A model generated the notes under the pieces. That model saw only the letters and a list, made by a program, of their open reading frames with translations, was not told the origin of the DNA and searched no databases. Both the position numbers and the translations under genes were made by a program. From Entomortierella parvispora E1425 (lineage: Eukaryota; Fungi; Mortierellomycota), in contig BQFW01000014.1 in the NCBI GenBank assembly GCA_020891255.1, forward strand, positions 744,001 through 808,000: a stretch of 64,000 nucleotides of DNA, read 5' to 3'. Numbering within the stretch: position 1 is the first letter of the stretch; every line of letters starts with the position of its first letter. Positions 1 through 64,000 of the stretch are shown one piece after another.

Positions 1-2918
<2,918 letters not shown>

Positions 2919-3354
2919 ATAATAAATGAACCCCGTCGCCTGATGAGCTGTAAACGTGTGTCTCCAAGCACAATTGATAATGTAGCCTCGACATGGAGGT
3001 CATCTCGTCTGATTGTAAGCTCCCTTCCGCTGACTGGCAACGATGCTCTACACCCAAATGAAATGAGGTGGAAGTGTTTGCTCAACGGACGTTGTGAAGG
3101 ATGATGGACGTCCTCAATTTCATCCAACCCTGAAAGAGCAGTCACGAGGGCGCTCACTGTTGCATGCGATAGACCTCACTGCCTTTGCACTCCATCGCAT
3201 TCTTGTCCGCCCGCCCTATTTTTGGTCTCTTCACCGATGTGAGAATGTTCGCCCCTTCTGTTCTCTCGCACAACTTTCAACTTTTTCTTTCTTTATGAAA
3301 AATGCTCATCAGTCGGCAAGAATATCTTCTTGTCCAAAATCAAAGACAAACCTT

Positions 3355-3691
3355 CCAAAGAGTTGTGGAAGGAGGGTGTACCTCGCCACAGCCAAAAGTG
3401 AAGTATCCGCTTTCGAAGCGGGTGTTCGGATTACCAAGCGGTTCCTTTTCGTATTATCTCCAAGATGACGTTGCAGACACAGTTTCTCTGACCTTTCTAC
3501 GAATCGGCGGAGGTCAAGGCAGAACCCCAGTTGAGGAATGAGGTGTTCTAGGTGTTCTCGCCGTAGACTGGAGCCCGTGCTAGAGCTCTCTGCCAAGGAG
3601 TTGTGGAATGAGGGTGTACATCGCCCCAGCCAAAGGTAGGCATCTGATTTTGAAACGGGTGTTCGGATTAGGAAGCGGTTCCTTCTTTGTA
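3355..3691. repeat. Diverged ~95-bp direct repeat pair (about 3355-3452 and 3593-3691)
   Basis: AGTTGTGGAA.GAGGGTGTAC.TCGCC.CAGCCAAA...GAA.CGGGTGTTCGGATTA..AAGCGGTTCCTT occurs twice about 238 bp apart, between two convergent genes. Confidence 0.8.
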
Positions 3692-3977
3692 CCTTTCCTG
3701 TATGTTTTATGGCATGGCGAATGCTGGCGGTTTGATATAGCAGGTGGTTTTTTTTTTTTTTTTTTTTGACATTTTGGAGGTAGGATTTCCACGATGTCTA
3801 TGATACGTCGATGACGGTACCGGAGACTCTTTGTCCGGTGCACGTAAGGACCCGTTTCACCACTCTGCTCCTTCATCATCCTTCAATAAACAGACAATGA
3901 TATGCAGGTTTCGTCTTTTATTCACTCTGTTTTTTTGATACGAAGCAACTGCTGTTTTGAAATAAGTCCCTAGAGAC

Positions 3978-5805
3978 TTAATCTGCCAAGCAGATGGTCT
4001 TGAGTTCTGAGTAGAAGTCAAGAGAATGATCTCCACCCTCCCGACCAAGTCCGCTCTTCTTCATCCCTCCGAAAGGCATGCGAAGGTCGCGTGCCATCCA
4101 TGTGTTGACCCAGACATAACCTGCCTCGATGGACTGAGCCACTCGACGAGCGCGACGACCATTCTCAGTCCAAACAGAGCAGGAGAGACCATATTCAGAA
4201 TCATTGGTCAATGCAATCACCTCATCCTCCGTATCGAATGCATAGATGGTCACTACGGGACCAAAGATCTCCTCGCGCATCACCCGGCAAGAGGGGGTCA
4301 GTCTAATTCAAGCAAAATAAATGGCGTGAGAAACATGCACACATTCATGCGCAATACCACAGAATCCCTTGTAACAAAGAAGGATGAGGATGACATACCC
4401 AGAGATGATGGTTGGCTCCAAGAAGTATCCATCCTTGAAGTCGTCTGGCAAATCTGTTGGCTTTTGTCCTCCGCACTCAATCTTTCCGCCCTCCTGTTTG
4501 CCAAGCTCGACGTAGCTTAAGACCTTTTCCCAATGCTCCTTTGAAACCAGTGCTCCCAAGTTGGTTTCCTTCTTGGTAGGGTCGCCAACTTTGAGGTTCT
4601 TGGCTCCTTGGACCAATCGCTCGAGGAACTTTTCATAGATGGGTCGCTCCACAAAGATCCTGGAGCCACAGAGACAAATCTCTCCTTGGTTCGCAAAGCT
4701 GGACCGCAAACTTGTGGTCAGAGCCTGCTCGAAATCACAGTCGGCAAAGACAATGTTGGCGTTCTTGCCCCCGAGCTCCAGGGACAGCTTCTTGAAATGC
4801 TGTGCAGAGTTGGCAATGATCTTTGCGCCAGTGACCGTACCACCGGTGAAGGAGATGACAGGGATGCGAGGATGCTCAACAATTGCTTGACCAGCACCCA
4901 TGCCCGTTCCAAAGACCATGTTGACAACACCTGCAGGCAAACCCGCTTCCTTGAGAACAGAGCAAAGCAAGTATGCAGTCAAGGATGTAAACTCGGACGG
5001 CTTGCAGACTGCAGTATTTCCACAGGCTAGTGGATGAAAGGGAGGAACAAAAAGACAAGAAACAATGCATGCACGTAATGCAGGCGGTGAGTGATCAGAT
5101 TGCTTTTGCTGCTGTGTTCTCAAGCTAGCGTGATTTCCTACCAATGCATGGAGCAATCTTCCAAGTCAGCAAGTACAGAGGCCTGGTGGTGGAGAAAGAG
5201 AGAAGGACATTGGATGAAAAATAAGTCCATGGGGATACCTTTTTCTATCACAGACAAGACATGCATTGCGCCCAGGCGGAGGTACAAATGGGTGAATAAA
5301 AGAATATCCGTGATGCATTGACAGAAGCTTACAAGTTCCAAGGGGAGATCAAACCCACGACACCGATCGGCATCCGCTGAGTGTAGTTGAAGCCGATCCC
5401 GGCCAGATCACCGGCCTCCTCGACACTGTGGAGGATCCGGCCAGCAAAGAATCGAAAGTTGTGGGCTGCACGGGGGATATCGACTGTCCTTGCCAGCTCG
5501 ACAGGCTTGCCTTGATCCTTGGACTCGGCCTGAGCAAACTCGTCGAGTCTGGACTCGATCAGGTCTGCGATGCGGTAGAGGATTTTGGCTCTCTCGGCGC
5601 GGCTAGTCTTGGACCAGCCTGGGAAGGCCTTGGAGGCGGCCTGGTAAGCGAGCTCGACGTCGGCCTTGGTCGAGTCTGGGATCTGGGCATGGGGGCGACC
5701 ACGCGAGGGCTCGAAGGTGTCAAAGTACTTTCCGGCCGTAGGCTGGATGTGCTCATTGTTGATAAAGTTATCAAGGGCCTTGAGGGAGTTGGATGTGGAA
5801 GCCAT
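3978..5805 (-). CDS. Aldehyde dehydrogenase, ALDH8A1 / 2-aminomuconate-semialdehyde dehydrogenase-like
   Basis: Exons about 5805-5333, 5182-5143 (micro-exon PLYLLTWKIAPCI), 5026-4397 and 4287-3978. Motifs ISPWNLP, CKPSE, SFTGGT, LELGGKN, NQGEICLCGSR, EEIFGPV, RDLRMPFGGMKKSGLGREGG. Confidence 0.9.
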
Positions 5806-6060
5806 GGTGAAGGATGGATCTGCGGAGGGAGGGGTGGGTGATGAAGAGATGGATGAATTGTGGGAGTGGAGCAAGATGATGGAGATGGGGTTGGGACATG
5901 ATCATCCGTGAGAAAAATAAGGTGGATGCACCGCGATACCTCTTAAGCAGGCAGTCAGTCAGCTGGACCACATTGGTCGGATCTCGGCCTTTTTTTTTTT
6001 TTTTTTTTTTGTTCTTTCTCGGGTGGATCATCTGTCCTTCGTTCCCTTTCTTTTCTTTTT

Positions 6061-6095
6061 TCTTTCGTTCTTCCTTTCTTTCGTTCTTTCTTTCG

Positions 6096-6122
<27 letters not shown>
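6061..6122. repeat. (CTTT)n-like microsatellite
   Basis: Imperfect tetranucleotide run upstream of the ALDH start. Confidence 0.85.
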
Positions 6123-6126
<4 letters not shown>

Positions 6127-7572
6127 CCTCATCCAACTCCCATGCACCCTCTTGGCCACCAGTAACAACCCGTTCATGGCAGGATGGCTCCTCAACAGAC
6201 TCGGCAAAATCACGGGCTACTGCTTGCCGGATATCCGTACTCTTGATCAAAGCCGTCATTCTCTGGGATGAGGATATCTGAAACATACGCTGGACATGGA
6301 CATCGCTTCTCAACCCTCAATCACCACATGACTATATGATTATCTCCGGACTAGACCTTGGTTATGACACAGAATCGTGGACCAGCATACCAATCATGGA
6401 CTCGCAAATAAGGACCAGCAGCCAAGGACGCACAACTATTTCGGATCCGGAAGGTCTGACTAAGGCCGACCGGAATCTACTCTGAAAGGCGACAGACTGG
6501 ATTCAAAGTGTGGTGATCCTGACCGGAAAGAATGCACTTTCATCAATCCTGACTGTCCCTACTTATTCTTCTAGATTTGTGGTTAGTCAAATGAACTTGA
6601 ATCTCGTTCAGGATGCTTTGGTTCTGGGGATGACCGCACTAGCTTCCAAAAGTGAACCATTACGTCAATGATGCTGAATAACAAGAACTGAAGTCGGGGA
6701 GAGCATCAAGGAGATGACCTGACTTTAGGCTGGATTGAGATTTTGGTAGGTGGACGAATAGGTCTCACCACCATCGTACAGAAATCACAACAGGATAGTA
6801 TCCCGGTTTTCCCACAAAATTCAATCCTATGGACTCGAACTGCAGGAGTAACGCGATATGGCTGATTTATAGTCAACAGCAAGAGATGCCATGGATACAA
6901 GTGGTACTTGCATCCGTAGTACCATTCGATGCTCGGATCTGATGTTCGAGCAAGGAAACAAATTTTCAGACTTTTGCTACCTGCACCTAGGGAAGTCATG
7001 AAGGGCGAATTTTGGCCAAACCGGAACGCCTTCAGCCCGTTACTGCCGTATTCACAATGGGTAAGTTAGACCGAAGTGTGAACGTCTGAAGACATGGAAA
7101 GAAGGTTGAACCAATACAAACACAAACGTGAATCCGCAGTAGTTTGTTCTAATAAAGTCGTCAATGAACATTGCGCCAAGAGTCCTGAAAATGTGTCCTT
7201 GCCGACAAATTTGCGCGTCCCTCGGTGATAACGCTTTTCCGCCATTACCCTCAGTTTCCAATCGTCTTGCATCCTGGACAACATCACCCCGTTGAGGACG
7301 CTTGAAGTGCTGCGGCGGATCAGCCCAGAGACAAATCGGTGCGATCGAGGGAACTGTTACACAACAATGTTGTTGACATGATTCGCCGCCGCGCGGCGCA
7401 ACAAATGGGGAACAAGAAGGCTCTCTCGATGGTTAGTCAAGTGAACAAATTTCCCCACTTTGCCTTTTTACTTTCTCATCCCTTTCCGTCCTTCCCCAAA
7501 CCCGCAACCAGGAAATTCGTCCCAGCAGGATTTCTTCAAGGTCAAATATTTGGAGCGCTCATTTACCACACA

Positions 7573-10500
7573 ATGCACCCCGCGGTTGAGTATGAATGCT
7601 AGGAACTTCTGTTGGGTGTTTTGTTGGATCACTTGTTTATGTCTTTACCTAATCTTACCCCTTTAAACACTTGCAGCGTCATTGAGAATGCCTTGCCTCT
7701 GGCCTACGCCGGTCTCTCCGCTGCCATCATCTTGTACCTCTCGCGAAAGCCCGTCCAGCTTGATGACCAGGATGACTTTCAGGAGCACGACGAGCATCTC
7801 GAGAGCGTCTCCGAGATCGATCAAGAGCTCGACCTGAACGCTTGTCTCTCTAACGAGCATGGTCCGAAGGAAGGAGGAGGAGCCCTATTCGCCATTGATC
7901 TCACACGGTTTGGACTGACGGTCCTGCAACTTGGCTTGGCCTTCTTTGTCTTGGTTTTGACGTTTTCAATCGATAATGGCCATGGCGATGGTGAAGAGGA
8001 CAATGATGATCGACGTAGCTACCGCTTCAAGATCGCAGGCGAGATTGTTCAGATCGTTTCTTGGTCTTACATGCTCATCCTTTCTATGATCCATCTGTTC
8101 CACCGAAGGATCTCGCTTCAGTTTTGGATTCGACCTCAGATGGACATTTTTTACTCTTTGGAGTGGATTCTATCGTCCATCAAGGTCTCTGGAGTCTTTA
8201 CTTTCTTGATGGACTTCCCAGTCTCGAAATGGCCAGTTTTGGTTCAGATCGAACTGGTCAAGTGGCTGCTCCTTGTGTTCTTGCTCTGGACTACGCTTGC
8301 GACGAAGCCGCTCCCAGAGCCAGCCCCTAAAAACTACAAGGATCCAGCAGTAACAGCCGATAGACCAGGTGCAAATGAATATGGCTCTTCGCTCTACGCG
8401 CAGTTGACATTTGCCTGGGTGAACCCATTGATCTATTTGGGCTTTAAGCGGCCAGTACAGGATAAGGACCTTCCTTGGCTCGAAGTTCAGGACCAAGCTT
8501 GGTGGTCGACTCGATACTTTTTGTCAAAGAGGTATGTCTTGGCACAAACAACAAAGAGATGGAAACTGGTGGCAATTCATGTCCAACTCAACATTTTTTT
8601 GTTTGTTTGTGCTCATCATGGTGATTAGAACCAAGAAGAACACGTTTATCCATGCTCTTATCTCTGCTATAGGCTACGATGTCTTTATCCAGTTCCTTTG
8701 GGGCGTGCCCTGGTGTCTCTTCATGACGGCGTCGCCGTACTGCCTGAACAAGATTGTCCAGTATGTCGAATGTGAAAATTGCGGTCCCCCAACCTGGAAG
8801 GAATATATCTGGGTCTTTGCACTGTTCGGGGCTAAGGTGATTGAGTCGTTGTCGATGCAAACAGCTTTGCATCGAGGACGTCGTATGTACCTCCACGTTA
8901 CCGCCATCTGCAACTCGCTTATTTTCAGGAAGACTCTCCGAAGAAAGGATGTGGGCTCCCCGAATAAGTCCAAGGATGAGAAATCAGGCGTCAAGGAGGA
9001 GAGCGCCGATGATGATGATAATGACAGCGATGGTGTTGAGAACAAGGATGGAACCCTGAACATTGCCAGTAGGTTTTTTATTTTTATTTTTTATTTTTTA
9101 TCCGTTGTTCTCAGTGTCACCTCGCTGCGTCAATGGTCGTCAGATTTTTTTTTCTAATATTTTCTGATATTTTTCGTCTATTTCTAGACTTGGTGGCAGT
9201 CGATCTGAAAAAGATGGAAGAGTGCATTTGCTACCTGTTTTATATCTATGGATTTCCACTACAGTTCATTGTGGCCGCCTTTCAACTCTACTATCTTCTT
9301 GGTAAGGCCGCCTTGATTGGTATGGTCTTCCTTGTTGTCACTATCCCACTCCCGACCTGTTTCTACTCCATCATTATGAAGTTACTCAAGGATGTCATGA
9401 CCACCAAGGACGAACGCATGGAAATTTTGAACGAGATGTTGTCCGCCATTCGCATCGTCAAATTCTTTGGATGGGAGTCCAAATTTGTCGAAAAAATTAG
9501 GGCCGCCCGTGTCAAGGAGTTGAAACAAACGAGAAAGTCCTATGTCAATATTCTCTTGGCTGAGGCGGCGTGGATGGTCATGCCGATCATGAACACAATC
9601 GTGGTCTTTTTCTCCTACACAAAGATCTATAACCAGACCATGTCGGCGTCCGTCATCTTTACGACCCTGGCATTGATGAACATTATGAGAACCGCGATGA
9701 ACTTTTTCCCTCAGGAGGTCATCACTTTCCTCCGGACTATTGTCGCATTGCGTCGTATCAACCAGTTTTTGGATGAGGAGGAGATCGATCGAGATACGAC
9801 CGTGACAAAGATCACCAATGGCAAGAGCAAAGCCATTGTTGGTGACGCGTTGCCTATCATACAAGGAGCACAACAAGGTCGCCGCTAAGGCTGCCAAGAA
9901 GTTGTCTCTTTTCAAGAGGATCAAGGCAAAGCTCTCCAGAACCAAGAAAGCCGCTGTGGAACCAGCTGGGGAAGCAGTCGCCCCACAGGAACGATTCAAG
10001 CTGAAGAACATCAACGCAAATTTCCCCATCGGTCAGCTCTCTGTTATTGTGGGTCCCACCGGATCTGGCAAATCGGCTCTTTTGTTGGCTCTTCTAGGCG
10101 AACTTGAACGTCTTGAGGGTGCCATGTTCCTTCCTCGACTCGACTATGGCGAATATCAAGTCTCTGGTCGTGGATCAGGATCGCGTACGCTGCACAAACA
10201 GCCTGTTTGCAAAACTCGACGATTCGTGATAATATTTTGTTTGGTAAAGCCCTTGATCAGGACCGATACGACGCTGTCCTCGAAGGATGTGCCCTGACCC
10301 CCGATTTGGAAACGTTCGATGCCGGCGATGAAACAGAGATTGGCGAACAAGGAATCACGCTCTCTGGAGGACAGAAGCAGCGCGTTGCCCTTGCTCGCGC
10401 GCTTTATTCGGATGGGACCGTGTTGCTCTTGGACGACTGTCTCTCTGCTGTGGACTCTCATACTGGAAAGCAACTCTTCCAAACGTTGACCGGATCACTG

Positions 10501-13010
10501 GTAGAGGGTCGGACTGTGATCATGCTCACCCATCAGGCCCAATTGACTTTGAATGCGGCCCATTACGTCCTTGTTTTGAACAAGGGAGAAGTTGTTGGCT
10601 CTGGCATCCCTGAAGAGGCGATTGCCAAAGGATGGATCGACAATGTTATCTTGACAAACTCGATTTCGGATGAAGAGAGCGAAGTCACCACTCTGAACGT
10701 GGCCAACATCCCAAAGAAGGCCAAGGTCGACAAGCCCAAGAAGGCAGCCACCAAGCTGACAGAAGACGAGAAAAAGGCAGAAGGATCGGTCGCTTGGAGA
10801 GTCTACAAGACTTATTTGGTGGCATCAGGAGGATTCCCATTCTGGACTTTTATTCTATCACTCTACGGTCTGCGCATTGCTGTTGATGTCAGTCAATCTG
10901 CCTGGCTGGCCATCTGGGCCAACAAGTTGGCAGAAGCCGTTGGATCATTTGTTCGCCAATCTTTCAATGGCGTTGTCCCTGCCGCTGTTACTCAGACGCT
11001 GTATTCGTCCTTCAGCCCCCGCCAGAATGGCGCCGGTATGGCAGGCGAGCTCTCATCAAAGTTCTTTGGGTCACACACAAGCAACAGTCTTCTCACCAGC
11101 TCTGGCGATGGCAGTGCTGATTACTACCTTGGTATCTATGTCCTCATCGGACTGTTCACGATGGGTTTTGTGACCTATACGGAGTACGCGTCCATCTTTG
11201 GAAGCATGCGCGCTTCTCAAGTGTTGCACGACCAACTTCTGTTCAAAATCTCGCGTGCCAAGGTCTGATTCTTTGATACGACGCCCATTGGACGAGTGAC
11301 AAACCGCTTCAGTTCTGATATAGCGACGATCGACGATGATGTGATGAGGGCCCTCCTCGGCTTCGTTTTGTCCATCATTTCTGCCCTCAGTGTTGTTATC
11401 GTCATCTCCTTCAGTACGCCCACGTTCTTGTTCATGGCCGTCTTCATCGTAGCCATCTATGCCGTCATTGGATCCCTCTACGTGCCAATCTCGCGTGATC
11501 TCAAGCGTTTGAACTCGAACTCGCGCTCGCCGATTTTGAACCACTTCAATGAGACATTGACAGGACTGGCGACGATTCGTGCTTTTGGATTCGAGAAACG
11601 CTTCCAGTCCAGGAACTTGGTCACGGTCGATAACAACAACAGAACGTTCTTTTTGCTCTGGTCCACGAACCGATGGTTGCATTGGCGTGTGGATGCAACG
11701 GGTGCCTTTGTCTCGTTCTCGACCGGCATGCTGATTCTTCGCAATTGGGGACAAGTTGCGCCTGGCTGGGCTGCCTTGAGTTTGACATTTGCCTTGACTT
11801 TTACCGTAAGAAAGGAGCCCCTCGCTGGATTTTTTTTTTTTTTTTTTTTTTTTTGGGTACTCTTTCAAACCTCAGAACGATCTTTCTAACGATTTTTTTT
11901 TGTTTTTGTTTTGTACTCTAGGGAAATATTGTTTGGTTGATCCGCATCTACGCTGAAAACGAGATGAACATGAATGCCGTTGAGCGTGTGGCTGAGTACT
12001 TGGACTTGGAAGAGGAGCCACCAGCTATCATCGAAGGATCCCGTCCCCCAGCATCGTGGCCCCACTCGGGTGCGATTGCGGTCGAGAACCTGAGCATGCG
12101 ATACTCGGCCGATTCGCCCGAGGTCATTAAGAACATCTCGTTCTCGATCAAGGCAGGCGAAAAGGTCGGTGTTGTGGGTCGTACTGGATCAGGAAAGTCC
12201 ACGTTCGCGATTTCACTCTTCCGTTTCATGGACCCTGTCAACGGCACCATTTGCATCGACGGCATTGATATCTGCAAGATTGGACTTCAAGATTTGAGGT
12301 CAAAGCTGACCATCATCCCTCAAGACCCCGTTCTGTTCAAGGGAACCCTTCGCTCCAACCTGGATCCGTTTGATGAGTGTGAAGACCCTGAGCTCTGGGA
12401 GGCTTTGAGACGCAGCCATTTGATTCCAGATCCAAAGTCTGGCTCAGCCCTGCCCAGCAAGCGTCCCAGCTTTGAACTCACTTCGGATGCAGCTGCTGCT
12501 GCTCCTGCTGTCACCGCCACGTTGTCGACTGCTAAGGCAACACCAGCTGGATCAGTGAAGGGCTCAACCACGGAATCTGAGATTGTCGACCCCTCCAAGA
12601 TCACGCTTGATACTCCCGTCAAAGAGAACGGATCGAATTTCTCGCAGGGTCAGCGCCAACTGATTGCTCTGGCGCGCGCATTGGTCCGTCAATCCAAGAT
12701 CATTGTGATGGATGAAGCCACGGCCAGTGTGGATTTCGAGACGGATCTCAAAATCCAAGCCACGATCCGGGAGGAAATGGCAGACTCGACCATCATCACG
12801 ATTGCCCATCGCATCCGAACCATTGCCGATTTTGATCGCGTCTTGGTTATGCACGCGGGCGAGATTGCTGAATACGATACCCCTTTTGCCTTGATGAACC
12901 GGGAGGATGGCTTGTTCAGATCCATGTGTGAGCGTTCTTCGGAATTCGACATCCTTTATACCATTGCTGAAGAAAAAGACCGAAAGGATAGAGAGTTGTC
13001 CCATGTTTAA
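7573..13010 (+). pseudogene. ABCC/MRP-type (YBT1/YCF1-like) full-size ABC transporter with disabling lesions
   Basis: TMD-NBD-TMD-NBD layout. Walker A GPTGSGKS and GRTGSGKS, signatures LSGGQKQR and FSQGQRQ, Walker B LLLDD and IVMDE. Frame breaks at about 9845-9865 and about 10180 have no plausible intron. In-frame TGA at 11266-11268 in AKV*FFDTTPIGR. Start codon uncertain. Confidence 0.8.
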
Positions 13011-13549
13011 AACAACATCTTCTTTGTCGGTCCAGAATAAAATATTGTTTCTTTTATTGTGTGTGTGCGTTGTGATTTTTTTTCTCCATTCATTCTTTTT
13101 CTCTGTTCTGTCTTATGGCCGACCACAATGGTGCTGGTTCACCAGAGGGTGGGCACCAGCCTGAAGGCGAGGCCAAAGACCTTGGGATACCTCGGTGCTC
13201 TAGAACACCCCAGCAAGAAGAGTCTTTTGTCATGGAAGTGTAAAAATTGAGGGGACAGAGACCCGTCAGAATTCAGCTAGACGCGTTTTAGCTGCCTACG
13301 TATCAACCAGATATGAATTGCCATACCTCTCTGTCATTTTGTTTGCAACAACAACAACAACAAAAAACTGTATAATGGAATACAGCTCACGCAAGAAAAA
13401 AAATTTGGGATGCACAAAACACCTTGTTATTTTTCTTTATTCTATCGGCACGCAGGGTCCGGGAAGTGAGGGTATGTGCAGCGACGTTTTCGAAGCAAGA
13501 ACCTGTGCGATAAAATAAAAGGGGCCAGAAGAAGCCCAAGAGACAACAT

Positions 13550-16500
13550 CTAGCTCTTTGGTGGAGGGGTGGGTGGCAAGGGAGGAAGGTCTAATCCAAC
13601 ATCCAGGGGCGATTGCTGAGGGATCAATGGCAACGGTCGATGGAGGAGCGTTTCAGAGTCTACAGGCACAGCCACATGAGAAGGAGGAGTCAGAGTCTCC
13701 ACAGACGAGCGCTCATGACTGGATTCGGTGGAGGAACGGGATCCGCCGACCAAAGCCACCTGTAGATCAGAATCAACCGCACTTCCAACTCGAGAACGCA
13801 TGGACTGAGAGCGCGCCAAGGATCCATAGATCCCGACGCAGGCAGGCTCGATCGTGACCTTGATGAAGAGGGTACTGTACAGATAGGGGTCTCCAGAAGG
13901 ATCTTGCAGCTGAATATGTCGATAGCCTTCCTGAAGACAATCGAGTGAGATGGTGTACGAGGCAATCAAATCCGAGAACTTTATGTCCTCGTCTTCAACT
14001 ACAAATCGGAAAAACACCAGCTCGTGATGCTCATAATCGACCCTGAATTTGAATTGTTCGTTCCATAGTGGGTTGAATCCATTGTCGTTGATATGGCGAG
14101 TCTTGAATTTGACGGCAGACTGTCCAGGGATCAACATCTCGACCTCGCAAAGAGGGTCAACGACATCACCTGTCAAAGACTCGTTTGGTCTCGGCAATTG
14201 TTGGGCGGAAATGATCTGTAAAACGAGTTTGAAAGGTTAGAAAACTAGTCGCATTCACATTTATAGAGATAGAAACCAATTGCCACTTACATCAATTGTG
14301 ACATCCACTGGGTGCGACCGGGTGAATGCAGGGGCCTTGTCATGGTTGCATACCTCGCCAGGACCAAGTCTCAACGGCTGGGGCTTTAAAACATAACCAC
14401 AATGGCCGTTCATGGTGAACATGGCGCTGTTCATTTGCATGCCTCTATCATGATTTTGGTAGTTCAATGCGACGATTTGGCAGCCTGCAGCCCAATGATG
14501 ATGTGGGTCATAGTTGGTCGAGTTGATGCGGAAACCAGCGGGATATACACGAGTCAGGTGGGTCTTGTTAAGATTGATGTATTCTTGCAGTGTTGACTTG
14601 CCCAACCGCAGGGATACACGTTCAGAGAACGATATGATCTTGAACGGAGAGCAACCATCGTGTGTGAACCCTGGAAAATGACGCGACTGGCAGTAAACTG
14701 TGATGTTGCTCAGCGCGCGGGCGATATGGACCTTTTTTGTTTTTTGCTTCGCATGCGGCTGCTTCACGCTATCGGAATCGCTCTCGCTTTCTATATAGAT
14801 AGAATCGAAGCAGAGTACAATTAATGAGCGTGTTTTACGCAGAAAAATGAAACACTAATATCCGGACATGGAGTCAAACTGACCTCTTTCAGACTCAGTA
14901 TCGGTATCGGTTGAATATTCTTGCAAGGTGGAGTCTGGAGGGAGGACTTTGCTTTTGATAAGAATCTTGAACTTGAGTTCGTCTGGGCTGGGAAGGATTT
15001 CGCTGTTGTTGCTATCGGGAAGGGGAGCAACAATGAGCCAGCTACCGAGCTTGGTTTTCATTATGTTGGCCATGGTTTCCTGTTGCTCCAAATCACAGTG
15101 AATTTCAAGCGATAGGATCAAAGGGTATGGCGAGTTCACGAAAGCGTAGGTAGAGATGGCCTCGATAACATCGCGGAACAAGATCTTGGATGTCCTGTGA
15201 AGAATAAAAACAAGCAGGTTGAGTAAAAAAAAAACGTCGAGCAACGAGCCATTTGATCCATCGACTACTACTTACAGAGTTCGCCCATGATAGATAACGG
15301 GCTGCCCATCGGATCCATCCCAACAGTCAACTAATAACGATAACGATTATCCGGGTTAGGTGTTGCACTCGACACATGGCATAACCAATTAGACAAATGA
15401 CAGAAAAAAAAGACGTACGTTCAACGCATCGGCAACCACTTTGTAGTGCCCTGATGTATCCTTCGATGGACGAAACGCCAGTGAGCTGATGGCCAAGAAG
15501 ATAGGTATTGTGGGAGCTGCTGATGTAGTAGTTGGAGAGCGTCTGGGTCATATCTTGGTGGACCTGCGCGTGTTTTGGTGAAACGACCGAGTTATCGACG
15601 GACAAAAGGAAACTGGTGAAAGAATCAACAGTAAACTTGTCAAGAGTCTTGTCGATGTGCTTGCTGTAGATGTCTTTGAGTTGACTCTTATCCATGTCCG
15701 ACTTTTGAGTGTCGATCATAAACTCTTCAAACTGCTCCTGTGATAATTCTGCGTTGTTGCTAGTGATTTCGTTAAACAGCTGGATAACCTCTTTCCGCTC
15801 CTTCAACAACTTGACAAAGTGCGTAAAATCGGCAAAGTCCAAAAAGCCCTGCTTCTTCTCGTCTGCCTGATCAAAACGTAACCGGATCTCCTTTCTTGAA
15901 AAGTTGATGTTGAGACGGTGACAGAGCCGCACGACTTCTTCATATCCAAGTTTTGAGTCTACGTTTTTGTCCGCATCCATCCAATGCTCCTTGAGCCACT
16001 GGTTTGTCCTGCGTTGCAATTGTGGCAGTCCCTCCACGTCTTCTCTCTTGACAGACCACATCTTCTCGACAGCCATGATCCAGTCCTGGTAGGTATCCTT
16101 GGTAGGCGCCACCAAGTGCAGGGCCTTATATTTGCCTTGAGCCGAATAGATGATTGTAAGCCACCGCTCCTCGTGCTCAGGTTTGACTCGCAGCTGCTCG
16201 CGGTACATCCTTGCGGCTCTACCCTTGCGAAGCTCTTTGATCTGCTCGACATTGACTATCAGTGGGCAATACAAATTTAAATATTCAAAGATTAGCTCCA
16301 GAACATTGCCGCATTGAATTGCAAGAAGCATTGATCAATTAATTTCCCCTGCACGTACTCCTTCCAAATTTCCTTGAGTCCCACAGGATTCTGCCTTGCT
16401 CCAGATCCAGCTTGAAAAGGCGTGAATGTTGCTTTTTGGCAGATATCTTTAGCATCTGCGTTCCAGCTGCGAGCTGCTTGGCGACAGCCGGGTTTACCAT

Positions 16501-16706
16501 TGGGAGGCCGTGGTCCTGGGGTGTAACTCTGACAGTTTCCATGTCCTTTTGACCGTCCAGGGAGTGGGAGGTAATTGGATGGACGTGATCAGGTGCCGGC
16601 GAGCTGCCGGCGGCGTTCTGGTCCACCGCCCCATGTGATTCGGTGGAGGCCATGCTCTCTGCCGATGCATCTGAAGGAGTTTTGCGATGAAGTCCAGACA
16701 CTGGCA

Positions 16707-16740
<34 letters not shown>

Positions 16741-17613
16741 TGCTGCCACAACGGATCCAATAACAGGTGACACGCCTGAGCGCGAATGTTGGCGGTCGAG
16801 CGAGGGTCGTTGGGGGTCTGGCCGCAAGACTGAAGAGATGGGAGGGGTAGTCGCAATTTGCGTTTGGAGGTCCTTGACGGATGCGTCCGAGCTTGTCGAT
16901 GTGCGACGGTGGGTCCGCAGGAAGTGCTCCTGAGAACGATTGGCAGCAGAACTTCCTCCTCTGGGCCACTGGACTACTGGTGTTTCCTGAAGAGAGCCCA
17001 ACGATGGATCGGGGGATTCTTTGTGGAGATTGACACCAGCTGGGGTGACGGGGCGAGGGACCTTCATCGACGACGAAGGAGCAAAAGTAACCGGCGGTGT
17101 GGACGAAAAGATGATGATGTCCTTATCAGCCTCTTCGTCGCCTCGGCATTTCTCCGCTGAGGCTCGTTGACTCTGGAAGCTGGAGGTACGTCGGATGTAT
17201 GAGGACTTTGGTGATGAAGCCTCGGTCTCCAGCCCTAAAGAATTGGCTGCTGTTGTTCTCGAATCGTAAGATGAGCGGGTATCTGCTGCTGGTATAGGAA
17301 AGCTCGCTGCTCGGGATGGGGAGTGCTTCAAAGGCGTCGAGATAGGGACTGTGTTGCCCGAGGTCGTGGAGGTCATGTCTTGAATGGGTGCCGTGGTGGG
17401 CAGCGGCAACGGCAAGACTTCTGAGGACGACGAGGAGTGACGATAGACAGAGTTGCGAAATCGGGCTGGAAGCGAGTTGCGGAGTGAGTTGGACGCCTTG
17501 AGGCCAAGCTCCTTCTTGGTGAGGGCCGGACTGGACGGTCGAAGTTGCGGCGACTGGGGCCGGGGGTCCTGCCCTCCCCAGCCAGAAATGGCACGCTTGA
17601 TCTTGTCGAACAT
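13550..17613 (-). CDS. PLC1: Phosphoinositide-specific phospholipase C (PH, EF-hand, X, Y and C2 domains)
   Basis: Long low-complexity N-terminus, then GTQMLKISAKKQHSR (PH), EF-hands, X box (LSNYYISSSHNTYLLGHQL, GCRCVE, PLILSLEIHC), Y box (LTRVYPAGFRINSTNYDP, VALNYQ, NGHCGYVLKP) and C2 (NGFNPLWNE). ATG placed at 17613. Confidence 0.93.
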
Positions 17614-19293
17614 GACAAAGGGATGCGACTCGGCAATGGATGCAGACACCGAGAACGAGGCTTTCTCGACCTGGACCTTTGCTTTTCTCGACGACGAGGT
17701 CGCTGGCAGTTGGTAAAGCCAAGTGCTTTTTTTAGGCTTTGGTCTTTCTTTCTAGCAGGCTAGTTTCTGTTGTGTTTGCTTTTTGGATTGCGAAACGCGA
17801 ATGCGGTCACTGCGGTGGATGGATGGACGCAGGAGCAACGACGGCTTGAGAGAAGGAGAGCGATGAAGGAAACAAGAGTGGATGTGTGTGAATGGATGGA
17901 TGGATGAATGGATGGACGAGTGTTCAGATGGAGAGGAAGGGAAGCAGAAGGAGGAATGGGAAGGATGAGACCCCAATTGTCGGACACAGAACAATAATAA
18001 CACGCCAGAGAAGCTGCACTGAAAGACAGGCAGGGTGCAGACCACGAACAAGGTGGGAAGGGGGTGAAGATGGATGGGACGATGGGAGAGAAGGCAGAGA
18101 GCAAGGAATGAAAGGAACGAGAGATTGAGAGATTGAGAGATTGAGAGATTGAGAGAGAGAGAGTGTGTGTGTGTGAAGGCAGACAGATGCCATTGGCCAC
18201 CCATGGGTTGCTCTATTGACCGTCTGTCTGTTTGTCTCTGTCTGTCTGTCTTCTTGCCCGGGGTTCATTTCTGCCTGCAAGAACGATGACCCGCTGGCAT
18301 TCTTGCATTTCTGGCCAGGACACCTATTAGGTGGCGCTGGAAGGGCTGTCTGGCGAATTGTGGCTGTTGTCGCTGTTGTAAGCAGACAGGCAAGGCGGCA
18401 GGACTGGTCTGGCCCATCCTTCGTTGGATATGCTCCTTCGTTTATCCATCATTCGTGGTGGCCATCATCTCGCTCATATCTCCAGCAATCAGTCCCACCT
18501 TCGCTATTCTTGACCTGCTGCAAGAACAGTGGTGGGAGCAATCGATAAAGATAGATGCTTTTTCTTTCGTGTCTTTCCCAGGGTTTGGAGTGAAGCTATT
18601 CTTTTGGAGCAACCAAAACAACCGTGTCTATTTGGGCTGGTTTCTTCTTCTGAGCAATTCCTTTTGTTTTCCTCTACCTTTCCATATGTTTCCCCTCTTC
18701 TTCTTCTTCTTGGGCCCCTTGTGGGAGAGTGACCTGGCAGTCTGGGTCACCGGGAACATCAGTGGCTCTGCTATTTCTGTGTACTGACACAGGAACTGCA
18801 TTGCACTTTCCTTTCCCACACTGTTTCTTCCTTCTCCTCGTGAGAAACTACACTCTCTAGGTGGCCCAACCAAACAGACAAACCATCGAACGCGTCGACT
18901 ACGCAAGGAGCACAAAAGAAGAATGACAGGACTGTCGTTACGCGAAGGCAAAGCACAAAACGATCTGCGGCACTGAATTAACGCGGACCCTTGCTTCGCC
19001 ACTGCAGCCCTCTTTGCTTGTCGTCTTTGCTTTGTCTGCGTGCGAACGATGCTGCGCCCGAGACAGACTGAGGATTGACTCGTCCGCCATCCATCGCCTT
19101 GAAGGCGCGGCTTTTTTTTTTCTCCTCGCGTTGATCACGTGATGGGCCAGTCACTTCTGTTTTTTTTTTTTTTCTTTTTTTCATCACATTCAGTGCGTGC
19201 AACTGCACTGTCCTCAGTACCAGCTAAAAGGTCAAAGCATTTCCTCCCGTTGTGTCTCTTCCATTTCTCTTACATCCACATACACAATTTACC

Positions 19294-20863
19294 ATGACCG
19301 ATCAGACCGTCCAAGCCCCTGCTGCCGAGGTCATTGCCGACGCCCCTGCTGCTGTTGTTGCTGATGTTGCCGCTGATGTCGCCCCTGCCGCTGCCGCTGA
19401 GACCGTCGTTGCTGACACTAATGACAAGGATGCCGAGAAGGCAAAGATCTTGAAGCAGGTCGAGTTCTACTTCTCTGATGCCAACTTGCCCACTGACAAG
19501 TTCATGTCTGAGCTCGTCGGAAAGAACGGTGGTTGTAAGTGGAATCCTAAAAACAAACGTTGACTGCCGCCTCTTTTTGCTTTTTTGGTCTTGTAAAGTT
19601 GCCCGCTAGCGCGTTGTGTACAGTGAACTGATATATCCTTGTGGTCTGGACAACTTAGGGGTTTCCATTGCCAAGATCGCGTCTTTCAAGAGAATGAGAG
19701 AGTTCACGGACAAGGATTTGATTGTCCAGGCCCTTCGCGAGTCCAAGGAGATGCTTGAGGTCAGCGAGGATGGTTTGACTGTCCGTCGCAAGACTGAGAT
19801 CTCTCCCTCAAAGGATCACTTCCAGAGATCTATCTACGTTGTAAGTACTCGAGTCTACATGGATGTTTTGATTAACCTATCACCCTTTTGTTTCTTGTTG
19901 AGGAGAACGCCGCGTCAAGAGAAAACTGACCTGGGAATCTTTTGCGCCATTGTAGAAAGGATTCGGTGATGAGACTCCCTCTCTTCAGTTGGAGTTGGAG
20001 CAGTACTTTAGCTCCCTCGGTGATGTCAAGCAGGTCCGCATGAGACGCAACAATGACACTGGAGCTTTCAAGGGATCCGTCTTTGTCGAGTACGCCACTT
20101 TGGATGAGGCCAACAAGATTGCTGCCTCCACTCTCGAGTACAACGGTCAGCCTTTGGTCGTCATGTCCAAGTAAGGATCCCAAGTGCCCTGTTACCAAAC
20201 TAATTCTCCTTTCTTTATTGTTTCTGGACAATCTTTTCTGACAAATTTTCTTTATAATTGCATCCATCTTCTCTTAGGACCGCCTACTGTGAAATGAAGG
20301 TCAAGGAACTTGGCTTGGACCCCTCTGAGATCAAGACTGGCAGAAGCAACAAGGGATTCAGCATGAAGGATAACACTAAGAAGAGATCCAGAGAGGAGGA
20401 GAGCGCTCCAGAGGATACCTTGGAGGAGCTCAAGAACAAGGTCATCAAGATTACTGGAATTGTTCAGGACCGTGAGGCTTCCGGCGGTCTCAGGGACCTC
20501 AAGGTCAGACTTGCAGAGTACTTCCGTTACGGGTTCTTCAACTGGCCCAAGGATTCCAACGTTGCTGAGGTTCAAATCAAGGATGACAAGGATGCCGCTG
20601 CCGTCATTGAGTCCTTGACTGCTGGAGGTTTCGAGTTCAACGGCGTCAAGCCCACCATCACCGCTGCCTCAGAAGAGGAGATTGCTACTTTCTTTGAGGC
20701 CAAGAAGGCTCACGTTGCTGCCATGGCTGCTCGTGATGCAGAGAACGGTGGTCGTGGAGGACGTGGCCGTGGTCGTGGAGGCCGTGGTGGCCGTGGAGGT
20801 CGTGGTGGTCGTGGTGGTCGTGGTGGTCATGATCGCAAGAAGATCCGTACCCAGGACGACTAA
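19294..20863 (+). CDS. LHP1: La autoantigen homologue (La motif, RRM and C-terminal RGG repeats)
   Basis: ILKQVEFYFSDANLPTDKF, IASFKRMR, RRKT, RSIYV, KGSVFVEY. GGR/RGG tail at 20747-20830. Three introns. Confidence 0.92.
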
Positions 20864-21355
20864 GAGCTCCATCAAAGCTCTTTGTACTATTAAAATCGAA
20901 CAAAGCATTTCATCTTTTTTTTTTCTTTTGCTCCCTCCCATGATACACCATAAAGTCGTTCTCTAATTACCATTACCATTGGTTCTCGGATGTGTTCTTG
21001 ACCTCACCCTTTGCAAGACTGCTCACAAGTCTGGATGGGACACTCGATCAAAGCTGTTGAATGATTCCCATGCACGCAATGAAGCCTTTTTTTTTTGAGT
21101 TTTTCTAGCTTGTTTATATGTGGAGAGGTGTCCAGCAACCAGGCTGGACAAGTAAAGCTCTAATGCTCTATAAGATCTATGGCGATGAAGGAATATGAAT
21201 GGAAAAGGGGGAGGAAGGGAACCAAACAAAGGTTGTACAGGATGGCAGTGGAAAGAAGTCTAATGAGAGATGTGATCTACAAGTATTGAAAGAAAAGAAG
21301 CGTAGAAAAAAAAAAGGGAATGGACCCTGGCTCTTTTTTTTTTTTTATTTTTTTT

Positions 21356-21994
21356 TTAGGCCAGGATTGGTGGCCAAGGGGAGCGCTTGGGCTCGTACGC
21401 GATCCAGCCCTCAGGCTTGGGGATCGATCCGTCGTAACGGAAGGCGTTTTCGGAATCGTCCTTGTGCTGCTTCAGACAGTGCTCACGGGTCGAGTCCCTG
21501 CGAGCAGAGCTGGACTGGCAGTAGTTGCAAGTGTAGGGCTTGTAGTCAGGGTAGTGGGTGTCTCTGTGGCGCTTGACGGGGTCGGAGCGGGCACTGTGGT
21601 AATCACAAGTGGGGAAGTTGCAGAAGTAATGATAGGTAATGGCCTGACCGGGGATGATCTGCTGATGGACCAAGGTACCGTTGGGGCTGTTGCCGTTGCC
21701 ACTGGGTCCCTGAGGGGGAGGGGGAGGAGTGGGGTTGTTGTTGTTCGCCGTCATGGACTGAGTGTTGTGGGGAACACCACTGTCTTGGATGTGCAAAGAG
21801 GCGTTGGAGAAGGAAGAGGCGCTTGAACCAGAGTAGGAAGAAGAGTCAGAGTCCGAGTCTTCGTAAAAGGCGCTGCCGTCGTGCTGGTGGAGGTGGTGAC
21901 CGTTGTAAGCGAGCATGTCAGAGGGAGTACAGTTAGAGTCCATGGCGGCCAAGATATAAGCTGGAGTGAGATGAGCTGGAGTGAGATGAGCCAT
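21356..21994 (-). CDS. Two-finger C2H2 zinc-finger protein, probable transcription factor
   Basis: Single-exon 212-aa ORF with FCNFPTCDYHSARSDPVKRHRDTH and YTCNYCQSSSARRDSTREHCLKQH, preceded by a Ser/Asn/Pro-rich region. Confidence 0.8.
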   Translation of the reverse strand: MAHLTPAHLTPAYILAAMDSNCTPSDMLAYNGHHLHQHDGSAFYEDSDSDSSSYSGSSASSFSNASLHIQDSGVPHNTQSMTANNNNPTPPPPPQGPSGNGNSPNGTLVHQQIIPGQAITYHYFCNFPTCDYHSARSDPVKRHRDTHYPDYKPYTCNYCQSSSARRDSTREHCLKQHKDDSENAFRYDGSIPKPEGWIAYEPKRSPWPPILA

Positions 21995-24900
21995 TGTTGA
22001 TATGGTGTAGGATTGTTGACGTTTGTGTTGATGGGGGAAAGGTCAAGTGTATTAGGGCCAACAAGGAGAGGGCGGGGTGCGATGGTAGTCGTAGTAGTAG
22101 AGTGGATGGGGAAAGACAAGGCGAGTTGTTTTTGCTCGGTTAGATGTTGTGTAACAGAAGCAAAAAAAGGATGCAGAGACAAAGGGAAAAATGGAACCAT
22201 CGTGCATTACCTTTATATGTTGTTGGTTTGGAGGAAAGCTATTGAAGATTGTCCAAGAGTGGGAGACTTGCGACTATGATTGATTGTTCTGTGGGAGCAG
22301 ACGGGTATTTTTGGAAAGGGTAGGCGAGTGAGTGCGAAAGAGATCAGCAATGCTGAAGAATGGTCCCAGAATAGGAGCACAGAGAGAAAAGGGAGGGGGA
22401 TGATGATGTGCTGGAGCAAGGTTGAGGAGAGAGGATGGGTTGAGCATGGTCCAAAAACACGACAAGTGTCCGTAGAAAAGATTAGAGGAAATGGCGAGAC
22501 CAGACTGGGCACAAGAGTAAGAGAGTGACGAGCCCAAAGAACATCCTCGCTGATGAAATACAGTTGCATAAAGACAGGGAGACAGAGAAGGAGAGATCTC
22601 AAGGGAAAGAGCAAGGACTGGGAGGAAAGAGCAGCTGCAGAACCTTCATTGACCTCTGCACAAACGGATAAGCAATTGAGGACGGAGAGGAGGGGGAGGG
22701 ATGCGAGGGTCTATGATCCAACAGGGTTGCGTGCTTACCTGGCAGGTGGGAGCGGAATGTTTGCTTCGAGCGATAGATTGAGTGCCAAGGACAGAGAGGG
22801 GGAGAGACAGGGAAAGAGAGCGCTAGAGTCGTCCTTTTCGGTAACGGCGATGTATTGAGCAGTTGAGTACAGAGGAGGGCTAGGAGGAAGAGAAGGAGGA
22901 AGATTGTTGTCGATGATGAGAAAGGGGAGAATGGTGTGGTGGGATTTGGATATTTATACATCTTTTTGATCCGGACCATGGTCCCTCTTTCTGACTCTTT
23001 CCCCAAGTGAGTGTCTGCTGCAGCCGGAAGAGAAATGAACAACCCAACGGCCGAGATGTATCACCTTTTTTGACCAAGGTGTCAATGTATCAACAGTGCC
23101 CTCCTCACCCCCCTTCGCCTTGATCCCAGAGTTGCTAGCAACAGGACTCTGTGGTGCATGCATGCATGTAGTGGTCAATTGGGATTTACTTTATCAATGT
23201 TAAAGGACCTTGCGGTTCTGTTACCTTCAACTGCAATTGGTTTGACGTTACTTCTTTGCTCTCTCTCTCGTTCTCTTTCTTTCCCTCTCCCACTCCCTCT
23301 GTGCGACGCAATGCAGCCTAGAAACAAAAATGAGGGGAGTCCATGAGTAAAAAAAAAAAAAAAAAAGAGGTCAAAAATAGGGAGCCAGAAACAGCTCAGT
23401 TGGGTCCGTTTGCCCTTGGAGGAGGGAGCCAAGCTGTGCTACGGATCAGAAGGAAGAAAAGGGGGAAGGAGGATCAGAGAATGAGAGACCACAACGGAGA
23501 GGGAATTTCACAAAAAAAAAAAAAGGGAACAGTCGGAGCGAGGGGGCACCGGAAAGGAGACCAGTATTCGAGGGGGGGGGAGAAGAACTCAGTCTTAGCA
23601 AACAACACGGTCAATGACTCTGGTTTTGTCTGGTCAAAAATAACACGGACCAGACCCGTAGAAAAACTGCCCTCCAGAGCGCGATGGTGATACAAAGGGT
23701 CAAGAGCGATTACGGCAACAAGAGGACACGGACTGTGCAGCTTTGCTTGCAGAGTGCATCCATCGCCATCGGGGTCAATGCAACGGACAGTTGTGCAACA
23801 GATCCTCTCTTTTGTCAGTATCAAATCGAGGGGGGGATGAAGCCGAGAGGAAACAAGGATCGCTACACCGAGAGCAATATACGGACAACTCGAAACAGAG
23901 CAATTGGGCCAGGATGAAACGGACAACTTTTTCTGTTCTTCCGTCGTTTGCTCTCTCCCTCTCCCTCTCTCCCTCCCTCCCTGACATGCTCGATTCTCAA
24001 GAGGGCGTCTTTTGCCTGTCTCTCTTTCGACTCCTACATGCTGCCTCTATTTTTCGGACAAGAACCCTCCTTTTTTCCTGTCTCTCCAATTTGACTGACT
24101 GCACATGTCAAAGGCCGATGCGAGGCAACATATCCTCTTTGCCACCGCTTGATAGATGTATGAACTCTTGGTTTCTAATTGAGCTATATGTGGACGCGAC
24201 CTGTATTCTATTTCTATAAGGAAATGCGGCGGAAAAAAGACATGATGTTCGTTAAAACTGGTCTGGGAGCCTTGCGGCCTACAAATTCTCTTGTCAAAAG
24301 AATGAAAAGGGACCCGAACTGTTTCGGAAAAATAGGAAAAAGCTTTTTTTTTCCTTCAGATGGCCCAAGATACCGATCTCCATCTGCGAGCTGAACCTGC
24401 GCCTCAGGTCGATGAGGATATGTGTCAGACAATGTGGCTGACAAGGGCCCAAGAAGGCCGCGACACTGCATCTGAGCCAGACCTGCTTTAAACAGACCTC
24501 CTTGAGGAGCCTCTTTTTCCTGTTCTGATTTTTTTTCCTGTAAAGCTCTTTCCCAGGATCAAGAACAAGGGCTACCTACTGTACATTATCACTATCCTTG
24601 CAAGCTGCCAGGGAGGGACAGCAGGGGTGCTTTGCGGTCTGGAGACCTCGCCCTCTCCATGCTGCTAGTTTCAAGCCCCGCGACAAGAGAATACAAACTA
24701 GGACGGGAGGATGGATGCTGCTGAAAAATAACGAAAAAGAGAAAGGGTCTTTGGTCATGCACGTAGTAAACTTGCTTCTCCTCCCAAAAAGAACAACCAA
24801 CTGGCCTGGATCATCGCTCTTGCTCACTACCTATCAGGAGTTTCTACTCCTGTTATCTCCTGTTAGGTGCTTTGAGGGCAGTGCTCAGTGAGGTCTGAAA

Positions 24901-25086
24901 GTGACAGAGCATGACGTTTTTTCAGCCGTCGATGTGGACGGGAGGCCATCTCTCGCCCTCTCTGTAGGAACGGAAGAGCCATCGACACTTGAGGGTATGA
25001 CCCCACCCAGTCTGCAAGCCAACGCGTTGCAAGCAGTAGGGCGACGCGTCTCGTCCGAAAGAGCAAAGCCACCACAAGGCGGATGA

Positions 25087-26262
<1,176 letters not shown>

Positions 26263-27324
26263 AGGCAATTTGAACAACACCTTGACCTCAATAAAAGTAC
26301 CAGACATCCATGCGCGCTTGAAGACGTGAGGGGTTCTCGTAAGCCGCACGACTTTTTGGCGCATCGTAAGCAACTCGGGTGTCGAGAGAGTGAGCATTTT
26401 CCTCTAAAACCCTATTTGGCACAAGGAAGACGACCTCGCGCACACATTCATGTTCTATGCCCAGCTGCCTTCTCTGCACCTGACTGGTGCATGTCGTGAA
26501 CCCTCAGAACAATCTCTTGCAAGAGAGCAGTGCAGGCAACAGAGGAGCAGGCATCGGATGAACAAGACTGGAAGAGGACCTGTTTGTTGTCGCTCCCTCA
26601 AATGTCGCATGCACCGAGGAGAAAGAAAAAAAAATGGCGGTGGCGGGGGTGACGGGTTCGAATTTTTTTTTTTTTTTTTTTTCCACGGACTTCCTTCCCT
26701 CCGTTTTCCCTTCCTCGTTTTCTTTTTCTTTTTCTCTCTTCTTTCTTCACCACCCCACTCTCCCCTCCACCCAGGTAAGCAACATGTCCACTTTCCTCTT
26801 CGTGCCAAAGGCCCCCTACAAGGATTCTCTCGCCGCATTGGACGTGCCTGACCGATCACCCGCCCGTAACTCGTCATGGACCCGGGGACATCCGAGAAAT
26901 GAGTGATCCGTCCATCCGGTCGATCCGATGGGTCCTTCCAAGGCCACATCGCTCTCTACATCTTGGGAGAGATTGCAGATTTAGTAGATGGGGACAAAAG
27001 TCCCTGAATCAGGAATTTTTTACTTGGACAGGAACAGGATACCCTCATAAACTGGATTCCGTCTGCGCGTGGAGGCACGCGTGTGTGATGCAGTGCAGTC
27101 ATCCTGTCAGACAGTAACCTTGCATGCTGCTGGATACTGAGGTTGGAATAGACCGTACCTCTATTTAAGCACGAGGACAAGGAACCATGGAAACTATAAA
27201 ACGAAGTCCGAGGAACGGGATTGTCAGCAGGGCGTGCTCAGCAGTAGGGTCCAACTCTGGTGGATTTGAACAAGGTGTCTGACCCTTTTCTTTCTCTTCT
27301 CTTGCGTTCACTCAGATTATAACA

Positions 27325-28493
27325 ATGGCCACCTCCGTCCCCGTCCCCTTCGCTGACATCGGCAAGTCCTCCAACGACTTGCTCGGAAAGGACTTCCCCG
27401 TTGGACAGACCAAGTTCGAGCTCAAGTCTGTTGCCCCCGGTGGCGTTGTAAGTGATTGAGACCATTCGATGCCTTCGATAGCAATTGGATGATGTCGTTT
27501 GCGCAAAAGGACGAAAGTCGGGGCACAATCTTCAGATACATTTGACTGACAAGGCCTCCCTACTTCTTTCCTACTTTCTTCGTTTTTTCACCTCCTTTGC
27601 TCCATCTCGGTTCCGGATGACGACATTTCCGTTGCTCTCTCTCTGTCTCTCTCGCCATCGATGGGATCTTGTTGTTTGCATTGGACCCTCTGACTCAAAC
27701 ATCACGTTTTGGACTTGACTTTATCCCACAGACCTTCAACGTCCTCGGTAACCAGGACAACAAGTCTGGCGCCATCAACGGTGAGCTCAAGACCAAGTAC
27801 GTCGACTTCAAGAACGGCTTGACCGTCACTGAGGCCTGGACCACCGGCAACCTCCTCACCACCCAGATTGAGCTCGAGAACAAGGTCGCCAAGGGCTTGA
27901 AGTTGGACATTGTTGGAGGCTTCCTCCCCTCTGAGGGCAAGAAGAACGCCAAGGTTGGTGTCCAGTACAAGCAGCTCGGCTTCAACTCCCGTGCTTACCT
28001 CGACCTCTTCAAGGGCCCCACCTTCACCGGTGATGTCGTTGTTGGCCGTGATGGTTTCTCGGTCGGAGGAGATGTCGCCTACGATGTTGGCGGTGCTTAC
28101 ATCACTCGCTTCGCCGCCGCTGCCGGCTACACCGCCCCCGAATACTCTGTTGCTCTCCATGCCCACAACTCGTTCAAGGTCTTCTCGGCCTCGTACTACC
28201 ACCGCATCAACGCCGATCTCGAGGCTGGTGGAAAGGCCGTCTGGGACTCCAAGGCTGCCCCCGCTGCCGAGAAGGGAGCCAAGGCCCCCGTCGCCTTGGA
28301 GGTTGGAGCCAAGTACTACCTTGACCGTGATGCCTTTGTCAAGGCCAAGGTCAACAACGCCGGTGTCCTCGGTCTCGGATACACCCAGGCCCTCCGCAAG
28401 GGCGTCAAGGTCTCCATTGCTGGTCTCTTTGACACCACCAAGCTCGACCAGGCTGCCCACAAGCTCGGTCTCTCCATTGTCTTTGAGGCATAA
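27325..28493 (+). CDS. POR1: Mitochondrial porin (VDAC)
   Basis: MATSVPVPFADIGKSSNDLLGKDFP, FKGPTFTGDVV, FVKAKVNNAGVLGLGYTQALRKGVKVSIAG..HKLGLSIVFEA. Intron about 27449-27731. Confidence 0.96.
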
Positions 28494-29148
28494 GCAAAGA
28501 GATCGATGCCAATCGTTTCTCTTGTTCATTCTATATTTTTTTTTCTCCATTTCCCTCCCAACTCCCCCCCATAATCTGTACATGAAATAAAAGTCGGGGC
28601 ATTCTTGGTTAAACACGAGTGGGCAAGTGCACAAAAGGACAAAGCACTGCGGTAGTTTGCGTAGAACGAACAGAACCAGCACAACATGCAAACTCAAGCC
28701 AAACAATGAGCACACACTTTATCGCCAACGAACGCGGTCCAGAAGACAATTCGCTAGTTTTTGGTCGGAGTGAGGACGGACGCCGTGGGGCAGGAATGCG
28801 CGTGTGTAGGCGGCAAGAGAAAGAGAGAGGAAAGAAGGGATGCACCGCACACACAAAGGGTGCAGCAAAGCATTGTTGGGTGAACCGAGGCAAGACCTGA
28901 GCAGAGCACGTACATACCTGCCATTGCTGTTGTCTCTTCGAACTGTGTCCTGCCCTGTTTGTCCTTCTATCGGCCTGTCTCTTCACTCTTCCCCATCTTT
29001 TCTTTTTGTCCTTCCTGTTTATTCATTCACATTCATTCATTCATTCATTCATTCCCGTCCTCTTTCATTCTTCTCTCTCTCCACCCCTTTGCTCCCACCG
29101 TCTCTTCCTCTTTGCTCTCACGCCTCACTCAACCCAAAACCTTCAGCA

Positions 29149-32100
29149 ATGGCCCCTGTGCTCAGTCTGCCATTTGGCTTGCATCGTCAGCCAAAAAAGA
29201 CATTGGCTGGCCTGTCCTTCTTCATTGCCTTTGTCATTGTCAGGCGCCAACAAGCCCGAAACCGTCGCCGTGCTCGCCAGCAACAAAGAGCTGCTGCTGC
29301 TGGCGGTGCCGGTAGTTCTGAGAAGAGTCGTGACGGTTCGTCGCCTGTAAAGGCTCGGCGGGTCGGGGTTGACAAACACTTTTTGGAGCAGTTGAAAAAG
29401 TTGCTGCCCATCTGTATCCCTGGCTTTGCTAGCAAAGAAGCGGGTCTCTTGGCTGCCCTAGCCACGATCCTCATTGCAAGGTACGACTTGGCGTCGAGGG
29501 ACAGATTCGATCTGTCGGATCAGACTCTCTGGCCAGCAAAAAAAGATGAACGAGATCGAACTGACTCTGACTGACGTTGACTGCCTTGCTATTCTGTTTG
29601 TTAGAACTTGGCTCGATGTTTACTTTTCGGCGTTCAACGTAGGATATCCGTCCAAAACTGTGCTTGTGTCCTCCTGGGAAGGACTTTTGTTTGACAAAAT
29701 GGTTGCGTATCCATCTAAGCGACCCAACTGTTCTGCTATGTGATCAATAGGGTAGCGTTGTCAAAGCCATTGTGTCGCGCGATCGTAAAAAGTTCATTGC
29801 AAAAGCAGTTATCGAGTTTGGCATGATGATGGTAAGTTTTGTTCAGAAAGACCTCATCGGGAAGCATATGTTCTGTCTGTGCGGGAACAAAGGAAGACAA
29901 CCACAGCGCACAGTTCGCTTCAATGCAAAGAATGGCATGTGCAATCTCTTGGACATCAGTCGATCAATTTTTCCTCAATGTTCCTGAAAAACAAAAACTA
30001 ACTTGACTTTAGTGGCCGATGAGTATTGTCAACAACTCGCTCAAGTTCACGATCTCGGCTCTGGCCTTGTCCTTCCGTGAACGTCTGACAAAGGTAAGCT
30101 GTGTGATCAGAGAGTTGATTTTTAACAGATCGAGACCCAAAGAGCCAATTGCTGGAAATTAAAATCTCCTTGTTTTTCATGTTGCAGTTTGCACACGACC
30201 AGTACCTCGATGGGATCACATTCTACAAGATCTCCAACATCGACAATCGTATCCAGAATGCAGACCAGCTCTTGACACAGGACATCGACAAGTTCGCGGA
30301 GAATCTGAGTCATCTGTACTCGGACATTGCAAAGCCAATTGTGGACGTTATCATCTTTGCCATGAAGTTGGGCCAGGCCATGTAAGTCAAAGTCGTACCT
30401 TTGGTTCTTATGATCTTGAACTGTGAATCGATATGCCATCTAGGGTAGTCTTGGGCTCACGCTGTCGCTGTTGACTGATTTTTTTTTCGTCTTGATCTGC
30501 ATAGTGGAACTGAGGCACCCTTCTACATGATCGGTTACTTCTTCATGTCCGGAATCGCCCTTCGTGCCATTTCACCACCCTTTGGCAAATGTATGAGAAA
30601 ATCTGATGCGCTATATGTAGATCGAGAGTAGATATGGACTCGAGAGCTGACTTTTCGCATGTTTTAGATACCGCACAGGAACAAAAACTCGAGGGCGACT
30701 TCCGATTTACCCACGTACGTGATCAGAGTAGTGAACATGCTGGTGCTCCCATCATGATGGCAGACTACATGGACCGTTAGAACTCTGAAGCTAACAATCA
30801 TTCGCCACTCATATTCTCATCTTAGTCGAGAATTATTGCGCACTCGGAGGAGATTGCATTCTATAACGGAGCCGAGAGAGAGAAGGAGGGCGTCAACAAC
30901 AGCTTTGAGAAGGTATGGGACGATACGGCGCGAATTCCACCTGAAAATAGCCTATTTCTTACTCTTTTTTCTCATTCTTTTTTCATGAAGATTGTCCGTC
31001 ATGTCCGCAAGGTCTACACCATGCGCTTCGCAAATGGAATTCTTGACTCTGTTCTTGTCAAGTATTGCGCGACGATGACCGCTTATTAGTAAGTCCACAC
31101 GAAAGTCTGCATGATCCGAGCGGATGATTCCAAGAATTAGATGTTGACTCTTTCGTTTTTTTCCAGCCTGCTAGCTCGTCCAGTTTTCGACCCTGCCTAT
31201 GGTAACACCTCTCTTCCTCAGTGTAGTTCCTGAACAAGCCCAGCTCTCTGTAGTACTGATTTCATATTGATTCTTTCTTACTTAGCTACCGAACACATGG
31301 GACGAGTCTCTGCTGACCCCACAAAGATTGTCGAGGACTATTCTCGAAACTGTAAGTAACTCCTGGCCGGATCGCAGAGTGGAGTATATTTGGTCAAAGA
31401 CTGACTAGCTGTACTGTTTATACCACCATTCAGCTGGATATCTCGTAAATCTTTCTCAAGCTGTTGGTCGCCTTATTCTCGCTGGTCGTGATCTGACTCG
31501 CTTCGCAGGATACACAGTAAGACACGCATTCCTGTTAGAGAGGTTCGTTACAAGTTCTGCAGAAACCAACCGATCCTTTTTTTTCATGATTCATAGTCGC
31601 GGGTCTCTGAGCTCTTTGATGTTTTGGAAGATGTCAAGAAGGGACGCTACGAGCGTACTATGGTCGCTAAAGAGGACGGAACCTCGACTCAGAGCAAATG
31701 TGTGGACACGACTGGACTTAAGGGCAAGGTCGTCACTCAGGACGGAGTGATCATCTTTGAAAAGGTGCCCATTGTCACCCCCAACAACGATTTGTTGGTC
31801 AAGGAACTCTCTTTCAAGGTTACGACTGGAATGTCCTGTCTGATCTCAGGACCCAATGGCTGCGGAAAGAGTTCACTTTTCAGGATCTTGGGTGATCTTT
31901 GGCCATTGTTCGGGGGCACGGTCACGAAACCCCACCCTTCAAAGCTGTTTTACGTGCCTCAGAAGCCATATCTTGCCCTGGGTACATTTAGAGATCAAGT
32001 CATCTACCCAGATACAAAGGCACAGGCGGTCGCCAAGGGCTTTTCGGATGATAAGCTATTTGAGCTTTTGAGCATGGTCCACCTCGGCTACTTGATTGAG

Positions 32101-32505
32101 CGTGAAGGCGGCTGGGATTCCGTTCAGGATTGGGCCGATGTGCTCTCTGGAGGAGAGAAACAGCGCGTCGCGATGGCGCGTCTGTTTTACCACAAGCCTC
32201 AGTTTGCCATCCTGGATGAATGCACCTCTGCAGTCAGCATTGATGTTGAGGGTATCATGTACGAGCACGCCCAAAAGGTCGGCATCACCCTTTTCACGGT
32301 CTCTCATCGTCCATCCTTGATCCGATACCACGAATACCTCTTGCGATTCGATGGCGAGGGTCATTACCAGTTCCGAAAGCTTGGCCAGGAGGACTTGCAA
32401 CAGGCCGCGTTCGGCTTTGGCCACGGCAAATCAAAGAAGATGCGCAAGCTGGAAGATGAGGAGCGCGACAACGGAGACGAAGCCGACACGGAGACCAGCA
32501 TCTAG
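29149..32505 (+). CDS. Peroxisomal ABCD half-transporter (PMP70/ABCD3, PXA-like)
   Basis: 12 GT-AG introns reconstructed. NADQLLTQDI, EAA motif HSRIIAHSEEIAFYNG, GPNGCGKSSLFR, YVPQKPY, LSGGEKQRVAMARLFYHKPQFAILDECTSAVS. Confidence 0.92.
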
Positions 32506-32707
32506 GCTCTAGAATGTAGAGTAGAATCACGAGACATGTGTGATAAAAGTAGAGAAAAAAAAATCTTGACAACTTGAACTGGGTGCCTGACTGCCAACAC
32601 CATTGTTGTAACTCCTGTGTTCTCCATTTGCCTTGTTGGTACGTCAACATCATCAAACCTCCAGGGCCCTTTTTTTCAATGGTTAATTTATTTTTAAAGT
32701 ACAGTAC

Positions 32708-33454
32708 CTATGCCACCTTCTTGCGACGTGGGGCCAACAACGTAGGTAATACCATTTTAAAAAAAGGAATCGTGGGACCGAGTATGATGAAAAGACGGAG
32801 GTACATGCTTTCCACACCTTGAGGTCCCCACAGCCAGTATCTGTCACGAGCAATAATGAGAGTGGTCCCTGGGAACATCTGGAGAGTCAGGTACTTGATG
32901 TAGAAGGTGTGGCCAAGCATCTGGAGATGAGGACGGAATATCACGATGGCCTGTGTGATGGTAAAAAGGAGCACGAGGATAAACAACTCAATGTTGTATT
33001 CGTGGAGCACTCCGGGCTCGACATGCCAGAGCACTTTGTAGGCCAGAGTGCTGCACAGAAAGATTTGCATGCCAAAGTTGCCGAAACTGAGCCATTTTAT
33101 GATTGGCCTCCAAAACTTGACTCCCCAGAAAGGGAAGGCCCGGAAAGTGGTGACGAGGATGTGAAAGTTCATACTCGGAACGATTAAATGACCCGACGAC
33201 TTGGTGAGGTTGGACCGCGGCACGCTCGAGAAGAGGTACGGAATCAGCATTAAACCAGAGATTTCCAACGGAACGAGGAACGCCCAGAAGAGAAAGCGGC
33301 CTCTCTGGATGTGGGAGTGTGTCCTCTTTGGTAACACCCATTGGGATACGAACATTGCCCAGCAAACTACAGCCCATGCTGCATGGAAGTACATCACAAA
33401 GAGATGTGTGGAGGTTGTGGTGTCATGACGCGCAAAAAAGGAAGGGTGCATCAT
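32708..33454 (-). CDS. Polytopic membrane protein, DUF2306-like, with C-terminal KKxx
   Basis: 248-aa ORF with about 6 hydrophobic segments. H..Q..K..H..GR pattern (HAAWAVVCWAMFVSQWVLPKRTHSHIQRGR). Ends RRKKVA. 5' end uncertain and the family call is from memory. Confidence 0.6.
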   Translation of the reverse strand: MMHPSFFARHDTTTSTHLFVMYFHAAWAVVCWAMFVSQWVLPKRTHSHIQRGRFLFWAFLVPLEISGLMLIPYLFSSVPRSNLTKSSGHLIVPSMNFHILVTTFRAFPFWGVKFWRPIIKWLSFGNFGMQIFLCSTLAYKVLWHVEPGVLHEYNIELFILVLLFTITQAIVIFRPHLQMLGHTFYIKYLTLQMFPGTTLIIARDRYWLWGPQGVESMYLRLFIILGPTIPFFKMVLPTLLAPRRKKVA

Positions 33455-35021
33455 CTTTTTTCTTATTCACTATTGAATGCAAACAACCATTGTTAGTACG
33501 ACGCGCACATTCGTCTCTGGTGATGTGATTTGTTGCTGGAAGTGTGGGAGATGCTGTACTGGGACCCAGTCACTGCGAATGGTAGAAAAGAATAGCGAGG
33601 AAGTACCTGGATATGGAATCAAAGAGCAAAGAGAAAGAAAAAACTGAAGGAAAAGCGAAAAGACAGAGAGCTTGTGCACGAACCTATCTTTGTTGCTGGC
33701 GTTTATCATATTTTCTACTCTGTGCTCGGTGTAGCTACTAATGTCAAGGGTGCAACCTACTCACGTAATGCCTTGTGAACTATGTATGATCTTGGACTCC
33801 GTTAAAAAAAATTCTTGCCATCGCCCCTTACATATGAACATTGTCGAGTCCAAAAGATCGATGCCGACTTCCCGATCGAGAACCTTGCATGGGGTCATTC
33901 TGGATCAGTACGTGTATGATTTCTCCTATGATATCGGAGTTGAGATGAATCGTCGTTTGGTGTTCCTCTTGGCTTGAATGCTTCCTTTTTACTGCGTTCC
34001 TGCCACGTTCTGATCACAAATATCGATGATCCCTTTAGACCTTTCAAACCGATTTGGAAGTCATGGAGCAGAATCACAGAAAATCGGTGCAGTATTGTAA
34101 TCAGTTGCCACAATGCCATGCCCTTCATGTTCCCAAAAAAAAATAGTGCTGACAAAGATCGTGGTCACCTTGGAGTAACTGTCGAAATAGCTCAAAGAAG
34201 CCCGCCCATTCATCAGCTTCTCTGAGGACTATTACTTGCATCGAAGGTAATACTGTATTACTTGGCCCAACTCGATCATGTGTGCCGGGATTCTGAAGAC
34301 CGATTAGTGCTTAGGATGAGATGTCAACCTGGAGGGTCAGTACTATTCCAGGAGTGATGACTGCCGACGTCCTACGAGGAAAGTATCCACGGTAGGAACA
34401 AAGCAAAGGAGAGCATACAAGAAAGGGCTGCAAGGAGACGGGGATGCCTGCCCGGCCAAGAAGAACGGAGAAACTCAATGGAAGCATACATCTCGATGCT
34501 CTTTATTCTTTCTCTCGATCTAATCAAGTCCAAGTCCTGAACGGTGTGCTCATGGATCAAATCCTTTGGAGTAAAGTTGGTGATATCTCCGATGTAACAG
34601 CATCATCTTGGAAACGCGCTTTGGCACTGTGAAGATGGACCACCCTCGTAAGAGGGTAAACCCCCTCATCTCCTTTCGCCTCCTAGAGACGCTCAACTCT
34701 CTGCAAGTTTTTTTTTTTCTTTTTTTTTCTTATCTAAGGGTCCTCGCAGGTACGGGGTTTATTGTCTGTTAATTGTAAGTACACATACGCAGTGCGCCTG
34801 CTCCACCCAAGGGAAACGGACTAAATAAAATGCTTTTGCATTGCACAACCCGTCTATGACGGCCCATGCACCCAAAGGGCGGGAGCTTCTGGACAACGGG
34901 GGGGGGTTTTTTTTGCTCAACCATTTGCCACCAAATGTTATATCACGTGACATCATGTTGCGCCACCAAATTGAATCTTCTAGTACATGTAAATCCTAAA
35001 ATACAAACAGATATCTGAACA

Positions 35022-35093
35022 TCCCCGATAGTATAGTGGTGAGTATCTCCGCCTGTCACGCGGAAGACCCGGGTTCAATTCCCGGTCGAGGAG
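35022..35093 (+). tRNA. tRNA-Asp (GTC)
   Basis: 72-nt cloverleaf: anticodon arm TCCGC-CTGTCAC-GCGGA, T arm CCGGG-TTCAATT-CCCGG, discriminator G, downstream T runs as Pol III terminator. Confidence 0.96.
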
Positions 35094-35528
35094 CTTCTTT
35101 TGTTCTTTTTTGCCTGGAACTCTGACGATGGAGAACGATCCTTTGCTCACATAAAGCGGTTGGATTAGGGCAGGGGGGCGAAGCTCGACTCGGCACAACC
35201 GAGTATTTTGAGCATTGAGCCCTGATACAAAGAGATGCGCCATTTTTTTTTTTTTTTTTTTTTTTTGGAAAAAAAAACACGTTTATTTCTGGGTATTCTT
35301 CGTGATCGTAACAGATAGACTGTGGAAACAGCAGGTGCGTGGGGTGGAGGAGGAAGGGGAGGCGGGGTAGGGAGAGGGTAAACACTTGTTATAGTAGATT
35401 CCCCTCCCTTTCTATGGTATTATGGGATTGAGTGAAGAGCAACAGAGCAACGTAACAGGATGGACTTGAAATAAAAATGAATTGACAAAAAGAACCCTAT
35501 TGCTTTTTGCTCTATTTTCTTATTTTTT

Positions 35529-37144
35529 TTAAAAGACGATGCCAGCAGCAGCCATGAGCATAGAAGAGCCAACGGCAGCGACGGTCATGACCAAAGGAGC
35601 GGACTGGGACATGAGCGAGAGGGCATCGCTGGACTTGCCGCTGCTGACGACGGTGGGTCCGGCGGCACCGCCGCTGTTGGAACCAGTAGCACCGGGCAAA
35701 GAGCCAGCAGAGGGGGAGGCAGCAGGGCCTCCAAGGACAAAGGTGCCAGCACCCTCCTTGTAAGGGGCGGCATCACCCACACACTTGGCGATGGGCATCA
35801 TCGTCAAGGCGGTGTCGGCGTAGGCCAAAGGCAAGATACCATTGATAGAGACATTGACCTCCTGAGGGAACACTAAAAAAGAAGAGCCAAGAAAAAAGAG
35901 GAGAAAAGATAAAGCAGAAAAAGGTCAGCTCAATTCTGGCAAGCAGCTACGATGCAATTGCAGTTGCAGTTGCATGGACGGTTTGACGAGGGTCAAATGA
36001 CTTACAGTCGTGCTCAAGAACAATGAAACCAGTGCTCATGGTAGGGATCTTGGTCAACCAAGTCTTGAAGGTGGCAACGACGGACTGGGGGGTGGCAGTA
36101 CCGGCGGGGATGTTCCAGTCGTTGGTATCGAAACCATCGGTCCAGATCGAGGTCTTGAAGCCGAGGACGGTGGCGATGTAACGAACACGGTTGTCGACAT
36201 CACCATAAGGAGGACGCCAGTAGAGAGGGGTGACGCCAATGGTGTCAAAGATGGCCTTCTCAGTCCACTTCAACTCGGCAACGATCTGCTCGTTCGACAA
36301 CGAGGTCATCATGGGGTGAGACCAGGTGTGGACGGCGATCTGGTGTCCTTCGTTGTAAGCACGCTTCAAGGTGTTGGGGAAGCTGATGGCGCGAGAGCCG
36401 ACAATGAAGAGGGTGGCCTTGGTGCCGTGGGCCTTGAGCACATCGTACAAACGCTCAGAGTCGGGAGTTGGGCCATCTGGGCGTTGGTAGAGGGCAGAAA
36501 AAAAGTTCAAAAAAAGTAATTAACCAGGTCAGCAACCGTCCAATCAATCATCTGACAGAAAAACCGAGCATTCTGCCCGTTCCTGAATTCTCGGGTGAAT
36601 TTTGTTTTTTTTTGTGAGATACATATTGAATCGGAAGGGGTCCGGGGGTAGTTTGATATTGTGTCGAGATGTAACAATAGCGCCAACAAAGCTTGTTCTC
36701 GGGAAGGTAGGAATGGATGAAAGAAAAGAGAGAGCAAGGGATTATCTTACCATCATAAGTCAAGCCCCAAGTACCGGCCTTGGGACAGAAGGTGACATCG
36801 TTAGGAGCGGTGCACTTTTGGCAGGTCCACCAGCACTGGCCATCAGGGATGGATGCTGTGTTGGTGGGGCAAGCACCATCATTGGAGAGGGGGAATACGG
36901 GGGCCTTGGAGATGTCGTACTGCTGGAGCCATTTCTTAACCTGGGAATCCTGGACAAAAGGAATGCAATCGAGGACAGGGTACTTGCCCGGAAGAACATC
37001 GACAAAGTCCGATTTGCAAGAAGCGGGCTCGGGGGCAGCGGTGCCGCGCTTCTCAAGGGAGCCGAATTTGCCATGTCCAGCGTGTGCAAGAACAACGGCG
37101 AGAGAGGCCGAGAGGCCAACGAGGGTGGGGATAATCTTGACCAT
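35529..37144 (-). CDS. Chitin deacetylase (CE4), signal peptide plus predicted GPI anchor, copy 1
   Basis: Exons about 37144-36752, 36492-36007 and 35872-35529. LTYDDGP, HTWSH, WRPPYGDVDNRVR, VLEHD motifs. Ser/Gly/Ala stalk and hydrophobic C-terminus. Confidence 0.93.
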
Positions 37145-38575
37145 TATGAACTGTGTGTGTGATGTGGAGTAGGGGAACTAAATGAATGCAGTAGGAAGGA
37201 GGCGTTACAGAGAGAGAAGAAAGGACGAGGATGAGGTTGGGAGGAGCGAGAGAGAGAGAGAGAGATGCAGATGGAAAGGAGGAGAGAGGAAAGAACGAGT
37301 GAGCGAAAGATTGAAGCCTGCCAGGGAGTTGCCTCTTTTATATGGGTTGTCCATGTAAGCTGTTCAAACCTGGAATCTTTTGTCCAACCGACCCAGGCGT
37401 TCAAAGCCCACCGGGAGAGAGCATCGAATGTTATTTCGGGAGCAAGGCCAGAGGGCGGAAGTGGAAAAGGCAATGGAGCGGCTGAATTGCTGGCACCAAC
37501 CTTGTATCTTTGTCTGTTTGGACCCGAGGATTATCTTCAGAGTTACCAAGGAGCCAAGTTTTTCTCTTTCTTCAAGTTCGCGTTGGTCACTCACCCGGTG
37601 TTTTTGGGTGTGATTGAAAGATGATTTGAACGCAACTACCCGGACATGCACATCTTGGTTTGGCCTGGTAGGGGGTCGAAACTTGAGGATTAGCCGTCGA
37701 GAGCACATAAATGCCGTGACATTAATGGTGAGCGATAGCATCGACGGGAAACCTTTTTCTTTTATTGTCCTTCTTGACGCCCATGGTGGCAAAAGCCGGG
37801 ATACATCATCTCGTCTCCTCTGTGTTACCGAGTGGGAAATGTTTCTCTTCAAGCAGCACCGAATTCAATTGTGCGAGGATCGTGGTGGTGTAGCAGCACT
37901 AGGGATGGAGTTTTAACATTTTCTAGGATTCAGTCATGGTGCACGCTTGAAGTGAGGTAAGGGAGACGGCTTATCAAGAGTTTGGCCGCGCCGCCCGTCT
38001 GTTTATTTTCGTTTTGCTCGCCCGCCAAAGACAGTCTGAGAGACCTGATGGGAAGCTGTGGACGCAAGAGGATGAGACAGCGAGCGGCCGAAACCCGCGG
38101 ACCTGCAGAGTTTTAGTAGCTCGACGTTGAGCGTGTTTTTAGACATTGCAATACACTTGGAAGCGACAGTGTTTGTACTACCATCCATATATTGGTTTTG
38201 TGGATGGTTAGATGACGCTCTTGTCTCAGGAGCTTGCTCTTAATATACCCTTTGTGGTGCACACCCATGGGTTCCCTTCAGGGCCCAAAATCGCGCTTTT
38301 TTAAGAACAGGTGAGAACTCTGTACGCAACAACCAGGACGATCACCTTTTAGATAGGTACAAAAAAAAAATGGAGTGAAGAGGGAAGTAAGAGGGGGAGT
38401 TGATGTTTTGTCGCTGGCTCCATGTTTGTACCTGGATTTCCGAACTGAGCTAGGGTGCTGCATGCTGTTGTGCCTGGGAAGCGTTCTAGTCACCAGTGAC
38501 TCTGCAGGTTACATGGGTGTTGTCTAATGGTATTTTACTCTTTTGTTGTTACATAGGAAGTCTATTTACTACAAT

Positions 38576-40275
38576 CTAGTAAAGGGCGGCAAGGATCGCA
38601 ACGACAGCGACCAAGGCAGAGCTGGAGGAAGCAGCCGAGAGTGAGACGGCGGCGTTGGTGTTCTTGCCACTGTTGGCAACGCTTGGAGTGGCAGAGGTGC
38701 CAGAGGAGGTGGCAGACGCACTGCTGCCGGCACCGAGAACAAAGGTACCAGCACCCTCCTTGTAGGGCTTGGCATCGCTCAAGCACTGGGCAATGGGCTG
38801 CATGCTCAAGGTCTTGGTCTGGTAAGCAATGGGCAAGACACCGTTGATGGCGACATCAACCTCCTGAGGGAACAAGTCGTGCTGCAAGACAACGAAACCA
38901 GTGGTCATAGAGGGGATCTTGGTCAACCAAGTCTTGAAGGTGTCAACGACGGACTGGGGGGTGGCAGTACCGGCGGGGATGTTCCAGTCGTTGGTATCAA
39001 AGTCTTGGGTCCAGATGGCGGTCTTGTAGCCGAGCTGGGTAGCAATGTTACGGACACGGTTATCGACATCACCATAAGGAGGACGCCAGTAGAGAGGAGT
39101 GACACCGATGGTATCGAAAATGGCCTTCTCAGTCCACTTCAACTCGGCAACGACCTGCTCGTTGGTCAACGAGGTCATGGCGCTATGGGACCAGGTGTGG
39201 ATGGCAATGTGGTGTCCCTCCTTGTAAGCGCGCTTCAAGGTGTTGGGGAAGCTGATAGCGCGGGATCCGACAATGAAAAGGGTAGCCTTCTGGTTGTGGC
39301 TCAACAGGTTGTCATAGAGACGCTCCGAATCGGGCGAAGGACCATCTATTTTGTGTTTGTTACGTTGTGGTGTTAGTTTTTCTGTTTGTTCTTTTTTTTT
39401 GTTCTTTTGAAAGCGATGCCCCCGGAAAAAGAAGTGGCGTAAAAAGGGTCCTGCCGCTCCTTCCCAGGGGAGGTACCACAAGGAGTGTAGGGGTCCCTCG
39501 CCAACAAAGCCCAACGCCAAGATTAGATTTTCGATAATAAAAGTAAACTCAGCAAGTCATCTTCGACGGATTGAGGCACAATCGAGTTGCTGACAATCGT
39601 TGCATTTTTAGGTCTGGAACAGAGCGTTGGATTCAAACCCAGGGAAGATGTCCTTCTGCCCAAGGTTTGCTTTCCTCGGTGGGGTGACCCAGACACGCAC
39701 ACGGGTTTCTGAATGCAATCAACAAAAAAGAAAAAAGTTGGAGGGGAGGAGAAGGTGGGTACACCTGTACCGTGAAGGAAGGAGGAGGAGGAGGAGGAGG
39801 AGAAGAGAGATCAGGAACGAAGGGAGGACAATTGTGATGAAGAAAAGAATAAAAACCAGCAATTGGAGCTGTCAAAAAAAAAAAAAGGAATGTGAGCCTT
39901 ACCGTCATAAGTCAAGCCCCAGGTACCGGGCTTGGGGCAGCTGGTGATATCACCCTTGGCCTCGCACTTTTGGCAGGTCCACCAACACTGATCCTTGGGG
40001 ATGGTGGTCAGATCTGTGGGGCAGGCACCGTCCTTGGAGGGGGGATAGACGGGAGTCTTTGTGAAGTCCACGAGCTTGAGCCATTCCAGGACCATAGGAT
40101 CCTGGGTGAAGGGAGTGCAGTCCAAGGCAGGGTAGGAACCTTTAGCCACAGCCTGGTAGGTCTTGCTGCAGGTAGCAGTAGTCGCAGCGCGCTTCTCGAG
40201 ATCGTGCGAACCGTGCGCGAAGACAACGGAGAGGGAGAGGGAGAGGGCAAGGAGAGAGGGGAGGATCTTAACCAT
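38576..40275 (-). CDS. Chitin deacetylase (CE4), signal peptide plus predicted GPI anchor, copy 2
   Basis: Exons about 40275-39903 and 39344-38576. LTYDDGP, HTWSH, WRPPYGDVD, VLQHDLF motifs. Tandem paralogue of copy 1. Confidence 0.93.
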
Positions 40276-41074
40276 GATGGACAATGAATGCAGGTGAGGT
40301 CGTGAGTGATGAATTAGGTATGTATTAGTGCAGTGTGTGCGGGCAGGGGATGACAATGGTATCCGAGTAAGGGGGGAGGGGCGTAAAGAGAAGAAGGAGA
40401 GAGAGAAGAAAAAAGAAGAAACCTCGGGCAGAAGTGTCATCCTCTTAAAGAGTGCGTCTCGTTCTCGGAGAGAAGAGGACAGTCCTGGTCCAATTCTCGG
40501 TATCGTGGCCGTTTTGAAGGCTTTTGCCAGTGGTCAGACCCAAAACCAGAATAGAGGAAGGCGGAGAACTCCAGGGGTCCAGGGCAAAAGAGTGATAAAA
40601 TACAAGTTGATGTGTATTGACTCCTTGTGCTCGATCGGATAAACCGAGGGTTCAAAAATAATTTTTTTTCAAGGTTGGCACTTGCAAGACCTATTTCTGC
40701 TCAAGTTGAGCAGTTCTTGAACGGCGCCCACAGTAGTAGCTGGACATCAGCAGAACAGAGCAGATTCCATGAAAATCTCATCCACCGTTCTATAAATGGT
40801 TTTTTTTGGTACATAGTCGCGCTGATTTGGTTCAACATAGGGCTCTGTGTGGCCACGGGCATTGGTCCTCTGACTGGAATTGCTTAGAAAAGTAAAGTTA
40901 TCACTTATCACCATACGAGCGCATTGAGAGATCGTAAAACATAGTGTGGGAGAGACTTTTTGTGGACCTCTCGGGTAAGGCATATGATACATTGTAATTG
41001 GTATGATTGGTTGTAGAGCAAGTAAGCTAAATGTGCAGGGGATGAGGCAGAAGGGGCGTTTTTCCCCCATGAGG

Positions 41075-43117
41075 TCAAGCCGGTTCCACGCCAGACATGG
41101 AGTGATCCGGGCCATCAGATCGAATCTCGTCCACAAAACTCCAGTCTGCATCATCCAGAAAGTCAAGCTGCAGCTGGTCCAGCGGTAATGACTGCATCTG
41201 AGAAAGCTGAAGTTGCTCTTGTTCCATACGATGCTGCCGCAGACGTTCTTGTTGTTCCCGAGTTAAAGCGCCTTCGGGCTGTAAAGAGAACCCAAGGGGA
41301 CCCTCGTTGAAAGATATGGTGTTAATATCCGAGTCCAATGAAATGTCCATGGCAGAGTTCATAGGAATGTGCAAAGGTCTGGATAGGTTCATATTCAAGC
41401 CAAAATCCGCAAGATATCCTCCATCCTGGTTCATAGACATTTCCAGCTCTTGTTCGTCCTTCAACATCTGAGCTTGTGACTCGCCCACGAAAGCGACCAT
41501 ATCGCGGAAGCAGTCCACACAATCCACAGTTGGGCGCCCGCATCCACATCCGCAAATCAACACCCCGTTGTCGCCCACCACAGTGGGATGCTGCATTTTC
41601 ATGGATTCCAAGCCAGTGATTCCCCTGCTACTTAGTGTTTGCCTGAGAGCATGATTGGATTCACTGTCATTGTCGCTGGCTCCAATGAGGTTCAAAGCTT
41701 GTGCGATAGTGATTGCAGACGAATCTCCAGGCACAGAGTTGTATCCTTTGGAGCCACAGCATGAGCCCTTCGGCTGTGGATTCTGTGCAATCAGGGATTG
41801 TGTTGGAATAATGTTACTATTTCCGCCACAGCTTGATCCTACTGTCAAGACTCCTGTTGGATCAAAGGCAGCGTCAAGCACATTTTCGTTGGAAGGATAG
41901 GCGAGACATCCTGGACACGCACAAAGTTCTCCACAGCAGCACATATTGGCCGAAATGGAGCATCCACATCCGCCCGCTCCTGGACCAGAAGGACTGCTCG
42001 AACAATTGCCTGCGGTCGGTAATTCCTGTACGTTGGACAGTTCGGGTTTGCAGCATGACTTTGGAGTTGTTAAGACGGGTGCTTTGGTTGGAGTCGGTTT
42101 GGAGGGTTGATTGGGAATAGAGGCGGTGATTCCATTGAGGTATGGTCCAATACCGATTCCTTGGTCTATTGCCATGGACGCCTGATTGCCTTGCGGAAAA
42201 TAAGGTTGAGGTGGAGGAGAATTGTATTGATCACTGTCGTATTCCGAGGAACTCCCCAAGTCGTGGCATAGCTGACTGGGAGTAGAGTTGAGAGATGAGA
42301 AAGTTGGCGATGCTTGAAATCCAGTCGCAGAAAGATAGGAGTGGCTTTCGTTTGTAGATGCTGAATGGCGCAGGTTGGATTTGTCTGAATTGAGTGAAGA
42401 TCCCGGCTGATGAGTTGCCTTGTAGCTCCTGAAAATTCCTGCCCGAGATGGGCCTTTCCCTGGTTTTACCACTACATGTCCTTCGCGGTCACGACAGCAG
42501 GTACAGATTGCACCTGAAAGGCAGCCGCAGGACTGAGAGTCTACATGAAGAGAAAGACAACAGTATCAGCGATCAAGTCTATTAGGACATTGTTGAGTTA
42601 CTGGGGTAAAATACTGTACCTGAGGAGGCTGCCGAGCCAGTGCCTAAAGCTGCAGAGGATTGAGATTCAGTGTTGAGATACGATTAGGGATGAGAAAAGA
42701 TGCATGTTAAGCACCTTCACGATGGTATGACGACCCACCTTCGTCCTGACTACATTTGCATCGGACCTGGACCTGCTTGGCCTTGCGTAGATCCTTGCAG
42801 TGCAGGCACTGCGTTGAAGGGCGACCCTTCTTTTTGACTTCATGCAGCGGGCGATCACTGTTGAATTTGGGATACAAAAACAAGAAATCAATAACAGCAG
42901 CAAAGGACATCATCTTGAAGACAGGTGGTTTCCGGGCAATACCTGTGGTTGCAAGAAGAGCTTCGATGGCCCTTGATGCATGTTTCGCTAGAGGACAGTA
43001 GGCGTGAGTGGAAGAATGGAGGTTAGGTCCAGGCAGCGAGCGGGATTGACCCCGACGGAGAGCAGACAGGCGGCATTGTTCTCACCAAGCAAACTTTTGT
43101 CCGTTGACGACGACCAT
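41075..43117 (-). CDS. Copper-fist transcription factor (Mac1/Cuf1/Ace1 family)
   Basis: Spliced N-terminus MVVVNGQKFAC|ETCIKGHRSSSCNHS|DRPLHEVKKKGRPSTQCLHCKDLRKAKQVQVRCKC. Further Cys clusters CGCLSGAICTCC, CCCGELCACPGC and CGCGCGRPTVDCVDC. Confidence 0.9.
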
Positions 43118-43141
43118 TGGCCGTTCAGATGGAAAGGAGAG

Positions 43142-43237
43142 GATGGATGGATGGATGGATGGATGGATGGATGGATGGGGGAGCAAAGGGGCAGCGAGCG
43201 GTGTGAGTCAGCAAGCAAGCAAGCAAGCAAGCAAGCA
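43142..43237. repeat. (GATG)n and (GCAA)n microsatellites
   Basis: Two adjacent tetranucleotide runs just upstream of the copper-fist ATG. Confidence 0.85.
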
Positions 43238-43643
43238 AACAAACAATGAGGGAATTGCGGAATAGATGGATGGATGGATGGGAAGGGAGAGAGGAGGGAG
43301 AGGGAGAGAGAGCCGAGCGAGAGGGAGACCGACTCCCTTTGGGCGCAGACCCCCCATTCGCGGCCAGAAGCGCCGCCTTCCCTTTGACGAGGTCGATTGA
43401 ATCTACACAGGGTCAGCCGAGAGAGTGACGTCACTCTTTTTTTTTTTTGTGTGTGTTTTTTTTTTTTTTCTTCTTTCTGTGGTCTTCCTTTTGTGCTGGC
43501 TGTGTGTGTGTCTGCCTGTCTGGGGTTGGGTGGGTGGGTGGCGGGTAACTTTTTTGGATATCTCTCTGCGTCTCTGTTTTCTCTCCTTTTCTTTTCTTTT
43601 TTTCCATCACCCCCCTCTCTCCCTTCGAACAATCCCATTCGAC

Positions 43644-45228
<1,585 letters not shown>

Positions 45229-46717
45229 AGCAGAGCTAAAGAATCCATCACTATTTTTTTCTTTCGTCTGTTTGCACTCTTCCATTTCTCTTTTCTCCCA
45301 GCCAACTTTTATACGTTTTCCCACATTCCCACATTCCCCCCTTTCCCCTTCCCCGGACTTCCTACTAGTAACATTAAAAAGATCCTTTTACAAGCTTATT
45401 GCAACTTTTTTTAAAAAGAGTTCCCTTTATGTCTTTGCTTCTCGACCTACCTTTGGTTTGCGTGGATCATGGTTGAGGGCGCACAAGGCACATTCCACAT
45501 CAAAGAATGGTACCATCAAAAATAGAGAGCTCTAGTCTCGACACCTTCAATATCCTCTAAGAAAAAGTGTTTCGTACCAATGAAAGCGAGGAAAGTGCAG
45601 GTAAGGAGCACGAACTCCTTTTCTCTGTCGCATCAAGGATGGTCAAGACGTTCACGATGCCTGTTACGTGGTTTCTCATAATCCCTTCTTTCCCCTTTTG
45701 TTCTTCAGATAAGAAGGAGATGGAAGAAAAAGACTCGGGCAAGGCAAACAAACTACAAATACTTGGCGGAGCTGGCGCGTCAACAGCGCGCCTTATTTTA
45801 TTTTTTTTTTTTTTGCACGAGAACCATTCCGGAAAACTAGTTCGAGAGATGTGAATAGAATATCACGGAGACGGCATCCGACGTCGGTGTCTGGAGTGTG
45901 GATGAGTGCAGTAAGCTGACTACTCTGAAAGAAGGAGCTCACATCCTGAGATGCTCTCAAGACGGCGTCAAAGGGTTTGGAGTGATCGGCATCGACATGT
46001 CGCGTCAAAGGAGCAGGAGTCATTCATGAAGCGACAGGGTGGATCAAGACTCTTGCTTCTACGCGGTAATATTCTCTCTCTGTTTCTTCTCTATGGCGAT
46101 CGCCTACAAAAATGGCACGCAATGAGCTGCTGTGCTTTTCAGTGTAACTGTTGTAATTGTTGTTCTTTGTGGAATGTCTAACCTGTGGAATCGAAATCGC
46201 ATGTACAGTACAGTCAGTTCGCAGACAGCAGGACGCGAATCCATGCTGCCTGATTCGTTTCAACAGCTCCATGCTTCCGCGTAATGAAAGTAATACACCA
46301 TATACAAGGGATGATGACACATCATTATTGTTTATTTTTGTTTTTTTTCTGCGGATAGATAGACCCATGATAGAATGGAACTGAAAATGTAAAGGAGAGA
46401 AAGACAGACTGCAAGCTGTGATAGATGGTAATAGATGACGAGAGCGGTTTACCTCAAGGCTCCGTCTCCTATTGCTCGTTACTTTTTTCTTTAAAAAGCC
46501 CAATAGGCGGCACGGGCCAGCACGCCAGCTACCACACCTTTATCTTAATCGACTGACTTTTGCAAGGAACCGAAGAACAACTCATGAGGTTGAGACCCTA
46601 TCGCCACAAGTTAGCCCTCTGTGCTGTATTAGCTCTAGGGCTGCATTCACATGGAATCACAGCCAGCAGTCCACCACGACTGTCGGCACAGTCAAAGTCT
46701 CAGAGTACGAGTGCCAA

Positions 46718-48728
46718 CATGAGTGATTCAAAGTCGCAGCTCATGACCAGTGAAGCCATGGCCCAAAGCATTGTTGGATCCCCTCTCTTCTCACATTCTC
46801 TCTCTCTCTTTTTTCGACACAGCTTCATCGAACAAGGCGCCGTCACTCCAAAAGGGGCATCCTGCTGAGGATCTACTTTCCCTGCCCCTGGACCTGCTTT
46901 CAAATACCACCGCAACATTATTGAAGGAAGAACCTACGTACAAATGGAGGAACTGGGCAGGCAATCAGCACGCCAACCCCGCTCGGATATTCCACCCTCG
47001 AAGCATCAAGGATCTCTATTCAATTGTTCAAAAAGCAAAAAAGGATAACAAGCAGATTCGTTGCGGAGGAGCTGGCCATTCCTGGTCCTCAACAAGCGTT
47101 GTAAACGAAAATGGATTCCTTGTGGATATTTCAGACATGGGGAAGATCTATAAACCAGTCCACGTTGAAGACAACAACTGGACTGTAGAGATTGAAACCG
47201 GCGTCTTGATCCTGGACTTGGACAACTATTTGATGGACCATGATCCGCCACTCACTTTGCCCTCCAATGTCGTACTGGACTCGATCCGGTATGGAGGCGT
47301 CATCTCACTGGGCTGTCATGGAGCTGCAACTCATACGCGCACGATATCAGACCTTGTGACAGAGGTCAAAATTATCGACGCCAATGGAGTACTGCACTCG
47401 TTCTCGAAAGACAAGGATCCCATCGAGTTTTCAGCAGCGACCGTGAACCTTGGTCTTCTGGGTCCTATATACAGCTATACCATCCGGGTGGAGACAATGT
47501 TCAAACTTCTGATGGTACACCTTTCAGTGCAACTTGCTTTTTTTTTTTTTTTTTTTTTTTTGGCCCAACATCTACTCATAATGAACTTCGTCCATGGCTG
47601 TGATAGACCGACACGAATCCGCCTCTGAAGGACTACTTTAGTGACCCCGTAGTCAGCGGCCCGAAACTTAAGACCATGGTGCTTGGGAACGATCAGACCG
47701 AGCTGTTTTACTGGCCATTTAACAGTCCTGGCCTCAGTCCCGAGGGCGACAGCATCTGGATAAAGCAATGGCAGCGCACAGACCTTCCAGTGACGGAAAC
47801 GGCACTGTCGCATGGCCTGAAGAGCTTTCTGGAACCACTCGAGACCTCTTTTGGATATACTCTCTATGAGTACATGGCAGCCAACCCCATGTCGACACCA
47901 TTCGTGAACTATCTCATTCATTCAGCTTTGGTACATCAGGGACAACAGGTGTTGTACGCTCCCCACGGGATTCATTACCAGGCTGGAATCGACAACCTTC
48001 CCTGCCTTGATCTGGAAATGGCCTTCAAGACGGATGATAACTTTGAGAATGTGGTCAAAGCCTGGACATATGTCATTGACCTTGTAAGTTCAAGTGTTTA
48101 AAGGCAACTCTGACCGAGAACCTTGCTGCGGCCTTCACTTAAAAAGAGGATTGGGAAGGACATCTTGATGTCTAAACTGCTGGTCCCTATCGATTAGATC
48201 TACGAATACGCGCGTCGTGGAGAGTTTCCACTGAATCTGGCTCTGGAGATGCGTTTCGTCAAAGCATCCACCTTGGTCATGTCGAGCGCATACGACGAAG
48301 ATCCAGACGCTATATATTGTATGATCGAAGTGCTTTCGGTAGTAAATACCAAAGGGTTCGAAGAGTTTTCGGCCAAGGTTGCGCAGTATTGGATGGAAAA
48401 CTTTCAAGCAAGGTAAAAGTGAACTTTTGAGATCTTGGTTGATTCGTAGTTTTTGAGGCAGTTCTTTGTGTTCCCGAGTGTGTTTTTCCTAATCACTTCA
48501 ACTGTGGGACATGAATGGAATAGACCTCATTGGGCCAAGATGTGGGAACACGTTCCTGGTATAGTCCCCTATCTCCGGAGCGGCAATGGAAATCGTTACG
48601 ATCAGTTTGAGGCGGTTCGCAAAAAGTACGACCCCAACGGAATGTTTTTGACATCAACCTTTGCAGGTGTTCTTGGTCATAGCACTGACAAAGAGAAGGG
48701 CCAGACTCAGGGGAAGGCCAAGAGATAA
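46718..48728 (+). CDS. FAD-linked oxidase, D-arabinono-1,4-lactone / L-gulonolactone oxidase family
   Basis: WRNWAGNQ, IRCGGAGHSWS (covalent-FAD His position), GGVISLGCHG, SAATVNLGLLGPIY, LEMRFVK, RPHWAKM, KYDPNGMF. Start codon uncertain. Confidence 0.85.
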
Positions 48729-50127
48729 AACCAGAAAGATAGTAGATAGAATCGAATATGCTATTCCATATATAGACCTCCGCGCTTCTTTGTAATTGAA
48801 TTGATTAGGAGGGGTCTTTTATTCAGTCGTATTCAGCATGTATTCCTGACTTTTGTGAGTGATGTTTCGAGAATGCACTCTGGTTGTAGCCATGCCCTTG
48901 GCCAAGCCTATCTATGCATGTGTCCATATCCTGTGCTGTTTATTGTTTCTCAATGTACCCGAAAACATGTATTTCCACACCTGTGGCTACTATCGAGCTC
49001 CGCTGTTGTTACATCCGCAGGTGCAGAAGCCCAGGGTTGTCGCCAGAGTCCTTGATCCGTGATTTTGCCAAGCCGGTCTACGTTTCATAGCTTGCTGCTG
49101 GAGCTACACCTCCAATCTATCCATTCAGTAGAGCAAAGAGCCCTAAGATCCTAGTAGGTGGAGGAAGAAAAGACGCTGGGTCGTCTGGGGAAAAATGATC
49201 GACGACTGGTTCCACCAGTTTGCAACAATTGACACGCTAGGACAGTCAGGCTGATGTTGTGCAGTCAGGCTGATGTTTTACTCTGACAAAGAGGACATTC
49301 TTGCCATGTCGCCAGTAACGCGCCTGCTCCAGAAGCTGTTGCCGCCTGATCAACACTCGTTATTGAGTCTACTGCCGCAAGAGTGGCAGTCGCTCAAATG
49401 CTCATGTGGAGACAGTTGCTAACATTAGACTTCACATGGGTTGATGGAGTGCCACCGCGATGACGAGTTGGTGCTATGGAATGCATTGAATCCTGACGTC
49501 TCCGACCGTCCATCCCTGCGCCAGTCCAGAGAGTTAATGGAGCCAATGGTAGTCTAGGGTCGACGTCTTCATGTCCATGGGGAGCAAGAGATTGAAGGTA
49601 AAGTGGAAAAGTGTTGCTGCATGCGTGACCAAGACCCAGCCCACAAGCCACAGGGACGCGGTCCTGTCGCGTCGCGTCGTCGACCGCCGTCTTTTTTTTT
49701 TGGGCTCAATGGTCGACTCCCATGCACGCGCGCAGACACTCACTCTTCTGTCCCCGTTGCCTGTTTCCTTCTTCCTCCCCCTACCCCCTTTTCGTTTCTA
49801 CCATTTGTCTTGTTTGTTAACCTGCTTGTTTATTCGAGAAAACAACATGGATTCCTTCCCCATCCCCTTTTTTGTTTGTTATTCGTTTGTTTGTTGAGGT
49901 GCTTTTCTGACCCCTGTTCCTACTTCTCCCCTCAGCCTTTTAGTTTATTTTGATTGGACTCCCAAGATAATGGAATTATGTAACAACTTCTGCCTCGACC
50001 AACTGAAAGTACCGATGTTGTTTTGTTTGCTTCCCTCCGTTTGGACTTCATCATGAAATAGAATCTGAGATGAAGAGATTTCTTCCCCCTTTTCGATTTG
50101 AGGTAGAACTCACCAACCTTGCTTCCG

Positions 50128-50257
50128 AACATTAGCCATTCCATTTTAAAAACTGGGGTTAGTTTTTGAACGCTAGCCATTCCAATCCCACGACGGAAAA
50201 ACTGGGGTTGGTTCTAAACGTTAGCCATTCTAGTTCTACCATGGGCAAACTGGGGGT
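50128..50257 (+). promoter_or_regulatory. Three-copy upstream repeat containing AAACTGGGG (SYGGRG-type) sites
   Basis: AACRYTAGCCATTC..(variable)..AAACTGGGG occurs three times about 380-510 bp upstream of the ATG at 50637. Confidence 0.5.
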
Positions 50258-50636
50258 GAGAAAGATCCATAACAAACTACCAGGGGTAAGGACAATCGGA
50301 AAATCGCCCCACAAAAAAAGACAATGCCAGAGTGGATTTTGAATCACTGTTGGATAATGCCAGACCGTGCACGTTACTGCAATGTCGTAAAAAAGATCAT
50401 TCCTCGAGAGCACTTGTGGTATTGGTTCTCACCCTCGTCTCTTTATCCCCTAGATTTCAAAAACACGGGTTTTCCCGCCGCCGAGAGAGAGAGAAAGGAA
50501 GAAGGTACTCCCTTGATCAGGCCTCTTTAAAACCTTCTCGCCTGGTGTCATTTCTCACCATCCTCATTTATCGTCCTCACCCACCTCAACTTTGCCAGAC
50601 ATTGTCAGTTACAGAAAGATCACTAGAGGAACCAAT

Positions 50637-53600
50637 ATGAGGCTCCTCGCATCGCGTCTTTCCGCCTATGTGGCCATTGCCAGCATCATCTGTCTCTCGA
50701 CAACCTTTGCTGACGATACCGCGGGCACAGATGATATCGGCACCCCAGATGTCGATGTCAATACTGGCGTCCCCGACGGGGACTTTAACGCTCTTCATAA
50801 CGGAGGCAAAAACCATCACCACCACCATCATCGCGCCAAGAACAAGTACAGATACGACAGTAAGTTTTCGCGATCTCCTTCCCCCCCCCCCCTCCCCCAA
50901 GGACCCCTTTCAATCACCCCGATCCATGCTATTGTCAACTGAATATTTTTGTTTCTAATATCCTCTCGTCATTTTTTTTCATGTTTATCCAATGGCTGCG
51001 TCATCTTCCTTGTAGAGACGGTGTTGAATCTTGTCTGCGACAACATCGTTATTGACAAGCTCGTGTGCAAGGTTAAACGTGCGCCGCCACCCATCGTGTA
51101 TGGACAGTCCTTCTTGGAGGAATTGCAGGCACCGTTTGCAGTCCCGGACGACGCTCCACTGGAAGCGCTCAATAACGGTGGCTGCAAGATTACCAATGTC
51201 TACATTAATATGGACAAGCCGTGTTCGAAAGATCTTCCACCTCTTTGCGCCGCCGCTATTGAAGAGGCAGCGAAGGAGTCCGAAGAATCGGAAGAACCCA
51301 AAGCATTGGAAGAACCCAAAGAATTGGAAGAACCCGAAGAATCGGAAGAACCCAAAGACTTTGAACCTGACACAGAGGTCGACGATAAAGATGAAGCCAG
51401 TAAAGACACAGCTGCTGAGACCAGTGAGGGTGTTGATACCGAGGTTGACACCGATCTGTGGAAGAAGAAGAACCACCACAAGCAGGATAAACACCACAGA
51501 CAAAGACACCATCATCACAAAAACATCCATCACCGCCACCACAAAAGACCCCACCACCACGGCCACAAGAAGCCAAAACATCCATACGAAAACCTTTGTG
51601 TTGCAGTGGGTGAATTTTGCGGTGATCAACTCTACGGGTGCAAGTTTGATTCCAAGACACGCTATCGGTGCACGGCCGTTGGCGAAAAGCCCGTGGTCGT
51701 CCAGCGCAACGCTGACAGCTGTGGTGGAACTGACAGTGGAAAATGCAAGTGCAAGTCCACAAAGCCTGTCTGCGGTGCCACACTTGACCCCGAATGCAAG
51801 GCAGATCTGAGTGCCATCTACCACTGTCCCAACGGCAATGGCACAAAGTACGAGATCCTCCAGATCTGCAGCCCTGGCACTCAGTGCACCACAGACAAGG
51901 ACGGAAATGCCTCTTGTGGTTCCAACACCTGCAACTGCTCCGGAAATAAGGAGATCTGCTCCGATGTTTTCCCCGAAAGATGCAACCTCCAAAAGAACTC
52001 CATCTACCGATGTACTCACACAGGAAAGCCAGAGTTTGTTAGTTCCTGTGGAGACGATAAGGTCTGCTTGACTCTTTCGGATGGCGCTATTTGCAGAGAC
52101 AAGGACTGCAAGTGCACCGTGGACGGCACTGTCTGCGGCACGGGCTTTCCCCCTTCGTGCCGTCTTCCAGCAACGAGCCTGTATAGCTGCAAGAAGGGCG
52201 AATCGCCAGTCCTGATCAAGGATTGTTCCCCTAACCAGTGCATCGCCTCAATTGCAACTGACACCGTGGCAAAGGACAGCTGCGCAGACCCATGCCTGTG
52301 TACATCCAAGGGCAATGTAAGTGACAAAACAAAGATGTGCGTCCTTCAGGTAGCCATAGGATCAAAACAAACATGCTGATATCCTGCACCTCTTTATACC
52401 TATCTCGGACGATTGTAGGTTTGCGGTTCCACCTTCCTTTCATCGTGCGGCCTAGACAAGGCAGCTCTTTATAGATGCGATGGGGCCGGTTCCAAACCAG
52501 TCTTTATTGAAGTATGTGAAAATGCCTGCGCTGTCAATGCTGGCGATGACTCCTGTGCCGGTAAATGCCAATGCCCAATCAGTGCCAGCGGAAAGCCGAT
52601 CTGTGGTGGCAGTCTCGATCCTTCTTGTGATGCAGACCCAACGGCCATATATCACTGTCCGAATGGCGATGGAACCCGCCCGCAGATTCTCAAGAAGTGT
52701 CTCCCTGGAACCCAGTGCACAAGCAACAACGGCAACGCCAACTGTGGCTACGCGACTTGTACCTGCACAAGCGACGTTGTAGCTTGCTCGGAGCAATTCC
52801 CAACCACCTGCAAGCTTGTTCCCAACAGTGTCTACAAGTGCAACTCCAGGAAGCTGCCTGAGCTTGTCAAGACCTGTTCCAATGCCGAAGAGTGCGTTGC
52901 TGTTATTGACGGTGCAATTTGTGCCAACAAGGACTGCAAGTGCGCTGATGATGGCAACTTCTGTGGTATCATTTTCCCGATCTCGTGCCGTCTCCCTGCC
53001 TCCACTATCTATAGCTGCAAGAAGGGAGAGGATCCTGTACCTATCAAGAACTGTGAACCTGGCACCTGCTCATCTTCTGCTGCGACCAACCAGGCTGGTG
53101 ATGTTTTTGGCGACGACAAATGTATTTCTGACTGCGTGTGTGTTGGCAGAGGAAAGGTATGAGCATCGGCCTTAAAAAAATCATGGTGCATGAAGCATCC
53201 ATCAACAACTTCCAGCGGCTGACAAAAAAAAAACACTTTTTTCATAGGTCTGTGGCTCTACCTTCTCCCCCAAGTGTGGATTGGATGCCAACCGCGTCTA
53301 CCAATGCGACGGTTCTGGCGCACACCCCAAACCACTTGATTTCTGTAAAGACAAGTGCATTTCTCAAGCTGGTGGTGCCATTTGCTCTGATCCCAGCGAC
53401 AAATGTTTGTGCCCAATCAATGCCAGCGGAAAGCCGGTCTGTGGTGGCAGTCTAGATCCTTCTTGTGATGCAGATCCCACGGCCATCTATCATTGTCCGA
53501 ATGGCGACGGATCCCGTCCCGAGATTCTCAAGAGGTGTCTCCCTGGAACGCAATGCACAAACCACCATGGCGATGCCAACTGCGGCTACACAACTTGTAC

Positions 53601-56600
53601 CTGCACAGGCGACGTTGTGGCTTGCTCGGAGCAATTCCCACCTCTCTGTAAGCTTGTTCCCAACAGCGTCTACAAGTGCAACTCCAGGAAGCTGCCTGAG
53701 CTTGTCAAGACCTGTTTCAATGCCGAAGAGTGCGTTGCTGTTATTGATGGTGCATTTTGTGCCAACAAGGATTGCAAGTGCGCCGATGATGGCAACTTCT
53801 GTGGTATCATTTTCCCGATCTCGTGCCGTCTCCCTGCCTCCACTATCTATAGCTGCAAGAAGGGACAAGATCCCGTACCTATCAAGAACTGTGAACCTGG
53901 CACTTGTTCGTCTTCTGCTGCAACCAACCAGGCTGCTGATGTCTTTGGCGACGACAAATGTATTTCTGATTGCGTGTGTGTAGGCAGAGGAAAGGTACGT
54001 GTCTTGAAATAATCTCGGACATCTTCATATCCAGTAGACCCTCGTAGACTGACAAGAAGTCTCTCTTTCTTGAACAGGTCTGTGGCTCCACCTTCTCCCC
54101 CAAGTGTGGATTGGATGCCAACCGCATCTACCAATGCGACGGTTCTGGCGCACACCCCAAACCACTTGATACCTGTAAAGACAAGTGCATTTCTCAAGCT
54201 GGTGGTGCCATTTGCTCTGATCCCAGCGACAAATGTTTGTGCCCCATCAGTGCCAGCGGAAGGCCAGTCTGTGGTGGCAGTCTAGATCCTTCTTGTGATG
54301 CAGATCCCGCGGCCATCTATCATTGTCCGAATGGCGATGGATCCCGTCCCGAGATTCTCAAGAAGTGTCTCCCTGGAACGCAATGCACAAACTACAATGG
54401 CGATGCCAACTGCGGCTACACAACTTGTACCTGCACAGGCGACGTTGTGGCTTGCTCGGAGCAATTCCCACCTCTCTGTAAGCTTGTTCCCAACAGCGTC
54501 TACAGGTGCAGCTCCAACAAGGTGCCTGAGCTTGTCAAGACCTGCGCAAGTGCCGAAGAGTGCGTTGCTGTTATTGATGGTGCAATTTGTGCCAACAAGG
54601 ACTGCAAGTGCGCTGATGATGGCAACTTCTGTGGTATCATTTTCCCGATCTCGTGCCGTCTCCCTGCCTCCACTATCTATAGCTGCAAGAAGGGAGAGGA
54701 TCCTGTACCTATCAAGAACTGTGAACCTGGTACCTGCTCATCTTCTGCTGCAACCAACCAGGCTGGTGATGTTTTTGGCGACGACAAATGTATTTCTGAC
54801 TGCGTGTGTGTTGGTAGAGGAAAGGTATGAGCATCGGCCTTAAAAAAATCATGCTGTATGAAGCATCCATCAACAACTTCCAGCGGCTGACAAAAAAAAA
54901 AACACTTTTTTCATAGGTCTGTGGCTCTACCTTCTCCCCCAAGTGTGGATTGGATGCCAACCGCGTCTACCAATGCGACGGTTCTGGCGCACACCCCAAA
55001 CCACTTGATTTCTGTAAAGACAAGTGCATTTCTCAAGCTGGTGGTGCCATTTGCTCTGATCCCAGCGACAAATGTTTGTGCCCCATCAGTGCCAGCGGAA
55101 GGCCAGTCTGTGGTGGCAGTCTAGATCCTTCTTGTGATGCAGATCCCGCGGCCATCTATCATTGTCCGAATGGCGACGGATCCCGTCCCGAGATTCTCAA
55201 GAAGTGTCTCCCTGGAACGCAATGCACAAACCACCATGGCGACGCCAACTGCGGCTACACAACTTGTACCTGCACTGGAGACGTTGTGGCTTGCTCGGAG
55301 CAATTCCCGCCTCTTTGTAAGCTTGTTCCCAACAGTGTCTACAAGTGCAACTCCAGGAAGCTGCCTGAGCTTGTCAAGACCTGTTCCAATGCCGAAGAGT
55401 GCGTTGCTGTTATTGATGGTGCAATTTGTGCCAACAAGGATTGCAAGTGCGCCGATGATGGCAACTTCTGTGGTATCATTTTCCCGATTTCTTGCCGTCT
55501 CCCTGCTTCGACCATTTATAGCTGCAAGAAGGGACAAGATCCTGTACCTATCAAGAACTGTGAACCTGGCACTTGTTCGTCTTCTGCTGCGACCAACCAG
55601 GCTGGCACTGTTTTTGGAGACGACAAATGTATCACTGACTGCGAGTGCGTCTGCGTGAGCAAAGGAAAGGTATGTGCATCAGTCTTCAACAGGAATGCAC
55701 GAAAGATCTGCTATGGATCTTGGATACTGACAAAAAAACTCTTTCTTCAATAGGTCTGTGGCTCCACCTTCTCCTCAAAGTGTGGTTTGGATGCAAACAC
55801 CATCTACCAATGCGACAATACCGGCACAGTTCCCAAGCCAATTGAGATTTGTAAAGAGGACTGTATCAATCAAGCCGGTGGTGCTTTTTGCTCAGATCCC
55901 AAGGACAAATGCCTGTGCCCGATCAGTGCCAACGGAAAGCCAGTCTGTGGTAGCAGTCTTGATCCGTCCTGCAATGCCGAGCCCACGTACATCTATCATT
56001 GTCCCAACGGCGATGGAACCCGTCCCGAGGTCCTTGTGAGGTGTCACTCTGGAATGTTATGTAAGCGGGACAGTGATGGCAATGCCGAGTGCGTCCCCCC
56101 TGACGATCCCACACATCCCCCTACAATCCGCCCCACAGACCCTCCAACTACGACCACCTCGTCCATTGCACCTGATCCCACGGTTGGGCCTGACTGCCTC
56201 CATCTGATTAAGCCCATCAAGGATCTGATCGACACCGCCATTGCAACCATCGACGCTTTCCCAGTGCCGGAGGAGGTAGCGGAGCTCCTCAAGTTGGCTT
56301 TGGGCAGTACCTTGAAAGACTACTTGAACAATGGTGCCGGTGGTATTGGAGTAGCAGCAGCAACGTTGGCGGTCACGCTTCCTCGGGTCGTTGAGATCCT
56401 CCAAAACGCTCAGGGTTCATTGGATGATTTGGGCCTCACGAAACCATTCCTTGATGTTCTTTATCACACATTGAATCAGTTCGCCAAACTCTTTGGTGAT
56501 TTCGCCGCTTGTACGGGAGCCAAACCGGATTGTACTGGATTGGTAGTTATTACCGGATATACAGTCAAGATCAGTTGGCCCATCCTGAAGAAAATGCTCG

Positions 56601-59600
56601 CTATCAAGGTTCCACGTAAGGACTACCCTATTGATATATCTTGTCCGGTTTTTTTTTCTCTCTCTATCGGGCTAACAATGAGGGACTCCCCTCTTTTTTG
56701 TTATGTCTGCGTAGCAACGGCCATTCTATTTGATTTGCTGCAGCCCACCATCGATGGCATTTCCAACAACTTGATCAAAGGCAATGATGCGGGCATTTCT
56801 ACCTTCTTGGACATGCTTTCCAGTCCACTCGTTGCTCCTTTGAAAACCTTGCCAAAGATCGAGGCAATTTTCAATATCCTCAAGCCGATCCTCCAGCTTG
56901 TCAAGGACTGCAAAGAGTCGGAATGGAAAACCAAGACCCCTGATCCTACTGTCCCGCCCACAAATCCTCCTACGGACCCACCCACAAACGTCCCTACAAG
57001 CCGTCCTACAGATCCACCCACAAACATCCCTACAAGCCGTCCTACAGATCCACCCACGAACGTCCCCACAAGTGGTCCCACCGATCCACCAACGAACATC
57101 CCCACAAGTCGCCCTACAGACCCACCAACAAACATCCCAACCGCAACAACTCCAATTGTACCCACTCCGACAACTTCGCCCAACTGTCTCGCCCTGATCA
57201 AGCCAATTACAGATTTGATCCAGACAGTCATCGGTCTGATTGATACTTTCCCAATGCACGCGGAGGTTGCTCAACTTCTCAAGTTGGCCTTGGGCAGTAA
57301 CCTGACGGACTATTTGAATAGCGGTGTTGATGGCGTAGGACAGGTGGCAGCGACGTTGGCGGTCACGCTTCCCCAGATCGTAGCCGTCCTTCAAGGTGCT
57401 ACAAACTCTCTGGATATCTTGGGTCTTACCAAACCCTTCCTCGATGTTCTGTATAGTACATTGAATCAATTCGCCGCACTCTTTGGTGACTTTGCAGCCT
57501 GTACGGGAGCCAAACCGGACTGCACAGGACTAGTTGTGATTGCAGGATACGCGATCAAGATCGGATGGCCTATTCTGAGAGCCGATCTTGCTATCAAGGC
57601 GCCACGTAAGACCATTGCCTCTTGAGATTGTCTTGTCCGGTTTGTTTCTGCGACATGTGGCTGACAACGACTTTTTTTTTTTTTTTTTGTAATTACATAG
57701 CGTCGGTCGCCTTGTTCATCTTGTTGCAACCTCTGGTGGATAGTATTACGGCTAACCTGATCGCGGGCAACGATGCTGGCGTCACGGACTTTTTGAACAT
57801 GCTCATCAGCCCGCTTGCAGCTCCATTGAAAGCATTGCCACTGGTCGGTCCCATTTTCGACATCCTCACACCTATCCTGAACCTCATCAAGAACTGCAAC
57901 ACTGTCCTACCCACAAACATCCCTACAGACCCCCCAACAAGCCTTCCTACCAATGTTCCTACGGACCCACCAACAAACATCCCCACAAGTCGCCCTACAG
58001 ACCCACCAACAAACATCCCAACCGCAACAACTCCAATTGTACCCACTCCGACAACTTCGCCCAACTGTCTCGCCCTGATCAAGCCAATTACAGATTTGAT
58101 CCAGACAGTCATCGGTCTGATTGATACTTTCCCAATGCACGCGGAGGTTGCTCAACTTCTCAAGTTGGCCTTGGGCAGTAACCTGACGGACTATTTGAAT
58201 AGCGGTGTTGATGGCGTAGGACAGGTGGCAGCGACGTTGGCGGTCACGCTTCCCCAGATCGTAGCCGTCCTTCAAGGTGCTACAAACTCTCTGGATGTCT
58301 TGGGTCTTACCAAACCCTTCCTCGATGTTCTGTATAGTACATTGAATCAATTCGCCGCACTCTTTGGTGACTTTGCAGCCTGTACGGGAGCCAAGCCCAA
58401 CTGCACTGGACTAGTTGTGATTGCAGGATACGCGATCAAGATCGGATGGCCTATTCTGAGAGCCGATCTTGCTATCAAGGCGCCACGTAAGACCATTGCC
58501 TCTTGAGATTGTCTTGTCCGGTTTGTTTCTGCAACATGTGGCTGACAACGACCTTTTTTTTTTTTTTTTGCAATTATAGCATCGGTCGCCTTGTTCATAT
58601 TGTTGCAACCTCTGGTGGACAGTATTACGGCCAACCTGATCGCGGGCAACGACGCTGGCGTTACGGACTTTTTGAACATGCTGATTAGCCCGCTTGCAGC
58701 TCCATTGAAAGCATTGCCACTGGTCGGTCCCATTTTCGACATCCTCACACCTATCCTGAACCTCATCAAGAATTGCAGCACTGTCCTACCCACAAATCTT
58801 CCTACAAATCTTCCTACAAACATCCCTACAGACCCCCCAACAAGCCTTCCTACCAATGTTCCTACGGATCCACCAACAAACATCCCCACAAGTCGCCCTA
58901 CAGACCCACCAACATTTGTCCCAACCGCAACAACCGCAATTGTACCTACTCCGACGGCTTCGCCCAACTGTCTCGCCCTGATCAAGCCAATTACAGATTT
59001 GATCCAGACAGTCATCGGTCTGATTGATACTTTCCCAATGCACGCGGAGGTTGCTCAACTTCTCAAGTTGGCCTTGGGCAGTAACCTGACGGACTATTTG
59101 AATAGCGGTGTTGATGGCGTAGGACAGGTGGCAGCGACGTTGGCGGTCACGCTTCCCCAGATCGTAGCCGTCCTTCAAGGTGCTACAAACTCTCTGGATG
59201 TCTTGGGTCTTACCAAACCTTTCCTCGATGTTCTGTATAGTACATTGAATCAATTCGCCGCACTCTTTGGTGACTTTGCAGCCTGTACGGGAGCCAAACC
59301 GGACTGCACAGGACTAGTTGTGATTGCAGGATACGCGATCAAGATCGGATGGCCTATTCTGAGAGCCGATCTTGCTATCAAGGCGCCACGTAAGACCATT
59401 GCCTCTTGAGATTGTCTTGTCCGGTTTGTTTCTGCAACATGTGGCTGACAACGACCTTTTTTTTTTTTTTTGTAATTACATAGCATCGGTCGCCTTGTTC
59501 ATATTGCTGCAACCTCTGGTGGACAGTATTACGGCTAACCTGATCGCGGGCAACGACGCTGGCGTTACGGACTTTTTGAACATGCTCATCAGCCCGCTTG

Positions 59601-60570
59601 CAGCTCCATTGAAAGCATTGCCACTGGTCGGTCCCATTTTCGACATCCTCACACCTATCCTGAACCTCATCAAGAACTGCAACACTGTCCTACCCACAAA
59701 CATCCCTACAGACCCCCCAACAAGCCTTCCTACCAATGTTCCTACGGACCCACCAACAAACATCCCCACAAGTCGCCCTACAGACCCACCAACATTTGTC
59801 CCAACCGCAACAACCGCAATTGTACCTACTCCGACGGCTTCGCCCGACTGTCTCGCCCTGATCAAGCCAATTACAGATTTGATCCAGACAGTCATCGGTC
59901 TGATTGATACTTTCCCAATGCACGCGGAGGTTGCTCAACTTCTCAAGTTGGCCTTGGGCAGTAACCTGACGGACTATTTGAATAGCGGTGTTGATGGCGT
60001 AGGACAGGTGGCAGCAACGTTGGCGGTCACGCTCCCCCAGATCGTAGCCGTCCTTCAAGGTGCTACAAACTCTCTGGATGTCTTGGGTCTTACCAAGCCC
60101 TTCCTCGATGTTCTGTATAGTACATTGAATCAATTCGCCACACTCTTTGGTGACTTTGCAGCCTGTACGGGAGCCAAGCCCAACTGCACTGGACTAGTTG
60201 TGATTGCAGGATACGCGATCAAGATTGGATGGCCTATTCTGAGAGCTGACCTTGCTATCAAGGCACCACGTAAGATCCCATCGCCAATCCAGTTTGCTGT
60301 AGACCGCCCTCCTGATTGACTGACAACGAACCTTCTTTTTTTCCTGGTTGTGAATATATAGCGTCGGTGGCCTTGTTCATTTTATTGCAGCCTTTAGTCG
60401 ACAGCATCACTGCCAACATGATCGCGGGCAACGATGCAGGCATCACGGACTTTTTGAACATGCTCGTCAGCCCGCTCGCTGCTCCATTGAGAGCGTTGCC
60501 ACTGGTTGGTCCTATCTTCAACATCCTTACGCCGATCATAAACCTCGTCAAGAACTGCCCTAAATCCTAG
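50637..60570 (+). CDS. Giant (~2950 aa) secreted modular repeat protein of unknown family
   Basis: Exons 50637-50859, 51016-52316, 52419-53156, 53248-53994, 54078-54824, 54917-55669, 55754-56615, 56715-57605, 57701-58486, 58580-59389, 59484-60269 and 60362-60570 total 8853 nt and join in one frame with GT-AG introns. Signal peptide MRLLASRLSAYVAIASIICLSTTFA. Confidence 0.85.
51586..56095 (+). repeat. Tandem ~830-840-bp exon+intron units, each encoding four 8-Cys modules
   Basis: Exon starts at 52419, 53248, 54078, 54917 and 55754 (periods 829, 830, 839, 837 bp) with near-identical sequence. Confidence 0.95.
56180..60570 (+). repeat. Five tandem ~880-1000-bp units encoding a helical domain plus PT-rich minisatellite linker
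   Basis: CLALIKPITDLIQTVIG..FGDFAACTGAKPDCTGL..KAP|PSVALF..NLIKNC is repeated. Linkers are built from PTSRPTDPPTN 36-bp-type units. Confidence 0.95.
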
Positions 60571-61673
60571 ACGGTGCGCATGCAGAATGGGCGTCTGTGG
60601 ATACCAGTGAGGATTGATGGTGGGTTGATGGTGGATTTTTTTATTCTTCACTTTTTTTTTCGTTCATTTTTGATACCCAGATTGGATTTGCCAATTTCTT
60701 TCTTTTTCTCGTCATACTGCGTGCCACCTTCATATCCACATAAACAACATCAATAAAAACCTCCTATTGGTGACGTTGATGTTCCGGTGTGGCCCTGTTT
60801 GATGCTCAAGACGATTGCTGACACGTCAAGGCAAGACTCATACCATGCCTCAGGGAGCTGTAGCGCAATGAGTTGGACTATATAGCTTTCCCCTTGAGAA
60901 TACCTTCATCTCAATGTGCCAGGAGCGAGATTTCATGTCCTTTGAAGATAAGGCGCAAGTTGTCGGCCAAGCCTTCGTAAATGTACAGCATGGCGATAGA
61001 TCTGGATCAAAGACAAGAAAACAATGGCCAAAGTAGTATCCGTGCCATCACCATTCTCGACTCAGTTGCGACGCTGACTACAGGCAGATGATTATTCCCG
61101 CATACTTGTTATTCCTGTTATTTCTACTGTATTTCTGCTGGTGAGTTAGCCTGTGTCCAGAACAGCATTCCTAATAGTCATTCGATCTGTTTTGATGTAT
61201 CTCGGCAATATTTTTTGGTTCCTAGACTGCGCACGATACGACGATCCAACTGTTCATTGAAATCCTCGTGGTCTTTCAAAAGAATTCATAAAGCATGGTG
61301 GTCCAGTCGCCGTTGATTTCCCAGAAGATGAGGCCCTTGGTCGCTGTAGTCCTGTTGATAGACCTCCATGTCTGTTGGGGCTCTCTATCATAATGACAAC
61401 CTTTGAAGGCTGCCCAACTGGAAGCTATCTTGCCAAAATAGCAAAAAGGTCTCTCCCTGAAGGCTGCACGTTGCTACGCAATGTGAATGGGCAACACATG
61501 CATGAGCAAAGGCAATGGTACTTGTGCGTGCGTGTGGGTGTGCATGTCGTCAAATGGAGGAAAAGCGCGCTCGTCGCCTCGAACCTCCGTTTTCTACAAA
61601 ATGGGTGGCTTAGCTTCCAAGGCCAACACCATGGCTTAATCCTTCTCTCCTTGAAGCTTGTTCACATTTCGCC

Positions 61674-64000
61674 ATGGAGAGCAGGATCACGCGTCGCACA
61701 AGTGCCTCGACCGCAGACACTCGGAACACCTCCACTTCAGCGACACAGTCTCTGGAAGATGCACAACCTGTAGGAGCTTCAGCGGCTACAGGCAGGGGAA
61801 GTCGCTCTCCAAGGAAACCGCGTCGTGGAACAGGACGCCCTAGAGGTCGCCCTCGTGGAAGTACGCGTAAATCTCCAAAGAATGAGGGCCGTCCCATTCC
61901 TGAGGAGGACAATGCACCTCGCCCACTGGCTCAGGAAGTTAGCGATTCGCCAGATTCCGGCAGCGATGACGAAGATCAGGCTCATTCAACAAAAGGCGCA
62001 TCTGTGCAACAATCTCAGACGGCCCAGGAAGTAACACAGGAAGAGGACTCTGGCGCAGCTAGAAGTGGTTCTCGGATGTCTGATGTTCAGGTCTACGAGG
62101 AAATGGATGATCTGCCATTCATATCGCCGTCATTACCGCCAACTTTCGTTTCGAAGAGTGTTACCAATCTTCAGGAGGATACTCTGTCGACAACAGCCTC
62201 CGTTTCAAAGGCTCAAAGTGTACAATCCAAAGGATTTTTGGACGAGGATGTCTATAACGAGCTCTCCATTGGAGGCACGGAGCGGATAGCGGAGGTATTC
62301 CTTCACAAAAGAGGCATCTTGGAGGGAACACTGCCAGCAAGTTCAGCAAACATCGACGCGACCCCTGGCTCATCGCTACCCAAAAAACGAAAGCTATCGA
62401 CTTCAATATCGAAACTACCCAACCAACCTCCACAGAGCGAAAAAGGAAAGAATGTACAGCAGCAACAAGAAACGGAGCAAACCACCGCACCTTCATCCGC
62501 TGCATCGACTTCAACTAGCGCACCTGGACAGAAATCATACCAGCTCTCAGATTTGGTGGCGTCTGTTAATTCATACGGCCCTGAACTTACCACAGCGTTG
62601 CGAAACCTGGAGGCGACTCCAAAGCCAGTACAGATCACTGTGCCGCATCCAACCATCCAGCCCAAACAGCCTGCTGGACTCTTGGATATGGATCCACCTT
62701 CGACCCGCTTTCATCACCCTTGCATCTTTTCACACGACAACCGCTCCATGCTCACCCGAGACGAGCATAGGCGGATGCTCATGTACGAGGCTGTGGTTCG
62801 TAAGCGACTTCCGGGAATGTCAGCTGAAGACAAGGCTCTCTGTGCTGAAATTCAAGCAAAGGTGGAAGAAGAGCGCCAGAGAGTTTCTCAGTGGAATTCA
62901 GCTACCGTTCGATCCAGGATATCCAACTACTTCAACCCAGCGATCCGAGATGCCCTAGAAATGAAGTGGTGTCGAGGGAGAACCCGAGTGAAGGAGGATT
63001 ATCCTCAAAACTATGGATTTCTTCATACTGTTGGATTGCGGCGACCAGGCGTGACCGGAGTCAAAGAGCCCTTCATGACTCGAGCAGTACCGAAGAAGGT
63101 CGAGGATAGCACAAGAGGTGACACTTTGACCGCGGATCAACGACAACGCGGCTTGTTGCACAGAACAGGAGATATTTGCCCCGTCTCTCTGGCAAAGCCA
63201 ATATGGCCAACAGATGAAAACGGAGTACCTTTCGAAAAGACAATTGACGTGGATGATCGATATTGGCGAATGAGCGCAACAACCGCTGAACAGCCTACTA
63301 CAGAAAACGTCAAGACAGGACGAGATAAACGACGCGGGCAGTTACCTGTCAAGAGACAAGTAGTGGCGGTGTCGAACGATCCTCTCGCTCGACAATTTGT
63401 GAGGGAGCAGAATATCACTATCGCCATTGGTGCAAGTGCCATGGTCGCATTAGCAAAAACTCTTCCAAATTTGACGGCCGAGTGGGAGATACCTGTCAAA
63501 GTAGTGATGGAGCCAGATGAGGAAGGTAAGTAACCGAAGGCACGAACCATCTGGCAATTCTATGATGACTTGCATGTCTAACTTTTTGTAATATATGATA
63601 GGGAATATGAAGAAGAGAGTCTACGTCGATAAGCCTCTGATACCAAAGCGAATGACAAGATTGGCTGCGACCCAGCAGTTTTATGATGGTGTTTGTAAGA
63701 AACTTGCACTCATAGGCTTGTCGTCCACGGATGTCAGCGTGCTTTCACAACCTGCACAACGATCAACAGCGTTAAGTTCTGAGCTCACAGAGCCGCAAAA
63801 ACTACGAGTGATCGCCAACGATGCTGTCGAACCCTCACAGTCTTCCGTAGTTTCAGAAGCTGACTCGCAAACAACGGAATCACCTGCAACGGCGTCAACC
63901 TCGGTCTCTACTGATAAGCAGGGAAGTGAAGAGGGGACTCTTGGAAGTCACACGGAAACATTGGGCGCACCCAGTTGCCATAATCTCGAATATTCCCTGT
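61674..64000 (+). CDS. ICE2/NARG2-like protein (little elongation complex subunit 2-like) with AT-hook; 3' end outside window
   Basis: 619-aa first exon with GRPRGRPRG. EWEIPVKVV..|..KRVYVDKPLIPKRMT..QQFYD spans intron 63526-63601 and resembles the remembered NARG2 motif WEIPV..IYINSPLP..MT..QIFH. Confidence 0.55.

Follow-up and report, generated by a model that had tools for sequence, protein, structure and literature searches.

The closest described counterparts of the protein analysed here come from several groups. The CBM14/peritrophin-type proteins, among them the insect peritrophic-matrix proteins, Cladosporium Avr4, tachycitin and Der p 23, are secreted and contain small disulfide-rich beta modules, 50-65 aa long and repeatable, between which lie Pro/Thr-rich, mucin-like linkers; CBM14 has six conserved Cys. 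Fungal GH18 chitinases carry CBM19 (PF03427), a Cys-rich module of about 60 aa. HsbA/Mp1p (PF12296) and the hydrophobins are secreted fungal domains of hydrophobic character; in Mp1p, Ser/Thr-rich linkers connect helical ligand-binding domains arranged in tandem. The hydrophobins, small beta proteins of about 100 aa, have eight Cys in a C-CC-C-C-CC-C pattern. Finally, non-covalently wall-bound proteins with a carbohydrate-binding module, such as N. crassa NCW-3 with CBM52, have no GPI signal and contain repeats and O-glycosylated regions; the motifs 'CG' and 'YxC' are cited for CBM52 (bioRxiv 10.64898/2026.05.09.718313).

In the window (the whole 64,000-nt stretch of DNA that was analysed), positions 50637-60570 of the + strand hold what we read from the sequence as an intact gene of 12 exons from a fungus of the Mortierellaceae, encoding an array of Cys-rich modules followed by an array of helical domains. 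The product resembles the peritrophin-type proteins in its predicted secretion, its module type and its Pro/Thr-rich linkers, but PF01607 finds no sequence match and the module has eight Cys with a C-x-C pair instead of six; to our knowledge, no peritrophin carries a hydrophobic helical array. With CBM19 it shares fungal origin and a Cys-rich module of about 60 aa, and the best AFDB and Atlas rows include CBM19-named proteins of Kickxellomycotina/Zoopagomycota; however, TM-scores are 0.17-0.27, there is no HMM match and no catalytic domain is attached. The helical domain differs from HsbA/Mp1p and the hydrophobins in having about 206 aa, eight helices and four Cys. Neither family gives a Pfam match, no Mp1p or lipid-binding structure is among the Foldseek/VIA matches listed, and the hydrophobin Cys pattern is absent. 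As in the NCW-3 type, there are repeats, putatively O-glycosylated regions and no GPI signal, and the Cys-rich module also has 'CG' and 'YxC'. This likeness is one of two short motifs only; architecture and scale differ, and no module matches the CBM52 Pfam family at E<=10.

Gene model and overall organization

Stop-free segments of the + strand are joined via eleven canonical GT-AG introns of 83-156 nt into a single open reading frame of 12 exons, giving a CDS of 8,853 nt with one stop, at its end, and a spliced translation of 2,950 aa (Table 1). The original prediction had anticipated both this clean splicing and the fragmentation of the gene in the ORF track, where a bacterial-style list gives about 10 pieces. 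The intron donors are GTAAGT, GTAAGA, GTATGA, GTACGT, GTATGT and GTAAGG. Most introns end in a T-rich tract and YAG, and in most a CTRAY branch-point-like motif can be seen, namely CTGAC in eight introns and CTAAC in intron 7; in introns 1 and 2 only CTAAT/CTGAT is present. We consider this model, with its predicted splicing, very probably correct. The Cys array gives way to the helical array within exon 7, in an uninterrupted ORF (55787-57625), and homologues of other genera carry both domain types; the arrays therefore almost certainly belong to one gene, as had been proposed, and not to two. No further copies or paralogues occur elsewhere within the window.

Table 1. Features of the gene and its predicted product (window coordinates; aa numbering from the spliced translation)
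Feature	Position	Strand	Details
Start codon and signal-peptide-like N-terminus, aa 1-25	50637-50711	+	GRAVY 1.37
HHHHHH patch, aa 60-65	50814-50831	+	exon 1; spliced translation
Intron 1	50860-51015	+	156 nt, GTAAGT...TAG, phase 1
Small Cys domain, aa ~75-165	51016-51287	+	NLVCD...MDKPC motifs, kept across family members
Acidic stretch, aa 166-222	51288-51458	+	EEPK-type 9/18-nt repeats; net charge -20
His/Lys/Arg-rich basic stretch, aa 223-265	51459-51587	+	40% His, 23% Lys, net charge +13
22 eight-Cys modules, aa 268-1617	51594-56095	+	exons 2-7; ~59-66 aa each; from Cys spacing, module boundaries, alignments
Intron 2	52317-52418	+	102 nt, GTAAGT...TAG
Intron 3	53157-53247	+	91 nt, GTATGA...TAG
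Intron 4	53995-54077	+	83 nt, GTACGT...CAG
Intron 5	54825-54916	+	92 nt, GTATGA...TAG
Intron 6	55670-55753	+	84 nt, GTATGT...TAG
First Pro/Thr linker, Cys array to helical array	56096-56194	+	within exon 7; P 33%, T 24%
Helical domain 1, aa 1651-1856	56195-56911	+	split by intron 7
Intron 7	56616-56714	+	99 nt, in frame, without stop; inside helical domain 1
Helical domain 2, aa 1948-2153	57185-57897	+	split by intron 8; GRAVY 0.89
Intron 8	57606-57700	+	inside helical domain 2
Helical domain 3, aa 2210-2415	58066-58776	+	split by intron 9
Intron 9	58487-58579	+	inside helical domain 3
Helical domain 4, aa 2480-2685	58969-59680	+	split by intron 10
Intron 10	59390-59483	+	inside helical domain 4
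Helical domain 5, aa 2742-2947	59849-60558	+	split by intron 11
Intron 11	60270-60361	+	inside helical domain 5
C-terminal PKS and stop codon	60559-60570	+	spliced translation

The exon-plus-intron cassettes are 84-97% identical to one another at the DNA level, with dN/dS values of 0.07-0.31 between repeat cassettes. Introns 3 and 5, and likewise introns 8, 9 and 10, are 95-97% identical (97% for intron 3 versus intron 5), indicating that introns were duplicated along with their exons. Both arrays expanded through tandem duplication of such cassettes and are under purifying selection. P0002, the homologue from L. gamsii, shares two kinds of intron position with this gene, one ahead of the NLVCD domain (the place of intron 1, directly preceding the NLVCD motif) and one at the phase-1 'FP|PS' site of each helical domain; its locus is not syntenic with this one, the neighbours being different. 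In another isolate the reading frame is kept across length differences of 561 nt and 12 nt; the acidic stretch there has an in-frame insertion of 12 nt, and intron 1 has indels of +2, -6 and -5 nt. That the model is wrong in kind, representing two genes, or else a repeat locus that is in decay or not expressed, might be suspected from the related proteins, all of which are computational predictions and many partial. However, the absence of a stop in 2,950 codons, the low dN/dS, the array boundary within one exon, the recurrence of architecture and intron positions in other genera and the frame held by the other isolate make this the most improbable of the readings considered here.

All elements of the domain order originally proposed, from signal peptide to the terminal NLVKNCPKS, are found in the spliced translation. 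The N-terminus has a basic n-region, a hydrophobic core of 14 residues and a TFA|DD c-region; family homologues begin with the same signal-peptide-like kind of N-terminus, and N-terminal His-rich patches are also present in P0051, P0057 and P0061. The small Cys domain has no Pfam match, and few relatives of it were found, one of them from Benniella. TRF arrays of the acidic stretch lie at 51280-51358, and homologues have an equivalent of the following His/Lys-rich stretch ahead of their first Cys module. The protein ends three residues past the last domain Cys with no hydrophobic tail, an ending of the type shared by family members, and a C-terminal hydrophobic GPI-attachment signal is absent from this protein and from family members alike. 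The signal-peptide-like N-terminus and the lack of a hydrophobic tail are what was expected for secretion without a C-terminal transmembrane or GPI signal, and we regard the protein as probably secreted.

The eight-Cys module array

The Cys array contains 174 Cys in aa 268-1620 with regular spacing, dividing into one degenerate first module and 21 regular ones; exons 3-6 are four-module phase-0 cassettes each. Eight Cys are conserved in the module, two of them as a C-x-C pair, with no adjacent Cys pairs in the spacing list, and the aromatics F6 and Y18 are conserved in the consensus. Resemblance among small disulfide-rich beta modules need not mean kinship.

Sequence searches gave no match to PF01607 or PF03427 (exons at E<=1; 39 single modules, PF01607 at E<=10) and linked the module to no other carbohydrate-binding family, and PDB sequence-profile searches with helical, super-repeat and single-module profiles returned nothing below E 0.1. 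The AF2 model of the module has a mean pLDDT of 76.6, the AF2 modelling behind our preferred explanation having had an input of only 11 sequences. Among the AFDB clusters that match this model at E 5e-5 to 4e-3 are four named 'CBM19 domain-containing' and one named as a chitin-binding type-2 protein, yet the TM-scores of the CBM19-named representatives are only 0.17-0.27. Among language-model neighbours, 46 of 100 named are CBM_14 clusters, and the Atlas shape search gave one GH18+CBM_19 cluster row (TM 0.25). When single modelled modules are superposed on CBM14-type chains, the rmsd is 2.5-4.6 A across 47-55 residues; the antifungal protein PAFC and an archaeal fusexin domain score equally well or better in this comparison.

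On these results we lean slightly towards a CBM14/19-like fold for the module, which may possibly, though not probably, bind chitin or another wall polysaccharide. The original prediction recognized neither the Cys module nor the helical domain as a named family. This stands in that Pfam finds the PT linker only, PDB profiles find nothing, and the fold and family searches proposed for both returned no high-confidence match to a well-characterised family; it needs qualifying in that four weak searches point the Cys module to CBM14/CBM19.

Alternatively, the modules could be non-carbohydrate binders, serving as rigid disulfide-rich spacers, as protein-binding units in the manner of EGF, EB or TNFR-Cys, or as defensin-like or bubble-protein-like antimicrobial units, so that the protein would be a matrix/adhesion or antimicrobial one with gene and secretion unchanged. 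A 'Bubble protein' cluster is found among the language-model neighbours, seven of the 39 modules have a sub-threshold match to the Pfam EB module (best E 0.007), EGF, TNFR-Cys and LDLR arrays occur in the Foldseek lists, and the eight Cys contrast with the six of CBM14. None of these matches is significant either, however, and no class recurs nearly as often over the four different searches as chitin-binding modules do. Release of individual peptides is unlikely because Kex2-type dibasic sites do not recur between modules, K/R-R occurring just four times in the 2,950 aa. We rate this alternative as unlikely, if still a serious competitor. Kazal, EGF, hydrophobin and Kex2-repeat readings of the Cys module were also considered and set aside (no HMM support, other Cys spacing, no regular dibasic sites).

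The helical domains and their linkers

The C-terminal part of the protein consists of five all-alpha domains of 206 aa and Pro/Thr linkers of 33-91 aa; exons 8-11 in this part are phase 1-1. The linker in exon 8 passes the gathering score of the PT repeat (PF04886) with 44 bits (cut-off 26.2, E 1.5e-11); this match marks a low-complexity linker and says nothing on function. The AF2 model of the helical domain has eight helices (pLDDT 82, pTM 0.74), and four Cys per domain are nearly invariant in the family alignment. GRAVY is 0.87-0.89 here and 0.44-1.27 across the family. At the sequence level the domain has no match in Pfam or the PDB, and no structural match was significant; two runs of the language-model atlas (one query including translated intron and PT linker) gave scores <=0.59 and no coherent family. 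Our first guess, an HsbA/Mp1p-like lipid-binding bundle, has no Pfam match and is absent from the top 50 of both Foldseek PDB and VIA. An internal duplication into two 4-helix halves, suggested by VIA half-domain matches, was likewise dropped, hhalign of the halves giving 8.8% probability. The hydrophobic-ligand array of the original prediction is thus in keeping with the high GRAVY, but without a match to Mp1p/HsbA or to any lipid-binding fold; that the domain binds lipid or hydrophobic surfaces is a tentative proposal.

The same hydrophobicity could be read as membrane activity, with the domains secreted in soluble form and then inserted into competitor or prey membranes in an alpha-pore-forming or disrupting manner, the Cys array providing targeting. 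Several 19-residue windows exceed a Kyte-Doolittle value of 1.6, ClyA and many membrane helical bundles occur among the Foldseek rows of low probability, VIA aligns each domain half to 4-helix bundles (including connexin, tetraspanin and pannexin), and the domain, at about 200 aa, is near the size of known helical pore-forming domains. No match rises above noise, however, and colicin, Bcl-2, Cry and saposin-type folds are not among the matches listed. One to five copies behind putatively glycosylated linkers suit display more than insertion, and two probable disulfides per domain would impede the large rearrangement that insertion needs; we consider membrane activity improbable.

Still less probable, and to be entertained only as a slim chance, is a polytopic membrane protein, not secreted, in which the C-terminal array is embedded in the membrane and the Cys-rich part forms a large extracellular ectodomain. 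GRAVY near 0.9 and at least six hydrophobic windows per domain would agree with it, as would the Cys positions, since eight helices would put both domain ends and the C2-C3 loop (helices 4/5) on the outer side with the linkers. But Asp, Lys, Asn, Gln and Pro occur throughout the helices, several of which have only 16-19 residues, and the predicted domain is compact (pTM 0.74). Five domains would also make about 40 spans separated by mucin-like linkers, and we know of no membrane protein so arranged.

Family distribution and proposed function

An exhaustive profile search of 1.84e9 protein representatives found 36 relatives of the helical domain at E<=1e-3; the helical profile gave E values of 1e-224 to 1e-4, the Cys profile 1e-165 to 1e-38. 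With either profile, all relatives that came with a named source, or for which one was looked up, belong to the Mortierellaceae. Both domain types are found in one predicted protein in P0002, P0005, P0030, P0047, P0049, P0053, P0057, P0059 and P0061, which represent at least four genera among those with source looked up, and all of these except P0005 were found to have the same domain order: signal peptide, N-terminal Cys domain, acidic stretch, His/Lys-rich stretch, 8-Cys module(s), Thr/Pro linker, and 4-Cys helical domain(s) ending the protein. The protein described here has significant matches of both domain types in this order and is the most expanded member found in these searches, helical domain copy number in the family ranging from one to five. 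These proteins appear to constitute an orphan, lineage-specific and previously undescribed family, for which the searches found members in the Mortierellaceae only.

As an overall explanation, which we put at slightly short of an even chance, we propose that the protein is secreted and O-glycosylated, is bound to the wall or to a substrate, and presents an array that takes hydrophobic ligands or is active at interfaces. The signal peptide would release the protein outside the cell, where the 8-Cys modules, with their weakly CBM14/CBM19-like predicted fold, would attach it multivalently to polysaccharide, which could be the chitin/chitosan wall of the fungus itself or a chitinous substrate outside it. 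The Pro/Thr linkers would be O-glycosylated stalks holding the five very hydrophobic eight-helix domains outward, and these may bind lipids or other hydrophobic ligands, or form a hydrophobic, interface-active surface. The role as a host/prey effector offered in the original prediction found no evidence in its favour. A wall-related gene cluster around the gene was also considered; the sole candidate, an ORF for a CE4 polysaccharide deacetylase that lies 11 kb upstream with unrelated genes between, was not counted as evidence.

The Mortierellaceae are oleaginous, arachidonate-producing fungi, common in soil and in association with roots, and an industrial source of arachidonic acid; in one Mortierellales genome that was surveyed, no canonical hydrophobin turned up. 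It is conceivable, although we think it rather unlikely, that the 206-aa, eight-helix, four-Cys domain is a new extracellular fold and the Mortierellaceae answer to hydrophobins or lipid carriers. In that case a lineage-specific CBM14/19 offshoot would fasten the array to the chitin/chitosan wall. The array would form a coat on hyphae, or capture lipids or export them, and its copy number would vary between isolates via in-frame cassette gain and loss.

Relatives are currently annotated as partial or truncated 'hypothetical proteins', several of the predictions reading into a conserved intron, and the corrected exon model offers a template for their re-annotation. If our reading is true, the Mortierellaceae carry an undescribed extracellular protein family whose two constituent domain families are missing from both Pfam and the PDB. 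The Cys module would widen the superfamily of chitin-binding modules, and the helical domain would be an unusually hydrophobic secreted fold without structural relative and, as such, a candidate new class of lipid-binding or surface-active proteins.

Gene model and genomic setting

Between 50637 and 60570 on the forward strand, stop-free segments in three frames can be joined through 11 introns of 83-156 nt, giving 12 exons and an 8,853-nt coding sequence that ends in a single stop and encodes 2,950 amino acids; the original prediction of 12 exons splicing into one ORF thus holds in the spliced translation. All of the predicted introns are bounded by GT...AG, with donors GTAAGT, GTAAGA, GTATGA, GTACGT, GTATGT or GTAAGG, and most have a T-rich tract before the AG and a visible branch-point-like motif of the CTGAC/CTAAC type. 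Because intron 7 keeps the frame and contains no stop, the ORF at 55787-57625 runs straight through it; its retention would insert 33 residues into the first helical domain and leave the ORF unbroken. As anticipated, a bacterial-style ORF list fragments the gene into about 10 pieces.

The very unlikely alternative that the gene model is wrong can be weighed against DNA contigs from another isolate with the same organism label, which keep the gene at about 90-93% identity. Relative to the window, these contigs skip 561 nt (51713 to 52275, about three Cys modules) and differ by a 12-nt insertion in the acidic repeats at 51431, both in frame, while the small indels in intron 1 are not multiples of three, a pattern that fits the coding and intron assignment. 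The longer difference suggests that Cys-module number varies between isolates, which, as the contigs are short-read assemblies, we treat as a lead rather than proof of repeat-number polymorphism.

The translation reproduces part by part the domain order that had been proposed (see table), including a C-terminus free of a transmembrane or GPI signal: the chain stops three residues past the last cysteine, with no hydrophobic tail. The neighbouring genes are ordinary and unrelated. The upstream small GTPase, assigned by Pfam only to the Ras family, appears Ran-like from its motifs, and with the FAD-binding oxidase looks like an ordinary multi-exon housekeeping gene. A CE4 polysaccharide deacetylase was considered as a linked gene and rejected, since unrelated genes lie in between. 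The ORF just downstream has no Pfam match, and synteny with the Linnemannia gamsii locus was not found.

Features of the gene, its predicted protein and the surrounding window
Feature	Position	Strand	Details
Intron 1	50860-51015	+	GT...AG
Intron 2	52317-52418	+	GT...AG
Intron 3	53157-53247	+	GT...AG
Intron 4	53995-54077	+	GT...AG
Intron 5	54825-54916	+	GT...AG
Intron 6	55670-55753	+	GT...AG
Intron 7	56616-56714	+	GT...AG; 99 nt
Intron 8	57606-57700	+	GT...AG
Intron 9	58487-58579	+	GT...AG
Intron 10	59390-59483	+	GT...AG
Intron 11	60270-60361	+	GT...AG
Signal-peptide-like N-terminus			GRAVY 1.37 over 25 aa
HHHHHH patch			follows signal-peptide-like N-terminus
Small Cys domain			follows HHHHHH patch
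Acidic stretch			9/18-nt repeats; follows small Cys domain
Basic stretch			40% His, 23% Lys; follows acidic stretch
Cys-rich array	aa 268-1617		follows basic stretch
Five all-alpha domains	C-terminal part		206 aa each; Pro/Thr linkers between
ABC-transporter ATPase ORFs/fragments, PI-PLC with EF-hands, leucyl-tRNA synthetase pieces	together 10207-13010, 31624-32505, 15327-16331, 444-2216	+, +, -, +	ordinary content
CE4 polysaccharide deacetylase ORF	38576-39520	-	Polysacc_deac_1 (chitin-deacetylase-type), E 3e-30; 11 kb upstream
Ras-family small GTPase fragment	44717-45535	+	Pfam Ras, E 1.5e-19; upstream
FAD-binding oxidase (FAD_binding_4)	46750-48101	+	upstream
48-bp tandem repeat	50148-50255		2.2 copies, 78% matches; intergenic, ~400 nt upstream of start codon
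619-aa ATG-started ORF	61674-63533	+	just downstream; Ser/Thr/Pro/Arg-rich N-terminus

The Cys-rich and helical arrays

The 174 cysteines of the Cys array are strictly spaced, in a pattern that repeats as an eight-Cys module 59-66 aa long, with the consensus x-C-G-x2-F-P-x2-C-x7-Y-x-C-x3-G-x2-P-x5-C-x2-G-x2-C-x6-A-x-C-x4-C-x-C. By this spacing there are 22 modules (a degenerate first one and 21 regular), matching the roughly 22 predicted, and exons 3-6 carry exactly four apiece in phase 0-0. In an AF2 model of the four modules of exon 4 (pLDDT 76.6), each begins with a short helical turn and continues as four short strands. Whole-model fold searches returned low TM-scores, as expected for modules arranged as beads on a string. 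Three weak lines point towards chitin-binding modules: a fold search of AFDB clusters matched four CBM19-named fungal proteins and one chitin-binding type-2 protein, CBM_14 clusters account for 46 of the 100 named language-model neighbours, and one row of an Atlas shape search is a GH18+CBM_19 cluster. Pfam gave no HMM-level link to CBM14 or CBM19. A CBM14/19-like fold is slightly favoured, and the module may be a divergent chitin-binding-like one; that it actually binds polysaccharide is somewhat less likely than not. The reading of these as non-carbohydrate modules is a live alternative, to which a resemblance to the antifungal 'bubble protein'/PAFC and sub-threshold Pfam matches to the EB module lend some weight.

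The five predicted helical domains of about 210 aa with Pro/Thr linkers are present, at 206 aa each. Each of exons 8-11 is in phase 1-1 and spans the final third of one domain, the linker after it, and the next domain up to two thirds of its length. Since introns split the window's own domains, an L. gamsii domain (52-59% identical) served as first row of the 30-row alignment used for AF2, which yielded eight helices (pLDDT 82, pTM 0.74). Four cysteines are nearly invariant in this alignment: two are the first and last residues of the domain, and the other two begin and end a CTGAxxxC loop that lies between helices 4 and 5. The AlphaFold and Foldseek check proposed originally returned nothing significant from PDB, AFDB clusters or the ESM Atlas (best E 0.16; the sole TM of 0.54 belongs to an unnamed protein), and homology between the two halves of the domain was not detectable; as modelled, the domain is without a recognisable structural relative. 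The helical domain is strikingly hydrophobic: GRAVY is 0.87-0.89 in domains 2-5 and 0.44-1.27 in the family as a whole, and several windows of 19 residues score more than 1.6. It is on this hydrophobicity that two unlikely rival readings bear, namely that the helical domains form a membrane-active, toxin-like head, or that the protein has a polytopic membrane topology.

Comparison of exon-plus-intron cassettes gave identities of 84-93% within the Cys array and 86-97% within the helical array, and introns 3/5 and introns 8/9/10 reach 95-97%; both arrays therefore expanded through tandem duplication of entire cassettes. Between cassettes dN/dS is 0.07-0.31, and the frames are therefore under purifying selection. 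The rest of the window holds no further copies.

A family of the Mortierellaceae

That both arrays belong to one gene, as predicted, is supported by two observations. The boundary between them lies inside exon 7, within the continuous open frame 55787-57625, so that no splice is required to join them, and both domain types occur in the same order in single predicted proteins from other genera: P0002 (L. gamsii, 838 aa, complete), P0005 (Gryganskiella), and the database homologues P0030, P0047, P0049, P0053, P0057, P0059 and P0061. The three introns of P0002 at the L. gamsii locus fall at positions matching those of the window gene: one immediately precedes the NLVCD motif, and every helical domain has one, in phase 1, at 'FP|PS'.

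A word-indexed search of 5.8 billion proteins with a 612-aa ORF gave true matches only in Linnemannia and Gryganskiella, the others being PT-linker matches. An exhaustive HMMER profile search of 1.84 billion representatives with the helical domain found 36 proteins at E<=1e-3; those with a source named or looked up are all from Mortierellaceae (Mortierella, Podila, Haplosporangium, Dissophora, Linnemannia, Gryganskiella). The Cys-array profile likewise matched Mortierellaceae only, adding M. alpina, L. schmuckeri and Gamsiella, and the N-terminal region matched just two proteins, one from Benniella. Identity to relatives is at most 68%, so the window's own genome seems to be absent from the annotated proteins. 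A single Cys module with one or two helical domains is the usual composition among the relatives, which makes the window gene, with 22 and five, the most expanded member seen.

Pfam recognised only the PT linker repeat, and PDB sequence-profile searches gave no match; the claim that neither module is a named family stands to this extent, and is qualified for the Cys module by its possible chitin-binding character. The expectation that automated annotation would mishandle such genes is illustrated by four homologues in related genomes (P0031, P0033, P0035, P0036), for which the prediction either terminates at the conserved phase-1 intron that follows '...KFP' or runs on into it. Public genomes probably contain many mis-annotated or truncated members of the family. 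The gene is thus real: a very large representative of an uncharacterised family, whose members turned up only in Mortierellaceae and whose two constituent domain families are missing from Pfam.

Possible role of the protein

The gene is intact and under selection, and encodes a signal peptide, two arrays and mucin-like linkers, with no membrane anchor signal. The original interpretation, a released, multivalent surface or adhesive protein or effector, is partly supported as a whole. We class the protein with modular secreted wall or adhesion proteins, inferring function from composition and weak fold resemblance. The protein would be secreted and its linkers O-glycosylated; the multivalent Cys array would hold it on polysaccharide, in the chitin/chitosan wall of the fungus itself or in chitinous substrates, and the five hydrophobic helical domains would act as ligand-binding or interface-active heads. 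The conserved acidic/His-rich pair before the first module may respond to metal or pH, or may be a pro-region that undergoes processing. Mortierellomycotina are described as soil saprotrophs that break down chitin and whose secretomes show an enrichment of chitin-binding modules (PMC9391592). A canonical hydrophobin was not found in the sole Mortierellales genome sampled in one survey, which also cites a reported hydrophobin in M. elongata (bioRxiv 10.1101/2022.08.19.504535); given that result, it is conceivable, as speculation, that the protein is a lineage-specific hydrophobic surface protein.
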